This document shows, in pieces, positions 1-64,000 of a stretch of DNA of 64,000 nucleotides. Source of the DNA: Nitrospirota bacterium (GTDB lineage Bacteria > Nitrospirota > Thermodesulfovibrionia > Thermodesulfovibrionales > JdFR-88). Location: contig JAKAKS010000009.1 of assembly GCA_021813405.1 (NCBI GenBank), positions 26,390-90,389 on the forward strand. The letters run 5' to 3'. Made by a program: the position numbers and the translations under genes. How positions within the stretch are numbered: the stretch's first letter is position 1; every line of letters starts with the position of its first letter. The notes under the pieces were generated by a model. The model was not told the origin of the DNA, searched no databases, and saw nothing but the letters and a program-made list of their open reading frames with translations.

Positions 1-698
1 TCAATCCCCGCCGCAGTCCCTTCAAACTCCATCTCACCGGCCTTTATTTTCACCTTTCTCCCAATTGTATCCGAAATTCCCGTGTAAGCCTTCAATAATT
101 TCTGCACACCCTTTTCGCCCTCTTTGCGGAGTACTGAAAGCCAGTAGCCAAATTCCCGGCAGACGGCCGCTATCAGGGCGTTGCGGTCCGCCATTTCGCC
201 GGTTTCGGCAAATACGGATGTGGCGGTGCGCGCTATATCTTCAGGGAAAGATTCCTTTGGCATGTTCACGTTAATTCCGATGCCCGCAACCGACACCTGC
301 GCCCTGCCTGGGCCAAAGCGGGTTTCAAGGAGTATGCCTCCAAGCTTTTTGCTTTTTCCGGCAAGCAGGTCATTTGGCCACTTAAGCCTTATATCCAGCC
401 CTGTTACTGCCTTTATGGCCAGCGCGGAGGCCAGCCCTGCCGCAATGGAAAGAAGCGGTGACTTCCTTTGGGATATTGCTGGCAAAAAGGCAATGCTCAT
501 ATAGATATTGGAACCGGCTGGTGAATGCCAGGCCCTGCCAAGCCTTCCTCTTCCGGAGGTCTGGCGGTCCGCTACCACAAGGATACCTTCAGCAAGGTGT
601 GCAAGCATTGCGCCGTTGGCGGTTTTGGCGGCAAAGTCGTTTGTGGATCCCAGGCTTTTTCTGGCTATGATTTTTCTGCCAGGCAGAAGCTTGCGCAG
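1..698 (-). CDS. birA: biotin--[acetyl-CoA-carboxylase] ligase (class I BirA); the C-terminal end runs off the window start
   Basis: This is my own minus-strand translation and is not in the ORF track. It reads ...GSTNDFAAK...ILVVADRQTSGRGRLGRAWHSPAGSNIYMSIAF...LKWPNDLL...GGILLE...GIGINVN, which shows the GRGRxGRxW and KWPND BirA motifs. The frame is open from 743 downward, but no ATG, GTG or TTG precedes the GSTND motif. Position 698 is a CTG, so the start is uncertain. Confidence 0.8.
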   Translation of the reverse strand, partial: MRKLLPGRKIIARKSLGSTNDFAAKTANGAMLAHLAEGILVVADRQTSGRGRLGRAWHSPAGSNIYMSIAFLPAISQRKSPLLSIAAGLASALAIKAVTGLDIRLKWPNDLLAGKSKKLGGILLETRFGPGRAQVSVAGIGINVNMPKESFPEDIARTATSVFAETGEMADRNALIAAVCREFGYWLSVLRKEGEKGVQKLLKAYTGISDTIGRKVKIKAGEMEFEGTAAGI

Positions 699-723
699 TT
701 TTTGAGAATTAAGGTCCGTAACG

Positions 724-1482
724 CTACTCTTCCAGCGGCAATATTACAACTTTTATTTTGCCGGCGAGGTCTTTCTCAAATTGCACGGCATCTTCCTTTG
801 TGCCCACTATGGAGCCGTAATGCATCGGTATGGCCACCTCCGGATTTATATCCATCGCGGCCTCCGCGGCCTCTTTGGCGGTCATCACGTAGGTCCCGGA
901 AACAGGCATAAGCGCAATATCCGCCCTGAACCCTTTCATTTCGGGTATCCTGTCCGTGTCCCCGGCAAGATATATTCTTTTGCCTGCCACTGTAAAAATG
1001 TAGCCCACCCATTCGTTGCTTTTGGGGTGGAATTTCTTGTTAGGGTTGTAGGCAGGCACGGCCTCAATGTCCACGCCATCCACGGTTAGCCTGTCCCCCG
1101 GCTTTACCAGCTCTATTTCGCCGGTTAGTTTGGCCGCGCAGTCCGTGGGGGCAACTATGATTGTGTCGGGGCCGGTCAGTTTTTCCACATCCTCGGGGGA
1201 GCAATGATCATAATGTTCATGGGTTATGAGTATCAGGTCTGCCTTCATGGGGTTTTTGATCTTGAACGGGTCCGTGTATATCACCTTTTCCCGCCCGTGC
1301 TCCCTGACGATGATCCTGAATGCGTCGTGCCCAAGCCAGTGGATGTCTTTAACAATTTCCATGGTCCCTCCGTTTGATTCAGCGGAAACAGGCCTTCCTA
1401 TCACCCAAAAAAAGGATGCAAACAGAAAAATTGCCAGTATTTGCACGTGTTTTTTGGGAATAATTCGACGCGCCTGTCTCAT
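724..1482 (-). CDS. MBL-fold metal-dependent hydrolase with an N-terminal signal or anchor sequence
   Basis: The 252-aa ORF carries the THEHYDH metallo-beta-lactamase motif. The WLGHDAFRI core is preceded by about 40 aa containing a hydrophobic stretch, ILAIFLFASFFWVIGRPVSA. Confidence 0.8.
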   Translation of the reverse strand: MRQARRIIPKKHVQILAIFLFASFFWVIGRPVSAESNGGTMEIVKDIHWLGHDAFRIIVREHGREKVIYTDPFKIKNPMKADLILITHEHYDHCSPEDVEKLTGPDTIIVAPTDCAAKLTGEIELVKPGDRLTVDGVDIEAVPAYNPNKKFHPKSNEWVGYIFTVAGKRIYLAGDTDRIPEMKGFRADIALMPVSGTYVMTAKEAAEAAMDINPEVAIPMHYGSIVGTKEDAVQFEKDLAGKIKVVILPLEE

Positions 1483-1878
1483 TTTTAGTCCACAATTATA
1501 TCATAGGGGGCATGATGGAAGCCTATGAGGGGCGGACGGCTGGACGACAAAAACGGCTTTCAAAATCCATGATAAAAATATAAAGTACAGGCGGGTGACT
1601 TTGATTGTCATTCCTGCGATCAAACCCGTAATCAAAGCGCGCCGGGAATTTTCCGAAAGATGGGGAAAGATTCCGGACAAGCCGGAATGACCTTTTTGAG
1701 CTTGTGAATGGGAGACGGAAAGGGCATCTCAAATCTGGGGACTTGCGGGAAATTTTCGGAAGCTGCGGCTGGTACAAGCCCTCATCCAATTATTCAGACA
1801 AGATCCTTAACTCATACGAGTGGAAGGATCTTAAATTCTTGCAGGATTATGGAAAACAGGAAGGGGGGAGGAAATAAA

Positions 1879-2670
1879 TCAGCTTCTAATCCCCAGATAC
1901 CGTAGCGGATTATCATGGGCCGCCTTTCGTATTTCCTCCGGGCCAATCCCCATCTTGATAAGCAAAGGCACGCACTCTGAAAGTGTCAAGCCGCCGCCCA
2001 TGAGTTTTCCATTTTTCATGACAGGCTTTCCGGTTTTCCCTTTAACAGAATCCGAAACCAGCAACACCCGATTGGGCCCTTTCATTTTAAATACCATACG
2101 GACGGCCTCCGGGCTGACGTGCGCGCCGTCCCCGATAAGCTCAACGTAAATGTCCTCATCCAGCAGGGCGAATCCGGCCAGCCCCGGCTCCCTGTGATGA
2201 AAAGGCCTCATCGCGTTAAATAAATGAGTTGCGCCGGTGGCCCCGGCTTTTTTGCCAGCCAGGGCTCCTTTATATGTTGCATCCGAATGGCCCATGGTTA
2301 CGCGGATCCCCATTGAAGCGCACCGCTCTATCAGCTTGAGCGCGCCGGGCAGTTCCGGGGCTATGGTGATTATTTTTATTGCGTCTTCGAAACCGGAGAC
2401 GAGTTTTTTAAATGCGCTAAGGGAAGGCGCAAGGAAATGTTTTTGACTAAGCGCACCGCATCTTGAAGGGTTTAGAAACGGCCCCTCCAGATTTATGCCG
2501 CCAATCAAATCCGAGGCCTGCATCGCTTCCAGGCAGGCGGCCATAGCGGCCCGCATATCCTCAATGGAAGATGTATATACGGTTGGGAATATCAGGGTGG
2601 GGTTGCTTGTGTTGTGCAGTTTCGCAAGTTTAAGAATGGTCCTGGCGTTTACAGCGCCTGAAGGACGCAA
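1879..2670 (-). CDS. NagA-like amidohydrolase (N-acetylglucosamine-6-phosphate deacetylase family), N-terminally short
   Basis: The NagA-type blocks GPFLNP, ITIAPELPGA, GHSDATY, THLFNAM and ELIGDGAHV are present. The tracked start at 2670 is a TTG. The frame continues upstream and encodes FDFIDIHTHGFGKSG, the metal-binding HxH motif, with no canonical start codon (see findings). Confidence 0.7.
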   Translation of the reverse strand: MRPSGAVNARTILKLAKLHNTSNPTLIFPTVYTSSIEDMRAAMAACLEAMQASDLIGGINLEGPFLNPSRCGALSQKHFLAPSLSAFKKLVSGFEDAIKIITIAPELPGALKLIERCASMGIRVTMGHSDATYKGALAGKKAGATGATHLFNAMRPFHHREPGLAGFALLDEDIYVELIGDGAHVSPEAVRMVFKMKGPNRVLLVSDSVKGKTGKPVMKNGKLMGGGLTLSECVPLLIKMGIGPEEIRKAAHDNPLRYLGIRS

Positions 2671-2716
2671 CCCGCTTTTACCAAAACCATGAGTGTGGAT
2701 GTCTATAAAATCGAAA

Positions 2717-3160
2717 TTATTTCTTCGCAGTCTTCCGCGCCTTCTCTTTTACCTGCTCTATTTCGTATCCGTCTACCGCGTGCTGGTCGCGCCGTTTTAT
2801 CAGAAGCCAGTTCTTGGGCCCCGCTTTTTTCATCTGCGTAAGGGCGAACTGGCCTTTAAGTTTGCGGCCTTCCAGCCTGAATTCAAGGATACCCTTTTCA
2901 GGGCCTCCTTTGTCCAGCACGAATTTGCCCTTGTCCCAGATAAAGACCTCTCCCGCGCCGTACTGGCCTTCCGGGATTGTGCCTTCAAAGCCGCCGTACT
3001 CAAGGGGGTGGTCCTCAACCATCACGGCCAGCCGCTTGTCTTTGGGGTCCATAGAGGGGCCTTTGGGAACGGCCCAGCTCTTTAAAACCCCTTCCATCTC
3101 CAGCCTGAAGTCCCAGTGCAGATGTGACGCATGGTGTTCATGCACAACAAAGACCGCCAT
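2717..3160 (-). CDS. stand-alone DNA ligase D 3'-phosphoesterase (LigD-PE) domain protein
   Basis: The 147-aa ORF reads [65 protein letters not shown], which matches the LigD PE domain signature. No ligase, polymerase or Ku gene is present in the window. Confidence 0.8.
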
Positions 3161-3874
3161 TTATTCCTGCCTTATCCTCAGGATTAATAAAAGGACGCTT
3201 CCCGCCACAAACAGGAAGCCCCCCTTTAATGCCCAGGGAGCGCCAGGCTCCCTGCTTACCTCTATCAGGGCCATCGGGCCGGGTTTAAAGCTGACGTCCT
3301 CCAGGTAAAAACCGAAACCGTTAAAGAAAACCGGCCTGTTGGGGGCCATATAGCCCTCTTTAACAATTGTACCGTCCTTTAGAAAGCTGAGCCAGGCCTT
3401 CCAGCCTATGGTGGTCCCGCCGGGGGATTTTTCGGACTTGAATTTCGTAAATTCCACCGAAACATTCTTGCCAGCAAACGGGGCCGCCGCCTGCTGGCCG
3501 TAAGCCAGGTAACCTTCCATCCTGTAACCCCATATCGAGCTGACCAGGTGGGCAATGATTATAAAAATAAACCCAAGATGTATTATCTGCGGGGCAAGCG
3601 CAAGCATTATCCCCTGCTTTTTTTTAAGGGACTCTATGCTGCATGCAACGGTGGATACGGCAAGCAGCGCAGCAAGCCCTACCGAGCCCCAAAGCCAGAA
3701 GGACAGAGAAATGGGTGCGTTAATCATCCATTTTAAAAGCGCCCCGAAGGTCAAATCCCCGTAAGCCGGGACGATGGTCATATCGATAGAGCCGTACAGA
3801 AAAAGTGCGGCTATGGCGGCCATGAGTATCAGTGCCGTCTTCATGGAGGCAAATATGTTCCAGAGTTTTTTCAT
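3161..3874 (-). CDS. short ResB/Ccs1-like cytochrome c biogenesis membrane protein
   Basis: The 237-aa ORF has the ResB-type N-terminal TM (FASMKTALILMAAIAALFLYGS). Its C-terminal block NRPVFFNGFGFY...EPGAPWALKGGFLFVAGSVLLLIL parallels the 519-aa ResB at 19118. It directly follows a CcsA-like gene. Confidence 0.6.
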   Translation of the reverse strand: MKKLWNIFASMKTALILMAAIAALFLYGSIDMTIVPAYGDLTFGALLKWMINAPISLSFWLWGSVGLAALLAVSTVACSIESLKKKQGIMLALAPQIIHLGFIFIIIAHLVSSIWGYRMEGYLAYGQQAAAPFAGKNVSVEFTKFKSEKSPGGTTIGWKAWLSFLKDGTIVKEGYMAPNRPVFFNGFGFYLEDVSFKPGPMALIEVSREPGAPWALKGGFLFVAGSVLLLILRIRQE

Positions 3875-3887
3875 TTAACAGTTTTAC

Positions 3888-4595
3888 TTAAAAAGAATGC
3901 GAGCTTTTCATCAAAAGCCCCACCCCAACATAAGTGAAAAGCACTATCACAAAGCCGATGGCCCCCGTCCATACGGCCTTCCTGCCGTACCAGAACGGCC
4001 TGAAGCGGGCGTGCAGATAAAAGCCGTAATAAAGCCACAGGATAGATGTCCACAGCTCTTTAGGGGTCCACAGCCAGTAAGTGGCCCACGCATAATAGGC
4101 CCATATGCCGCCGATTATCATTGAAACGCTGAACAGCACGTATCCAAACAGGATGGCCTTGTACTGCCTTTTTTCAATTACCGGATCGGGCTGTGCCAGA
4201 TACAAAACCCCAAGAAATGCGCCTATGCCAAAAAGCGCATAAGAAAAAAAGGAGAGGGCTACGTGGAATTCAAAATAATAGGTGCTAAGCACGGCAGGAA
4301 GCGGGCCTTCATGCGGGGGCGAGAAAACGGCCGCAAATGTGATGGCAATGGCCGTGCCTGCCAGCATCAACCTGAACAATCTTTTTTCCGAAAGCAGCTT
4401 GTAAAAGGGTACTGAAAACGCGACGATGCTTGCGGTAAGGAAGATAAGAGTATCGTGCAGCCCAACAAGGGGCAGCCTGCCCAGATGAAACCCCCTGGAA
4501 AGCAGGTCCGCGGATTGGGCGGCAAGCCCCGCATAAAGGGCGGGCCACCACCAGAGCCCGATCACATAAAAAAACACGGATGCCGATTCCAGCAT
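3888..4595 (-). CDS. CcsA/ResC-like cytochrome c assembly protein (divergent Trp-rich motif)
   Basis: The 235-aa polytopic ORF carries the Trp-rich segment GGIWAYYAWATYWLWTPKELWTSILWLYYGFYLHAR. The canonical form is WGxxWxWDPKE...YLHAR, so here Asp is replaced by Thr. Confidence 0.7.
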   Translation of the reverse strand: MLESASVFFYVIGLWWWPALYAGLAAQSADLLSRGFHLGRLPLVGLHDTLIFLTASIVAFSVPFYKLLSEKRLFRLMLAGTAIAITFAAVFSPPHEGPLPAVLSTYYFEFHVALSFFSYALFGIGAFLGVLYLAQPDPVIEKRQYKAILFGYVLFSVSMIIGGIWAYYAWATYWLWTPKELWTSILWLYYGFYLHARFRPFWYGRKAVWTGAIGFVIVLFTYVGVGLLMKSSHSF

Positions 4596-4601
4596 CAGCT
4601 A

Positions 4602-6035
4602 TTATGGCTCTTTGGGGAAGATTTTTCCCGGGTTTAAAAGCCCTTCCGGATCGAACGTCCTTTTTATCCCGCGCATCAGCTCCATAACAGCAGGGGATAT
4701 CTCCATGCCGATGTAATCTTTTTTTGTAAGCCCTATGCCATGCTCTCCGGATATGCTGCCGCCTAATTCCAGGGTGCGGGCAAATAGATCGGTAATCAGG
4801 GCGGTTATATTGGAGGCCCCCTGTGAAAGGTCTTCAGGAAGGATGTTTACGTGCAGGTTGCCGTCCCCGGCATGGCCGAAGGCGGCCATTGGCACGCCAT
4901 GTTTGCCTGATATGTTTGAGATGGAGGCCAGCATCTCCGGTATCCTGCTTGGCGGCACCACAATGTCCTCACTTAACTTGCGGGGACAAAAATTGTACAA
5001 GGCCGGGGAAAGGCTGCGGCGTGCCTTCCACAGCGCGTCCTTTGCAAACTCATCCTCTGCCATTGTGACCTCGGCATCAAGCTTGCTGCACACGTCAACA
5101 ATCTTTCCCGCCTCGTCGCGTATCGTGTTTGGGTGCCCGTCCAGCTCTATAAGCAGCAGCGCGCCCGCGTTGTGAGGCAGGCCCGTTGGGCTGTAATGCT
5201 CCACGGCAGATATCGAAGCGCGGTCCATAATCTCCAGCGTGCGCGGTATTGTCCCACCGGCTATGATGCTGGAAACAGCATGGCCGGCGGATTCGGCCGA
5301 ATCAAAGACGGCAAGAAGTGTAATTATCTCCTGCGGAACTGGCAATACCTTTAGCTTTATTTTTGTTATTACCGCTAAAGTCCCTTCGGAGCCGGTAAGG
5401 AGCTTTGCAAGATTATAGCCCACCACCGATTTCCTTGTGCCAGCGCCCGTTTTTATGATTTCCCCGGAGGGTAAAACCGCCTCCAGCTCCAGTACATAAT
5501 CCGCCGTTACGCCGTATTTGAGCGCGCGCGGCCCGCCTGCGTTCTCCGCAACGTTGCCGCCCAGGGTGCAGAATTCCATGCTGGTTGGGTCCGGAGGGTA
5601 GAAAAGCCCGTAAACAGACAGTTCCCGCTGAAGCCTCCCGTTTATCATGCCAGGCTCCACCGTTACCGTGAGATTGCTGCTGTCTATATCCAGCAGGCGG
5701 TTCATCCTCTCCATGCTGAGCACAAGCAATGAAGGAGAAATGCCCGCCTGGGAGGCAACTGGCACCGCCCCGCCGCTCATTCCAGTGCCCGTCCCCCTTG
5801 GCACAACTTTCATGCCGTTTTCCCTGGCATGCTTGAGCACCTTTGCCACTTCACCGGCGCTTTGGGGCCAGGCAACGGCTGAAGGCCGTCCGGTGCGCCC
5901 TGAGGAATCGAAGCCGTACGCCAGAAGGTCTTCCGGCCCAGTGGAAAAATTCTTTGCCGGCAGGGGTGAGGTTTCTTTCTCTTTTTCTTCTTTAGATTTT
6001 TCTTTCCCGGGCCAAATCATGAAAACAGTCCCCAA
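4602..6035 (-). CDS. FAD-linked oxidase (GlcD / D-lactate dehydrogenase family)
   Basis: The 477-aa ORF has an FAD-binding PCMH-type N-terminal half (VVPRGTGTGMSGGAVP). Its C-terminal half contains FGHAGDGNLHVNI and GGSISGEHGIGL.K, which are typical of GlcD-like enzymes. Confidence 0.8.
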   Translation of the reverse strand: MGTVFMIWPGKEKSKEEKEKETSPLPAKNFSTGPEDLLAYGFDSSGRTGRPSAVAWPQSAGEVAKVLKHARENGMKVVPRGTGTGMSGGAVPVASQAGISPSLLVLSMERMNRLLDIDSSNLTVTVEPGMINGRLQRELSVYGLFYPPDPTSMEFCTLGGNVAENAGGPRALKYGVTADYVLELEAVLPSGEIIKTGAGTRKSVVGYNLAKLLTGSEGTLAVITKIKLKVLPVPQEIITLLAVFDSAESAGHAVSSIIAGGTIPRTLEIMDRASISAVEHYSPTGLPHNAGALLLIELDGHPNTIRDEAGKIVDVCSKLDAEVTMAEDEFAKDALWKARRSLSPALYNFCPRKLSEDIVVPPSRIPEMLASISNISGKHGVPMAAFGHAGDGNLHVNILPEDLSQGASNITALITDLFARTLELGGSISGEHGIGLTKKDYIGMEISPAVMELMRGIKRTFDPEGLLNPGKIFPKEP

Positions 6036-6123
6036 AAAATGTATCTATTATATTACCCGAATCAATTGGATAAATGCGGATTCGCCCGCGCGGAAGAAAG
6101 GGGGCAGTGGCGCTTAAATAAGA

Positions 6124-6414
6124 TTAAGCGCCTGTTATCTCGGCAACCTCCGATGCGCCGCCCTCAAGCTCTCGGACCTGCTCGTCATCCATGCGAAGCA
6201 GCATTGCCTGGAACTCGCCCACATGGGTCTTTTCCTCCCTGGCCACGCTAAGCATTACCTTGCGTATGTCCTCGTTGCTGGTTGCCAGCGCTATCTGTTC
6301 ATAGAAGTTAACGGCATCCAGTTCGGCCATTATTGCCAGTCTTAAAAACTCCTTGTCAACATTCGCTTTTGCCTCAAGCAGCGTCTTTAAATCCAGCGGG
6401 TTTATCGAAAACAT
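6124..6414 (-). CDS. small ferritin-like protein resembling encapsulated ferritin (EncFtn)
   Basis: The 96-aa ORF has AIMAELDAVNFYEQ and AREEKTHVGEFQAMLLRMD, which parallel the EncFtn di-iron ligand blocks (ELEAVDWYDQ / DEEKEHAAM.LEWLRR). It has no recognisable C-terminal encapsulin targeting peptide. Confidence 0.55.
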   Translation of the reverse strand: MFSINPLDLKTLLEAKANVDKEFLRLAIMAELDAVNFYEQIALATSNEDIRKVMLSVAREEKTHVGEFQAMLLRMDDEQVRELEGGASEVAEITGA

Positions 6415-6565
6415 GGCGCCCTCCTCAAATTTAGGATGGTTAAATTTTCAACCGGGAGCGCCTCCGGTGTCAAGCTGGCGGCTCATATACAGGGGGATAT
6501 AGGTTATACTTTATATACAACCCGCTTGTTTCTGTTAAAAAAGCGTCAAAGGAGAACCCTTTTTC

Positions 6566-8146
6566 ATGTATACGAATTTTAATGAGTTTGGCATTTCGGA
6601 CAAGGTGCTGATAGCGCTTTCGGAGATGGGGTTTGAAGCCCCCACCCCCATACAGCAGGCCGCAATGCCGCAGGCGCTGAAAGGCAAGGACATTATCGGC
6701 CAGGCACAGACCGGAACAGGCAAAACAGCCGCCTTCGGGATCCCGTTGCTTGAAAAACGCCCCGAAATGAGGGGCAAATATCCCTATGCCATCGTCCTTA
6801 CGCCCACGCGCGAACTGGCGGTGCAGGTATGCGAGGAGTTGAACAAGCTTGGGGCGCGCACCGGTGTTTACACCCTGCCCGTGTATGGCGGGCAGTCCAT
6901 AGAGTTGCAGATAAAAAGCCTGAAAAGAGGGGTGGACATAGTTGTGGGCACGCCGGGGCGGCTTCTGGACCACATGCAAAGGAAATCCCTTGTCCTTAAA
7001 GGCATAACATCCGTGGTAATCGACGAGGCCGACGAGATGCTTAATATGGGGTTTATCGAGGACGTCAAGAAAATACTTGGTGAAATCCCCGCGGAGCGGC
7101 AAACCATGCTGTTTTCCGCCACCATGCCAAAAGAGATCTTAAACATAGCCAAAAACTACATGGAAAAACCCGTGCACGTCAAGGTGGACGCCGGGGAGAT
7201 GGTGGCCGCCAAGATAAAGCAGGTGTTTTACGAGGTGCGCGAGGAAGACAAGGTGAATGCGCTTACCCGTCTTCTGGATGTTGAAGGGCCGGCCCTTACT
7301 CTTGTATTTTGCCATACCAAAAAAGAGGTTGACGAGGTGTCGGGCAAGCTTCAGCAAATGGGGTATCCGGCTGGCGCCATCCACGGGGATTTTACCCAGA
7401 ACCACAGAAACGAGATGATGCGCAAATTTAAAAACGGGGACATAGACGTGCTGGTGGCAACCGATGTGGCCGCCAGGGGGCTGGATATTCCCGACGTTTC
7501 ACACGTCATAAACTTCAGCACACCGCAGTATCCGGAGGCCTATATTCACCGCATAGGCAGAACGGGCAGGGCGGGCAAATCCGGCATAGCCATAACGCTG
7601 GTTACGCCCCGGCAATACGGCCAGCTCCGGTTGATCGAGCGCTCCGCCAAGACGCGCATCACCAAGGAAAAGCTGCCCACGCAGGCTGAAGTGAAAAAGG
7701 CCCGGGAAAACGATCTTGCCGAAAGCATCGAGGAAGTTATAACCGAAGGCAGGCATGCGGCGTTTTATCAAATGGCCAATGCTCTTATAGAGAAACATTC
7801 AGCGGAAGATGTTGCGGCTGCGGCCGTGTATATGATGCTTGGCGGCGAAAGGATTGAGGAGATAGAGGAGATCAGGGGCGGAGGCTACGAAGGCGGCAAG
7901 AAGGATGTTACGCGCCTCTTCATGACAGTAGGCCGCAAGGACAAGATAAGGGTGGAAGACATTATTAGGTCCATTGCCGCGGAGGCAAACATCCCCGCCC
8001 GCAAGGTGGGCAATATCTCCATCTATGATACCTTCAGCTTTGTGGAAGTGCCTGCGGACCTGGCCGACAGGGTGATACATGCGGTAAACGACAGCATTGT
8101 TAAAGGGAGAAAGGTTAAGGTAAGCCACGCCAAGAGCAAGAGATAG
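6566..8146 (+). CDS. DEAD-box ATP-dependent RNA helicase with a DbpA-type C-terminal RNA-binding domain
   Basis: The 526-aa ORF carries the Q-motif, AQTGTGKT, DEAD, SAT and HRIGRTGRAG. The C-terminal RLFMTVGRKDKIRVEDII...VEV block resembles the DbpA/CsdA RNA-binding domain. Confidence 0.95.
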   Translation: MYTNFNEFGISDKVLIALSEMGFEAPTPIQQAAMPQALKGKDIIGQAQTGTGKTAAFGIPLLEKRPEMRGKYPYAIVLTPTRELAVQVCEELNKLGARTGVYTLPVYGGQSIELQIKSLKRGVDIVVGTPGRLLDHMQRKSLVLKGITSVVIDEADEMLNMGFIEDVKKILGEIPAERQTMLFSATMPKEILNIAKNYMEKPVHVKVDAGEMVAAKIKQVFYEVREEDKVNALTRLLDVEGPALTLVFCHTKKEVDEVSGKLQQMGYPAGAIHGDFTQNHRNEMMRKFKNGDIDVLVATDVAARGLDIPDVSHVINFSTPQYPEAYIHRIGRTGRAGKSGIAITLVTPRQYGQLRLIERSAKTRITKEKLPTQAEVKKARENDLAESIEEVITEGRHAAFYQMANALIEKHSAEDVAAAAVYMMLGGERIEEIEEIRGGGYEGGKKDVTRLFMTVGRKDKIRVEDIIRSIAAEANIPARKVGNISIYDTFSFVEVPADLADRVIHAVNDSIVKGRKVKVSHAKSKR

Positions 8147-8290
8147 CGTCCGGAGGCATCACCAGAGCCGGTAATCGACACTGCAAGCCTCCCTGGGATG
8201 CAAGGTCTTTTGGCAAGGCCTGACCCCATGGCCCTTTTTTACCAAAGGAAGCGGCAGCCCCATCGCAAAAAAACCTGGCTTTTTTGTTTG

Positions 8291-8319
8291 TTGCCCTGGC
8301 CAACACCATCCTGTATACT
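8291..8319 (+). promoter_or_regulatory. putative sigma-70 promoter for the beta-propeller/cupredoxin pair
   Basis: TTGCCC lies at 8291-8296, followed by a 17-nt spacer and TATACT at 8314-8319. This sits 44 nt upstream of the ATG at 8363. Confidence 0.35.
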
Positions 8320-8362
8320 TTTTTTAAAACCGGCGCAACAAAGAAGGGGTGTAAAGAACACC

Positions 8363-9328
8363 ATGAAAAAACTCATCGCTTTTTCGTGTCTCCTGGCCGT
8401 GCTTGCGTCTCCGGCCCTGGCCCGCGCCGCTTCGTCCGCGGCGGATTTTCCGGGGCCTGTTTATGTACCCCTCCAGGCCGCAAATGCGGTGGAGGTTTTT
8501 CCGCAGAAACGCATGTTTCACAATTTGACGTCTGCCCATTATGCAGGCGTCAGCCCGGATGGCAAGATGCTGATCACAGGCAGTTTCACGACCGGCAACG
8601 TGTTTCTGGTGGACACTAAATCCGGGCAAATCCTGGCGACTTTCAAAATAGGTAAGACCGTACAGGGCGTTGTATTCACCCCTGATGGCCGCCGGGCAAT
8701 GGCTGTGGAGCCCAACAAGGGCACCGTCACCGTGATCGACGTCAAAAAAAGAAAGGTGATCAAAACAGTCCCCGTCGGAAACATTCCGCACAACATCGGG
8801 TTCTCACCTGACGGCCATTTGGCCTATGTTACCCTGCAAGGGGGCACCGGTGTTGCGGTTGTAGATATGAAGACCCTGCGGAAGCTAAGGGAGGTCCCCG
8901 TTCCGGGGTTGACCGGGCCGCACAATCTGGATTTTTCCGCAGATGGGTCCGTGATGTGGGTGCGCGATATCGTGGGACACGTCGCGGCAATTGACCTTAA
9001 AACAGGCAAGGAGCTTGCATTGATCCCCGTTGGCCGCGGACATGCCGGGATCGACGTTGCGCCGGGCGGAAAATATGTCCTTACCGGCGCCATAGCCGAT
9101 GATATTGTGGACTTGATAGACCCGAAAACATTCAAAGTAATAAAAAGCATCGTGGTAGGGAAGGGACCACACGGAGTGCGCTCCAGCCGCGATGGCCGCT
9201 GGGCATATACGGATGTAACTGGAAGCAACGAACTTGTGGTGATAGATATGAAGACACTCAAGATAGCACGGAAAATACCGACCGCCGGAGGCAATCCGTT
9301 CTGGGTGGCCATATCTGGCCATCCCTGA
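8363..9328 (+). CDS. secreted YVTN-family beta-propeller repeat protein
   Basis: The tracked ORF starts at 8198. I place the start at the ATG at 8363, which follows AAGAAGGGG and gives the signal peptide MKKLIAFSCLLAVLASPALARA. It contains repeated units of about 40 aa such as PHNIGFSPDGHLAYVT...VAVVDMKT and GVVFTPDGRRAMAVEPNKGTVTVIDVKK. Confidence 0.8.
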   Translation: MKKLIAFSCLLAVLASPALARAASSAADFPGPVYVPLQAANAVEVFPQKRMFHNLTSAHYAGVSPDGKMLITGSFTTGNVFLVDTKSGQILATFKIGKTVQGVVFTPDGRRAMAVEPNKGTVTVIDVKKRKVIKTVPVGNIPHNIGFSPDGHLAYVTLQGGTGVAVVDMKTLRKLREVPVPGLTGPHNLDFSADGSVMWVRDIVGHVAAIDLKTGKELALIPVGRGHAGIDVAPGGKYVLTGAIADDIVDLIDPKTFKVIKSIVVGKGPHGVRSSRDGRWAYTDVTGSNELVVIDMKTLKIARKIPTAGGNPFWVAISGHP

Positions 9329-9342
9329 TCTCTGGCCGCCAG

Positions 9343-9783
9343 ATGAACAAGCGTAAAAAGGACCGTTCAAAAAAAGAAACACCATTTCATCACCTGGGCA
9401 GGCCGGGCTGGCCTTCAATGCTCCTGGCCTTTACTTTCGCCCTCATGGTGTCCCTGCTTGCGGGCGCAAGCGCCCGCGCGGCGGATTTTACCGTGATGCT
9501 CACTGACCGGCTGACATTCGCGCCCCGCACCGTCACCATACACACCGGGGATGAGGTGGTTTGGAAGAACACATCGTCCGCAGTCCACACCGTAACCTGC
9601 GACCCCAGGCTTGCCGCTTCTCCGAATGACGCCTCATTGCCGCCGGCAGCAAAGCCGTTTAATTCTGGATTCCTCAGGTCGGGCGCGGTTTACCGGCATC
9701 GATTCACCGTGCCGGGCACTTATCATTACTTCTGCCTGCTGCACGAGTCCTCCGGCATGACGGGGACCGTCGTTGTAAAATGA
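9343..9783 (+). CDS. secreted cupredoxin (plastocyanin/azurin-family blue copper protein)
   Basis: The type-1 Cu ligand pattern is present: AVHTV...YHYFCLLHESSGM (H...CxxHxxxxM). It has the signal-like segment MLLAFTFALMVSLLAGASARA. The start could be 9343 or 9418. Confidence 0.8.
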   Translation: MNKRKKDRSKKETPFHHLGRPGWPSMLLAFTFALMVSLLAGASARAADFTVMLTDRLTFAPRTVTIHTGDEVVWKNTSSAVHTVTCDPRLAASPNDASLPPAAKPFNSGFLRSGAVYRHRFTVPGTYHYFCLLHESSGMTGTVVVK

Positions 9784-9870
9784 TCTTTAGCTGATGCAGC
9801 CAGGTTAGCGGAGCGAAACCCGGCGCTTCCTGAAAAATTATCAGGAGCATCTAACACCGGAAGGCCCCCT

Positions 9871-9940
9871 CAAAAACCATGACATAAACTTCATGACATA
9901 TGTCATGTAGACTGTGTCATGGTTTGTCATGTTATGATGG
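9871..9940 (+). repeat. ATGACAT-rich palindromic repeat, copy P1
   Basis: The sequence is caaaaaccATGACATaaacttcATGACATATGTCATgtagactgtgTCATggtttGTCATgttatgatgg. It contains the perfect 16-bp palindrome CATGACATATGTCATG. It aligns by eye with the reverse complement of 61326-61377. Confidence 0.7.
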
Positions 9941-10086
9941 CTTTGTAATGGTGCGGAACCAGCCCCGGCTTTCAGCCACCCCGAGAGAGGGGATTCCCCC
10001 GGTGTTCTTTGAAAAGAGACGAAAATGGCGGGATTGTTCGTCCTGGCGGGTCTAGGTACGCGATGGCGGCATTCCCGCACAGTCGC

Positions 10087-10227
10087 TGTATTGCCGGCCT
10101 GCGGCAGTATGGCAACCTTAAAAACAGTGGGTTAAAAAGGCAAGATTGAACGGGTTGAACAGGAAATTAGCAAAAAAGCTTTAAAAACAGCGGCTTGCAA
10201 CTATTCATTTGAACACATAAAAAAAGG
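10087..10227 (+). repeat. TTGAAC-rich intergenic repeat, copy L1
   Basis: The string TGTATTGCCGG...ATTGAACGGGTTGAACAGGAAATTAGCAAAAAA...TTGCAACTATTCATTTGAACACATAAAAAAAGG aligns by eye with 34908-35052 at roughly 65-70% identity. Confidence 0.55.
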
Positions 10228-10242
10228 CCTGTTTAAGCGGGG

Positions 10243-11364
10243 CTAAATCTCTTTTTCGTAAATCCTGTAACGCCTGTAAGGGGTGCCGCCGCAGATTTCG
10301 GACAGCTTGATTACCGGGAGGTTGTCTTCCAGTATCCAGGAGAACTCCAGCTTCTTGTACTTGTCCCCGGATTTCCTAATCCCCTCCACGCCTTTTTTCA
10401 TCAGAAGGGATTCGATGCCCTTTCCTCTCCATCCGTCTTTTACACCAAGGAGCATCAGCCGGAGGGCGTCTATCTTCCTGAACCTGTGTATGGCCTTTAT
10501 GATCCTGATTGGGGTCAGTTTGGCTTTCAATTCTACCAGGGCCTGGTTCAAGTCCGGCACAAGCCCCAGGAACCCAACAGGCTCCCCATCCGGGGCCTCC
10601 ACTATGGCGGTAAGCTCTTCCACCAGAACGCCCTTCAGCCTTTTGGCCATGTCGTCCACTTCTTCCGGGGTGATCGGGAGAAACCCCCAGTTGTCCTTCC
10701 AGGCGGAGTTGTAGACATCCCGGAAGATGGCAAGCTCATCGCGCAGTTTTTTCAGGTTTATATTGCGCGTTTTGAACCCGCGTTTTTCCGCCATGGCGGC
10801 CACGCGGAACATCTTCTCCGGCGGGTGCACGCCCGCAATGAAGGCAAGCAGGTCTTTTGCCTTCTGCATCCCGTATTTTTCCATCAGGCTGTTGTAGTAG
10901 GCGGGGTTATAGGGCATCATTATCATCGGCGCGCCAGGTTCACCGCCCTCCAGCAGGAACCCGCACTCCTCGTTGGTTGAAAAGTTCATGGGCCCGCGCA
11001 TCCGCTGCATGCCGGCCTTTTTAAGCTCCAGGGCGGCCGTGTCCAGCAGTTTTTTTGCCGTGGCCTGATCGTTTTCGCACTCGAAAAATCCGAAGAACCC
11101 GGCCCCGTCGGCGTGCGCCTCGTTATGCCTTCTGTTTACTATCGAGGCGATCCGGCCGGTTATCCTTCCATCCTGCCGGGCAAGGAAGTATTTCACTTCC
11201 GCGTCTTTAAAGAAAGGGTTTTTCTCCGGGAAGAACATTTTTTTCTGCTCGAAGATGGGCATGGGGCAGTAATTCGGGTCCTCCTGGTAAAGCCCCAGGG
11301 GGAACTTTATAAATGAAAGGACTTCCTTTGGCGACCTTGCCTCTGAAACCGCAACTGAGGCCAC
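10243..11364 (-). CDS. GNAT-fold N-acyltransferase-like protein (373 aa)
   Basis: The ORF has a GTG start sharing one nucleotide with the upstream stop codon (TAGTG). The N-terminal half contains LYQEDPNYCPMPIFEQKK...FFGFFECENDQ...MRGPMNFSTNEECGFLLEG. The C-terminal half has a GNAT-type CoA-binding loop, GWRGKGIESLL. Confidence 0.6.
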   Translation of the reverse strand: MASVAVSEARSPKEVLSFIKFPLGLYQEDPNYCPMPIFEQKKMFFPEKNPFFKDAEVKYFLARQDGRITGRIASIVNRRHNEAHADGAGFFGFFECENDQATAKKLLDTAALELKKAGMQRMRGPMNFSTNEECGFLLEGGEPGAPMIMMPYNPAYYNSLMEKYGMQKAKDLLAFIAGVHPPEKMFRVAAMAEKRGFKTRNINLKKLRDELAIFRDVYNSAWKDNWGFLPITPEEVDDMAKRLKGVLVEELTAIVEAPDGEPVGFLGLVPDLNQALVELKAKLTPIRIIKAIHRFRKIDALRLMLLGVKDGWRGKGIESLLMKKGVEGIRKSGDKYKKLEFSWILEDNLPVIKLSEICGGTPYRRYRIYEKEI

Positions 11365-12587
11365 TATATAAGCCCTAGCGCCTTGCCCACCTTGTCAAAG
11401 GCCTGAAGCACTGCGTCCAGATGCTCGTCCGTGTGGGTCGCCATATAGCTGGTCCTTAAAAGCGCCTTGCCTTCAGGCACTGCCGGGCTTACCGCCACAT
11501 TGGCAAACACGCCTTCCTGCTGGAGCATCATCGCCGCCTTGAAGGCAGTCTCGCTTTCACCCACCATAACCGGCACTATTGGGGTTTCCGTGGGGCCTAT
11601 TTCAAACCCCATCGCCTTGAACCCGCTTATCATCTTCACCGTATTGGCCCGCAGCCGTTCAAGCCTCTCCGGTTCGTTTTCAATTATATCCAGGGCCGCG
11701 CTTACGGCCGCAACCGAAGCCGGGGGCGGGCTTGCGCTGAATATCAGGGAGCGGGCGAAATGCTTTATGTAATGGATTACGTCGGAAGGCCCGGCAATAA
11801 AGCCGCCTATCGAAGCCAGGCTCTTGGAATAAGTGCCCATGATGAGGTCCACATCCTGTTCCAGCCCAAAGTGCTCGGCCGTGCCCCTGCCAGTTTTGCC
11901 CAGCACGCCTATACCGTGCGCGTCATCCACCATAAGCCTGGCGCCGTGTTTATGGGCTAAGGAGAGGATATCCGGGAGTTTCGCTATGTCGCCTTCCATG
12001 CTGAAAACGCCGTCCACTACCACCAGGGCGGCCTTGCCTCTGTTTCTGTTAAGCACCCGTTCCAGGTCCGCCATATCGTTGTGCCGGAATTTGCAGACCT
12101 CCGAGTACGAGAGCCTGCAACCGTCTATTATGCTTGCGTGGTCCATTTTATCAATAACCACAATGTCGTTTTTGCCGGACAGGGCCGATATCACGCCAAG
12201 GTTAACCTGGAAGCCGGTTGAAAAAACCAGCGCGGCCTCTTTCCTCATGAAGCGGGCCAGCTTTTCTTCCAGCTCAACGTGAATATCCAGCGTGCCGTTT
12301 AGAAAACGGGAGCCCGCGCAACCAGAGCCGTATTTCCTGACGGCCTCGATGGCGGCCTCTTTTACCTTTGGGTGATTGGTAAGCCCCAGGTAATTGTTGG
12401 AGCCTACCATTATCATGGGCTTGCCATTTATATATACAACCGGGTCCTGCGCGCTTTCGATGGTCCTGAAATAAGGGTAAAGGCCAACGTGCATCAGTTC
12501 GCGCGCCCTGGTGAAGCTTTTACATTTATCGAAAAGGTCCTGCCGCTCTATAGCCATTGATGAGTCCTGTACCAATCCGCTGTCCAC
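11364..12587 (-). CDS. alpha-oxoamine synthase, serine palmitoyltransferase / KBL / BioF family (Spt-like)
   Basis: The 407-aa ORF carries [44 protein letters not shown] and DDAHG, plus the PLP lysine in [12 protein letters not shown]. The alternative start at 12557 would overlap the upstream stop by 10 nt. Confidence 0.85.
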
Positions 12588-13516
12588 TTTATCCCTTCCT
12601 TTAAGGTGGTCTTTGCGGCAAAGCCGAAATCACGGCCCGCTTTGCCTGTGTCACAGCACCAGTGTGAATAAGCCAGTTCCCTGGCCTTGTCCCTGTTTAC
12701 GATGCCTGTACCAGGCATGAGCCCCGATATGCCCGCTATAACCGGCACCAGGGCTGAAGGCAGCCGCAGTTTTAACGGCGGACGCCTCTTTCCAAGGGCC
12801 TCCGATATGGCGGCCGCTATCTCGCTTCCTTTGTGGCACGGGCCATCGGAAAGATTATAAATCTTCCCCGCTGAGGTCTGGCTTGTTGCCGCCTGGATAA
12901 TCCCGGCCACCAGGTCCTCCACAAAAACAAGCGAATAACTGCTTTCTCCCCAGTACGGGTAAACGCCTTTTGCAACCATCCTGAACAGGACCAGAAAGTC
13001 CCTGTCGCCGGGGCCGTATACCGCCGGGGGGCGAACTATTACCGTTGGAATGGATTTTGCGAACTCCTCCACGGCCTTTTCGCCCAGAAGCTTGCTCCTG
13101 CCGTAATCGGAAACAGGGGCAGGCTCCTCATCTTCGCGCCTCAGGCTGCCATCCGGTGAAGGCCCCGAAGCAGACAGGCTGCTTACGTAAACAAACATCC
13201 GGCAGCCCGGGTTATTTTCAGCCGTTGCCTCCAGGAGGTTCCTGGTGCCCTCCGCGTTTGCCCTGTAAAAATCCCCCGCCTTTTTGGCCTTGGTGACGCC
13301 CGCCAGATGAAATATATAATCTGCGCCGCGCACCGCCTCCCGCAAAGTTTCCTTGCGGGTGCAGTCCCCCTGGATTACCGATGCCGCCAGTCCTGCTAGT
13401 CTGCCGGAGACAGTGGGCCTCCTGACCAGGCATTTTACGGAAAACCCCTCGCTGGCCAGCCGGGCGGCCAAGTGGCCGCCAATGAACCCAGTGGCCCCGG
13501 TTACGAAGGCGTTCAT
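12548..13516 (-). CDS. NAD(P)-dependent epimerase/dehydratase-family SDR reductase
   Basis: The 322-aa ORF has the Rossmann motif [12 protein letters not shown] and the catalytic YGRSK (YxxxK). It is the first gene of the three-gene overlapping operon. Confidence 0.85.
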
Positions 13517-13533
13517 GGGTGATTATTATACTA

Positions 13534-13746
13534 GAACCTGTCTCAAAATTGCTTCCGGCTGCAAGAGGTGTCCCCGAAAAGCTGTAGCTTTTGGGGGCAG
13601 AAGAGGCTGAAATCGCGGCAACTGTGGGGATCAGGAAAAACCGTCCGAAACGTAGCGCAGCTATGCCCCCGGGCGGTTTCCCATCTTCTCCTTGTCTGCC
13701 ATAATTTCTTCTCTCTTTCGCTTCAGAACCAATTTTGGACAGATTC
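13534..13746 (+). repeat. TIR hairpin (MITE/REP-like) intergenic element, copy A (213 bp)
   Basis: The ends GAACCTGTCTCAAAATTG and CAATTTTGGACAGATTC form an 18-bp terminal inverted repeat with 2 mismatches. The interior aligns with copy B at 34665-34842, apart from a 38-bp insertion at 13569-13606. Confidence 0.8.
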
Positions 13747-13819
13747 ATCGAGAACAACATACTGGAAACCGGATGATAAATAATGGGGAAGGCCCCTTTT
13801 CATCCGGTCCAGTAATAGC

Positions 13820-14650
13820 TTACATCTGCTCCAGCCTGCGGATCCGGTCCTCAATGGGTGGATGAGTGCTGAAAAGCTTTAAAATGGCGCTGCCTGAAAG
13901 CGGGTTGACAATAAACATGTGGGCCGTGGCCTCTGTTGCCTGCATGGGTATGGCCTTGGAGCCGTACTCCAGTTTCCGGAGGGCGCTTGCAAGATAGCGC
14001 GGATTCCCGGCTATTCGGGCACCGCCCTCGTCGGCTGAATATTCCCTGGCACGCGAGACGGCCATCTGTATGATAATGGCAATCAGGGGAGCAATTATCA
14101 TGAGCAAAAGACTGGCCAGCGGGCTGCTGCCCCGTCTGTCTCTCCTGCCGCCAAAGAACATCTCAAGCTGGGCAATCTGGGCCAGGTAGCTAATGGCCCC
14201 CGCTATAGTGGCTGCAATGGTGCTTATAAGGATGTCCCTGTGCTTCACATGCGCAAGCTCGTGCCCAAGAACGCCGGAAAGCTCCTCCGGTGTAAGAAGC
14301 CGCATTATACCCTCGGTTACGGCAACTGCCGCGTGGTTTGGGTTCCTGCCTGTGGCAAATGCATTTGGCTGCTCCTGGGGTATGATGAATACCTTTGGCA
14401 TCGGTAGTTCGGCCTTCGAGGCAAGCCTCCGCACTATTGAATACAATTCCGGCGCTTCGGCCTCTGTGACCTGCCGGGCGTTGTACATCTTCAGCACCAT
14501 CTTATCGCTGAACCAGTAGGCAAAAATATTCATCGCAAAAGCAAAGATAAGAGCGAACTTCATACCCTGGTCTCCACCCAGAGCCCGCCCGGCCCAGACA
14601 AAAAACAGGGTGAGCAGTGTAAGCAGGACGCCGGTTTTAAAACCGTTCAC
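13820..14650 (-). CDS. htpX: M48-family zinc protease HtpX
   Basis: The 276-aa ORF has N-terminal TM helices, the [10 protein letters not shown] (HExxH) motif and the [10 protein letters not shown] tail typical of HtpX. Confidence 0.9.
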
Positions 14651-14719
14651 GTATAAGCACCTCCTTATGAATCTTATTAATAATAATACAACTAAATTGT
14701 GTTTGAGATTTGAAGTTGC

Positions 14720-15097
14720 TCAGGCGATGCCGGAAACGGCTGAAACGGCGTTTTCAAGCTCTTCCAGCTTGAACGGCTTCCGGAGGACCCCTATGCCGCC
14801 GTTTTTGTAATCTTCGGCCATCTCGGAGGTGATATAGGCGGAACAGACAATTATCCGGGGGCGCTTCTGTTCGGGGATTTCACCCACTTTTGATATGAGA
14901 GTTGAGCCATTTTCCCCAGGCATCCGGAGGTCAGTGAGCATCAGGTCGAACCCCCCGCTATCCAGCGTGATAATGGCTTCAGCCCCGCTTGAAACGGCTT
15001 TTACGCTGTGCCCAAGCCTTGTTAGAGCCCTTTCCAGGAACCATCTGACTAATTGTTCATCATCTACGACAAGTATTTTCACGCGATTCCCCTGCAT
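14720..15097 (-). CDS. single-domain response regulator (CheY-like receiver)
   Basis: The 125-aa ORF has VVDDE and LTDLRMPG (the phospho-acceptor Asp), and no output domain. Confidence 0.85.
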   Translation of the reverse strand: MQGNRVKILVVDDEQLVRWFLERALTRLGHSVKAVSSGAEAIITLDSGGFDLMLTDLRMPGENGSTLISKVGEIPEQKRPRIIVCSAYITSEMAEDYKNGGIGVLRKPFKLEELENAVSAVSGIA

Positions 15098-15171
15098 ATT
15101 GTAAGCAAAAACCGGGCTAGAAGAAGTAGGTTTAAGCCGGGAAATAAAATTTGATATTTGCGGAAGCCACT

Positions 15172-16566
15172 TCAGACGTCTTTTTCGGGTAAAAACCCGA
15201 ATTTCTGCATCCTGTACCGGAGCGTGTCCCTGGAAAGGTTAAGGAGCCTGGATGCCTTGGACTGGTTGCCCTTGGTTGAATCCAGGGCCTGTCTTATAAG
15301 CTCCTTTTCTACCTCCTCGATATCGATGCCGGAGGATGGAAGCCTTATATCCATCGGCTTGGCGCCTACTGAATAGGCCGTTGCAGCCCCGGAGGATACT
15401 TCCATCGGAAGGTGCTCGGGCAATATATAGACCTCGTTTTCCAGTATCATGGCCCGCTCTATAACGTTTTTGATCTCTCTTACGTTACCTGGCCAGTGGT
15501 ATTCAAGGAAGAGCTTTTCTGTTTCGCTTGCCAGTCCTTTTGTGGATTTTCTGAATTCCCTGTTGAACAGATCTATGAAGAATCTGGCAAGGTGCAGGAT
15601 GTCTTCCTCCCGGTCCCTCAGAGGCGGCAGATATACCGGGATTACCTTCAGCCTGTAGTAAAGGTCCTCCCGGAAATTGCCGTTTCTGACCTCTTCATCA
15701 AGGTTTTTGTTGGTGGCGGCTATTACCCGTAGGTCCACATCGATATCCTTTATGCCGCCTACCCGCTTGAAACTCTTGTTCTCGATCACTTTTAGGAGTT
15801 TGGCCTGGGTGGACAGTTTCATGTCCCCGATTTCATCCAGGTATATGGTCCCTGAATCCGCCAGCTCGAACATGCCCTTTTTCATGGTTTTGGCATCCGT
15901 GAAAGCGAATTTTTCATAGCCGAAAAGTTCGCTTTCTATGAGTGTCTCCGGCAGGGCCGTGCAGTTTATCTCTACAAACGGCTTGTCCTTCCGCGCGCTC
16001 TGGTAATGGATTACCTTGGCAACTAAATCCTTGCCGGTGCCGCTTTCTCCCTGCAGCATTACCGTGCTGGCATCGCTTTTGGCCACCTTTTGTATAAGAT
16101 CTAACACCTTCTTCATGGGTTGCGAACTGCCTATCAGGCTGGCCGGCGCGTATTTGGAGTTAAGCTGGCTTCTGAAATTGGAGACCTCTTTTCGTAACGA
16201 GGATGTTTCCAGGGCCTTGTCCAGAATTATCTTTAGCTTGTCCATATTGAAGGGCTTTTCCACGAAATCATAGGCCCCAAGCTTGATTGTCTTGACAGCC
16301 GTCTGGACGTCACCGAACGCCGTTATCATGATTACAATGGCGTCCTTGTTTATCTCCTTGATGCCTTCAAGCACGGTTATGCCGGAGATGTCGGGCAGGT
16401 GTATGTCCAGAAGGGTAATATCCGGGGGGTCCTCCCGGAACTGGCTAAGCCCGTCCAGCCCTTTTTCGGCAGTGGACACCGTGTAGCCGTCCTTGGAAAG
16501 GTTCTGGTCGAGGGACCACCGGAGGAGTTTTTCGTCATCTATTACTAAGACTTTAGCCTTGGCCAT
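15172..16566 (-). CDS. sigma-54-dependent Fis-family response regulator (NtrC class)
   Basis: The 464-aa ORF combines a receiver domain (VIDDE, LLDIHLPD), an AAA+ domain (GESGTGKD, ESELFGYEKFAFTDA, RVIAATN, REDLYYRL) and a C-terminal Fis HTH (ASRLLNLSRDTLRYRMQKFG). Confidence 0.9.
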   Translation of the reverse strand: MAKAKVLVIDDEKLLRWSLDQNLSKDGYTVSTAEKGLDGLSQFREDPPDITLLDIHLPDISGITVLEGIKEINKDAIVIMITAFGDVQTAVKTIKLGAYDFVEKPFNMDKLKIILDKALETSSLRKEVSNFRSQLNSKYAPASLIGSSQPMKKVLDLIQKVAKSDASTVMLQGESGTGKDLVAKVIHYQSARKDKPFVEINCTALPETLIESELFGYEKFAFTDAKTMKKGMFELADSGTIYLDEIGDMKLSTQAKLLKVIENKSFKRVGGIKDIDVDLRVIAATNKNLDEEVRNGNFREDLYYRLKVIPVYLPPLRDREEDILHLARFFIDLFNREFRKSTKGLASETEKLFLEYHWPGNVREIKNVIERAMILENEVYILPEHLPMEVSSGAATAYSVGAKPMDIRLPSSGIDIEEVEKELIRQALDSTKGNQSKASRLLNLSRDTLRYRMQKFGFLPEKDV

Positions 16567-17965
16567 CTGAAGCTACTTTAACCCTGAGTGGTAGTATAAC
16601 ATGAAAAGTGCTCCCAAGGCCCGGCTGACTCTCCGCGCTGATGTAGCCGCCGTGCTTTTCGACTATGCCCTTGCTTATGGCAAGCCCCAGCCCCGTGCCG
16701 GAGCGTTTGGTGGTGAAAAAAGGTTTGAATATGCTCTCCACGGCCTCAGGCGGTATGCCGGCCCCGGTGTCGCTGATAGTGATTTCTATGTTTTTATCTT
16801 CGCCAGGATAGACATTAACGGTAAGCATTCCGCCGCTAGGCATGGAATGAAGCGCGTTCAGCATGACGTTAAGAAATACCTGCTGCATCTGTTCCGGATC
16901 CACTTCAACAGGCTGCACCTCAGGGTTTTCGTACGGCATTATTATGCTGACCCCCTGGGACTCGGCCTGTTTGGCAACCAGCTTCCTGGCCCTCTCTATT
17001 ACCGGGATTATATCGGTCTTTATGGTTATCAGGGCCGGCGGGTTTGCGAAATTGAGCAGGTTTTTTATGGACTGGTCCAGCCGGTCTATCTCGCTTAGTA
17101 TCTCTTTTATTATCTCCCGTCTGGGGTCGTTTTCCTTTATGTCCTCAACAAAAACCTGTATTGCCCCGCTGATGCCTGCAAGCGGATTTTTTATCTCATG
17201 CGCTATCGCGGCGGCCAGCTCGCCCAGGGAGGCCATCTTTTCCATGCGCTTCATGGTGTCCGTGTAGCAGGCCTCCAGCTTCTCCCGCATCTGCCCCATC
17301 TGGCCCATTACCTTGTTTAAGTCGGAGGATATCTCCCCGATCTCGCTTACGGCCGGCTTGAACATTATATTTTTTTCTCCCCGGAGGGCCTTTTTCAGAT
17401 TTCCGGAGATGTCTTTGAGCGGAGTGGCGATGACCTTTGAGTTTATGCACCAGATAGGGCCGAATATGGCCAGAAAGTTAAGGAGGAACTTAAGGCCGGT
17501 ATAAAGCCTCATCTCTTTTATTTTTGCGTGGGTGCGCTTGTCTGCAAGCTCCACGTTTAACACCGAGATTATCTGTCCGTCAGCGCTGTGGCACCTCTGG
17601 CAGGGCCTTTCGTTGTAAATGGGCATGAACACCTCATAAGGGATACCATCGGGGTCCTTGAAGGTGCTGGCTTTAAGGGGAAGGTTCTTGATCCTCAAGT
17701 TGTTCTCCCCGTCCAGCGTGGAAGATACCACCATGCCTCCGGGGCTTATGAGCCGCATGCTCTTTAAGTCCCCGGTGGTTACGTCGGATATAAACTCTCC
17801 GAAGTCCTTCCCCTTGCCTTCAAGCATGAGGGTGACAAGCCCGTTTTTGACTACCTCCGTGGCAACGGAGAGCCTGCGGGCGTTTTCTTCGGCCAGTTGC
17901 TTTTTATTCTCTACGTAGGCACGGAAATGGAACGCGCCCAGCACTATGCAAAGCAGCCCTGCCAT
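16553..17965 (-). CDS. sensor histidine kinase with a CXXCH-containing extracytoplasmic domain
   Basis: The 470-aa ORF has two TM segments flanking a roughly 150-aa domain that carries PCQRCH (nt 17588-17602). It has the HisKA motif IAHEIKNPLAGI and an HATPase domain (DTGAGI, GTGLGLAI). It overlaps the downstream regulator gene by 14 nt. Confidence 0.85.
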   Translation of the reverse strand: MAGLLCIVLGAFHFRAYVENKKQLAEENARRLSVATEVVKNGLVTLMLEGKGKDFGEFISDVTTGDLKSMRLISPGGMVVSSTLDGENNLRIKNLPLKASTFKDPDGIPYEVFMPIYNERPCQRCHSADGQIISVLNVELADKRTHAKIKEMRLYTGLKFLLNFLAIFGPIWCINSKVIATPLKDISGNLKKALRGEKNIMFKPAVSEIGEISSDLNKVMGQMGQMREKLEACYTDTMKRMEKMASLGELAAAIAHEIKNPLAGISGAIQVFVEDIKENDPRREIIKEILSEIDRLDQSIKNLLNFANPPALITIKTDIIPVIERARKLVAKQAESQGVSIIMPYENPEVQPVEVDPEQMQQVFLNVMLNALHSMPSGGMLTVNVYPGEDKNIEITISDTGAGIPPEAVESIFKPFFTTKRSGTGLGLAISKGIVEKHGGYISAESQPGLGSTFHVILPLRVKVASDGQG

Positions 17966-18009
17966 GCGCAGGGTATTTCTGGCCTCCAGGCCCGTAAAAA
18001 TGCCCTTTT

Positions 18010-19113
18010 TTATTGCCCGTTCCCGTAGGAGTGCAGTCCGCTCAGGAGCAGGTTAACAACCAGATAAGTGCATATCACGGATACAAAACCCATGACCGAA
18101 ACTACCGCAATCTTGTGCCCCCTCCATCCTCTTAAAAGGCGGGCGTGGAGGTAGAAGGCGTATACAAGCCAGGTGATGAGCGACCAGACTTCCTTGGGGT
18201 CCCAGCTCCAGTAAACGCCCCAGGCCTGGTCTGCCCAGATGGCCCCGAATATGAGCCCGCCCAGGGTAAAAATCGGGAACCCTATCGCTATGCCTTTGTA
18301 GGTTATTTCATCCAGGGTAGCGGCTGACATCCCGAACCCCTCTATTACTTTTTTGAGCCCGGCCCCAAAGTACCATACCCCTGTTATCACAAGCCCGGCC
18401 AGCAAAACGCTGAATGCCTGCACCGCGCCGGAATCGCTCCTGAATGTGCTCCTGAATAGATAGCTTTTTACGAAGTTCTCCGAGGTAAGCCCCAGCTCCT
18501 TGTACCTGAACCAGTCAATCCCCATGGCGGCAAGCACGGTTATTATTATGCCCAGCCCTACTGTCCAGAATACGTAAGCCGGCTCGTTTTTATGCGTGGA
18601 GACTATAAGGTACATAAGCCCGGTGCTGAACGAGAGCGCGAACATGGAGTAGGATATGAAGCTCAAGGTCACATGCGCCAGCAGCCAGTTGCTCTGCAGG
18701 GCCGGCACCAGCGGCTCTATTTCCTTGAAGCCCGGGTTGGAAGCCCCTGATATCTCTATGAAGAGCAGTGCCAGGGCGGCTATCGGGGTTACGAACGCAC
18801 CAAAAGAACGGTTCTGGTATCTGCGTTCTATTATTAAATATCCAAGCATCAGGCACCAGACAAAAAATATAAGCGATTCATAAAGATTGGTAATCGGCAG
18901 CGCCCTTAAAAGCGAACTGCCCGCTCCCATGACCTGGTGGAGCTGCACGCCCCTGAGGATTATCGCGATGGTCTGGCAGGCAAAACCAATCGTGGCAACG
19001 GTTGTGGCTGTTACTCCAATACCCTTTTTCTTAAAGGCAATGTACGTTATATATATGGCCATAGCTACCATATACGCTATTGTGGAAATGCCAAAAAATT
19101 GTGAGCTGTTCAT
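18010..19113 (-). CDS. ccsA: cytochrome c-type biogenesis protein CcsA/ResC (system II)
   Basis: The 367-aa polytopic ORF has the canonical Trp-rich motif WADQAWGVYWSWDPKEVWSLITWLVYAFYLHARLLRGWRG. Confidence 0.9.
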   Translation of the reverse strand: MNSSQFFGISTIAYMVAMAIYITYIAFKKKGIGVTATTVATIGFACQTIAIILRGVQLHQVMGAGSSLLRALPITNLYESLIFFVWCLMLGYLIIERRYQNRSFGAFVTPIAALALLFIEISGASNPGFKEIEPLVPALQSNWLLAHVTLSFISYSMFALSFSTGLMYLIVSTHKNEPAYVFWTVGLGIIITVLAAMGIDWFRYKELGLTSENFVKSYLFRSTFRSDSGAVQAFSVLLAGLVITGVWYFGAGLKKVIEGFGMSAATLDEITYKGIAIGFPIFTLGGLIFGAIWADQAWGVYWSWDPKEVWSLITWLVYAFYLHARLLRGWRGHKIAVVSVMGFVSVICTYLVVNLLLSGLHSYGNGQ

Positions 19114-19117
19114 CCGG

Positions 19118-20677
19118 TTATTTACCTCCTTCGGCCAGATGAGCCTTTAATTTCTCAATCTGCCTTTCAAAGGCATATCTGTTTTTATTTGCGGAAGCGG
19201 CGATTATGGCCTTTGCGCCTCCTTTTTCGTTCACAATCCTAACCCAAATCCGCCTGTGGCTCATGAAGAATGCCACGAAAAGTCCTAGCCCAAGCATAAG
19301 ACAGCCAAGATATACTATCCATACCCCCGGGTCCCTGCGTACCTGAAGCCCGGTGTACTGCACGCCCCAGAACTCCTTCAGTTTAAGGATGCTGCCGTCG
19401 CCCAGGCTCCAGGTCTGAGGATATCTTTTCAATATCCATTTATAGGCTTTGGTGTCTCCGGAGTTTATCTGCACCTCTACAGCCGGGTTGTTCATCATAT
19501 GGGCATAAGCGTAAGGCCTGCCCGATTCATCAAATGCCAGGGCAGGGTTAAAATCCACCAGCTTTACCGTGGCCCCGGTGCCTGGCATTTTTATTGACTC
19601 ACCGATCTTGAGCCGCATGGTTTCCGAAGCACCGCCGGGCCCCTTGGCATCCAGTATCGCAACCCCGTTATTAAAATTATCAAGCTGACCATAGCTGGAC
19701 TGGTAAACGGTCACCCCTTTGTACTTTAGCGGCTTGTTTACCTCTATCTGTTTGGTGAGCACCTCTTTCCCGTCATCTATTACCGTGAGTTTGCTCTTAT
19801 AAGCCTTTGGCTGGTCCGTATCGCCATAAAAATCAACATTAAAATTATCGCAGCGAAGGGCGAACCCAAGCGGGTAAATGCCCAGTGATTTCATTATGCC
19901 GGCAAGCTGGCTCTGGCTTACGTTCAGGGCGCTGGCAAGCTGGGGCAGGTTTGAGTTGGTAGCTTCCAGCAGGTCCATCAGCCTTTGCTGGGCGTCGGCT
20001 TGTGCCTGGGAGCCCATCTGCTGGTCCCTGTATGCAACGGTGGCGGTTTCGCCCTCCGGAAGACTGAGCACCCCTTTGAAACCAAACCACTTCCCGGCAA
20101 CGGCGCCTACCATGATAACGATTATGCTTACATGTGTAATGTATACGCCAAGACGGCTCCATGCGTGCTTTTGGGTATATATCTGCACCTCATCGCCGGA
20201 TGAATGTTCATGCGGGACGAACCCGATTTTTTTAAATGCTTCGCGGGCCACGTCTGCAGGCTGGCCTTTCCCGGCAAACTTTACCTCGGCCTTTATCTGG
20301 GCGCCTCTGAAAGCTTCCGGGGGCATTGGGGCGGCCGGGGCCTTCACAATCTTCCATATACCAGGAAACCTGTCTATGGAGCACACCAGCAGGTTGGCCG
20401 CAAAGAGCGCTAATAATGAGAGGAACCACCAGGAGCGGTACATATTCATAAAGTCCATCGCGTTCAGTATCCTGTACATCATGGGGGCTGCGTTGATGCC
20501 AACCAGGTGCGACAGTACCCTCATGTTTACTTCCGGCGCGGCATTCTGCTCAAGGATCGTTCCCACTATTGATGTAAGGGCGATCAGCGAGAAAACTACA
20601 ATGGCAAGCTTTATTGATGAAAAAAAAGACCAGACCTTGTCGGAAAAGGTTTCTTTCTTGCTTTCCCGTTCTTCCAA
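19118..20677 (-). CDS. resB: cytochrome c biogenesis protein ResB/Ccs1/CcsB (system II)
   Basis: The 519-aa ORF has a TTG start after AAAGGAG. It carries FFSSIKLAIVVFSLIALTSIVGTILEQ, a large soluble central domain and a C-terminal DPGVWIVYLGCLMLGLGLFVAFF segment. It sits 4 nt upstream of ccsA. Confidence 0.9.
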   Translation of the reverse strand: MEERESKKETFSDKVWSFFSSIKLAIVVFSLIALTSIVGTILEQNAAPEVNMRVLSHLVGINAAPMMYRILNAMDFMNMYRSWWFLSLLALFAANLLVCSIDRFPGIWKIVKAPAAPMPPEAFRGAQIKAEVKFAGKGQPADVAREAFKKIGFVPHEHSSGDEVQIYTQKHAWSRLGVYITHVSIIVIMVGAVAGKWFGFKGVLSLPEGETATVAYRDQQMGSQAQADAQQRLMDLLEATNSNLPQLASALNVSQSQLAGIMKSLGIYPLGFALRCDNFNVDFYGDTDQPKAYKSKLTVIDDGKEVLTKQIEVNKPLKYKGVTVYQSSYGQLDNFNNGVAILDAKGPGGASETMRLKIGESIKMPGTGATVKLVDFNPALAFDESGRPYAYAHMMNNPAVEVQINSGDTKAYKWILKRYPQTWSLGDGSILKLKEFWGVQYTGLQVRRDPGVWIVYLGCLMLGLGLFVAFFMSHRRIWVRIVNEKGGAKAIIAASANKNRYAFERQIEKLKAHLAEGGK

Positions 20678-20792
20678 ATCGGCGCTCCTTTCAAAATCAG
20701 AACGTTGGGCACGTTATCGATAATAATATTTCCCACGTGGAAATAGCAATTTCAGGCAGGGGAGGCGGGCAATTGAAAATTCCGGGGGTGGA

Positions 20793-21074
20793 CTAATCCG
20801 CTGCGCTTTGGGATTTTGCCAGAAGAAGCGGGAGCCGTCCGCCCGCTATCTGGCCGATTACCGCGGCCGGCACGGACACCAGCACGTAAACAAAATGCAG
20901 ATCCAGAACAAACAGCCTGGCTAAAATTATGAAAGGTATGGACAGGTGAATGTATAAAAACCATTTGAACGAGCGCTTTGCAACCTTGCTTCTTAAATAT
21001 CCCAGCGGCAGGTTAAGCGTGAGGGCAATCAGAAACAGCAGCGCCGCGCGGTCTATATCCGGCAAATGGGCCAT
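20793..21074 (-). CDS. small three-TM membrane protein, function unknown
   Basis: The 93-aa ORF has three hydrophobic segments and only a weak Shine-Dalgarno sequence. I recognise no family. Confidence 0.45.
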   Translation of the reverse strand: MAHLPDIDRAALLFLIALTLNLPLGYLRSKVAKRSFKWFLYIHLSIPFIILARLFVLDLHFVYVLVSVPAAVIGQIAGGRLPLLLAKSQSAAD

Positions 21075-21134
21075 CTTCTAAAAGTACCTAATACCTGTAC
21101 AGGCTGTCAATCACTTATAATAGTAAGTCTTAAA

Positions 21135-21398
21135 ATGCTCAACCCTCAAATTGCAAATTATATCGGGCTGGCTGCCGGCGGCCTCACCACGGCCTCCTAC
21201 ATACCTCAGGTGCTTAGGATACTGAGGCAGAGGTCAGCAAAGGACATCTCTGTCTGGATGTTTCTTGCCCTGGTGACGGGGCTTTTGCTCTGGGCCGTTT
21301 ACGGGGTGCTTATACATTCATTCCCTGTAATAATTACAAACATAATCTCATTGCTGCTGGCCGCAGCCGTAATCGTCCTGAAGAAGAAATACGGATAA
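21135..21398 (+). CDS. SemiSWEET / PQ-loop family small transporter
   Basis: The tracked ORF starts at 21066, and I use the ATG at 21135. This gives 87 aa with three TM segments and the PQ motif (SYIPQVLRIL). Confidence 0.75.
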   Translation: MLNPQIANYIGLAAGGLTTASYIPQVLRILRQRSAKDISVWMFLALVTGLLLWAVYGVLIHSFPVIITNIISLLLAAAVIVLKKKYG

Positions 21399-21808
21399 TG
21401 CCCCCCCGGATGGACCCTGCAGCTGCCGCTTCCTTAATGCTGAGGACGTTCGACGAACTGTCTCCGTTTATCGAGATGCATACAGCCAGGGTCTGCCCCA
21501 ATTGCCCGAAGGTATGCTGCGCAAACAAGCATGGTCTGCCGGAGAAGGAGGACCTTATATTCTTCAGCGCGGCGGGCCTTCAGCCGGAACCCGCGGCGGG
21601 GCCGCCGGATGAGGTATGCAGCCTTCTGGCCGCCAGGGGATGCCTGCTGCCCAGGGCAAGGCGGCCGTTCAGGTGTACGTGGTATTTCTGCGCCCCGCTT
21701 CTGGAATCCATGCGGGCCGGCAATGCGCGCGATTACCGCAGGTTTGTTGATGCGCTGGACAGGCTTGTAAAACTGAGGGAGCGGCTTCTAAGATGCTCGG
21801 CCTGCTGA
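21398..21808 (+). CDS. YkgJ/UPF0153-like cysteine-cluster (Zn/Fe-chelating) protein
   Basis: The 136-aa ORF has CPNCPKVCC and CSLLAARGCLLPRARRPFRCTWYFC, which resemble the YkgJ family pattern. Its ATG overlaps the SemiSWEET stop codon (TAATG). Confidence 0.6.
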   Translation: MPPRMDPAAAASLMLRTFDELSPFIEMHTARVCPNCPKVCCANKHGLPEKEDLIFFSAAGLQPEPAAGPPDEVCSLLAARGCLLPRARRPFRCTWYFCAPLLESMRAGNARDYRRFVDALDRLVKLRERLLRCSAC

Positions 21809-22998
21809 AAATACTGTTTACCCTTGCCTTCCTTGTTGTGCTGCTGCGGAAAAGGATGCGGGTGGGTTATGTGCTGCTGCTTGGGGCGCTTCTGCTGGCG
21901 GTAATGTACCTGATGCCGCCCATGGCCGTTCTTTCCGCGATAGGCGGGGCGCTGAAGAATACTGAAACCGTCAAGCTTGCCATTGCGCTTACGGCGATAC
22001 GGGGGTTTGAGCTTGTCACCAGGGAAAACGATGTGATGAGCAGGATGATGCTGGCTGCCAAAGGCATGCTGAGGGGCAGAAAGGCCTTCATAATATCCAT
22101 GCCTGTTCTGATAGGGATGCTGCCGTCCATAGGCGGGGCCTACTTTTCCGCCCCGATGGTGGAGGAGTCAACAAAAGGCCTGGCGATGAAGCCTGATGAG
22201 AAAGGGTTTATCAATTACTGGTTCCGGCACCCGTGGGAGTACATACTGCCCCTCTATCCGGGGCTGGTGCTTGCGGCGGCGCTTACCGGTTATGACATCC
22301 GGTCCATAATACTTTTCAATCTCCCGTATTCCATAACCATAATGCTTGCCGGATTTATATTCAGCATGAGGGGCCATATGAAGGAGCATGTGCCTGTTGA
22401 CAGGAAGTCCGCAATCAAAAACCTCCCCAGCTTTATCCCTGTGCTGTCCGTGCTTGTGCTGGTTATAGTCTTTGGGCTGGGGCTCCACTTGGCCCTTCTT
22501 GCCGGCCTTGCCGGCCTCGTCCTGTATTTCCGCTACACCCCGCGAGGAGTCATCAGGATATTTAAACACTGCCTTCAGCCGGACGTAATCTTTCTGATAG
22601 CGGGGGCGATGATCTTCCAGGAGGTCATGAAAGATTCCGGCGCCGTTGCCAACCTCAGCCGGTTTTTCGAAAGTACGGGCATACCGCTTATGCCGCTTCT
22701 GTTTGTGCTGCCGTTTGTAAGCGGGCTTCTGACGGGGCTGTCGGTGGGTTTTGTAAGCGCCACGTTTCCGTTGATACTCAGCCTTCCGGCGGGGCGCGCG
22801 CTTCCTAACGTGTCATTTGCCTACGCCTCCGGTTTCCTGGGGGTGCTCTTAAGCCCGGTGCACGTCTGCTTTATCCTTTCCAGGGAATATTTCAAGGCCG
22901 ATATGTGGGCCATGTATAAAAAAATCCTGCCAGCGGCCGGTATGGTGTTTGCCGTGGCCGTTACGGAACGTCTGCTTGTTATGCATGGCGTGTTATAA
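21793..22998 (+). CDS. polytopic membrane protein, putative permease (DUF401-like by recollection)
   Basis: The 401-aa ORF has about 10 TM segments and overlaps the previous gene by 16 nt. The family assignment comes from memory of N-terminal features only. Confidence 0.5.
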   Translation: MLGLLKILFTLAFLVVLLRKRMRVGYVLLLGALLLAVMYLMPPMAVLSAIGGALKNTETVKLAIALTAIRGFELVTRENDVMSRMMLAAKGMLRGRKAFIISMPVLIGMLPSIGGAYFSAPMVEESTKGLAMKPDEKGFINYWFRHPWEYILPLYPGLVLAAALTGYDIRSIILFNLPYSITIMLAGFIFSMRGHMKEHVPVDRKSAIKNLPSFIPVLSVLVLVIVFGLGLHLALLAGLAGLVLYFRYTPRGVIRIFKHCLQPDVIFLIAGAMIFQEVMKDSGAVANLSRFFESTGIPLMPLLFVLPFVSGLLTGLSVGFVSATFPLILSLPAGRALPNVSFAYASGFLGVLLSPVHVCFILSREYFKADMWAMYKKILPAAGMVFAVAVTERLLVMHGVL

Positions 22999-23004
22999 GC
23001 AGTT

Positions 23005-24801
23005 TTATTGCTTAATCCCGGCAAGCATGTTCAGGTTCCGGGCGCACGCGGAGCATGTTGGGTTCAAGGCAAGCGCCCTGGTAAAATCGGCGCGGGCCGC
23101 CCTATAAAGTTTTTGCCGGCCCTCTTCGGCCCCCAGAAGGTTGAACGCCTCATAATCGTAGGGCATCCGCGTTGCCGCAAGCCGCAGGATTTCCAGCGAC
23201 TGCGCGGGCTTGCCGGTTGCATCGTAAAAGTCCGACAGCCGTTCGTAGCCTTCAATATCGCTGGTGTCCATCTCCAGGGCTTTTTTATAAGCGTCTTCCG
23301 CCTGGGCGTATTTCTTTTCGGCATAGAGGGCGTTTCCAAGGTTCTGATACACCTGTGCGTAAGGCTTTACGGCAAGTATCATCCTGAAATGCTTTTCGGC
23401 CATCGCGTAATTGCCGGTTTTCTCGTAGATAACACCCAGATTATTGTGCACGGCGTACATGTCCGGCCTCACGGCAAGGGCCTTCTCCCATAACGCCTGG
23501 GCCTCTTTGAGGTTGCCTTCCTTATACATCCTGTTGCCGAGGTTGTAATAGCCCTTGTAGGCGGAGGGCTCCGTCCTGATCATGTCCGTATAGAGCGCCT
23601 GGTCATTTTCCCATACGGGATTGCGAATAACAGTTAAAGCCGAAAGCGCGCAGATATAAAGCGCAAAAACAGTTATGGCCGCCTTTCTCTTTTTTTGCAT
23701 CCTGCGCTCAAAAACAATCCCCACAAAAACCGAAACGCCCGCAAGCGGGATGTAAAGGTATCGTTCGGCCATAAGGCTGCCGCTTACCGGGATAACGTTC
23801 ATTACCGGGGCCAGGAAGGCCAGGAACCAGAGCGCCGGGTATAAAACGAGCCTGTTTTTCCTGTATTTGAAAAGGGCTGTCCCCAACGCGGCCAGCACGG
23901 CCAGGCAGATCCATTTAAGCGCAGTGGGCTGCAATTCTATATTGTATTGAGCCTTCAGCCAAAGCGGAACGAAGGAAAGCCTGAGATAGGTCAGCAAAAC
24001 CTCCGGCATCGAGAGCATCCTTAAAGGAAGCTTGGGCAGCGCCAGCGATGTGCCGGCCACGCCTTTAAGCACATAACTTCTCATCCCCAGATAAAGCGCG
24101 GCAGCGGCAGCAAAAGGCGCGTAGTCCAGCGGCCGGCTTTTTTCACCTGCGGCCTTTATACGGCGTAAATCGTAGAAAACAATTACAAAAGGCAGCATCA
24201 GTGCAAATTCCTTGAAAGCCGCCCCCGCAAGGAAGGAAAAAGCGGAGGCTGCAAGCAGCAGCTTTCCCCTTGACCCTTCCTCCCTGTATTTCATGAAGGC
24301 AAGCAGTGAGGCAAGGGTGAAAACCGCGCACAGCATATTGTTTCTGCCCGTGATGAAGTCCACCGCCTCGGTATTGGCCGGGTGGACGCCAAAAAAGAGG
24401 CTTGCGGCAAACGCGGCATATGCCGAGCCCGATATCCGCAGGCATAAAAGAAATACCAGCAGGACCGCAAGCAGGTTGTAGATTATATTGCTCAGGTGAT
24501 AGCCTGCCGGGTTTAACCCCCAGATGTAGTAATCCAGCATGTGGGGCAGGGGCGAAAGCGGCCTGTAGTAGCCCGCGTGCACATTGTCTATAATGTCCTC
24601 GCTAAGAAGGATATGCGGGATGTTCCGCACATCCTTTATCACGGGATTGTCTACTATAAGCGGCTTGTCGTCATAAACGAATCCGTAAGAGAGCGTCTGT
24701 AAGTGAACAAGCGCGCCAAGGGCAAGCGAGATAGCAAGAAGCAGGGCCGTCCGGCGGTTTTTCCAGGATGCCCGGTTGCTTGAACCGTCCAGTCCGGTCA
24801 A
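23005..24801 (-). CDS. GT-C-like membrane glycosyltransferase with a C-terminal TPR domain (TMTC/PMT-like)
   Basis: The 598-aa ORF has a roughly 400-aa N-terminal multi-TM region beginning [17 protein letters not shown], as in TMTC/PMT-type enzymes. The C-terminal region of about 200 aa consists of TPR repeats ([25 protein letters not shown]...). Confidence 0.65.
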
Positions 24802-25583
24802 TGCTTCCTGCCTTGCCCCGCCTCGCTCAGAAGTTTTTTACCGCCCGGATTGAATATCGGCGGGTTGGCAAGCCCCCATTTATGCAGCCGGAACTGAAGG
24901 GACGTCTTGAGCACCCCCAGCCCGTATGTGACGCTCCTTTTGAAATTGATCGATGAGGCCTCGTCAAAGTACTTTGCCGGGCAGGATATCTCGCCTATCG
25001 AGTAGCCGAAATAGACGGCCTGGGCAAGCATCTGGTTGTCGAATATGAAATCATCGGAGTTCTCGTTAAGAGGAAGCGTCTCCAGTACCCGCCTTGAAAA
25101 CCCCCTGTAACCCGTGTGGTACTCCGAGAGCTTCTTGCCCATTAAAAGGTTCTGGGTAAGCGTGAGCATCCTGTTGGAGATATATTTGTATGTGGGCATG
25201 CCGCCTTTCAGGGCGCCTTCGGACAGAACTCGGGAGCCTATCACTATATCGTACTGGCCCACGGCTATCAGCGCAGCCATTGAAACAAGCAGCTTCGGTG
25301 TGTACTGGTAATCCGGGTGCAGCATGATCACCACGTCCGCCCCCATCTTCAGGGCCTCGGAATAGCAGGTCTTCTGGTTGCCGCCGTACCCCTTGTTTTG
25401 AAGGTGCGCCACGCTCTTGATGCCAAGCTCGCCAGCAACCAGCACAGTGTTGTCCGTGCTGGCGTCGTCCACCAGGAGGACCTCGTCTATGTACTCTCGC
25501 GGTATTTCCTCGTAAGTTTTCTGAAGGGTCTTTTCGGCGTTGTACGCGGGCATTACAACGACTATCTTTTTACCAAAGATCAT
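24798..25583 (-). CDS. family 2 glycosyltransferase (polyprenyl-phosphate sugar synthase-like)
   Basis: The 261-aa ORF has [12 protein letters not shown] and [10 protein letters not shown]. It overlaps the downstream GT-C/TPR gene by 4 nt. Confidence 0.85.
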
Positions 25584-25660
25584 CTGCGTTTCCCTTTCCA
25601 GCGGAAGAAGTCCGGCCTCTTATTTTTGCCCAGAGTCCGTTTAAAGTCAAATTTTGGCCA

Positions 25661-25744
25661 GGACCTGTCTCCAGCCCGCCTTTTCTCCTTGGCTGCAGCA
25701 ATTCCCTCTCTCTTTGCCTGCCGAAGCAATTTTGAGGCAGGGCC
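25661..25744 (+). repeat. TIR hairpin element, degenerate copy D
   Basis: GGACCTGTCTCC...TTTTCTCCTTGGCTGCAGCAATTCCCTCTCTCTTTGCCTGCCGAAGCAATTTTGAGGCAGGGCC matches the left end and right half of copies A and B. Confidence 0.55.
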
Positions 25745-25770
25745 TGATAACCGGCAAAATATCGGGAAGA

Positions 25771-25872
25771 GGCGGCTTAAAACAGCCCTTTCTTTTTATA
25801 TGTTCCGGCCATTTCGGGATTTGCCTTTGATTTCAAGTGGTTGGTTCCGGAATTTTGTTCCGTCTGTTCCAT
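25771..25872 (-). repeat. repeat X (paired with 51960-52068); contains a 31-codon ORF at 25777-25872
   Basis: The core ATATGTTCCGGCCATTTCGGG and the segment TTGTTCCGTCTGTTCCAT align with the reverse complement of 51960-52068. The minus-strand ORF reads MEQTEQNSGTNHLKSKANPEMAGTYKKKGLF. Confidence 0.6.
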
Positions 25873-25956
25873 AAAGCAGCCCTGCATAAAAAGCCCTTGC
25901 CGGCAAGCTCCGGGAAGGCCGGAGGCCCCCCGCCTAACTGGTATAACACGGGAAAG

Positions 25957-26000
25957 CATGACATGGTCAATATGACGTGCTTCATGGAATTGTTATCATG
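25957..26000 (-). repeat. ATGACAT-rich repeat, diverged copy P2
   Basis: catgacatggtcaatatgacgtgcttcatggaattgttatcatg aligns with copy P3 (catgacattgtccatgtgacatatgtcataaagttcatgtcagg) at roughly 60% by eye. Confidence 0.4.
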
Positions 26001-26086
26001 CCCGTTGAAGCCTTCGGTTTTACATTTGATTCCGGTTTGTGCTATGTTGAGAAAAATCAATCAGGCAAGAGAAAAGAGAACTCAAA

Positions 26087-27295
26087 TTGAAGATAGTATT
26101 GGCATATTCCGGCGGGCTGGACACGTCCGTAATCATCAAGTGGCTCAAGGAAGCATACAAGGCCGACGTCATAGCATTCTGCGCCGACCTGGGGCAGAAG
26201 GAAGAGCTTGGCGGGCTTGACAAGAAGGCGCTTGCAACCGGGGCCTCAAAGGCGTACATAGAGGACCTGCGGGAAGAATTCGTGCGGGACTACGTGTTCC
26301 CAATGCTCCGGGCCGACGCCGTTTACGAGGGCATCTACCTGATGGGCACTTCCATTGCCAGGCCGCTTATAGCCAAAAGGCAGATAGAGATAGCGCAGGC
26401 TGAAGGCGCAAACGCGGTGGCCCACGGCGCAACGGGCAAAGGAAACGACCAGGTGCGTTTTGAGCTTACATATTATTCGCTGGAGCCAGCCATCAAGGTT
26501 GTGGCCCCGTGGCGCGAATGGCCGTTTGCTTCCAGGAGCGACCTTATCGAATATGCCTCCAAAAACGGCATCCCGGTTACGGCCACAAAGGAAAAACCGT
26601 ACAGCACGGACAGAAACGCATTCCACATAAGTTATGAAGGCGGTGTCCTTGAGGACCCATGGGCCGAGCCGCCGGCCGATATGTACACAATGATGGTCCC
26701 GCCTGAAAAAGCGCCGGACAAGCCTGTTTATATCGAGATCGAATACGAAAACGGAGACCCCGTTGCCGTGGATGGCAAAAAGCTGAGTCCATTCAAGTTG
26801 CTTGATAAATTAAATGAAATAGCGGGGGCAAACGGCATCGGGAGAATAGATATAGTGGAGAACCGGTATGTGGGGATGAAATCCAGGGGCGTTTACGAAA
26901 CGCCGGGCGGCACCGTCCTTCACATTGCGCACCGGGCCATGGAATCCATTACGATGGACAGGGAGGCCCTGCGTCTTAAAGACGGGCTGATACCCAGGTA
27001 CGCGGAGTGCGTTTATTACGGGTTCTGGTTCTCTCCGGAGAGGGAGCTTCTGCAAAAGCTTGTGGATGAAAGCCAGAAGAACGTCACCGGCACGGTGCGG
27101 CTGAAACTCTATAAGGGCACTTGCCAGGTGGTGGGCAGAAAATCGCCTTATACCCTTTATAACCCGGAACTGGCCACGTTTGAGAAAGAGACCCTGTACG
27201 ACCAGAAGGACGCGGCTGGTTTCATAAAACTAAACGCGCTCAGGCTGAAGGTCCTGAAACAATCGAGGGCCGGGCGGCCTAAGGGCAAGCATTAA
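26087..27295 (+). CDS. argG: argininosuccinate synthase
   Basis: The 402-aa ORF has a TTG start and carries AYSGGLDTS (the PP-loop), plus [13 protein letters not shown] and [24 protein letters not shown]. Confidence 0.97.
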
Positions 27296-27301
27296 TTTTT
27301 T

Positions 27302-28420
27302 ATGCCGGGCAGCAAGGCCGCACCCGTTTGCGGCAAACATCTTCTGGCCCTGTGCTCCATAAGGGAGATAGGCCCCCTTACAATCAAGCGGCTTTTTGCC
27401 TTGTTCGGTTCCGCGCAGAAGGTGTTCGAGGCGTCTGAACAGGAACTCCTGGATTCAGGGCTTACCCCGAAAAAGGCCCAATGCATAGCAAGGTTTTCCG
27501 GTTGGAAGAAGGTGGAGCGCGATTTAACTTATGCGCATGAGCACGGGATAAAGCTTCTGGTGATGGAATCCCCTGAATACCCGGAGGCCCTCAAATCCCT
27601 GCCGGACCCTCCGCGGGTGCTTTTTGCCAAAGGGGACATCCAGCCCGAGGACCGCTTTGCCCTGGCGGTGGTTGGCTCAAGAATGCCAACCAATTACGGG
27701 CTTTCACAGTCTGAAAATATTTCGGGGGCGCTGGCCGGAATGGGGTTTACGATTGTCAGCGGGCTTGCACGCGGCATAGACACCGCCGCGCATAAGGCCG
27801 CGCTTGAGGCGGGCGGCAGGAGCATAGGCGTGATGGGCTCCGGCCTGGATGTGCCTTATCCGGCGGAGAATAAAAAATTGATGGGGGACATCTCACGTTC
27901 GGGGGCGGTTATAAGCGAATTCTGTTTTGGCACGCTGCCCAATAAGGAAAATTTCCCCAGGAGAAACCGGATAATAAGCGGGCTTTCGCTTGGGGTGCTG
28001 GTGGTTGAGGCGGCGGCGGGCAGCGGTTCCCTGATTACGGCGCATTGCGCGCTGGACCAGAACAAGGAGGTCTTTGCCATACCGGGCAATATAAGTTCCG
28101 GCTTGTCCAAAGGCACAAACGAGCTTATAAAAAAGGGGGCAGCCATGGTCATGAGCGCGGAAGATATAGTGGAAGAGCTTGCCCCCATGCTGAAAGGTTT
28201 TTTAAGGAAAAAACCGGCGAAGACGGACGGCAGGGGAATGGCGGATTTGACTGAAGACGAAAAAAAGGTTATAAAGCACCTTGGGCAGGAGCCCAGGCAC
28301 ATAGACGATATTTGCAGGGAGATGGGGGCCGGGGCGGCCTGGCTTTCCACGGTGCTGCTGGGGCTGGAATTAAGCGGGCATGTGCGGCAGAGTGCTGGAA
28401 AAAGATTCTCCATCTGCTAA
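27302..28420 (+). CDS. dprA: DNA processing protein DprA (Smf)
   Basis: The 372-aa ORF has GSRMPTNYG and SGLARGIDTAAHKAAL. It shows the conserved synteny of lying immediately upstream of topA. Confidence 0.9.
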   Translation: MPGSKAAPVCGKHLLALCSIREIGPLTIKRLFALFGSAQKVFEASEQELLDSGLTPKKAQCIARFSGWKKVERDLTYAHEHGIKLLVMESPEYPEALKSLPDPPRVLFAKGDIQPEDRFALAVVGSRMPTNYGLSQSENISGALAGMGFTIVSGLARGIDTAAHKAALEAGGRSIGVMGSGLDVPYPAENKKLMGDISRSGAVISEFCFGTLPNKENFPRRNRIISGLSLGVLVVEAAAGSGSLITAHCALDQNKEVFAIPGNISSGLSKGTNELIKKGAAMVMSAEDIVEELAPMLKGFLRKKPAKTDGRGMADLTEDEKKVIKHLGQEPRHIDDICREMGAGAAWLSTVLLGLELSGHVRQSAGKRFSIC

Positions 28421-28480
28421 AATGCTAAAAATAAAAAGTGCAAAATTATGACGAAGGCAATAAAAAGGACATAAAACAAC

Positions 28481-30796
28481 ATGGGATCATCGCTTGTAAT
28501 AGTGGAATCTCCGGCCAAGGCCCGGACGCTCAATAAAATACTCGGCGAGGATTTTATCGTAAAGGCCTCCGTGGGCCACGTTAAAGACCTCCCCGAAAAA
28601 GAACTTGGGGTTGAAAAGGACAAGGATTTCGAGCCCACCTACGTTGTAATCCCGGGGAAGGAAAAGATAATCCGCGAGCTTAAGGCGGCTTCCAAAAAAG
28701 CCGAGAAGGTTTACCTTGCGCCTGACCCGGACCGCGAAGGCGAGGCAATAGCCTTTCACATAGCGGCGGAACTGGCCGGCAAGGGCAAAAAGGCAGCGGA
28801 GGAGGCGGACGGCAAACTTTTCCGCATAACATTCCACGAGATTACGGAAAGGGCCGTTAAGGAGGCCCTGAAAAACCCCGGCAGGATAAATGTGCACAAG
28901 GTGGACGCCCAGCAGGCCAGAAGGGTGCTGGACAGGCTTGTTGGTTACGAGCTTTCACCGCTTCTTTGGAGGAAGGTGCGCAGGGGCCTCAGCGCGGGCA
29001 GGGTGCAGTCCGTGGCGGTGCGCCTTGTGGTGGAAAGGGAAAAGGAGATAGAGGCGTTTAAGAAAGAGGAATACTGGTCCGTTGAGGCCATGCTGGAGGG
29101 TTCGCAGAAGCCGGCGTTTGAGGCCAGGCTGTTTGAGCTGGACGGCAAGCCCGTTATAGAGCGCGGCGGAGCTTCGGGCCAAGACAAGTTCCTTTTAAGA
29201 AACGGCGAGGACGCCAGGAGGGCCGTGGAGGCCCTTTCGGGCGCAAGGTTCATATTAAGCTCCATCGAGAAAAAGGCCAGGAGGCGTTCGCCCTCCGCGC
29301 CGTTCATAACAAGCAGCCTTCAGCAGGAGGCGGCCCAGAGGCTTGGGTTTACCGCGAAAAAGACGATGATGCTTGCCCAGGGGCTCTATGAGGGCGTGGA
29401 GCTTGGCGGCGAGGGGCCGGTTGGCCTTATCACATACATGAGGACGGATTCTGTCAATATTGCGGCAGAGGCCCAGCAGTGGGCAAGAGAGGTAATCAAG
29501 ACCCGGTTCGGGGAAAAATACCTGCCTGAAAAGCCGCCGAAATACAAGAGCAAGGCCTCCGCGCAGGAAGCGCACGAGGCCATCCGCCCGACCTATCCGG
29601 ACAGAACTCCGGAAAAACTGAAGCCCTTCCTTCAGAAGGACCAGCTGCGGCTTTATACGCTTATCTGGAACCGCTTTATGGCCAGCCAGATGGCCCAGGC
29701 GGAGCTGGAGCAGACCGTGTTTACGATAAAGGCCGGCGATGCGGCCGTTTTGAAGGCATCCGGCACGGTGATAAAGTTTGATGGTTTCCTTGCCATTTAC
29801 AAAGACGCCGAAGATGAGAACGAGGGGGCCATACTGCCGGCCCTGCCGGAAGGGGAGGGGCTGAAACTTCTGGAAATAAAACCCTTGCAGCATTTCACTC
29901 AGCCGCCGCCCAGGTACTCTGAGGCCACGCTTGTTAAAACGCTTGAGGAAAAGGGCATTGGAAGGCCAAGCACTTATGCCACCATCCTGTCCACCATACA
30001 GGACAGGAAATATGTGGCCAAGGAGGCCAGCAGGTTCAAGCCTACCGATCTTGGCGTGCTGGTTACAGGCCTTCTGGTGGAGAAATTCCCGGAGCTTATG
30101 GATACGGGCTTTACCGCCAGAATGGAAGACGAACTGGATGAGATAGAGCAGGGCAACATGAAATGGCAATCGGTCATAAAGGAGTTTTACGTGCCTTTTG
30201 GCCAGGAGATAGAGACCGCAATAAAGACGCCCGGCAAGGTGCGCCCCGAAGACGTCCCTACGGACGTAAAATGCCAGAAATGCGGACTTCCCATGGTGAA
30301 GCGCTGGGGGCGGCACGGGTGGTTCCTGGCGTGCAGCGGGTACCCGGAATGCAAGAGCACCTGCCCGATAGACGAGCCGGAATGCCAGGCGCCTGCCATA
30401 CAGGAGACGTGCGAAAAATGCGGCTCCCCCATGGTGCTTAAGACCGGCAGGTTCGGCAAGTTCCTGGCCTGTTCCGGTTATCCGGCCTGCAAGAGCACAA
30501 AACCAATATCGCTTGGGATAAAATGCCCGGCCGACGGCGGCCAGATAGTGGAGAGGCGCTCCAAGAAAGGCAAGCTGTTTTACAGTTGCAGCAATTACCC
30601 CAGCTGCAAGTTCATCTCCTGGTACAAGCCCGTAAACAAGGCGTGCCCGAACTGCAAAAACCCATATCTGCTTGAAAAGAATACAAAGGCGGCCCATGTG
30701 CTGTTTTGCCCCAACAAGGAATGCGGGTTCAGTGAGGAGATAAAGGAAGAGGCCGCGGGCGGCAGCCAGCAGGACACCGGCGCGGCCGGGGTTTAA
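28481..30796 (+). CDS. topA: DNA topoisomerase I
   Basis: The 771-aa ORF has a TOPRIM N-terminus (LVIVESPAKA), the active-site Tyr in ITYMRTDS, and a C-terminal array of C4 zinc-ribbon modules (CQKCG..CSGYPECK, CEKCG..CSGYPACK, CPNCK..CPNKEC). Confidence 0.97.
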   Translation: MGSSLVIVESPAKARTLNKILGEDFIVKASVGHVKDLPEKELGVEKDKDFEPTYVVIPGKEKIIRELKAASKKAEKVYLAPDPDREGEAIAFHIAAELAGKGKKAAEEADGKLFRITFHEITERAVKEALKNPGRINVHKVDAQQARRVLDRLVGYELSPLLWRKVRRGLSAGRVQSVAVRLVVEREKEIEAFKKEEYWSVEAMLEGSQKPAFEARLFELDGKPVIERGGASGQDKFLLRNGEDARRAVEALSGARFILSSIEKKARRRSPSAPFITSSLQQEAAQRLGFTAKKTMMLAQGLYEGVELGGEGPVGLITYMRTDSVNIAAEAQQWAREVIKTRFGEKYLPEKPPKYKSKASAQEAHEAIRPTYPDRTPEKLKPFLQKDQLRLYTLIWNRFMASQMAQAELEQTVFTIKAGDAAVLKASGTVIKFDGFLAIYKDAEDENEGAILPALPEGEGLKLLEIKPLQHFTQPPPRYSEATLVKTLEEKGIGRPSTYATILSTIQDRKYVAKEASRFKPTDLGVLVTGLLVEKFPELMDTGFTARMEDELDEIEQGNMKWQSVIKEFYVPFGQEIETAIKTPGKVRPEDVPTDVKCQKCGLPMVKRWGRHGWFLACSGYPECKSTCPIDEPECQAPAIQETCEKCGSPMVLKTGRFGKFLACSGYPACKSTKPISLGIKCPADGGQIVERRSKKGKLFYSCSNYPSCKFISWYKPVNKACPNCKNPYLLEKNTKAAHVLFCPNKECGFSEEIKEEAAGGSQQDTGAAGV

Positions 30797-30802
30797 GGCC
30801 TT

Positions 30803-31333
30803 TTGCCAACCATAGGCATAGGCGGTGCGGGCAGCGGGGTTGGCAAAACTTTATTTGCCGGGATGCTTCTTGGGCAATTGCCCGGCTGGGGCGCGCTTAA
30901 GTACACAAGGACCGCTCTTTACACCTCCGTTACTGAAGACGAAGCGGTGCTCAAGGCCCCCGGGAAGGACACGGCAAGGCTTTTGACCTCGGGCGCGTCA
31001 AAGGTGGTCTGGGTGCAAAGCCCCGGCGGGCAGGAGCTTGAAGAGGCCCTTTCGGCCGCCATGGGGGCATTGGCTGGGTTGCCGGGTGTAGTGATTGAGG
31101 GAAACAGTGCCGTTGAGGTTTTAAAACCCGATATTGTAATATTTATTGGTGGTACAGAGGTCAAAAAAAGCGCACATCGCGTGCTTGATATGGCCAGGAT
31201 TGTGTATTACCCCAATGGCGCTGGGGCGCCTGAGGCCGGAGGCGCCGGTAACCGGAATGCAAATGCCTTTTACAGCGTTGACGGCCAGAAATGCCTTAAG
31301 GAGGTCCTTGATATCCTGAATGGGCGCACTTAG
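30803..31333 (+). CDS. MobB-like P-loop protein
   Basis: The 176-aa ORF has a TTG start, the Walker A motif GAGSGVGKT, and GKDTARLLTSGASKVVWV, which resembles the MobB GKDS.R...GA block. The assignment is tentative. Confidence 0.45.
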   Translation: MPTIGIGGAGSGVGKTLFAGMLLGQLPGWGALKYTRTALYTSVTEDEAVLKAPGKDTARLLTSGASKVVWVQSPGGQELEEALSAAMGALAGLPGVVIEGNSAVEVLKPDIVIFIGGTEVKKSAHRVLDMARIVYYPNGAGAPEAGGAGNRNANAFYSVDGQKCLKEVLDILNGRT

Positions 31334-32132
31334 TTTTCAGATAGCGCTTTTTTTCTACCTTCTGGCGATGCTGGCGGCGTTTTTCGACCTGTTCAAAAGC
31401 ACCAGGATACTGCCCAAGGCCGCTTACATGTTCGTCATTGTGGGCTTCCTCTTCCACACCACAAACGTTGTATACAGCTGGTTTGCAGACGGCCATATAC
31501 CCATCGTAAACGCGCATGAGGCCACAAGCTTCTTTGCGTGGTGCGTGTTCCTGCTTTTCCTGCTGCTGGAATACAGCTACAAGCTTGGGCTGCTGGGCTC
31601 ATTCATAATACCCATAGGGTTTGCGCTTACGCTGGTTTCATCGGTGCTGTCCTCCGCATCCAAGCCGCTTACCCCGCAGCTCAGGAGCTACTGGCTTGGC
31701 ATACACACATTTTTTGCCTTCATGTCCAGCGCCGCATTTGCCTTAGCGGCCGGGCTGGCGTTTATGTATCTTGTGCAGGAGCATCACCTGAAGCGCAAAC
31801 GGCTTGGCGGCCTTTTTGAAAGGCTCCCAAGCCTTCAAAGGCTGGACGAGATAAGCTACAGGCTGATAACCATGGGGTTCCCTCTTTTTACGCTGGCGAT
31901 AATAAGCGGCTCCATCTGGGCGGACAACGCCTGGGGCAGCTATCTGAGCTGGGAGCCTATACAGGTGTGGTCCATAATCACCTGGCTTATATTTGCGGTG
32001 GTCTTCCATTCCAGACTGCTTGCCGGCTGGAGGGGCAGAAGGGCCGCCGTGCTTTCGATAATCGGCTTTGCCACAATAATAATCGCCTTTGCGGGACTGG
32101 CGCTTTTGCAGAAAGGACAGCATATTTTCTGA
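31320..32132 (+). CDS. CcsA-related membrane protein (HemX-like) upstream of hemA
   Basis: The 270-aa ORF has 8 TM segments and a degenerate Trp-rich motif, WADNAWGSYLSWEPIQVWSIITWLIFAVVFHSRLLAGWRGRRAA. Its stop overlaps the hemA ATG (TGATG). Confidence 0.75.
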   Translation: MGALSFQIALFFYLLAMLAAFFDLFKSTRILPKAAYMFVIVGFLFHTTNVVYSWFADGHIPIVNAHEATSFFAWCVFLLFLLLEYSYKLGLLGSFIIPIGFALTLVSSVLSSASKPLTPQLRSYWLGIHTFFAFMSSAAFALAAGLAFMYLVQEHHLKRKRLGGLFERLPSLQRLDEISYRLITMGFPLFTLAIISGSIWADNAWGSYLSWEPIQVWSIITWLIFAVVFHSRLLAGWRGRRAAVLSIIGFATIIIAFAGLALLQKGQHIF

Positions 32133-33397
32133 TGAAGGTGCTTGTCGCCGGACTCAATCACAAGAGCGCCGACGTGGAGGTCAGGGAAAAACTGGCCTTC
32201 TCGGGGGACAAGCTGGCGCCGGGGCTGCAGGGGCTTAAAGACCTGCCCGGCGTTAAGGAGGCCGCTATACTTTCCACCTGCAACCGCGTGGAACTGTACG
32301 CACACGTAAGCGACCCTGACGGCGCCAAGCGTGAGATAAAAAGGTTCATAAGCTCCTTTCACTCCATCCCTGCCGGGCTGCTGGAAGGCAAAACGCTTTA
32401 TTTCCACTCCGGCCCGGACGCCATAAGGCACGTATTCAGGGTGGCATCCAGCCTGGACTCCATGGTGCTGGGCGAGCCGCAGATACTTGGCCAGGTAAAG
32501 GCCGCGTTCGAGTTTGCCCTGGAAAAGAAGGCCACGGGGGTGCTTTTAAACAGGCTTATGAAAAAGGCCATTTCCGTGGCAAAAAGGGTGCGCACCGAAA
32601 CCCGCATAGCGGAAAACGCCGTTTCCATCAGCTTTGCCGCAGTGGAGCTGGCCAAAAAGATATTTACGGACCTTGCCGGCAAGACAGTCCTGCTGCTTGG
32701 CGCCGGCGAGATGGCCGAGCTGGCCGCGCGGCACTTCATGGCAAGCGGGGTGAAGGAGATTGTGGTTGCCAACCGCACGCTTGCCCGCGGGCAGGAGCTT
32801 GCCAGTGAGTTCGAGGGCAAGGCGGTGCCGTTTGACGAGTTCAAGGACGAGATGCTGCACGCGGACATCGTCCTGTGCTCCACGGGCGCGCCGGATTATG
32901 TGGTTCTGAAGCCCGATGTGCATGCCGCCATGGGCAAGAGGAAGCAAAGGCCGCTCTTTCTGATAGACATATCGGTGCCAAGGAATATAGATCCGCAGGT
33001 AAACTCGCTTGACAATGTTTACCTGTATGACGTGGATGACCTCCAGACCGTGGTGGACTCCAACCGCAGCGAGCGCCGGAAGGAGGCCGACAAGGCGGAA
33101 ATGATTGTGAGCGAGGAGGTCGAGACCTTCGAGCGCTGGCTGGACTGCCTGCAAAGCGTGCCCGCCATAGTGTCGCTTAGGCAGAGGGCCGAAGAGATCA
33201 GGAAATGCGAAGTCCAGAAGATGCTTAACAAGACAGACCTTGACGAAAAGGAGCGCAAGGCGGTTGAACTGATGGCCAGCTCCATCGTGAACAAGCTTAT
33301 ACACCCGCCCACGGCTGCCCTTAAAGAGGACACCGGGGACAGGGACCAGCTGATAGCCATGATAATAAAACTCTACGGATTGAACGGGGGCTGCTGA
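32132..33397 (+). CDS. hemA: glutamyl-tRNA reductase
   Basis: The tracked ORF starts at 31967, and the real start is the ATG at 32132 (MKVLVAGLNHKSA). It carries the catalytic Cys in LSTCNRVELY and the NADPH motif LLGAGEMAEL. Confidence 0.95.
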   Translation: MKVLVAGLNHKSADVEVREKLAFSGDKLAPGLQGLKDLPGVKEAAILSTCNRVELYAHVSDPDGAKREIKRFISSFHSIPAGLLEGKTLYFHSGPDAIRHVFRVASSLDSMVLGEPQILGQVKAAFEFALEKKATGVLLNRLMKKAISVAKRVRTETRIAENAVSISFAAVELAKKIFTDLAGKTVLLLGAGEMAELAARHFMASGVKEIVVANRTLARGQELASEFEGKAVPFDEFKDEMLHADIVLCSTGAPDYVVLKPDVHAAMGKRKQRPLFLIDISVPRNIDPQVNSLDNVYLYDVDDLQTVVDSNRSERRKEADKAEMIVSEEVETFERWLDCLQSVPAIVSLRQRAEEIRKCEVQKMLNKTDLDEKERKAVELMASSIVNKLIHPPTAALKEDTGDRDQLIAMIIKLYGLNGGC

Positions 33398-33405
33398 AAG
33401 GGAGC

Positions 33406-34371
33406 ATGAAAAAGAAAATAGTAATAGGAACGCGCGGAAGCAAGCTCGCCTTATGGCAGGCCAACTGGGTTAAAGGGCAGCTTGAAGCCCTGGACAAAAA
33501 TATACAGGTGGAATTGAACACCATAAAGACCACCGGGGACAAGATCCTGGATGTGGCCCTGGCCAAGGTGGGCGGCAAGGGGCTTTTTGTAAAAGAGATA
33601 GAAGAGGCATTGCTTAACGGCCAGGCGGACCTGGCGGTGCACAGCATGAAAGACGTTCCGGTGGACCTCCCCCCGGAGCTTCACCTGAAGGCCATATGCA
33701 AAAGGGAATTGCCGGCGGACGCGCTTGTGTGCCGCGAGGCGAAGGGATTTAGCTCATTGCCAAAAGGCGCCCATATAGGCACAAGCAGCCTCAGGCGCAC
33801 CTGCCAGCTTCTCCAACTGCGCCCGGACCTGAAGATCAGCAGCCTTCGCGGCAACCTTGATACCAGGCTAAGAAAGCTGGACGAAGGGCTTTATGATGCA
33901 ATCGTGCTGGCCTACGCAGGGATGAAAAGGCTTGGTTTTGAGGACCGCGTAACCGAAAAACTTGCCCCGGAGGTGATGCTTCCGGCCATAGGGCAGGGCG
34001 CGGTGGGGATAGAGTGCAGGGTGGACGATGAGTTTATAAACGGGCTTGTAGGCAAGCTGGACCATGAAGAGACATCCATCGCCGTCCGTGCCGAAAGGAG
34101 TTTCCTTAGAAGGCTTGAAGGAGGCTGCCAGGTGCCCATAGCTGCCTATGCAAGGCTGGTGGACGGCAGGCTGGTAATGGACGGGCTTGTGGGAAGCCCT
34201 TCCGGCGAAAAGACCGTTAAGGCCCACAGCGAAGGGGAATTCAAGCTGCCCCAGGCCAGGACGCTTGGGACGGCGCTTGCCGAAAGGCTGATAGCCATGG
34301 GGGCGGGCGAAATACTGGCTGAGGTGTACGGCAGGCAGATACCGCCCGTTGAAAACGACATAGCCACTTAG
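33406..34371 (+). CDS. hemC: hydroxymethylbilane synthase (porphobilinogen deaminase)
   Basis: The 321-aa ORF has IGTRGSKLALWQA, DLAVHSMKDVP and the cofactor Cys in EGGCQVPIAAY. Confidence 0.95.
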   Translation: MKKKIVIGTRGSKLALWQANWVKGQLEALDKNIQVELNTIKTTGDKILDVALAKVGGKGLFVKEIEEALLNGQADLAVHSMKDVPVDLPPELHLKAICKRELPADALVCREAKGFSSLPKGAHIGTSSLRRTCQLLQLRPDLKISSLRGNLDTRLRKLDEGLYDAIVLAYAGMKRLGFEDRVTEKLAPEVMLPAIGQGAVGIECRVDDEFINGLVGKLDHEETSIAVRAERSFLRRLEGGCQVPIAAYARLVDGRLVMDGLVGSPSGEKTVKAHSEGEFKLPQARTLGTALAERLIAMGAGEILAEVYGRQIPPVENDIAT

Positions 34372-34380
34372 GAGGGAAAG

Positions 34381-34665
34381 ATGGCCGAGGGGAAGATCAG
34401 CTACGAAGAGTTTGTAAAAAAGGCAATCGTCTCGCTCAGGAAAGAGCCGTATAAAGGCATACATACCGTATTTTCGGGGTTTAACGAAGCGTTCAAGAAA
34501 TATTTCGAGGGCGCGGCGGACCCGATAGAGGTTACAAACCAGCTTGCCAAGGAGGGCAAGATAGTCATCCGCCCGGTAAGGGGCGGGGTGATGCTCTATC
34601 TGCCGGAGGACGCCCCGGCCCAGGCCACCAAATCCGAAGAAGCGCTTAAGAAGATGGGGCTGTAG
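34381..34665 (+). CDS. small conserved-looking hypothetical protein (94 aa)
   Basis: A strong Shine-Dalgarno sequence (AGGAGGGAAAG-ATG) lies 9 nt after the hemC stop. The composition looks coding, but I recognise no family. Confidence 0.55.
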   Translation: MAEGKISYEEFVKKAIVSLRKEPYKGIHTVFSGFNEAFKKYFEGAADPIEVTNQLAKEGKIVIRPVRGGVMLYLPEDAPAQATKSEEALKKMGL

Positions 34666-34842
34666 AACCTGTCCCAAAATTGTTTCCGGCTGCAAGAGGC
34701 TGAAATAGCGGCATGCCGCGTCATCAGGGAGAAATCGTTTAAAATGCAGCACCGCTACGTTTGCGGGGCGGTTTTCCCTTTCTTTCCTGTCTGCCACAAT
34801 TCCCGCTCTCTTTCGCTTCAGAATAAACTTTTGGACAGATTC
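34665..34842 (+). repeat. TIR hairpin element, copy B (178 bp)
   Basis: The ends are GAACCTGTCCCAAAATTG and CTTTTGGACAGATTC. The element starts on the last base of the preceding stop codon and is collinear with copy A. Confidence 0.8.
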
Positions 34843-34907
34843 CGGGACGCGCTTTGAGGTTACGATTAATCTGTCATTGCGGGCCGTGTTATAAATAGTG
34901 CGGAGGA

Positions 34908-35052
34908 TGTATTGGCCGGTCATAAAAATGCCACTTTGGAAGGGAAAAACCGGCGGCGGGTTCGGGCCGCTTTGAACAGATTGAACAGGGAATTCCGCAA
35001 AAACACTATTAATCAGTAGTTTGCTGGTTTGGGGTTGAACATATAAAAAAGG
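34908..35052 (+). repeat. TTGAAC-rich intergenic repeat, copy L2
   Basis: TGTATTGGCCGG...TTTGAACAGATTGAACAGGGAATTCCGCAAAAACA...TTTGCTGGTTTGGGGTTGAACATATAAAAAAGG aligns with L1 at 10087-10227. Confidence 0.55.
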
Positions 35053-35069
35053 TTGTCCATCTTTCCCTT

Positions 35070-38000
35070 TTGCCCTGTTTTGATAATACTAATAATATGG
35101 CCATTAATGAGATATGTGCACTTAATTACCTGGCTGGCACGCTGGCAACGGCGTACAAGGGGCTTGTTACCTCGCTCCTGGCCAAGGACTTCTGCATATG
35201 CGAGGAAGGCGGCACGGCCATACTCAGGGGGACAGTCCTTGGCATGCCGGCGGGGGACTACAAGGCCGCGCTTATCCATGGCGGCGTGGAGCTTGCCCGC
35301 GCCCCGCTTAAAGACGGTTTTTTCGAGGTGCGCACCCCCGCTGTAAAGTTATTGGAGGCCAGGAATCTCCAGATAGACATCGTCCAGAACGGCAGGCATG
35401 TAGGCACTTTCCTTTTAAAAAAGCATGAGGCGGGGGTGTACTATACCCCGGCGATAGAGCTGTCCAGGGAACTCTCCGGGCTGAACCCGATGGCCCTTAC
35501 CGGGCCGCTTGCCTCCAGGCCCGGCCTGCTGCGGCGCGCCGAAGATGTTATAGCCAGCATAAGCTCCACAAAAAAGGACTGGATAAAACTTTCCGAGGAC
35601 CTGCACGGGCTTTCCATAGACATCTTCTGGGCCGACAGAGACACTTTCTACAGCTCTTTCAGCCTTCTTGTGCGCTTTTTGTGGCTGGCCGCTTCGGGGA
35701 AACGGTGCGCGAAGGGCGCACAGGGCAGGGCCGCGGCAAACGCGCTGGATGTCATAATGCTTCCGCTTGATAAGGAAGAGGACGCCGGAAGGCTCCATAG
35801 CGCGGCGGCCGTATGGGCGGCAAACGCGGCAGCCTCCGGGGCCGATCTCTCCATGGAACCATTCAGGGCGCTCCGGGTTATTACCCTGCTTAAAAACAGA
35901 TTCCCGGATATGGATGCAATGCCGATTGCAACAAAACTGATCGAGGACCTTAAGAAGCGGACCGTGGCTGTGCAGGCGCTTCCGCCGGAGGTAATCGAAC
36001 TTGTAAAGGCGGCAAACATCCCGCAGGGGCAGATGGCCACGCTTCTGCGCTATTCGGAGGCAGGAAAGCCGGAGCTTTTGCAAAAGATTGAACACGCGCT
36101 TTCTCTGATAAAATCCGGGCGCGTGGATGAGGCGGTAAAAGAGGCGTCCGGGCTGGACCTCTCCATACTTGAAGGCGAGGGAGGGGTCAAAAACCTGATA
36201 GACACCGCCCGCGCAAACCTAAGCCCTGGAAATGCCGCCGCGCTTGCAGGGGCGGTTATGGGATTGCTTGGGGGTAAAAAGATTTCCGCCCAGGCGCTGG
36301 AGGCCCTGCTTTCGTCTTTTCCGGAATTTTTCCGTTCGCTTGTCAGGCTTGGGCGTGGAAATGATGAAATCGGGCGGCTTGCCCTTGGCCTGCTGAAGCG
36401 CGCTTCGGCTTCCGCATCCGCCCTGGCGGAAAAAACCGTGCTGGACGGCTCAACCGCTCAGGCTGTGCTTGGTTCCGGCTTTGAAGGGCTTGCAAGCGCA
36501 TACAAAAAAATGCTGAAGGGCATTATTATCCCGGCCGCAAGGCCAAGCGGAGTTTCAAGCGAAACGTGGGCGCAGCTTGTCAATCCGCTTCATCTGCAAA
36601 GGCTGGCCGGACTCCTGGGCGTTCTGGCCGCGGGAGGCCCGGCATTACAGGATGTGCAGGCAAGCATAATCTGCAATATTTATTTGAGCGGGGCATTCGT
36701 CCCGGACGACAGGATTTTTCAGAGAAACGTTTCGGAGTATCTGAACTCGGACGCAATGCAAGGGGATTTTTTCTTTAACTATATGCTGCTAAAGAAGATA
36801 CCCGTTTTTTTCAGCGAGGTTGGGGCCACAAGCACGATAAGGGACCTTACCACGGAGATGGATTCCTGGGGCAACGACCCCGTGCTTTATTTTGTTAGAA
36901 AGCAGACCCACGTGAACGCCAGCAGCCACAACATCAGGTTGATGGAAGCCGTGATGAGGGCCTGGCTGGCCGTGGATACCGCACTCCTGAAAGATACAGT
37001 GCCCTCTGACGTGCTGGCCAGCATTAACCGGGAGATTTTCGCCTCTTATTCCCTGGCGGTAAAAGAGTTCTTTCCGGGCCAGCCCGGGGAGCAGGACTTT
37101 CAAAATCTGCTCAAAATGCCGGAGGCGGCGATAAGGGCGAAACTGGATTCCGTTAGTGCTTCAGAAGAGATGAAGCGGAAGGTTTTTCTTTTCCTGCGGG
37201 CCTACCAGGAGATAGTTAAAAAATATTCTCACGCAAGCGGCCCTCCTCCCGGAGATGGCGGCCAAAAAGAAAATGCGTTAAGCCAGGCGCTTGAAAAGAT
37301 GCGGAAGCTGAAAGACATATTTACGTCCAGCGAAAAGACCAGCGCCCAGGAAAACCTTTTTTTCAAGCGGCACATCGCCTTCGGGATACCATCGGTGCTG
37401 GGCAGCTACCGGGAGCCGAAGTTCGATGCGTTGTCGGAATTTCTGAGGCTTGAGGCCGGGGTGCGGATAATGCTGGAGGAGGTGGCGGGGGAGCTTGAAA
37501 AGACGGACCGGCCTGAGGGTCTGAGGGCCGGGCTGGAAGCGCTTTATGGGTTGAATTGCCTCTTCGGATTGCTTGGCATCCCGGATTTCCAGCTGGATGA
37601 AACATGCGCAATTATGCAAAACGCAAGGATAACGCTGTCCCAGTTGGCGGACCTCATCAGGATTTGGCAGAGGGAGCTTAAGTGGCGGGTGGAGGTTTTC
37701 AGCCGCACGTTCAGCCCGCCGCTGGCCGGGGTGATATCGCTTTATCCAAAAACGGGCCTGCCGGAAAAACTCATGGGGCTTGACCCCCAGGTAAAGGATT
37801 TTCCGGACAAGGCGGCGGACATCGTGCTGAGGGGCATGCTGGCCGAGGCAACCGGGATGACCGAGGCCGACCGGCTCCTTGCCGTTTTTACGAAGGCGGT
37901 ATCCAGGGCCATTGCCGCCAATGGAGATATTGTTTTAAATCCTGACGCCGCGCCTGTGCATACGGAGTTGTTTGACCCGGCCAGGATTACAAAAGAAGGG

Positions 38001-39494
38001 GCGATGCCACTTGCCCCCGAAATGGGAGGCAAGGCCAAAGGGCTTCTTTACCTAAATGACGCGGGGGTGGACATACCAAACTGGGTGGCATTCTCCGCCA
38101 TCAGGACGGAAGATTGCCGGGCATATACTGAAGGCAACAAATTCAGAGAGAAACTACGGGACGCCGTAGGCATACTGGAGGCACGCACCGGCAGAAAATT
38201 CGGAGGTGCGGGAAAGCCGCTATTTATCGCGGTAAGGAGCGGCTCCTATATATCCATGCCGGGCATTCTCACCTCCATACTCTATTGCGGGCTTAATCGC
38301 AACACGCTGGCCGGGTTTATATCCGAAACTGGTGACGAGCGGCTTGGCTGGGACTCCATGCGGAGATTTCTGGAGCAATATGGCGCGGCGGTCTGCGGCA
38401 TAGACACTGCCCGGTTTGAAAAGTTAAGCGGCAGGCTGATTGCTGAAAAGGCGGTTCCCTCCAGGGAGCTTCTTGACGCAAACGGAGTGAAAGAATTGGT
38501 GGAATTGTATGAATCGGAAATCAAGGCCCCCGCTGACGGGGACTGGCGCGCATGGCCCCCGCCAGATGATGTATTTGAGCAGGCGGCAAACGCTGTGTGG
38601 GCCGTTTACTCCTCGTGGTACCGGCCTAAAGCGGCCCAGTTCAGGCAGGCCATGAACATGTCGGACCGGTGGGGCACATCGGTAATGCTTATAGAGATGG
38701 TCTGCGGCAACACCCAAAAGCACGGGGCTGGCTCCTCGATGTTCTTTACAAGGAATCCGTTTACGTATGCTAAAAAACCGTTTGGTGAATTCCTTGCGCA
38801 CTCCACCGGAGAGGAGATTGCCATGGGCGGAGGCAGGGGGGTTCCCATCTCTTCGGACTCTCCAGCCCCCAATAAAAAAAGCCTGGAAGAGACAAACCCT
38901 GGGCTGTTTAAAATCCACGTGGATGCCGCGGAAAAAATCGAGCGCGCCATGGGCGGGCTGCCCCAGGAGGTTGAGGCCGCCTATATAACGCCAAATGGGG
39001 CCGGAAAATTCTATGTGGTGCAGGCCAGGCGCATGGAGCCGGGCGAGGCCGGATCTTTGAAATTCGACGAGGTCTGCGAGATGGGCTCCCGCATTATCGG
39101 ACGCGGCGCAGGCGCGGCGGGCGGCGCAGTGAGCGGAGCGGCGTCTTTTTCGTCATCGGCCGAAGAGCTGGAGGCGCTCAAAAAAAGCACTGGCGCTCCG
39201 GTGATACTTTTGAGAAGGACTGTTGGCACGGAGGACGTTTCATTGATGCCCCATATAGGGGGGCTGGTGACATCGTTTGGCGGGATAACCTCGCACGCGG
39301 CCGTGCTGGCGCAGAAATTCGGAATCGCGTCCGTTGTTGCCTGTGCTGATATGGAACTGGTGGCGGACGAAAAAGGAGGAGCACTCGGCGCGAAATTCGG
39401 AGGCACGATTATAACCGAGGGCACTCCGGTGAGCATTGATGGACGCTCCGGGCTGGTCTTCTCCGGATTCTGCCCGTTTATAGTGAGAAAATAA
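35070..39494 (+). CDS. giant PPDK/PEP-synthase-derived protein: unknown ~975-aa N-terminal region, then an ATP-grasp (PPDK_N-like) domain and a phosphohistidine swivel domain, with no PEP/pyruvate barrel
   Basis: The 1474-aa ORF starts at a TTG at 35070 or the ATG at 35097. From about nt 38000 it carries GGKAKGL, PLFIAVRSGSYISMPGILTSILYCGLN, WGTSVMLIEMVCGN, FFTRNPFT, YVVQARR and GGITSHAAVLAQKFGI. The catalytic His codon is at 39294-39296. Confidence 0.85.
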   Translation: MPCFDNTNNMAINEICALNYLAGTLATAYKGLVTSLLAKDFCICEEGGTAILRGTVLGMPAGDYKAALIHGGVELARAPLKDGFFEVRTPAVKLLEARNLQIDIVQNGRHVGTFLLKKHEAGVYYTPAIELSRELSGLNPMALTGPLASRPGLLRRAEDVIASISSTKKDWIKLSEDLHGLSIDIFWADRDTFYSSFSLLVRFLWLAASGKRCAKGAQGRAAANALDVIMLPLDKEEDAGRLHSAAAVWAANAAASGADLSMEPFRALRVITLLKNRFPDMDAMPIATKLIEDLKKRTVAVQALPPEVIELVKAANIPQGQMATLLRYSEAGKPELLQKIEHALSLIKSGRVDEAVKEASGLDLSILEGEGGVKNLIDTARANLSPGNAAALAGAVMGLLGGKKISAQALEALLSSFPEFFRSLVRLGRGNDEIGRLALGLLKRASASASALAEKTVLDGSTAQAVLGSGFEGLASAYKKMLKGIIIPAARPSGVSSETWAQLVNPLHLQRLAGLLGVLAAGGPALQDVQASIICNIYLSGAFVPDDRIFQRNVSEYLNSDAMQGDFFFNYMLLKKIPVFFSEVGATSTIRDLTTEMDSWGNDPVLYFVRKQTHVNASSHNIRLMEAVMRAWLAVDTALLKDTVPSDVLASINREIFASYSLAVKEFFPGQPGEQDFQNLLKMPEAAIRAKLDSVSASEEMKRKVFLFLRAYQEIVKKYSHASGPPPGDGGQKENALSQALEKMRKLKDIFTSSEKTSAQENLFFKRHIAFGIPSVLGSYREPKFDALSEFLRLEAGVRIMLEEVAGELEKTDRPEGLRAGLEALYGLNCLFGLLGIPDFQLDETCAIMQNARITLSQLADLIRIWQRELKWRVEVFSRTFSPPLAGVISLYPKTGLPEKLMGLDPQVKDFPDKAADIVLRGMLAEATGMTEADRLLAVFTKAVSRAIAANGDIVLNPDAAPVHTELFDPARITKEGAMPLAPEMGGKAKGLLYLNDAGVDIPNWVAFSAIRTEDCRAYTEGNKFREKLRDAVGILEARTGRKFGGAGKPLFIAVRSGSYISMPGILTSILYCGLNRNTLAGFISETGDERLGWDSMRRFLEQYGAAVCGIDTARFEKLSGRLIAEKAVPSRELLDANGVKELVELYESEIKAPADGDWRAWPPPDDVFEQAANAVWAVYSSWYRPKAAQFRQAMNMSDRWGTSVMLIEMVCGNTQKHGAGSSMFFTRNPFTYAKKPFGEFLAHSTGEEIAMGGGRGVPISSDSPAPNKKSLEETNPGLFKIHVDAAEKIERAMGGLPQEVEAAYITPNGAGKFYVVQARRMEPGEAGSLKFDEVCEMGSRIIGRGAGAAGGAVSGAASFSSSAEELEALKKSTGAPVILLRRTVGTEDVSLMPHIGGLVTSFGGITSHAAVLAQKFGIASVVACADMELVADEKGGALGAKFGGTIITEGTPVSIDGRSGLVFSGFCPFIVRK

Positions 39495-39569
39495 TGCAAT
39501 AAAGGGGAAGGCCTTTTGCAGCCGCCCACCTTGACCTCTTTCCGGGAAAGAAGATAATATATAAACTTA

Positions 39570-39653
39570 GCCGAAGTGGTGGAACTGGCAGACACGCTAG
39601 GTTCAGGGTCTAGTGGGGGCAACCTCGTGGGGGTTCAAATCCCCCCTTCGGCA
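39570..39653 (+). tRNA. tRNA-Leu (anticodon CAG), class II with a long variable arm
   Basis: The cloverleaf is GCCGAAG/CTTCGGC (acceptor), CTAGG-TTCAGGG-TCTAG (anticodon arm, CAG at positions 34-36, G37), a 15-nt variable arm and GGGGG-TTCAAAT-CCCCC (T arm). The discriminator is A, and no CCA is encoded. Confidence 0.95.
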
Positions 39654-39662
39654 TTTTAATTA

Positions 39663-39848
39663 GTGAGACGTGTGGCCCAGCTTGTTCGTGGGCTTTTCGG
39701 TGTCCAATATCATGGCGATCATATTGGAAGACGCCTGCATGCTATAGGTTGGAGCCCGCAGAAGCCGGAGCGCCGAGCTGTAGAGCGCAACGCAATAATA
39801 CCTAAACTTGACTTTCTAAAAAATTCAGAAATACCATCTCTGGAATGA
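39663..39848 (+). pseudogene. IS630/Tc1-family transposase N-terminal (HTH) fragment
   Basis: VAQLVRGLFGVQYHGDHIGRRLHAIGWSPQKPERRAVERN resembles the IS630 block (EFGV.YS...V.RLL.RLG.S.QKPRRRA.ERDE). No DDE domain follows. The fragment lies 10 nt after the tRNA. Confidence 0.5.
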
Positions 39849-39906
39849 ATGCCAAATTTTTCCGGCGAAGCTTGGCGCTACTGGCCTTGCATTATGAGTG
39901 GCGGAT

Positions 39907-40617
39907 CTAGGAATTTTCTGCAAAGAAATATCCAAGCCCCCGTTTTGTGATGATGTATTTTGGATTGGCCGGGTCGTCCTCTATCTTTTCCCTGATCCTT
40001 CGAATGTGCACATCAACAGTCCTTGGTTCCACATATCCTTCAGAGTTCCACACGTAATCCAAAAGCATGTCCCTGCTGAATACCTTGCCGGGCCTTTCGG
40101 CCAGATAAACAAGCAGCCGGATCTCAAGCGCGCTCAGTTCCAAATCCCTGCCGTCCTTTTTGACAACATACTTTTCTGTATCTATAGTCAAATTGCCTAT
40201 TTCCATGGATTTTACAGCCGCGCTTTCACTGGCAACTGCGCGTGAATAGCGCCTCAGGACGGCCTTGACCCTGGAGACAAGCTCGCGCATTCCGAAGGGT
40301 TTTGAAATATAATCATCAGCGCCCAGTTCCAGCCCAAGCACCCTGTCTATTTCCTCCGAGCGCACCGTAAGCATAATTATGGGGATTTGTGAAAACTCAC
40401 TGTCCGCCTTCAGTTTGCGGCAAAGGTCCATTCCGTCAATGCCGGGCAGCATTAAATCAAGCAGCACAAGATCGGGCCTGCCGTTTTTTATACTGTTCAG
40501 CGCGTCTTCGCCATTGAAGACGGATTCTGTCCGGAGCCCCTCCTTCCGGAGGTTGTAACAGACAAGTTCGTTTATACCTTTTTCATCTTCCACTACCAGT
40601 ATTTTTTTTGCGCTCAT
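39907..40617 (-). CDS. OmpR/PhoB-family response regulator
   Basis: The 236-aa ORF has a receiver domain (VVEDE, LLDLMLPG) and a winged-helix output domain (LELSALEIRLLVYLAERPGKVFSRDMLLDYVW...RTVDVHIRRIREKI). Confidence 0.9.
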   Translation of the reverse strand: MSAKKILVVEDEKGINELVCYNLRKEGLRTESVFNGEDALNSIKNGRPDLVLLDLMLPGIDGMDLCRKLKADSEFSQIPIIMLTVRSEEIDRVLGLELGADDYISKPFGMRELVSRVKAVLRRYSRAVASESAAVKSMEIGNLTIDTEKYVVKKDGRDLELSALEIRLLVYLAERPGKVFSRDMLLDYVWNSEGYVEPRTVDVHIRRIREKIEDDPANPKYIITKRGLGYFFAENS

Positions 40618-41216
40618 GATGTATCTTGCAACAGATAAAACTATTTTGAAATAGGCTAAAGCTTTGTTAATCGAAATTTAATCACAACTTAACAGTTATG
40701 TAATACAACCGGGTCTTTTCCTTTGCGTACCGGATATCCGACCACCTAAAAATTCATTTAACAGAAAATTAATGCGGAGAAAATATTTTCTTAATATATT
40801 CGCTTTATCATAGACCCAATGAGGCAAACCTCATTCCTAACCACCTGGCCGGAGAGGGCCGGACCAGCGGCTGGTCCTCTCCGGCCCTGTAAAATAATCC
40901 GGCGCAATATGTTTACGTAAGCGGCCTTAAAAATCACCCGAAAAACCCACTAGCCTCATTTTTGATATGTTCTGTTTCGCGCTTGCAAAATTTAACTTCG
41001 TCTTAAAGTCTCTGTAATATATCGGGCCTTATACTATGCAAAATTTAAATTCAATTTTAAATATGCCAGCTGACATATTTATCAGCTGGCTTGCCTGGCA
41101 AGGAGGTGATGAGGCGCATTAAACGTTAATTGAAGAGATCCAGGGGAAGGACGTTTCGCCATTTGCGCAAACGGTGAGGGCATAAGCCCTGATATTACAA
41201 AAGGAGGAGATTAGGA

Positions 41217-42668
41217 ATGAAGAGGCTTATTTCATTGGCGGCTGGCTTGGCAGCGTTTTTAGGCCTGGCTGCGCCGGCTCTTGCCATCCATGCCGAGATA
41301 CCGGCTGAGACTTCGGCCATTGTGGCCAAGGGGACTACACAGATCACCATCAGCGGCGACCTGAGGGTAAGGGGCTGGCTGAAAAAGAACATCGCTGGTA
41401 ACGGCGCGATTGTGGACGGGCAAAACCAGACCTATTATGACGAGAGGGTAAGACTTGCCGTCGACGCGTCGGCTGGCAACGTATCAGGCAGAATTCATTT
41501 GGAGTCCAACAGCGGCTATGCAGACTCGTTTAAATGGGGCACTCCGCCCAATATTGGGCCTGCCAACGATCCCGTTGGCACGGATTTCAATGCCAAGCCT
41601 ACCGCCATGGGCATTCTGGAAGCGTGGATACAATACAACGGCACCGGACTGTTTGGGGTGCCGGCAGGCATAAAGGCCGGCCATATGCCTTTGGCACTGG
41701 GCCCGGAGACCCTGTTCTTCGACCACACGCACTTCGGCGATGACGCTATAGTGGGCTGGCTGGATCCGACGCCGCAGACTCATATTACCGCTGTCGCTAT
41801 TAAGGCCGCTGAGGGCGATGCGGGTGTAACCGGCCCCTCGAATTCCAGCGACCTGGACGTTTATGTAGCGGCCCTCAATCAGGTGCTGGCAGCCCAGAAC
41901 CTTCAGGCCTACTATGTTTACGCGAACGGGCCGGAAGCTGCTACAAAAATAAATGTTCCAGCAAATGGCAATATTCAGTTTGGCCCCAATATCAAGCTTC
42001 AGGATTTGGGCCTTAACGCCGCGGGTAAATTCAGCGGCCTTTCCTATGCGTTCGAGTACGACCAGCAGTTTGGCAGCGCGCTTGCCGGCGGCACGAACCT
42101 GACTACCAACCGTGGCGCGAAGGGTGATTTTAAAGGTTATGCTTTGGAACTTGACCTTGGCTACAACTTCGGCCTGGCCAACGTGCGCTTAGCCGGCGTC
42201 TACGGTAGCGGCCCGAAGGTCAACAGCAACAATGTTGACGCCTTCGTCAACTTCCGGATGGACGACCCATACCACACCGTGGTTTACGGTTATCAGGCAG
42301 CAAACGCCATGGGCCAGGTGAACGGCCAAGGTGTGTTCGGCCAGTGGTCTAACACGGAGATGCTGAATCTTGGCGTAGATCTCAACCCTGTTGCGGACCT
42401 GAAAGTGGTGCTGGATGCATATCTGCTGAAGGCCACGGAGACGTCCGCCTTCGCGGCTGCGCTGGGCCATGGCGTAAGCAGCAATATCGGCACCGAGTAC
42501 GACATGGTGGCCAATTATGCGCTTGCGAAGAACCTCAATTACTTTGTAAAGGCCGGTGCCCTTGTGGCCGGCAATTTCTATAACGACACGGCCGGACTGG
42601 CGGGCTTCAACGGCGGCGCAAAGAAGACCGCCGTAGTGGCCATGCATGGCCTGGAGTTTGCGTTCTAG
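41217..42668 (+). CDS. outer-membrane beta-barrel porin-like protein
   Basis: A strong Shine-Dalgarno sequence (AAGGAGGAGATTAGGA-ATG) precedes the start. The signal peptide is MKRLISLAAGLAAFLGLAAPALA. The sequence is rich in Gly, Asn and aromatic residues in an alternating pattern and ends ...GLEFAF, the C-terminal Phe signature of OMPs. Confidence 0.7.
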   Translation: MKRLISLAAGLAAFLGLAAPALAIHAEIPAETSAIVAKGTTQITISGDLRVRGWLKKNIAGNGAIVDGQNQTYYDERVRLAVDASAGNVSGRIHLESNSGYADSFKWGTPPNIGPANDPVGTDFNAKPTAMGILEAWIQYNGTGLFGVPAGIKAGHMPLALGPETLFFDHTHFGDDAIVGWLDPTPQTHITAVAIKAAEGDAGVTGPSNSSDLDVYVAALNQVLAAQNLQAYYVYANGPEAATKINVPANGNIQFGPNIKLQDLGLNAAGKFSGLSYAFEYDQQFGSALAGGTNLTTNRGAKGDFKGYALELDLGYNFGLANVRLAGVYGSGPKVNSNNVDAFVNFRMDDPYHTVVYGYQAANAMGQVNGQGVFGQWSNTEMLNLGVDLNPVADLKVVLDAYLLKATETSAFAAALGHGVSSNIGTEYDMVANYALAKNLNYFVKAGALVAGNFYNDTAGLAGFNGGAKKTAVVAMHGLEFAF

Positions 42669-42683
42669 ATCCATCTCATGACT

Positions 42684-42716
42684 CAGAGGGGCCGGGCCGG
42701 CCCCTCTGAAATTTTT
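42684..42716 (+). terminator. rho-independent terminator after the porin gene
   Basis: CAGAGGGGCCGG-G-CCGGCCCCTCTG forms a perfect 12-bp GC-rich stem and is followed by AAATTTTT. Confidence 0.8.
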
Positions 42717-42807
42717 CCCCCGTTTTCTCCAGTATTTAATATCAATTTAATATTTCCGCAAACACAAAAAAGTATAATTTCCAATCCACTGCATAAAGGA
42801 AACTTTT

Positions 42808-43611
42808 ATGAAAAATATCAGACACGAAAGAGACCACATTCTCGACATTATAGAAAATGATTTACTGACCGTACATTTCCAGCCGGTCTGCTCAGTGAAT
42901 GGGGAGGTCTTTGGCTATGAGGCGCTCTCCAGGTTTAAACATGGAACTGGATATCAGTCCGCCGCTAAACTTTTTGAGGCTGCAATAAGGACGGAAACCA
43001 TATCGTCTCTGGATATGTACTGCAGCGAAAACGCTATAAGAGAGGCGTCAAACGGCTTCATGCGCCAGGAAAACGCCCGTCTTTTCATAAACATCTGTCC
43101 CGAAACGCTCCTTTCCCCTACCCATATGGCCGGCATTACAGACGAGTTTGCGGACTGCTGGGGCATCCCCAAAAAGAAGATAATACTAGAGATCACCGAA
43201 GAGACCGCCGTCAGGAATTATTCACTTTTCAATGAGGCCGTTTCATATTACAGGGACAAGGGATACAGAATTGCCCTGGATGACTTTGGGACGGGTTACG
43301 GCGGGCTGAAGATGCTGTCGATAATCAGGCCGGATTTCGTGAAGATAGACAGCCATTTCATACAGCAAATTGACAAGAATTTTGTTAGCCTTGCGGTTGT
43401 GGACGCCATAACCGTCCTATGTCACCGCCTTGGAATGAAAGTGATAGCCGAAGGGATCGAGAAGCGGGATGAGTTCATATTCGCAATCGGCCTTGGTATA
43501 GAGCTCTTCCAGGGCTATTTTATCGGGATGCCAGCCCCGGCGCCGGCTGGGTCTGTAAAAGGGAATTCTTTGCGGAAAGATGCGGGCTCAGGCGCTCCGC
43601 AGCACCTTTGA
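42808..43611 (+). CDS. stand-alone EAL-domain protein (c-di-GMP phosphodiesterase type)
   Basis: The 267-aa ORF has HFQPV, YEALSRF, EITEE, ALDDFGTGYGGL, VKID, AEGIE and QGYF, which together make a complete EAL catalytic signature. Confidence 0.9.
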   Translation: MKNIRHERDHILDIIENDLLTVHFQPVCSVNGEVFGYEALSRFKHGTGYQSAAKLFEAAIRTETISSLDMYCSENAIREASNGFMRQENARLFINICPETLLSPTHMAGITDEFADCWGIPKKKIILEITEETAVRNYSLFNEAVSYYRDKGYRIALDDFGTGYGGLKMLSIIRPDFVKIDSHFIQQIDKNFVSLAVVDAITVLCHRLGMKVIAEGIEKRDEFIFAIGLGIELFQGYFIGMPAPAPAGSVKGNSLRKDAGSGAPQHL

Positions 43612-43764
43612 GAGGAAGACCGGGCAGTTGTCGTGGTCCTCGCTTTTACACCTTAGAAGGGCGTTGATGCCGCTGACGAACATGCAAGAGATGGACGCAA
43701 GGCAAATCGAATTGCATTCGCTGTAATATGGGCATGTCCCGGGATATGTTGTTGTTTTTCTCAC
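43588..43764 (-). CDS. candidate 58-aa Cys-rich small protein (not in the ORF track)
   Basis: My own translation starts at a GTG preceded by AGGAGCGTACT and reads (M)RKTTTYPGTCPYYSECNSICLASISCMFVSGINALLRCKSEDHDNCPVFLSKVLRSA, with six Cys. Its 3' end overlaps the convergent EAL gene by 24 nt. This call is speculative. Confidence 0.25.
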   Translation of the reverse strand: MRKTTTYPGTCPYYSECNSICLASISCMFVSGINALLRCKSEDHDNCPVFLSKVLRSA

Positions 43765-43909
43765 AGTACGCTCCTGCGCCGGGCGGATTTCCTGCCCGCT
43801 TTCTTTGAGTTTAAAGTTTTCAAATCTGGCAGCACCTGAAACAACAGTGCCTGGGTAAACGGTTTTATCGGTCCTTTTTTCTTTTTTTCTGTCTGCATTG
43901 GTTTTCCCT

Positions 43910-45112
43910 TTAAGCGAAACGCTCTCTGATAGAGTTTACTATTCTGTATTTCCATGCGAGGGAACGGCTAACCGTATACGGAGAGAGCACGGAATCCTTG
44001 CCTATAATATATTTATTGCCCCTCCAGGCAACTCCCTGAGAAAAGATGGGCACAAACCAGATGAGCCCGATGAGAATGTCCTTTAATGGCACAAGCAGAT
44101 ATGAAAGCGGGTGCATCCCCGTCCCGGTTTCTTTTCCGATGTACAGGTCGCCCGCTATCTTGAGCATGCTTGTAAAAAGGGCCAGCATAATCGCGGAGCG
44201 AACAGGGCCCAGAATAAAAAGCGGCATGGCCGAGGTGAATACGGGGTTGGCCGCCAGTTCCGAAACGTATTTTGCGCCGCCAATCTTCCAACGCAGCTTG
44301 CCCCACCTTGTGTGCCGGTTAAGGAATTTTTTGATCCCCCAGTAATGGTTTACATTCTGTATCCGGTATGGCGAGAGCACAACCCTCTTGCCGCTTTCAC
44401 CCATCTTTTTGCCAAGCAGATAATCCTCCGCAAGCACGTCCTTTACGCCGTGCAGTCCGCCGATGGCCTCCAGATCTTTCTTCCTCATTAGCATGGACTT
44501 GCCCACAACGCATGGCAATTTCAAAAATCTGTCCAGAAAACACACGCTGCCCATTATAAAGGAATTCATATGAAGGTTCTCCAGCACGGAGCCGGCGGTG
44601 CGCCCGCCCACGCCTTCAATTAAATTAGATACAAGGCCAACGTTGGGGTCATTCATCGGGGACACGGTACTTTTCAGGTATTGCCTGCCTGCCTGGACGT
44701 TGCTGTCACTAATTAATATGTATTCGTATTTTGCGGCATCATATGCGGCCATCAGGTTGTTTACCTTCGGATTCAGCCCCGCATTGCACCTTTTGGCCAC
44801 TATCCTGATGTCTTTGCCGGGGTATTTGTTTTTGACCTTCTGAGCAACCTTGCAGGCCTGGTCGTTCATGTCCTGAAGGGCGAATATCAGCTCGTAGCGG
44901 GGATAATCGAGATGGCAAAAGCTTTCAAGGTTGTCAAAAAGGTTGTCGTCCAGCCCTTTAAGCGGCTTTAATATCGAAATTGGCGGGGTATAGTCTGTCT
45001 GTATACCTTCATTATTTTCTTGCTTTTGAGCGGCGGCCCGTATAGACCAAAGCTGCAGCCCGTAGCATAAAAGACCAACTGCGGTGAGGGCCGAAAATAT
45101 TTGCGTGGTCAT
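43910..45112 (-). CDS. GT21/GT2 glycosyltransferase homologous to ceramide glucosyltransferase (also the family of hopanoid HpnI)
   Basis: The 400-aa ORF has ISILKPLKGLDDNLFDNLESFCHLDYPRYELIF, GLNPKVNNLM, ILISDSNV, GKSMLMRKKDLEAIGG, LAEDY and NRHTRWGKLRW ((Q/R)xxRW). By eye it is collinear with animal UGCG. Confidence 0.8.
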   Translation of the reverse strand: MTTQIFSALTAVGLLCYGLQLWSIRAAAQKQENNEGIQTDYTPPISILKPLKGLDDNLFDNLESFCHLDYPRYELIFALQDMNDQACKVAQKVKNKYPGKDIRIVAKRCNAGLNPKVNNLMAAYDAAKYEYILISDSNVQAGRQYLKSTVSPMNDPNVGLVSNLIEGVGGRTAGSVLENLHMNSFIMGSVCFLDRFLKLPCVVGKSMLMRKKDLEAIGGLHGVKDVLAEDYLLGKKMGESGKRVVLSPYRIQNVNHYWGIKKFLNRHTRWGKLRWKIGGAKYVSELAANPVFTSAMPLFILGPVRSAIMLALFTSMLKIAGDLYIGKETGTGMHPLSYLLVPLKDILIGLIWFVPIFSQGVAWRGNKYIIGKDSVLSPYTVSRSLAWKYRIVNSIRERFA

Positions 45113-45119
45113 GTTCCTC

Positions 45120-45809
45120 CTAATTTCTGAAGAGGGTGATCGCCACCCCCTTGTTGTGCCTTATGCATTGTTTTACCGATTCCACATCCTTTTCACAGTT
45201 CAGCAGGGTCTTCCAGGAGTATAAGTGCCTTGGCTTGTGAAAATCGCTGTTTGCTATGTAGTGGTATTTTTTCAGACTGATGACGTTGAATACATCATCC
45301 CTGTTTGCGATCTCCCAGGCGTCTATGTGCCTTGCGTATTTGTCCCTGTTGTTCCACAGGTACAAGGTGTCTCTGGAATTGTCCGAAAGATGATGCGGGT
45401 GGCACGCAACCGTGATGGCATCCTGTCTTTTAGCTTCCAGGAATATTTTTTCGTAACTCATGCAGGCCGGGATGAATTCTTTTACGTCCAGCACCAGTAT
45501 ATGGGCAGACATGTCAATGGAGATATGGTTTTTGCTTATCTCGACACCGGGAATAACAAGCATCCCGTACTTGTCCCAGGCCCGTCGTGCCTGCTGCTGC
45601 ACGGCTGCCATGTATTCATCAAAGTTGTCCCCCCTTACGGAAAATCTGAATCTTTGGGCAAGTTTTCCTAACAGGTTGTCCCCGTTTACAACGTGGTCCG
45701 TTATTGCGATAACATCAAAGCCGGCCTGTCCGTAAAGGTCTATGACTCTTCCCAATTCCACTGACCCGTCTGAATATGTAGTGTGGATATGGAAGTCGCA
45801 TAACAACAT
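45120..45809 (-). CDS. PHP-domain metal-dependent phosphoesterase
   Basis: The 229-aa ORF has CDFHIHTTYSDGS, AITDH, PGVE and ACHPHH, which form the PHP His/Asp ladder. Confidence 0.8.
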   Translation of the reverse strand: MLLCDFHIHTTYSDGSVELGRVIDLYGQAGFDVIAITDHVVNGDNLLGKLAQRFRFSVRGDNFDEYMAAVQQQARRAWDKYGMLVIPGVEISKNHISIDMSAHILVLDVKEFIPACMSYEKIFLEAKRQDAITVACHPHHLSDNSRDTLYLWNNRDKYARHIDAWEIANRDDVFNVISLKKYHYIANSDFHKPRHLYSWKTLLNCEKDVESVKQCIRHNKGVAITLFRN

Positions 45810-45867
45810 CTTGTTTGATTTTAAAAAAGAAAAATTACAGGATTATTTCAGACAGGTGAAATTTCAA

Positions 45868-47106
45868 TTAAAACGTGCTGTTTTTTATTATTCTGGAATA
45901 AAACGAGGCCGCGGCGGTGGGGTTCCGCTCGAAAGTGTCAAAGTCCACGCTGTAAAGCCCGAACCTGGAATCGAAGCCCTGTATCCACTCATAATTGTCC
46001 ATCAGGCTCCAGTAAAAATATCCCCTTATGTCCAGCCCTTCTTTAATGCACCTTTCAACGGCCCCGATGTGCCTGGAAAGATAACTTATTTTCCTGTTTG
46101 CGTCCCTGGTAGCGATCCCGTTCTCGGTGATTATAAGGGGAACGTTCAGCATGGAAGCGTATCCCAGCACTTTCCGGAGACCTCTGGGATGGACCTCCCA
46201 TCCCATGTCGGTTAGCCCTTCCCCGTCCAAATCGCGGTGCCTGAGCTCGGCCCCCATTTTCTTAAACGGGTTGAATCTCATATGCACGCGGGTATAGTAG
46301 TTCACGCCGAAAAAATCAAGTTTGCCCTTTACCGGCACCGGAATCTTTATGGCCCTGCCGAGAGGGAAGCGGACCTCCAGCACGCCGCTCATGAACGCAT
46401 CTATAATCGAATGATTGTAAAAATGTGTGGCTATCCTTGACAGAAGCTTATCTGCCGGATTCCAGCGATGCCAGGGGGATATTGCCGCCATATTGTGGGC
46501 AACGCTTACCATTGCACCCGGGATGTTATCATGGAGAATAGCATAAGCCGCGCTATGGCAGGTCAGTATGTTCTCTAGTGCCTTGAGCGCCAGTTTGGTG
46601 TCCTTGATGCCCGGCGGCATGCAGCCCTCCAAATAACCGCCAAGCAGGAGCACATAGGGCTCATTGAAGGTAATCCAGTAGCGCACGTTTTTGAATTCTG
46701 GCGCGATCTTTTCCACGAACCGGAGGAATTTATCCCGGGATGTTTCCATATGCCAGGGGTGATTGCGGATGAACCATATGGGGTGCGTAAAGTGATGGAT
46801 CGTGACCATCGGTTCTATTCCGCTTTCGCCAAGCAGGTCCACGATGCGCCTGTAATGGTTCAGCGCCTTTTCATCCCATCTGCCGTCTTCGGGTTCTATC
46901 CGGCTCCATTCCACGGAAAACCTATAAGCGTTTACACCGATCTCCTTAAGCAGGCGCAGGTCTTCCCGGTATAGCTTGTAATGGTTTGCAGCCAGAGGCC
47001 GCTCTTTCATGGCCGGGTCCCATTGTGCCCAATCAGAGGACGGCGAGCCTTCAAGCTGGAATGCCGAAGTGGCCACGCCCCACAGGAATTTATCTTTTTT
47101 GTCCAT
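45868..47106 (-). CDS. glycoside hydrolase family 1 beta-glucosidase
   Basis: The 412-aa ORF has FLWGVATSAFQLEG, YRFSVEWSRI, the acid/base Glu in TFNEP, the nucleophile Glu in ITENG, and YFYWSLMDNYEW. Confidence 0.9.
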   Translation of the reverse strand: MDKKDKFLWGVATSAFQLEGSPSSDWAQWDPAMKERPLAANHYKLYREDLRLLKEIGVNAYRFSVEWSRIEPEDGRWDEKALNHYRRIVDLLGESGIEPMVTIHHFTHPIWFIRNHPWHMETSRDKFLRFVEKIAPEFKNVRYWITFNEPYVLLLGGYLEGCMPPGIKDTKLALKALENILTCHSAAYAILHDNIPGAMVSVAHNMAAISPWHRWNPADKLLSRIATHFYNHSIIDAFMSGVLEVRFPLGRAIKIPVPVKGKLDFFGVNYYTRVHMRFNPFKKMGAELRHRDLDGEGLTDMGWEVHPRGLRKVLGYASMLNVPLIITENGIATRDANRKISYLSRHIGAVERCIKEGLDIRGYFYWSLMDNYEWIQGFDSRFGLYSVDFDTFERNPTAAASFYSRIIKNSTF

Positions 47107-47260
47107 AAGGATTTAAATTACCTTAACCGGCGTTTATTAAACAAATGCCTTTCCAGCCGTTTCCAGGGGTAATAAAAATTTCATTCCCGTTTAACTGTGG
47201 TGTAACTTTGGCCGGGTATTCTTAAAGCAGATTTCTAAGGGGAAAAGGAAGGGACAAAAA

Positions 47261-48469
47261 ATGCCATCAGTTTTAAAAGAATTGAAGCCCGTAAATACCC
47301 AGCCGGCCGTTATGCAAAACGACACCCGCATAGGCGGCCTGATAACCTCCAGAGAGCACATCGCGCCCGGCATTCTGGTCAAGCACGCCGCCGGCCGGTT
47401 TTTTAGCGAGGGTCGGCCGGAGGCACTTGCGGTGGTTGAATGCAATGAGCCGGTGGGGCTTGTAACAAGGAATAAATTTCTTATGAAGCTCTTCAGGGCT
47501 TATGGATATGAGCTTTATGGCAGAAGGCCGGTTATCAGCCTTGCGGACACCGCTCCGCTCCTTGTGGACGGTGACGAAAGGCTGGACGTTGCGCTGGATA
47601 TGGCGATGGACAGGCCTTTTCATGACATATATGACGAATTGGTGGTAGTAGACTCTAAAGGCTGCTACAAGGGCCTTCTTTCAGTAAAGGAACTGGTTAT
47701 CCGGCAAAGCCATGCCCTGGCAGACAGTATTGTGCAGAAGGAGCTGGCAAATGCCAAGGCAAGTGAACTTGAAAAGATAAGCCAGGTTAAATCCCAATTC
47801 CTGGCCAATGTTACACACGAACTAAGGAGCCCAGTAAACGCCATCATATCGCTTGCGGAACTGATGAAAATATCATGCGACAAGGGATATATCGGGCAGC
47901 TTAAGGACAGGCTGTCTTTGCTGCTTTCAAGTTCGGCAAGCCTGAAGGCCATCATAAACAATGTGCTGGATCTTTCAAAAATAGAAGCTGGCAAAATGGA
48001 TGTGATCACCGAAAAATTTGACGTTGTTGCGGAGCTGGATGATGTGGTGGAAACCGGAAGGATCCTTATCGGGGCAAAGCCAGTGGATATAAAACTGGTT
48101 GCAGACGAGCAGTCCCTTTTTATAGAGTCCGACCCGGTCAAGTTCAGGCAGATAATCCTCAATCTTGTAAGCAATGCGGCCAAATTCACTGAAGAGGGCC
48201 GGATAATCGTTAATCTGGAGACCGAAGGTGATTTTATCATAGTATCCGTGGACGACACCGGGCCCGGCATTAAGAATGAGGACCTAGACAAGCTTTTTGC
48301 CGCTTTCAGCCAGATAGAGGACACCAAGACCAAAAGGCACGAGGGAACGGGACTGGGGCTGACTGTGACCAAATATCTTATGAACCTGCTTAAAGGACAT
48401 ATCTGGGTTGAAAGCGAATGGGGCAGAGGCACCACTTTCTTTGCGAGGCTGGCAAAAAACATAGCTTAA
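47261..48469 (+). CDS. cytoplasmic sensor histidine kinase
   Basis: The 402-aa ORF has no TM segment and an N-terminal domain of about 150 aa that looks like a CBS pair. It carries the HisKA motif FLANVTHELRSPVNAI and an HATPase domain (DDTGPGI, GTGLGLTV). Confidence 0.85.
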   Translation: MPSVLKELKPVNTQPAVMQNDTRIGGLITSREHIAPGILVKHAAGRFFSEGRPEALAVVECNEPVGLVTRNKFLMKLFRAYGYELYGRRPVISLADTAPLLVDGDERLDVALDMAMDRPFHDIYDELVVVDSKGCYKGLLSVKELVIRQSHALADSIVQKELANAKASELEKISQVKSQFLANVTHELRSPVNAIISLAELMKISCDKGYIGQLKDRLSLLLSSSASLKAIINNVLDLSKIEAGKMDVITEKFDVVAELDDVVETGRILIGAKPVDIKLVADEQSLFIESDPVKFRQIILNLVSNAAKFTEEGRIIVNLETEGDFIIVSVDDTGPGIKNEDLDKLFAAFSQIEDTKTKRHEGTGLGLTVTKYLMNLLKGHIWVESEWGRGTTFFARLAKNIA

Positions 48470-48485
48470 ATAAAGGAGAGTAACG

Positions 48486-48863
48486 ATGGAAGGCCGGAAG
48501 AAAACAATCCTTGTAATCGATGACGACGAAAAGCTGCTTATGACAACCAAAGAACTTCTTGAAAATGAGGGGTATAAGGTGCTGACGCACATGCGCGCTT
48601 TCGGGGCCACTGCCGCAGTGGGCCTTATAAAACCGGATCTTGTTCTGCTGGATATTAACATGCCTGGCCTGTCCGGCGACAGGCTGGCCTATCTGCTGAG
48701 ATCCAATGAAAAGACCAGGGACGTGCCCGTAGTCTTTTATTCTTCCAATGATGAAGACACACTGAGAAGGGCCGTAACCACACATAAGGTAAGCGGTTAC
48801 ATCGCCAAAGGCGACATATTCGATTTGCGCAAAAAGGTCTCCTGCTATTTGGACGGGCGGTAA
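48486..48863 (+). CDS. single-domain response regulator
   Basis: The 125-aa ORF has VIDDDE and LLDINMPG. It starts 16 nt after the kinase gene. Confidence 0.85.
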   Translation: MEGRKKTILVIDDDEKLLMTTKELLENEGYKVLTHMRAFGATAAVGLIKPDLVLLDINMPGLSGDRLAYLLRSNEKTRDVPVVFYSSNDEDTLRRAVTTHKVSGYIAKGDIFDLRKKVSCYLDGR

Positions 48864-49024
48864 TCCTGCAAGGAAGCTGAAGGGCCAGACGAACCTCACA
48901 TGCTGGTCCTGCCTCGGCCTCGCGAGACCCGGAGCCGCCGGAATACCGTTTCGATACGGTTGTAAAATTCCGGGATCACCTTGTTTCCAGCAGCTTGGCT
49001 TCAATGGAAACCCAGACCGGGCCA

Positions 49025-49276
49025 TCTCCATCTCCTTTCCATCCCCAAGCGCCCAGCTTACAGTTGTTCGGTCCTGTTGAAGGGGGCGCCGCTTCCGTAT
49101 CTAAGCAGAGCGACCATGGTCTCGACGCGTTCATCGTATTTTTCATTGCTAGCCTTTTCGGGCAACTGCGGCTTAAAGATTTATCCGCATAGATTGCAGC
49201 GGAGCTTTTCAAGCTCCCATATTTTTGCCTGAAGCGGCGCGCCGCCCGTGAACCTGACAACCGTTCCAGCCTTATA
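49025..49276 (-). pseudogene. decayed IS66-type transposase N-terminal fragment
   Basis: My own translation reads *YKAGTVVRFTGGAPLQAKIWELEKLRCNLCG*IFKPQLPEKASNEKYDERVETMVALLRYGSGAPFNRTEQL*AGRLGME. From memory this matches the ...QKLRCNLCG.IFTA...EKYD...IALLKYGSG.PFNRL..LQ..LGIPL region of IS66-family transposases. Three in-frame stops interrupt it, and no DDE domain follows. Confidence 0.55.
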
Positions 49277-49453
49277 CTAAAGGCCTTTCCCTGACGCCTG
49301 CTGCCGGACGCTCCGGCGTTTACCCGGTCTGGACTTTCACCAGAGAACCAATGCAATTTTTAGGCCGCACGCCCGCGGAATTTATGATGGTTTGGAGGCG
49401 GTGTTTGGCCGGAGCACCACAAGGCCAGCTTATTTGAGCGGAGGCCGCGAAAT

Positions 49454-49486
49454 AAAAAAAGGGGGCGGAAGACCGCCCCCTTTTTC
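49454..49486. terminator. bidirectional rho-independent terminator (ends bfr)
   Basis: AAAAAAA-GGGGGCGG-aaga-CCGCCCCC-TTTTTCTTT forms an 8-bp GC stem flanked by an A-run and a T-run. It lies 17 nt beyond the bfr stop codon. Confidence 0.85.
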
Positions 49487-49502
49487 TTTATGTGCAGCGC
49501 CG

Positions 49503-49967
49503 CTAGTTCTGCGTGGAAAGGAAGACGGGCAAGGTCATCTGGCCAATCTGGTCCTGAAGTGTTTCTATCCCGTCTATATGGCCGTCCTCGTCCGCAAGGA
49601 TATGTTCCAGTATCTCGCGTGTGGCGAAATCGCCAACCTCGCCGGCCAGCTTTATGCCGGTGTTATACCCTTTTACGGCAACCTCTTCCGCCTCGTGGTC
49701 GTATTGCAGCTGCTTTGCCACGTCCGCGCCGATATGTATCTTCCTAAGTTCGGAAACTATCGGGATGCCTTCCAGGAAGAGTATCCTGCCAATGAGAGTT
49801 TCGGCATGCTTCATCTCGGTAATGGCCCTTTTTTCGAAGTGCTCATGCAGTTTGCCGTATCCCCAGCTGGCGCACATCTCGGAATGCACCATGTACTGGT
49901 TGATGGCGGTCAGCTCGTCCGCCAGAAGCGAATTCAACATGTTGATTAAATCCTGATTACCTTTCAT
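49503..49967 (-). CDS. bfr: bacterioferritin
   Basis: The 154-aa ORF carries MKGNQDLINMLNSLLADELTAINQYMVHS, EMKHAE (the heme-ligand Met) and LADEDGHIDGIETQ-like ferroxidase ligand blocks. Confidence 0.95.
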   Translation of the reverse strand: MKGNQDLINMLNSLLADELTAINQYMVHSEMCASWGYGKLHEHFEKRAITEMKHAETLIGRILFLEGIPIVSELRKIHIGADVAKQLQYDHEAEEVAVKGYNTGIKLAGEVGDFATREILEHILADEDGHIDGIETLQDQIGQMTLPVFLSTQN

Positions 49968-50036
49968 CCTTAACGCCTCCTTTTTCTGAAAATACGCCGC
50001 TTGGATATTAGCACGAAAGACGGTAATTGACTATAG

Positions 50037-50501
50037 CTAATCCGAAATTTCGAAGATAAAATCCAGTTCCACCGGGCTGCCAAGCGGCAGAGAGGCAACG
50101 CCCACCGCTATCCTTGTGTGCCTGCCTTTTTCCCCGAATACTGCGCCGATTAGCTCCGATGCGCCGTTGACTACCTTTGGCTGGTCCGTGAAGTCCGGTG
50201 TGGAGGCCACGTAACCGGAAAGCCTCACGCATCTTTTTACCTTTTCCAGATTTTCTATCTCTGCTTTGAGTGCGGCGATGGCGTTTATGGCGGCTGTACG
50301 GGCGGCTAAGGCCCCCTGGGCTATGTCAACCTGCCCCCCTCCTAGCTTGCCGGTGCAAACCAGGGTGCCGCCTTTTAACGGCAACATCCCGCTCAGGTAA
50401 ACCAGGTTCCCGGTCCGCAGGGCGGGAACGTAAATGCCAAGCGGTTTGGCAGGCGCGGGGAGTTCTATCCCAAGCTCCTTCAGTTTGTCTTCAGGGCTCA
50501 T
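50037..50501 (-). CDS. RidA/YjgF/L-PSP family protein
   Basis: The 154-aa ORF has LVYLSGMLP and RIAVGVASLPLGSPVELDFIFE, which are typical of the extended RidA subfamily. Confidence 0.8.
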   Translation of the reverse strand: MSPEDKLKELGIELPAPAKPLGIYVPALRTGNLVYLSGMLPLKGGTLVCTGKLGGGQVDIAQGALAARTAAINAIAALKAEIENLEKVKRCVRLSGYVASTPDFTDQPKVVNGASELIGAVFGEKGRHTRIAVGVASLPLGSPVELDFIFEISD

Positions 50502-50510
50502 GCTGTGGCC

Positions 50511-51773
50511 TTAAAGCCCAAGCTCTTCCGGGACCCCGATGCGCCCCAGGACAGCCGTTGCCGCCGCCACTGCCGGCCCGGAGAGGTAGACCTCGCTTTC
50601 GGGGTGGCCCATCCTGCCTACGAAATTCCTGTTTGTGGTGGCAAGCGCCCTTTCCCCTTTGGCAAGAATTCCCATGTGCCCGCCAAGGCAGGGCCCGCAG
50701 GTGGGGGTGGATACCACCGCCTCGGCCTCCACAAAGACGTCCAGCAGGCCTTCTTTCATTGCCTCCCGGTATATCCGCTGAGTGGCGGGAATTACGATAA
50801 GGCGAATGTTAGGGTTAACTTTCCTGCCTTTTATAATGGATGCAGCCTCACGGATATCTTCCAGCCTGCCGTTGGTACAGGAACCTATAACCACCTGGTC
50901 TATTGATATATTTGCCAGCTCCGCCGCCGGTTTTGTATTTGACGGCAGGCTTGGGCAGGCAACCGTAAGCGGGATCTTCGAGATATCGTATTCGCGCACT
51001 TCGGCATATGCCGCATCCGCGTCAGAGTCATAGAATTTGTAACCCCGCTTGGCCCGGCCTTTTACATATTCTTCGGTTATCTTGTCCGGCACTATTATTC
51101 CGGCCTTGCCGCCGGCCTCTATCGCCATGTTGCAGATAGTAAGCCTGGCATGCATCGGGAGGCCATGTATGCCCTCCCCGGTGAATTCCATTGCGCGGTA
51201 AAGCGCCCCGTCCACGCCTATGCTGCCGATAGTATGGAGGACTATGTCCTTGCCACCAACCCATTTTTGAAAACCTGAGCCCTTATATATGAATTTCATT
51301 GATTCCGGGACCTTGAACCATATCTCCCCGGTGGCCATGGCGGAGGCTACGTCCGTTGAACCAACACCGGTAGCAAACGCCCCCAAGCCGCCGTAAGTGC
51401 ATGTGTGGCTGTCCGCTCCGATAACAACATCACCCGGTAAAACCAGCCCTTCCTCCGGCAAAAGCGCGTGCTCTACTCCCATGCGGCCTATCTCGAAATA
51501 ATTTTTGAGGTGCTGGGCCTTCGAAAATGTCCTTAACAGCTTGCACTGCTCTGCGGCCTTTATGTCCTTCTGAGGGGTGAAATGGTCCGGTACAAGCGCC
51601 ACACGCTCCGGGTCGAACACCTTTGCAGCGCCTATACGCTCGAATTCGGCTATGGCGATTGGCGCCGTTATATCGTTTGCCAGGACGAAGTCCACCCTGG
51701 CATTTATAAGCTCGCCGGGGCGCACATCCTTCTTTCCGCAATGGGCGGCAAGTATCTTTTCGGTTATGGTCAT
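50511..51773 (-). CDS. aconitase-family dehydratase large subunit (3-isopropylmalate dehydratase LeuC / homoaconitase type)
   Basis: The tracked ORF runs to 51866. I place the start at the ATG at 51773, after GGAGG ([11 protein letters not shown]). The Fe-S ligand motifs GADSHTC, GSCTNGR and CGPCLG are present. Confidence 0.9.
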
Positions 51774-51959
51774 CACTTTAAAACGCCTCCTTAGGGGTCT
51801 CCCGGTAAATAAAATGCTGAGAAACAGGAATTTCGTATTATATCCCGCGCGGCGTAGCGGGTACAAGATATTGAGTTAATGCCTCTGGTTTTCTGCCCCA
51901 CCCAGCCCGGCCTGCTATGTTATCAATAAGTGGCGGGACCTCTTAGATGAGCGCGGGGC

Positions 51960-52068
51960 TATATGAACAGATGGAACAGAAATTTGGCCGCAAGTGGCTG
52001 AAAAATAAACAAAAGCCCGAAATGGCTGGAACATATGAAAAAAGCAAAAAGGGACAGGGATTTTGAGG
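51960..52068 (+). repeat. repeat Y (paired with 25771-25872); contains a 31-codon ORF at 51971-52066
   Basis: GAACAGATGGAACAG...CCCGAAATGGCTGGAACATAT... aligns with the reverse complement of repeat X. The ORF reads MEQKFGRKWLKNKQKPEMAGTYEKSKKGQGF. Confidence 0.6.
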
Positions 52069-52205
52069 CGGATGATTGATAGCAGTGGAGGATGAGGATA
52101 TTTGTCCGGGGCTGGCCCGGAGAGTTTTCTTTAATTCTAGGCCGATTTGATGTAGAATAATCGTTCGTAACGATACTGACCAGGGTTGAGAGGAGGGTGT
52201 AAAGG

Positions 52206-54610
<2,405 letters not shown>

Positions 54611-54639
54611 CCGCATCCGGGGAAAATTTTTTAAAAACA

Positions 54640-54672
54640 AAGGCCTGCCAATCCGGCGGGCCTTAACTTTTT
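54640..54672 (+). terminator. rho-independent terminator after ahcY
   Basis: AAGGCCTGCC-aatcc-GGCGGGCCTT forms a 10-bp stem with one G:U pair and is followed by AACTTTTT. Confidence 0.7.
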
Positions 54673-54754
54673 CTCCTTGCCTATACCCTACTGTACTATA
54701 GCCTCCTTTCGTGATAAAAATTACTTAGGGACAGGTATCCCTAAGGAGGCCGAT

Positions 54755-55246
54755 ATGAAAGCGCATACCAAGAATCCGGGCATGCTGGACCTGATTACTG
54801 ACTGGCAGGCAATCGAAACAGATGCAATGAGCTATGTTGACGGGCAAACCGGCAAACCAGAAAACCAGAATACCCTCACTAAAACATTCCTGAGGATCCT
54901 CAAGCTGGAAGCCGAAAAGCGCTGTCTGATACAACAGGCCATAGTGGAGAGTAAACAGATGGAGGCTCCCCATCTGAGCCCGGACGAGCTGGCCACCTTG
55001 TCGGCCCATCTGAACCGGCAGGTGGGGCGCGAAGAGGAGATCCTCCCCATTGCCGAAACCGTGCTGGATGATGAAGCGAAACTTCTGGTGCCGCGTTATC
55101 TCCTTTTCTATCTCATTTCGGAGATACGGAAGGAAAACAGCCTTTTAAAAGATTTCGATGCTGAACTCAAAACCGCTTCCATCCCCACCTCGGCAACTTC
55201 ACGGATTTACGCCGAAGCGGACAGGGAGGCCTTCAGAAAAAAATAA
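54755..55246 (+). CDS. hypothetical protein (163 aa)
   Basis: The tracked ORF starts at 54677. I use the ATG at 54755, which follows AAGGAGG. The sequence looks helical, and I recognise no family. Confidence 0.5.
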   Translation: MKAHTKNPGMLDLITDWQAIETDAMSYVDGQTGKPENQNTLTKTFLRILKLEAEKRCLIQQAIVESKQMEAPHLSPDELATLSAHLNRQVGREEEILPIAETVLDDEAKLLVPRYLLFYLISEIRKENSLLKDFDAELKTASIPTSATSRIYAEADREAFRKK

Positions 55247-55253
55247 AAAATGT

Positions 55254-55838
55254 TTACAAGGTCTGTTTTAGTATGAAATCCACGCGCATTTCAAGCCCCA
55301 GGGTAGCGCGCGGGATTTGCAGGTATGGTATTTCCAGGCGCTCGTCAGCGCATAATCCAAGCAGCAGTGAATTAAGGTGCTCCAGGTAAGCGGAGTTGAG
55401 CGCGGCCTTGCCCTCCGCTTTCACAAGAGGGATGCCCGGCTGTATCACTACGATGAGTTTAAAAAACCTGTTTGCCGCCTTGAAGCACTTCTGAATATAT
55501 CCGGAGAAGCCCTGTTCATCAATCCGGGTTGTCCCCTGAATGTCCGCCATTGTGTATGCGATCATGTCCAGAGGGGTCCTGTCGGTGATAAATCCGCCGG
55601 TGCCCGCCTTAATCCATTGCTCAATGGCTGCATCCAGCACAAGATTCTGGATTGAGAGCCTTGTTTCGATATCCATTGGCGCGGCCGGATCCAGGCCAGC
55701 CCTTTTAAAAACGCCGGATGTATTCGTTTTTATGAAAGGCAAGCCGGTTTTTTCTGCAAGCAATCCGGCAAGTGTTGTCTTGCCGCTCCTATGACTTCCG
55801 CAAAGCCCGATGGCTTTCAGGGCATTATTGCTGTCCAA
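55254..55838 (-). CDS. P-loop NTPase / small kinase-like protein
   Basis: The 194-aa ORF has the Walker A motif GSHRSGKTT and a DRTPLD block. It overlaps the upstream MetE-like gene by 14 nt. Confidence 0.55.
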   Translation of the reverse strand: MDSNNALKAIGLCGSHRSGKTTLAGLLAEKTGLPFIKTNTSGVFKRAGLDPAAPMDIETRLSIQNLVLDAAIEQWIKAGTGGFITDRTPLDMIAYTMADIQGTTRIDEQGFSGYIQKCFKAANRFFKLIVVIQPGIPLVKAEGKAALNSAYLEHLNSLLLGLCADERLEIPYLQIPRATLGLEMRVDFILKQTL

Positions 55839-56868
55839 TAAATCTCCGCAGGCTGGACAGAAGCTCGAAAACCTTTTCCGCTTCAGCTTTGGACAGAGAG
55901 CCTGTGCCGCATGCCGGGGTCAGCAATATTCGTGCTTTTATCAGATCTTCCGGCAGGAAGCGGGCCAATCCCTCAATCCTCCGGGCAAAGACGTCCTTGA
56001 TGGATTGGGCGTTCTCGCTGTTTATAGCCTCGGTTGTCGGCACAATCCCAAGCGCCAGGTAACCTCCTTTTTCAAGGAATTCCTTAGTTTCGGCAGGATA
56101 CATCGCAATTGTCTCGCCATAATCGTAGGCATCGAAATTAAGTATGTCCGCCCCGGATTCCATCAGGAAAGGCCATTCCGCCCGTCCGCAGCAGTGAATT
56201 CCGGCCAGCCCTCCGCATTCCTTTATGGCCTGCACTGTTTCGCTTAGCAGCCTGAGCGCTTCAGCGCGGTCCACGGCTATATAGGTTGTGGATCCGAGAG
56301 CGGAGGCAAGAGGCTCGTCAATGAATATAATTACAGATCGGCCAGCCCCGGACTCTTCAGGCGAGACAAGCGCCCCCAACTGGTCCACCTGCCATCTGGC
56401 CTTTGCCTTAAGGCCCATCAGGTAAACCTCCCTCATTTCCTCATCGTAATACACAGGCTTGCCGTTTGCATCGTTAAGCCCAAGTGTAAACGTGAGCGGC
56501 CCGGTTATGTGGCCCTTCAATAAACTGAATTTCCTTTTTTTATCATTCCTTGCAATACGAAGGAAAGCGTGCAGCCCTTCCGCAAAATTTTCCGATATGG
56601 CAATCCGGGTGTTTTCATTGTAGGACTCATAAAACCTTTCGAGTTCGTCGCCGCCAGTTCTGCTTACCCATATGCTTTTTTTCTCCTCATTGATCCTGAT
56701 AAACGGGAGCCCTTCGGTGTATTGAGGGATCATCTGCTCGCGAAATGACAGCCTGGGCAGCTGCGGCCAGAAAGGTATGTCGAAGCTGGATAGCACACGC
56801 TCCACGGCGGCTTGCGGGTCTGTGTGCGGAAGGCTTCCTATTCCTGTAGTGGAGAATGGTTTTAGCAT
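55825..56868 (-). CDS. MetE-C-terminal-like (cobalamin-independent methionine synthase / URO-D_CIMS superfamily) protein
   Basis: The 347-aa ORF has TTGIGSLPHTDP at the N-terminus and putative Zn ligands in IHCCG and LLTPACGTG, as in short core-MetE-type enzymes. Confidence 0.6.
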   Translation of the reverse strand: MLKPFSTTGIGSLPHTDPQAAVERVLSSFDIPFWPQLPRLSFREQMIPQYTEGLPFIRINEEKKSIWVSRTGGDELERFYESYNENTRIAISENFAEGLHAFLRIARNDKKRKFSLLKGHITGPLTFTLGLNDANGKPVYYDEEMREVYLMGLKAKARWQVDQLGALVSPEESGAGRSVIIFIDEPLASALGSTTYIAVDRAEALRLLSETVQAIKECGGLAGIHCCGRAEWPFLMESGADILNFDAYDYGETIAMYPAETKEFLEKGGYLALGIVPTTEAINSENAQSIKDVFARRIEGLARFLPEDLIKARILLTPACGTGSLSKAEAEKVFELLSSLRRFIGQQ

Positions 56869-56906
56869 ATTAAAATTTTAAACTTATTGGGGCAAGTGTT
56901 TCAATC

Positions 56907-58160
56907 TCATTGCAGCAGGGATGCAATCAGGGCGGCAGGCACGGCAAGCGACAACCCGGTTATTATCCATCCGCTTATATTGGAAATGCGTGAATTCGTA
57001 TATTGCCCCATTATTTTTTTATTGTTGGCAATAAGCATGATAAAAACCATAAGAAATGGCGAGATGAATCCGTTAAGCACGGCCGCGAAGTAAAGCATCC
57101 GGAAGGGCTTTATGTGGGTAAGGTTAATTAATAAGCCCAGGGCCATTGCAGTGGCGATTACTCCGTAAAAGCCCCACGCCTGGGGAAGCTTTTTGCTTAA
57201 GCCGGCCCGCCAGCCGAAAGCCTCGGAAAGGGCATATGCAACCGATCCGGCCATCACGGGTATCACAAGCAGCCCGGCACCGATTATGCCCGCCGCAAAT
57301 ACCAATGAGGCGAATTCCCCCGCAAGCGGGGCAAGCGCGTGCGCGGCCTGGTCTGCGGTCTCGATCGTGCGCACCCCGTGCCTGCCGATTGTTGATGCGG
57401 TGGTAATGATAATAAAGAACATGATAAAACCCGAATAGACCAGGCCTGCCGCGGTAGTAAGCTTCATGCCTTTAATATACCTGCCGGTTTCCGGCGCGCC
57501 ATTGCCGCGCATATTTTGTGCTGTCTCTTCCTCGGCCTCATGGCTTGGCTGCCATGCGTACATATAAGGAGACGCCCTTGCGCCGATTATAGCCGCAATG
57601 TTAAAAAGAAATTCCCTGTTAAAAGACATGTGGGGGATAACTGTGCAGCGGACTGCGCGGGCCCAATCCTGTTTTATAACAAGGGCGGTAAAGAAATATG
57701 CCAGCAGAGAGAACGCGAGATACATCAGAAATCTGGAATACGTCCTGTAAGTGAGAAAAATCTCAAGTGCAAGAATCAAGACGCCGGTAATTATCAGCAG
57801 TATCCAAAGCGGAATATTGATTAGCAGCCGCGCTGATGCGGCGATGGCGCCAAGGTCCGCTCCTATAAAAGCCGTATTTGCCAGCGCAAGCAAAAATAGG
57901 CAGCAATACAGCAGGAATCGCGAATAGTGTTCTTTCATTGTGCCGGCCAACCCCCTTCCGGTGATCACGCCTATCCTGCCGGCCATTTCCTGTATTGCAA
58001 TCAAAAGCGGAATGGAGAAGAGCGCCGTCCAGAGCTGGCCATAACCGAACTGCGCCCCTGACTGCGAAAACGCCGCGATGGCCGAGGGGTCGTCATCGGC
58101 CGCTCCGGTAATAAAACCTGGCCGTCCTAAAAAATTTATTATCGATTTGATTTTATTCAT
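56907..58160 (-). CDS. NRAMP-family divalent metal transporter
   Basis: The 417-aa ORF has about 11 TM segments. GAADDDPSAIAAFSQSGAQFGYGQLW matches the Nramp N-terminal signature. Confidence 0.8.
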   Translation of the reverse strand: MNKIKSIINFLGRPGFITGAADDDPSAIAAFSQSGAQFGYGQLWTALFSIPLLIAIQEMAGRIGVITGRGLAGTMKEHYSRFLLYCCLFLLALANTAFIGADLGAIAASARLLINIPLWILLIITGVLILALEIFLTYRTYSRFLMYLAFSLLAYFFTALVIKQDWARAVRCTVIPHMSFNREFLFNIAAIIGARASPYMYAWQPSHEAEEETAQNMRGNGAPETGRYIKGMKLTTAAGLVYSGFIMFFIIITTASTIGRHGVRTIETADQAAHALAPLAGEFASLVFAAGIIGAGLLVIPVMAGSVAYALSEAFGWRAGLSKKLPQAWGFYGVIATAMALGLLINLTHIKPFRMLYFAAVLNGFISPFLMVFIMLIANNKKIMGQYTNSRISNISGWIITGLSLAVPAALIASLLQ

Positions 58161-58294
58161 GGTTCATTTTAATGATGCAGAGAAGAGATTCTTAATAAGC
58201 TAATTATATATGATTGGTTTAAAGCCGCATTAATGATTTGACGCGTGGCGAAGTGCTTTCTATAATTTGATTAAAATCCGGTATTTAACAATAC

Positions 58295-59635
58295 ATGAGC
58301 AATCTCCTTTACGCTCGCGTCCTGATGGGCGTGAGCCTGGAATTCCATATCATTTACGTGGCATTCGGTATAGGGCTACCTTTTTTGCTTATGATTACCG
58401 AAGGGTTTGCCCTTGTCACCGGAGAGGAGCGTTATCATGTTTTGGCCCGGAGCTGGACTCGTCCCGTTGTGCTGCTTTTTGCAATCGGCGCTGTTTCGGG
58501 GACTGTCCTTTCCTTTGAGCTAGGGCTTTTGTGGCCCGTATTTATGGGTTTCAGCGGCCCCATGATAGGACTTGCCTTCTGGATGGAGGGGTTTGCTTTT
58601 TTCATTGAGGCTATATTTGCGGCGCTTTACGTATACGGACGCAACAAGCTCTCCCGGCGCGCGCTTTTCCTTTGCACAATCCCGATGGCCCTAGGGGCGG
58701 CTGCCTCGGCCGTCTTCGTAATAAGCGCAAACGGCTGGATGAACTCCCCTTCCGGTTTCAATCTGGCTAAAGGCGGCCCAGTTAATATCAGGCCATGGCT
58801 TGCGTTTACAAACTCAGCATGGCCGCATGAGGCCATGCACGCCACCCTGGCTGCTTACACGGCATGCTTTTTTACGGTATCCGGCGTATACGCATTGCGG
58901 CTTATCAGGAAAAATTACACACCCCAGAACAGGCTGGGCTTGTCACTTTCACTGGCGCTTGGATGCATTCTGGCGCTATTAATGCTTTTTACCGGAGATT
59001 ACGCCGCCCGCTGGGTGGCCTATAACCAGAAAACGAAGCTTGCGGCCCTGGAGGCAGTTCCCCATACAATTGCCGGAGCGCCGCTTACGATAGGGGGATG
59101 GCTTGATAAAAAAACATATACCGTTCGTTACGGCATTCCCATACCAAAACTGTTAAGTCTGCTTTCGTATGGTAACCCGAACGCCACGGTTTTGGGATTG
59201 GACGCCTTCAAACCTGGGTTAACACCAAATGCCAACTTGGTGCATCCCGTTTTCGACCTGATGGTAGCGGGATTTTTTATAATGTTTTTGGCCGCACTCT
59301 GGTTCTGGATAGCCAGGTGGCGGGGGAAAGAGGTGTTTTTCAGGCGTTTATATCTGGTGCCGGTCCTCATAGCCTCGCCATTTGGCATATTGTCCCAGGG
59401 GGCAGGCTGGGCAGTTACGGAGTTTGGCCGCCAGCCATGGATAGCAAGCCGTGTAATGCTTGTGGCAAAAGGGGTCACGCCAGCGCCCGCCGGATGGATG
59501 CTTGCCGCCTTTGCATTTGTATACTTTGCGCTTACGGCCGGACTTATAAGACTGCTGTTTGCCTCCGGGGCCAAAAAAGCAGGGATTAAATCCGGCCTGC
59601 GCAATCAAGGGGATTTTCATGGTGAATCTACTTGA
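58295..59635 (+). CDS. cydA: cytochrome bd-type quinol oxidase subunit I
   Basis: The 446-aa ORF has ARVLMGVSLEFHIIYVAFGIGLP (the heme b558 His region) and GWAVTEFGRQPW (the conserved GRQPW motif). It is the short Q-loop type. Confidence 0.9.
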   Translation: MSNLLYARVLMGVSLEFHIIYVAFGIGLPFLLMITEGFALVTGEERYHVLARSWTRPVVLLFAIGAVSGTVLSFELGLLWPVFMGFSGPMIGLAFWMEGFAFFIEAIFAALYVYGRNKLSRRALFLCTIPMALGAAASAVFVISANGWMNSPSGFNLAKGGPVNIRPWLAFTNSAWPHEAMHATLAAYTACFFTVSGVYALRLIRKNYTPQNRLGLSLSLALGCILALLMLFTGDYAARWVAYNQKTKLAALEAVPHTIAGAPLTIGGWLDKKTYTVRYGIPIPKLLSLLSYGNPNATVLGLDAFKPGLTPNANLVHPVFDLMVAGFFIMFLAALWFWIARWRGKEVFFRRLYLVPVLIASPFGILSQGAGWAVTEFGRQPWIASRVMLVAKGVTPAPAGWMLAAFAFVYFALTAGLIRLLFASGAKKAGIKSGLRNQGDFHGEST

Positions 59636-60635
59636 ATACGCCGGGGTTTTCCTTGTTTTGGCGGGTCTTGTCATGTATGCCGTTTCCGGCGGAGCTGATT
59701 TCGGTGGCGGGGTGTGGACTGCGCTTACAAGCGGCCCACGGGCGGAGGAACAGCGGAAAAGCCTTTACCGCGCTATCGGGCCGGTATGGGAGACAAATCA
59801 CATTTGGCTGATTCTCCTTATAGTTGTCCTTTTTACGTGTTTTTCCGCGGCGTTCAAAATTATTTCCATCGCCCTTGTAGTTCCGCTTGCCATTGCGCTG
59901 ATCGGGATTAATTTCAGGGGGGCGGCATTCGTTTTCAGGCATTTCGGGAAATCTAAAGGGACTGAATTGCCCGCCACTGGAATTGTCTTTTCCATTTCAA
60001 GCGTGCTTGCTCCGTTTTTCCTTGGTATGGCAGTTTCAGCGATTTCCGCAGGCGCTATTAAACTGGTAAACGGGCAAATTGAAAGCGGGCTATGGTCTGC
60101 CTGGGCTTCCACACCGGTGTTGCCTTTCACTTTAACGGGAGGACTTGTAGGGCTTGCCATTTGCGCCTATATTACCCCGGTTTACATGACGGCGCGCACA
60201 ACCGGGGAGCTTTGTGAAGACTTCCGCAAACGGGCTATTGCCGGGGCGTTTGCGCTTGGGGGGCTTACCGCGCTGGAGATAATAATTTCCGGATTTTTTG
60301 CCCCTCTTTTTTTCAAACGTTTTTTGCATCCATTACCGCTTGTGCTAGCCGGGCTGGCGGTAGTCTGCGGCGTAATTACTCTGGTCCTGTTATTTAAGAG
60401 GTCGTTTCAATCCGCCCAATGGGTTGCGCGGACAACAATTGGTTTTACAATCACAGGGTTTATGGCGGCGGTTTACCCTTACATATTGATCGGACAGATG
60501 ACATTTGCCCAGGCCATGTCAAATCCGGAAACATTTAAGGCGGTCTTGATTACGCTGCCAATAGGGGCGGCCCTGCTTGTGCCTTCGCTGATTTTTTTGT
60601 ACAAGACATTCGGAGAGGACATCGGCGGGGAATAG
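59619..60635 (+). CDS. cydB: cytochrome bd-type quinol oxidase subunit II
   Basis: The tracked ORF starts at 59559. I use the ATG at 59619 (MVNLLEYAGVFLVLAGLVMYAVSGGADFGGGVW), which overlaps cydA by 17 nt. The WETNHIWL block is present. Confidence 0.85.
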   Translation: MVNLLEYAGVFLVLAGLVMYAVSGGADFGGGVWTALTSGPRAEEQRKSLYRAIGPVWETNHIWLILLIVVLFTCFSAAFKIISIALVVPLAIALIGINFRGAAFVFRHFGKSKGTELPATGIVFSISSVLAPFFLGMAVSAISAGAIKLVNGQIESGLWSAWASTPVLPFTLTGGLVGLAICAYITPVYMTARTTGELCEDFRKRAIAGAFALGGLTALEIIISGFFAPLFFKRFLHPLPLVLAGLAVVCGVITLVLLFKRSFQSAQWVARTTIGFTITGFMAAVYPYILIGQMTFAQAMSNPETFKAVLITLPIGAALLVPSLIFLYKTFGEDIGGE

Positions 60636-60669
60636 GGCCTGCGGCGAATGACACATGCGGCAAAATTAA

Positions 60670-60694
60670 AAGGCCCCCGTTTGCGGAGGCCTTT
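60670..60694. terminator. shared (bidirectional) terminator hairpin between cydB and the cold-shock gene
   Basis: AAGGCCCCCG-tttg-CGGAGGCCTT forms a stem of about 9 bp with one mismatch. On the minus strand it is followed by TTTTAATTTT. The T-run on the plus strand is weaker. Confidence 0.55.
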
Positions 60695-60722
60695 CTGGGT
60701 TAAGGTGTCGAGATGTATTTTT

Positions 60723-60929
60723 TTAGGAAATATTCCTAACTACATTGACCGCCCTGGGGCCTTTGGGTCCCTGCTCCACATCGAAGTCCACCCGCTCGCC
60801 CTCCGCAAGGGTCTTAAACCCGTCTCCCTTGATGGCCGAAAAGTGAACAAATACCTCCTTGCCATCATCCGTGGTTATGAAGCCAAAGCCTTTGGCCTCA
60901 TTGAACCATTTAACTGAACCGCTGGACAT
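60723..60929 (-). CDS. cold-shock protein (CspA family)
   Basis: The 68-aa ORF has [15 protein letters not shown] (RNP1) and VFVHFSAI (RNP2). Confidence 0.95.
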
Positions 60930-61325
60930 CTGTACGTCCTCCTGCTGAGAAATAAAAAATTTCGGAGACCAAATCTCCGATGCGATAATATGGCATACCT
61001 TTGTACCTTTGTCAATCCTTTGTACCTTTTTACAGCCTTAAATTGCGGCAGGCAAGGCGGCTGGCTTTTATGCTCTTTTTTTGCGTGTTCGGTCCGGAAG
61101 TAAAAAATCCCGGTTTTTAAAGAGTTTTTATGCTTTTTTTGTTCCTTTGCCTCTGTCTTTTGACTCCGCTTTTTTACGCCCATAAGGATTGTGTTCTGCA
61201 ACACAAAAAAATTGCATGCGTAAAAGCCCAGACTGTCTTTTCAAGGAGCGGGGTGCATCTGGCCAAGCGCTTGGGCTGCCACATCGTGGGTTGGAGTGAG
61301 GCCGCACTCAAACTTTAACCCGTGC

Positions 61326-61377
61326 GGCATGACATTGTCCATGTGACATATGTCATAAAGTTCATGTCAGGTTTTTG
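61326..61377 (-). repeat. ATGACAT-rich palindromic repeat, copy P3 (inverted relative to P1)
   Basis: Its reverse complement, caaaaacctgacatgaactttatgacatatgtcacatggacaatgtcatg, matches P1 at roughly 45 of 52 positions by eye. Confidence 0.7.
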
Positions 61378-61544
61378 AAAAATTGCCCGCATGACCTTTA
61401 AACCCCTGGAAGGGCGCTGCTTTGGGACATAAAGCTTTAACTGGCCGAAGGCGGCGAAACCCGTCAGACTCCAGCCCGGCTTAAAAATATCGCGGGGAAA
61501 TGTGAACTGGAGATGCCGGGTTTCGCTGGGCCCAGATACATGCT

Positions 61545-61865
61545 TTACTTGTTCCAGGTATTCATTATATATTTTGCTATCGCATTGGCCTCGGCGTCAG
61601 ACAGCTTGTCTTCACTGAAGGCGGGCATCCCCGGGCCGGGGTGTCTGATAAGTTTAACGACATCTGCTTCCGACTTCACTGCGTTCGTCTCCATGTCCTT
61701 TTTGTGGAGTGAGTATCCCGGTTTCATCACATTGCCTCCGTTTGAATGGCACATGGCGCAGTTCTTTTGAAACAGTGCCTTTCCGGAAGGCCCTTTGGCA
61801 AGGGCTGCGGATGAAAATGCGATTGCGGCAAACAAGGCTAATGCAAGAGACAAGGCAGTCTTCAT
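61545..61865 (-). CDS. small periplasmic class I c-type cytochrome
   Basis: The 106-aa ORF has the signal peptide MKTALSLALALFAAIAFSSAALA, the heme motif CAMCH and the distal Met in PGPGMPAF. Confidence 0.9.
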   Translation of the reverse strand: MKTALSLALALFAAIAFSSAALAKGPSGKALFQKNCAMCHSNGGNVMKPGYSLHKKDMETNAVKSEADVVKLIRHPGPGMPAFSEDKLSDAEANAIAKYIMNTWNK

Positions 61866-61909
61866 CTTGATTTCTCCTTTTACTGGTTTTTTACGAGAAA
61901 AAATCGCAA

Positions 61910-61963
61910 AACCTGTCTCAAATCGCTCTCTATCGCTTCAGAATCAATTTTGAGACAGGTTCC
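61910..61963 (+). repeat. TIR hairpin element, minimal copy C (54 bp)
   Basis: AACCTGTCTCAAA-tcgctctctatcgcttcagaatca-ATTTTGAGACAGGTT has perfect 13-bp inverted ends. Its interior equals the right-hand end of copies A and B. Confidence 0.75.
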
Positions 61964-62002
61964 AGGAAAATGCCGGTTTTTTGCTGGGCCCAACCCTCCG
62001 GC

Positions 62003-62323
62003 TTACTTGTTATAGGTTTCCATTATGTACTTTGCTATCGCTTTGGCCTGCGCGTACGATATTTTTTTCTTGCTGAACGCGGGCATCCCGGGGCCGGGAT
62101 GTCTCATGCGCTTGATTACGTCGCTTTCCGTTTTTACGCCGTGCCTCTGCAGGTCTTTTTTATGGAGCGTATATGCGGGATTGTCCATATTGCCCCCATT
62201 GGCGTGGCAGCTTGCGCAATGCTTTTGAAACAGCGCCTTTCCGGAAGGCCCTTTGGCAAACGCCGAAGGCGAAATCATGATTGCAGCCATTAAAGCCAAT
62301 GCAACAGTGAAAGCAGTTTTCAT
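62003..62323 (-). CDS. small periplasmic class I c-type cytochrome (tandem paralogue)
   Basis: The 106-aa ORF has the heme motif CASCH and PGPGMPAF. It is identical to the neighbouring cytochrome at 71 of 106 positions in an ungapped alignment that I counted by hand. Confidence 0.9.
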   Translation of the reverse strand: MKTAFTVALALMAAIMISPSAFAKGPSGKALFQKHCASCHANGGNMDNPAYTLHKKDLQRHGVKTESDVIKRMRHPGPGMPAFSKKKISYAQAKAIAKYIMETYNK

Positions 62324-62356
62324 CCGGTTTTCTCCTTTTAATTAATACCTGTTCGA

Positions 62357-62365
62357 ATTATATCA
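62357..62365 (-). promoter_or_regulatory. putative extended -10 promoter element upstream of the cytochrome c pair
   Basis: The minus strand reads TGATATAAT (TGnTATAAT) about 35 nt upstream of the ATG at 62323. No good -35 element is present. Confidence 0.3.
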
Positions 62366-62531
62366 AAAAGATTTGGCAGTTCCAGTGGTAAAATGGCAGC
62401 GGCAACAAAATCCGGATAATCGCCACTGCAAACACACCAAGGCAGGCCACTTCATCCGCGGCAGCGTTTACCATGGAAATCTGCGCCGCGGCTCCCGGGG
62501 CTTCGGGCAGCGTTATCAAATAAGGCGGAGT

Positions 62532-64000
62532 TTATTCATGTTTTTCTTTTATCTCAAACCGGTGGAGGGCAAAGGAAATCCCCGGGCGGCCGAACTTGGA
62601 ATTGTCCTGCTCCCAGTCTAAAGGATAATCCGGCACACTCCGGCTTATGGCGAAAGCGGGCCATATCCCCTTAAACGGCATTGCCGGCCTGGCCGTTTCA
62701 GCAGGCTTGAAGTAAATCCTGTTCAGTCCTTGCCCGGGCATGCTGGCGGGTATGTCTATCTCATAAGTGTTCCAGCCGTCTTTGAGATGCAGGCTGCCGA
62801 TCTTTTTGCCATTCACTCCCACCTCAACGCGCGTATCTTTTATTCCGGTAGCGGGGCTTAGGTCAATATCCATCTCATAGCCGGTTGCCCGTCTGAGATT
62901 GGCAAGGAGCACGGATTTTTTTGCGGCACACATGGCGTAGCCGTAACCGCCCTCTGAAAGCCCGTTTACCCAGCCTTTATAGAGATATAAAACGGAGGCG
63001 TTAGTGGCGGCATACACAGTGACATCCTTCTGTTTTGCCATTTGCGTCTTGTACACGGCAAGCACTCCGTCGTCGTAAATCTTGCTCATGGGCAGCACAT
63101 TGTTTAAATACCTCTCCATGGCGTCCACATCCATCGCCGCCCGCGTCTGGGCAAACGGCATCCGGTGCACAACAACATAACCCACCCCGAAAAGGTTTAT
63201 GAAGCTGGGCGCAACCTGGCGGTCTGTTTGCATTGCCAGCCTCAGTGCCTGCCCGTTGGACTCCAGATATTCGATTTCAAGAAGGCTCCGGTATATTGGC
63301 AGGTTGAAATATGAATAGATGGTTGCATCCGGCACGCGGGAGAGGTATCCATTAAAGAGTTTTTTCCCGTGGAACGTCTGGTAATAAAGCACATAGTCTG
63401 CCGGGTAGCCGGAGTGGGCGATCCCGTACTGAAGGAAAACGGGTATCTCCAGGATGGACTGCGCCTGCTTGTCTGCCGCCATCGTATTGTAAACCGGGGG
63501 TATGGTGCAGTTGTAAAGAGGATATGGCGCAGTTGTGTACTCGACCAGTATTACCGGGATGACCAGCGCAAAAAGAAATTTCTTTTTTGCAAACGCCCGT
63601 TGCATGCCAATGGATGCCGGCATCGCAACAGCCAGCACAGCATAGATGCTGAAACGGTCCGGGGCCCTCAGGCCGGAAAGGAAGCCGCTAAGCTCAAACA
63701 GCTTGAAAGGCAGCGGCACGGGTATCTGCTTCCCAAAGAAGTGCGGATATGGCCCCATCGCCAGTATCATGAAGGCTGCGGCTGAAATGCCCCAGAGCAT
63801 TAGTTCCAGTTTTTCGCGACGCAGAGGGCCGTCCGCAATCTTGCCCCTGCTTTTCCGGTGTTGCAAAAATGCGTAAACTGAAAAAACTATGGCGGCGGCC
63901 CCCAGATAGCAATAGTTCCACTCGCCCGTGAAGTATTTTGATAATGACAGCCTTCCAAGAAACGGGTTGGCCGGATGGGGCGAAATGAACCCCGCGATAT
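62532..64000 (-). CDS. large integral membrane protein with a C-terminal extracytoplasmic domain; the N-terminus lies beyond the window end
   Basis: The tracked ORF (62532-63866) starts at a TTG. The same frame stays open to position 64000 in my own translation (...IAGFISPHPANPFLGRLSLSKYFTGEWNYCYLGAAAIVFSVYAFLQHRK...). It has several TM helices and then a soluble domain of about 300 aa. The family is uncertain and may be GT-C/YfhO-like. Confidence 0.6.
   Translation of the reverse strand, partial: IAGFISPHPANPFLGRLSLSKYFTGEWNYCYLGAAAIVFSVYAFLQHRKSRGKIADGPLRREKLELMLWGISAAAFMILAMGPYPHFFGKQIPVPLPFKLFELSGFLSGLRAPDRFSIYAVLAVAMPASIGMQRAFAKKKFLFALVIPVILVEYTTAPYPLYNCTIPPVYNTMAADKQAQSILEIPVFLQYGIAHSGYPADYVLYYQTFHGKKLFNGYLSRVPDATIYSYFNLPIYRSLLEIEYLESNGQALRLAMQTDRQVAPSFINLFGVGYVVVHRMPFAQTRAAMDVDAMERYLNNVLPMSKIYDDGVLAVYKTQMAKQKDVTVYAATNASVLYLYKGWVNGLSEGGYGYAMCAAKKSVLLANLRRATGYEMDIDLSPATGIKDTRVEVGVNGKKIGSLHLKDGWNTYEIDIPASMPGQGLNRIYFKPAETARPAMPFKGIWPAFAISRSVPDYPLDWEQDNSKFGRPGISFALHRFEIKEKHE

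Follow-up and report, generated by a model that had tools for sequence, protein, structure and literature searches.

Background

The accepted bacterial route to ceramides employs a serine palmitoyltransferase (Spt), a ceramide synthase (bCerS) and a ceramide reductase (CerR), the genes for which are often clustered (PMC11087976 and PMC11334938). In Caulobacter crescentus these are the clustered genes CC_1162/CCNA_01220 (Spt), CC_1154/CCNA_01212 (bCerS) and CC_1164/CCNA_01222 (CerR), with the bCerS gene lying several genes away. CC_1154 is required for dihydroceramide synthesis in this organism (PMC9386255), which also needs a dedicated acyl carrier protein (ACP; AcpR) and an acyl-ACP synthetase (AasR). 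Caulobacter CerR is reported to be periplasmic (PMC11087976), and the order of N-acylation and ketone reduction is disputed even in Caulobacter.

The five-gene system of the Rhodobacteria type (Spt, AcpR, AasR, epi and aca) carries the ACP gene directly upstream of spt. The yghO cluster of E. coli B/ETEC (ECD_02850-02854; locus L004) also comprises five genes, encoding an alpha-oxoamine synthase (AOS), an ACP, an epimerase, an acyl-AMP ligase and YghO, with yghO divergent and paralogues of LptF/LptG flanking; its SPT is biochemically active (PMC9386255). The same paper lists YghO (ECD_02850) as the orthologue of CC_1154 (44% identity, E 1e-107, 98% coverage; Table S2) and the epimerase ECD_02852 as the orthologue of CC_1164. 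The spt, bCerS and CerR genes of Bacteroidota are described as unclustered in PMC11334938, a study that worked with 273 reference Spt sequences, with KBL, BioF and HemA as outgroups, and distinguishes Spt clades A and B. The SPT of Sphingobacterium multivorum (PDB 3A2B, 8GUH) is of the soluble homodimeric kind, with palmitoyl-CoA as its direct substrate. In the sulfonolipid/capnine pathway (cysteate-C-fatty acyltransferase CapB/SulA plus a reductase), too, the AOS step is followed by reduction of the ketone, and the long-chain amino alcohol is N-acylated. For Nitrospirota, ceramide-gene potential has already been mentioned for the genus Thermodesulfovibrio; no lipid analysis of sphingolipids in any Nitrospirota isolate was found in the literature.

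Organization of the locus

The window, a 64,000 nt stretch of contig JAKAKS010000009.1 from an uncultured Nitrospirota bacterium, carries on its minus strand three overlapping genes in the order SDR-AOS-GNAT (open reading frame list and sequence). They probably constitute a compact three-gene operon whose products assemble the backbone, (dihydro)ceramide, of bacterial sphingolipids, a reading to which a probability of about 0.78 is assigned. The features of the locus are as follows.

10243-11364, minus strand: YghO-family tandem-GNAT N-acyltransferase, bCerS-like candidate (373 aa, GTG start)
11362-11366, minus strand: TAGTG junction of AOS stop and GNAT start (sequence)
11364-12587 (407 aa, GTG at 12587) or 11364-12557 (397 aa, ATG at 12557), minus strand: AOS, Spt-like
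12548-12587, minus strand: SDR/AOS overlap of 10 or 40 nt in two reading frames (sequence)
12548-13516, minus strand: extended-SDR reductase, CerR-like candidate (322 aa, ATG start)
13820-14650, minus strand: M48/HtpX-type membrane protease (Pfam PF01435, E 1.3e-39)

The initial annotation had described three mutually overlapping minus-strand genes, an SDR stop overlapping the AOS start by 10 or 40 nt, and an AOS stop sharing one base with the GNAT start; all of this is borne out by the coordinates. The SDR stop codon TAG occupies 12550-12548, which gives an overlap of 40 nt with the GTG at 12587 and of 10 nt with the ATG at 12557. Base 11364 is common to the AOS stop codon TAG (11366-11364) and the GNAT start codon GTG (11364-11362). 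The three genes thus overlap one another, unlike those of Caulobacter, where bCerS lies several genes away, and the unclustered ones of Bacteroidota. Such overlaps of stop and start codons suggest joint translation of the three products from a single transcript.

The AOS more probably has 397 aa, from the ATG at 12557, than 407 aa. Independent gene calls on contigs encoding the identical protein use the ATG (10-nt overlap) for the AOS and the same GTG as here for the GNAT; the ATG also agrees with the N-terminus of S. multivorum SPT. Conservation cannot decide between the two AOS starts because each coincides with a conserved Trp codon in the SDR frame (K-W and Q-W-L-stop); the upstream start is missing in locus L037. 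The GTG start of the GNAT is also backed by the family alignment A1.

The alpha-oxoamine synthase

The AOS has the class-II aminotransferase/alpha-oxoamine synthase fold (PF00155, E 3.7e-61), and its translation contains the GLYPYFR, GSNNYLGL, GSRFLNGT and SKS motifs that had been singled out in the initial annotation, the last of them as GTYSKS. The best of 28 NCBIfam models was serine palmitoyltransferase NF047600 (571 bits), followed by the BioF/Kbl subfamily (439 bits), BioF (412 bits) and KBL (411 bits), with further scores of 262 and 234. The equivalog cutoffs of the Spt models were missed (NF047600, 571.4 against 640; NF047599, 426.7 against 500; NF047603, 340 against 670). Judging by their names, these models appear to be designed for the CFB group and for Beta- and Alphaproteobacteria, with Nitrospirota outside their range; missing the cutoffs therefore restricts automatic naming and is no argument for another family.

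Among structures, the top PDB match was S. multivorum SPT with 451 bits and 55% identity, which makes it the closest characterized enzyme; a BioF/KBL enzyme reached 343 bits, a cysteate acyltransferase 264, and others 268-273 and approximately 215-230. The window's Spt-like enzyme is of the S. multivorum type rather than the alpha-proteobacterial type; identity is 40% to the Sphingomonas and E. coli SPTs in the set used for the tree, and 42% to the SPT of the E. coli cluster in pairwise alignment. In a neighbor-joining tree of 11 sequences, the AOS grouped with S. multivorum SPT at 92.5% bootstrap and with other AOS genes adjoining YghO-family genes at 100%, and the KBLs formed a separate clade.

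An assignment of the AOS to housekeeping KBL or BioF, serving threonine catabolism or biotin synthesis and with unrelated neighbors, is extremely improbable. The KBL and BioF models do score strongly (411-412 bits), which reflects the kinship of all AOS enzymes, but both scores lie under the models' own cutoffs and about 160 bits under the Spt model. The separate KBL clade argues against this assignment as well, as do the PLP motifs GTLGKA and VTFGKG, which differ from GTYSKS in the AOS, the lack of tdh or bio genes adjoining the trio, and the linkage to GNAT and SDR genes that is kept across phyla. A position of the AOS outside KBL and BioF, which had been anticipated, follows from the best model, the best structure and the 92.5% clade. 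By sequence comparison the AOS is Spt-like: it is more distant from KBL, BioF, ALAS, CqsA and cysteate acyltransferase than from characterized Spt.

Nearly all active-site residues listed for S. multivorum SPT are kept in the AOS, so that the two sites are near-identical. The PLP residues H150, D221, H224 and K255 align with H138, D210, H213 and K244 of S. multivorum, and the serine-site residues N64, Y66, A91, G92, S93, F95, S196, T252 and S254 are conserved. The serine/PLP-site residues of S. multivorum SPT and its characteristic motif G-T-F-S-K-S are given in PMC10196870; in the AOS the motif, which includes Lys255, shows the conservative change F to Y. The equivalent of Met271 is Ile, as in all other SPT-type sequences aligned.

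Use of another head amino acid (cysteate, alanine or glycine) by the same enzyme logic, giving a sulfonolipid of the capnine/sulfobacin type, a 1-deoxyceramide or another N-acyl amino-alcohol lipid, is unlikely. Bacterial Spt enzymes take alanine and glycine at low efficiency (PMC10196870), alanine leads to 1-deoxyceramides through the same three enzymes (PMC11334938), and the AOS does fall under the Spt equivalog cutoff. However, S. multivorum SPT scores 451 bits against 264 for cysteate-C-fatty acyltransferase and 248 for the KAPA-synthase-like 7u7h, which places the cysteate enzymes far more distant from the AOS than SPT. The serine-contacting residues N64, A91, G92, S93 and S254 agree with the serine enzyme, as do the surroundings of the PLP phosphate, and the scanned genes of the window included no cysteate synthase. 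A sulfonolipid product is disfavored accordingly.

The N-acyltransferase

The GNAT protein showed only a weak Pfam match to Acetyltransf_1 (residues 246-359), no NCBIfam match and no PDB sequence match. It aligned over its full length with E. coli YghO (31% identity, residues 4-373 with 8-380, E 4e-62) and with a Streptomyces GNAT (36% identity, E 1e-77). The connection to CC_1154 of Caulobacter runs through E. coli YghO and the published orthologue table. The AlphaFold2 model (pLDDT 93.6, pTM 0.90) was matched by Foldseek to the tandem-GNAT proteins 7q3a, 2wpw, 5kf1 and MshD (E 2e-15). Invariant residues in alignment A1 are G124, P125, N225, W226, P230, R302, G307 and N348, and the C-terminal GNAT half carries an R-G-K-G motif in the same alignment.

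By sequence and predicted structure the protein is a YghO-family member with a GNAT-type acyltransferase fold. Its membership in a family of demonstrated unrelated function, which would have spoken against a ceramide synthase, was not found: it is a full-length member of the YghO family. The family is large (6769 clusters at 50% identity, E <= 0.001), and some of its members need not be ceramide synthases.

The reductase

The SDR belongs to the NAD-dependent epimerase/dehydratase family (Pfam PF01370, E 3.7e-38), and its translation shows GATGFIGG (residues 7-14) and the Tyr/Lys pair of YGRSK, which correspond to the Rossmann GxxGxxG motif and the catalytic YxxxK of extended SDRs. It is 44% identical to the epimerase of a Streptomyces cluster (E 5e-65) and 27% identical to the epimerase of the E. 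coli sphingolipid cluster (residues 5-310 with 7-300 of 304, E 1e-33); comparison with CC_1164 of Caulobacter was made through the orthology of the E. coli protein listed in PMC9386255. These end-to-end alignments uphold the suggested resemblance to bacterial ceramide reductase, and the SDR is regarded as a candidate CerR-like ceramide/3-ketosphinganine reductase. The N-terminus opens straight on the Rossmann motif and has no space for a classical signal peptide.

No NCBIfam equivalog cutoff was reached by the SDR. The best model, hopanoid-associated HpnA, gave 136 bits against a cutoff of 368, and this assignment was rejected.

Conservation of gene linkage

Genomes were scanned for related loci with a narrower GNAT alignment (A2), and linkage was counted in 74 informative loci, i.e. 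related loci with enough flanking sequence. The immediate upstream neighbor of the GNAT gene is an AOS gene in 57 of these, in many phyla, and of the 59 loci carrying an AOS, 52 also have an SDR gene linked to the AOS-GNAT pair. The SDR-AOS-GNAT order and the approximately 40-nt SDR/AOS overlap recur in 26 Nitrospirota loci. The trio is also present in a metagenome-assembled genome labelled T. yellowstonii (locus L026). In 15 of the 74 loci the GNAT gene has no AOS beside it; these include the three loci from the genome collection with the GNATs most closely related to that of the window. One protein, P0137, is a natural AOS::GNAT fusion.

The highest identities among annotated records were found in a plasmid operon of Streptomyces sp. 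NBC_01001 (locus L005; 48% for AOS, 36% for GNAT and 44% for SDR). This uncharacterized operon has the same families in overlapping genes, with the order AOS-GNAT-SDR as opposed to SDR-AOS-GNAT here, and is followed by a condensation-domain gene.

Such a setting, a trio on a large plasmid ahead of a condensation-domain gene, resembles secondary metabolism, and AOS enzymes include autoinducer synthases, of which the model PRK07179 gave 234 bits. A small diffusible or specialized metabolite in place of a membrane lipid, such as a CqsA-like alpha-amino- or alpha-hydroxy-ketone signal or an N-acylated aminoketone, is nevertheless very unlikely as the product of the window trio: CqsA-type scores are well below those of Spt (234 against 571 bits for models, 138 against 451 for structures), no additional tailoring genes adjoin the trio in the window, and the trio is chromosomal and keeps a fixed housekeeping neighborhood across Nitrospirota, unlike accessory biosynthetic clusters.

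Flanking genes and regulatory signals

The trio is flanked by the M48/HtpX protease gene upstream, 303 nt from the SDR start in the window, and by a convergent cupredoxin gene downstream. In L001, L002 and 15 further Nitrospirota loci, too, the gene immediately preceding the SDR encodes an HtpX homologue; the protease is therefore a conserved upstream neighbor, possibly co-regulated with the trio.

That no ACP or acyl-CoA ligase gene is adjacent, as had been remarked from the sequence, was corroborated by the flanking genes, by tblastn of the window with the E. coli sphingolipid ACP and ligase (no ACP or acyl-AMP ligase at E <= 1e-3) and by the 459-nt gap downstream of the trio, which holds no ACP-like open reading frame. 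No ACP or acyl-AMP ligase homologue occurred among 80 related loci either, and the operon is therefore not assigned to the Rhodobacteria-type subtype. The E. coli cluster and Caulobacter differ from the Nitrospirota trio in having these functions, and the divergent yghO and LptF/LptG paralogues of the E. coli cluster have no counterpart at the Nitrospirota locus.

An Rfam scan of 9300-15200 returned only sub-threshold chance matches to RNA families. Promoter and terminator scans gave signals no higher than those of shuffled controls, and a T-run after the GNAT stop is accompanied by no significant hairpin (z = 0.55).

Proposed pathway

Homology, fold, active-site conservation and conserved gene linkage are all in evidence for the trio, and homology and linkage support the proposal of the initial annotation that it fits the bacterial enzyme set of Spt, GNAT-type ceramide synthase and epimerase-type reductase. 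The PLP-dependent Spt-like AOS would form 3-ketosphinganine by condensation of L-serine and a long-chain acyl thioester. Since neither a dedicated ACP nor an acyl-ACP synthetase was found, acyl-CoA is the most likely thioester, and the system would be of the acyl-CoA type and not of the five-gene proteobacterial type. The YghO-family tandem-GNAT protein is predicted to attach a second acyl chain, taken from acyl-CoA, at the amino group, and the extended-SDR protein to use NAD(P)H in reducing the ketone at C3. The chemistry proposed is that of Caulobacter, with the same three families; the likeness is drawn here via E. coli orthologues and a published table.

The trio matches three known ceramide enzymes and is therefore an ordinary further instance of an established pathway. 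It leaves the picture of that pathway unchanged; the enzymes, the clustering of their genes and how widely they occur have already been published. With this locus, an uncultured Nitrospirota lineage with a well-supported, compact Spt/bCerS/CerR operon that does without an ACP joins the bacteria with sphingolipid genes, which aids the assignment of environmental ceramides, for example in anoxic or subsurface settings, to source organisms. The tight three-gene unit would also be handy for heterologous expression, for instance in E. coli K-12, whose own sphingolipid cluster is probably lost or degenerate.

There is a small chance that the Nitrospirota trio is a lineage-specific sphingoid-lipid module with at least one unusual feature and not a plain ceramide operon. 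The conserved Nitrospirota block consists of a histidine kinase, a sigma-54 response regulator, a response regulator and the HtpX protease, followed by SDR-AOS-GNAT, and given the kinase, regulators and protease the trio may be wired to envelope-stress control. In relatives, a convergent dedicated ketoacyl synthase gene is paired with the trio; this enzyme could supply an unusual acyl chain.

A GT21/HpnI-like glycosyltransferase is encoded elsewhere in this genome, at 43910-45112 of the window, and tblastn showed no linkage of this gene to GNAT loci. On the same less likely reading, the transferase could glycosylate the ceramide, in which case these anaerobes would be a source of the monoglycosyl ceramides seen in subsurface lipidomes.

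Gene organization

The candidate ceramide operon comprises three consecutive genes on the minus strand, as read from the ORF list and the minus-strand sequence:
12548-13516, minus strand: SDR, 322 aa
11364-12587, minus strand: alpha-oxoamine synthase (AOS), 407 aa from GTG, or 397 aa from ATG at 12557
10243-11364, minus strand: GNAT-like protein, 373 aa

The SDR stop codon (12550-12548) places the overlap with the AOS gene at 40 nt (GTG start) or 10 nt (ATG start), and the last base of the AOS stop codon, 11364, is also the first base of the GTG start of the GNAT-like gene (TAGTG). From these overlaps, the three genes are probably translationally coupled. The upstream neighbor, an M48/HtpX protease gene, is separated by 303 nt; the downstream neighbor is a convergent cupredoxin gene. 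No ACP or acyl-AMP ligase gene was found anywhere in the window, and no ACP-like ORF lies within the 459-nt gap downstream of the operon. The initial annotation, which had described the three-gene layout, both junctions, a set of AOS motifs and the lack of an adjacent ACP or acyl-CoA ligase gene, is confirmed in all details; every AOS motif it quoted is found in the sequence.

Both candidate AOS starts are kept in 26 related Nitrospirota loci, but conservation cannot separate them because both fall on conserved Trp codons of the SDR frame (…K-W… and …Q-W-L-stop). The ATG is favored by a locus lacking the upstream start (L037), by independent gene calls on contigs encoding the identical protein, and by the N-terminus of the S. 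multivorum serine palmitoyltransferase (SPT), which aligns just 3' of the ATG.

Identity of the AOS

Pfam assigned only the generic aminotransferase fold. The top NCBIfam model was serine palmitoyltransferase NF047600 (571 bits; equivalog cutoff of 640 not reached), which leads the BioF/Kbl subfamily model (439) by about 130 bits and the BioF (412) and KBL (411) models by about 160 bits. Solved structures gave the same top match.

Table. Scores of the AOS against solved structures
S. multivorum SPT: 451 bits
Thermus BioF/KBL enzyme: 343 bits
Sphingomonas SPTs: ~300 bits
E. coli KBL: 268 bits
Cysteate-C-fatty acyltransferase: 264 bits

A neighbor-joining tree compared the window AOS with two orthologues from Nitrospirota, the AOSs of the Streptomyces and E. 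coli clusters and the N-terminal half of a fusion protein; E. coli KBL and BioF and three PDB sequences completed the set. It united the window AOS with the S. multivorum SPT (92.5% bootstrap) within a 100%-supported clade of AOSs, all of them adjoining YghO-family genes, with the KBLs as a separate group; being small and distance-based, it supports the placement and does not prove it. The active-site residues described for the S. multivorum SPT (PMC10196870) are nearly all kept, including the serine-contacting network and GT[FY]SKS, and KBL and BioF deviate at several of these positions. A housekeeping role as KBL or BioF can in practice be excluded. The gap in scores and the conservation of the serine site speak against use of another substrate by the AOS (cysteate, alanine or glycine).

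GNAT-like protein and SDR

The GNAT-like protein gave a weak Pfam GNAT match and no match in NCBIfam or among PDB sequences. Its AlphaFold2 model is confident (pLDDT 93.6) and resembles tandem-GNAT proteins, among them MAB_4324, the tandem GNAT of the clavulanate pathway, mycothiol synthase and a glucosamine N-acetyltransferase. Full-length matches found by tblastn in annotated plasmid records include E. coli YghO and a Streptomyces 'GNAT family N-acetyltransferase'. The family is large, with 5747 matches in a word-indexed search and 6769 clusters at 50% identity (E <= 0.001), 1075 of them at E <= 1e-30. It includes a fused tandem duplicate (P0121, 784 aa) and a PilZ-YghO fusion (P0259), which hints at possible c-di-GMP control of some members. 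A Cloacimonadota locus (L065, 3732-7262) carries three tandem paralogues and no adjacent AOS.

The SDR is of the extended type, with intact Rossmann motif and Tyr/Lys pair. It reaches no curated NCBIfam cutoff, the top match, HpnA, being far under threshold. Identity is 44% to the Streptomyces cluster epimerase and, end to end, 27% to that of E. coli.

In the E. coli record, yghO adjoins acyl-AMP ligase, epimerase/dehydratase, ACP and AOS genes; Padilla-Gomez et al. described this arrangement as the sphingolipid cluster of E. coli B. The legend of their Figure 9 treats yghO (ECD_02850) as the equivalent of CC_1154 of Caulobacter (aca, or bCerS) and ECD_02852 as that of CC_1164 (epi, or CerR). 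Their Table S2 gives 44% identity between YghO and CC_1154 (E 1e-107, 98% coverage). A second LptF/LptG pair flanks the E. coli cluster (L004, 1343-3489), in line with a 2026 preprint whose title ties LPS-transport homologues to Caulobacter sphingolipid export. Unlike the E. coli cluster, the Nitrospirota operon has no LptF/LptG pair nearby.

Conservation of gene linkage

When 185,579 species genomes were scanned, 80 loci were obtained, from Nitrospirota, Zixibacteria, Gemmatimonadota, Binatia, Ignavibacteria, Cytophagia, Eisenbacteria, Methylomirabilota, Cloacimonadota and others. The AOS gene lies directly upstream of the GNAT gene in 57 and nearby in 2; it is absent despite a full flank in 15, and the flank is too short to judge in 6. 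Among the 59 AOS-bearing loci, the SDR gene is upstream on the same strand in 38, upstream and divergent in 7, downstream in 7 and not seen in 7. AOS and GNAT are naturally fused in one representative protein (P0137, 780 aa), and AOS, GNAT and epimerase genes overlap on a Streptomyces plasmid. Taken together, the linkage data place the three families in a single pathway without recourse to the work on Caulobacter.

The GNATs closest to that of the window among the genome-collection loci (L010, L011 and L012; 58-63%) are stand-alone genes, neither AOS nor SDR lying within 5 kb; Methyltransf_28, TIM-barrel and amino-acid permease genes lie upstream, and in L010 a convergent GT4 glycosyltransferase gene lies downstream. 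An otherwise syntenic Nitrospirota operon (L002, 4288-5990; L003, 2255-3957) has SfiI-like restriction endonuclease and N6/N4 DNA methyltransferase genes inserted between AOS and GNAT.

Predicted pathway

The published bacterial ceramide route consists of Spt, N-acylation by a GNAT and ketone reduction by an SDR (PMC11087976). It is the best-supported reading of the operon, and the initial annotation recognized this enzyme set correctly, given the Spt score and tree, the YghO and cluster epimerase homologies and the conserved linkage. Spt would condense serine with an acyl thioester to 3-ketosphinganine, the GNAT would attach the N-acyl chain and the SDR would reduce the ketone at C3; which of N-acylation and reduction comes first is disputed. 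Acyl-CoA is the likely donor, since AcpR and AasR (the dedicated ACP and acyl-ACP synthetase of the five-gene proteobacterial system) are missing from the window and the S. multivorum type, to which this Spt belongs, uses palmitoyl-CoA.

The three enzymes are already known from the literature, as are their frequent clustering and their broad distribution among phyla. Stankeviciute et al. 2022, as cited, placed potential producers in nine phyla, and PMC11334938 in 40. A lipidomics paper has already stated that Thermodesulfovibrio has the genetic potential, and has correlated ASVs of Thermodesulfovibrionia with monoglycosyl ceramides (PMC10667739). Among named proteins, the nearest comes from a 'Nitrospiraceae bacterium' MAG; GCA_027414835.1 carries an identical gene. 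The source lineage is uncultured Nitrospirota.

Genomic neighborhood

Further features of the window are:
8198-9328: cytochrome-d1-like beta-propeller
9343-9783: cupredoxin
9892-9945: palindrome with flanking repeats
13820-17965, minus strand: regulator-HtpX block
43910-45112, minus strand: GT21-family glycosyltransferase (Pfam PF13506, E 2e-43)

The block of histidine kinase, sigma-54 response regulator, single-domain response regulator and HtpX (M48) genes lies directly 5' of SDR-AOS-GNAT in many Nitrospirota (also L001, L002 and L013-L042), with an HtpX-SDR gap of 16-100 nt in relatives versus 303 nt in the window. A link of the operon to envelope stress is possible. Two Nitrospirota contigs show the whole order from kinase to GNAT, after which comes a convergent ketoacyl synthase gene. 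With the chromosomal context fixed in this way, service in a signal or natural-product pathway is unlikely.

The convergent ketoacyl-ACP-synthase gene after GNAT (L001, 7101-8315; L002, 7119-8294) recurs in L012-L015, L021, L022, L029, L030 and L041. The window holds no homologue; the cupredoxin and beta-propeller genes occupy its slot. The 459-nt gap that separates the cupredoxin gene from the convergent GNAT gene contains a perfect 16-nt palindrome, CATGACATATGTCATG, flanked by more ATGACA repeats; it could be a protein-binding site.

The GT21 family is that of ceramide glucosyltransferases. The top NCBIfam match of the window enzyme is HpnI (245 bits, under the cutoff of 310), and it could glycosylate the ceramide or a hopanoid. 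Its gene adjoins PHP-domain hydrolase and GH1 beta-glucosidase genes (45120-45809 and 45868-47106, both minus strand); no linkage to GNAT loci elsewhere was found by tblastn.

A 1474-aa ORF (35070-39494, plus strand) has PPDK/PEP-utiliser domains confined to its C-terminal third, its first ~1000 residues matching no Pfam family. Several ResB/CcsA-type cytochrome c biogenesis genes are present, as ResB/CcsA-like pairs at 3161-4595 and 18010-20677 (both minus strand; the latter judged by eye from the translation) and as a Cytochrom_C_asm gene (31320-32132, plus strand) adjoining the haem-synthesis genes hemA and hemC.
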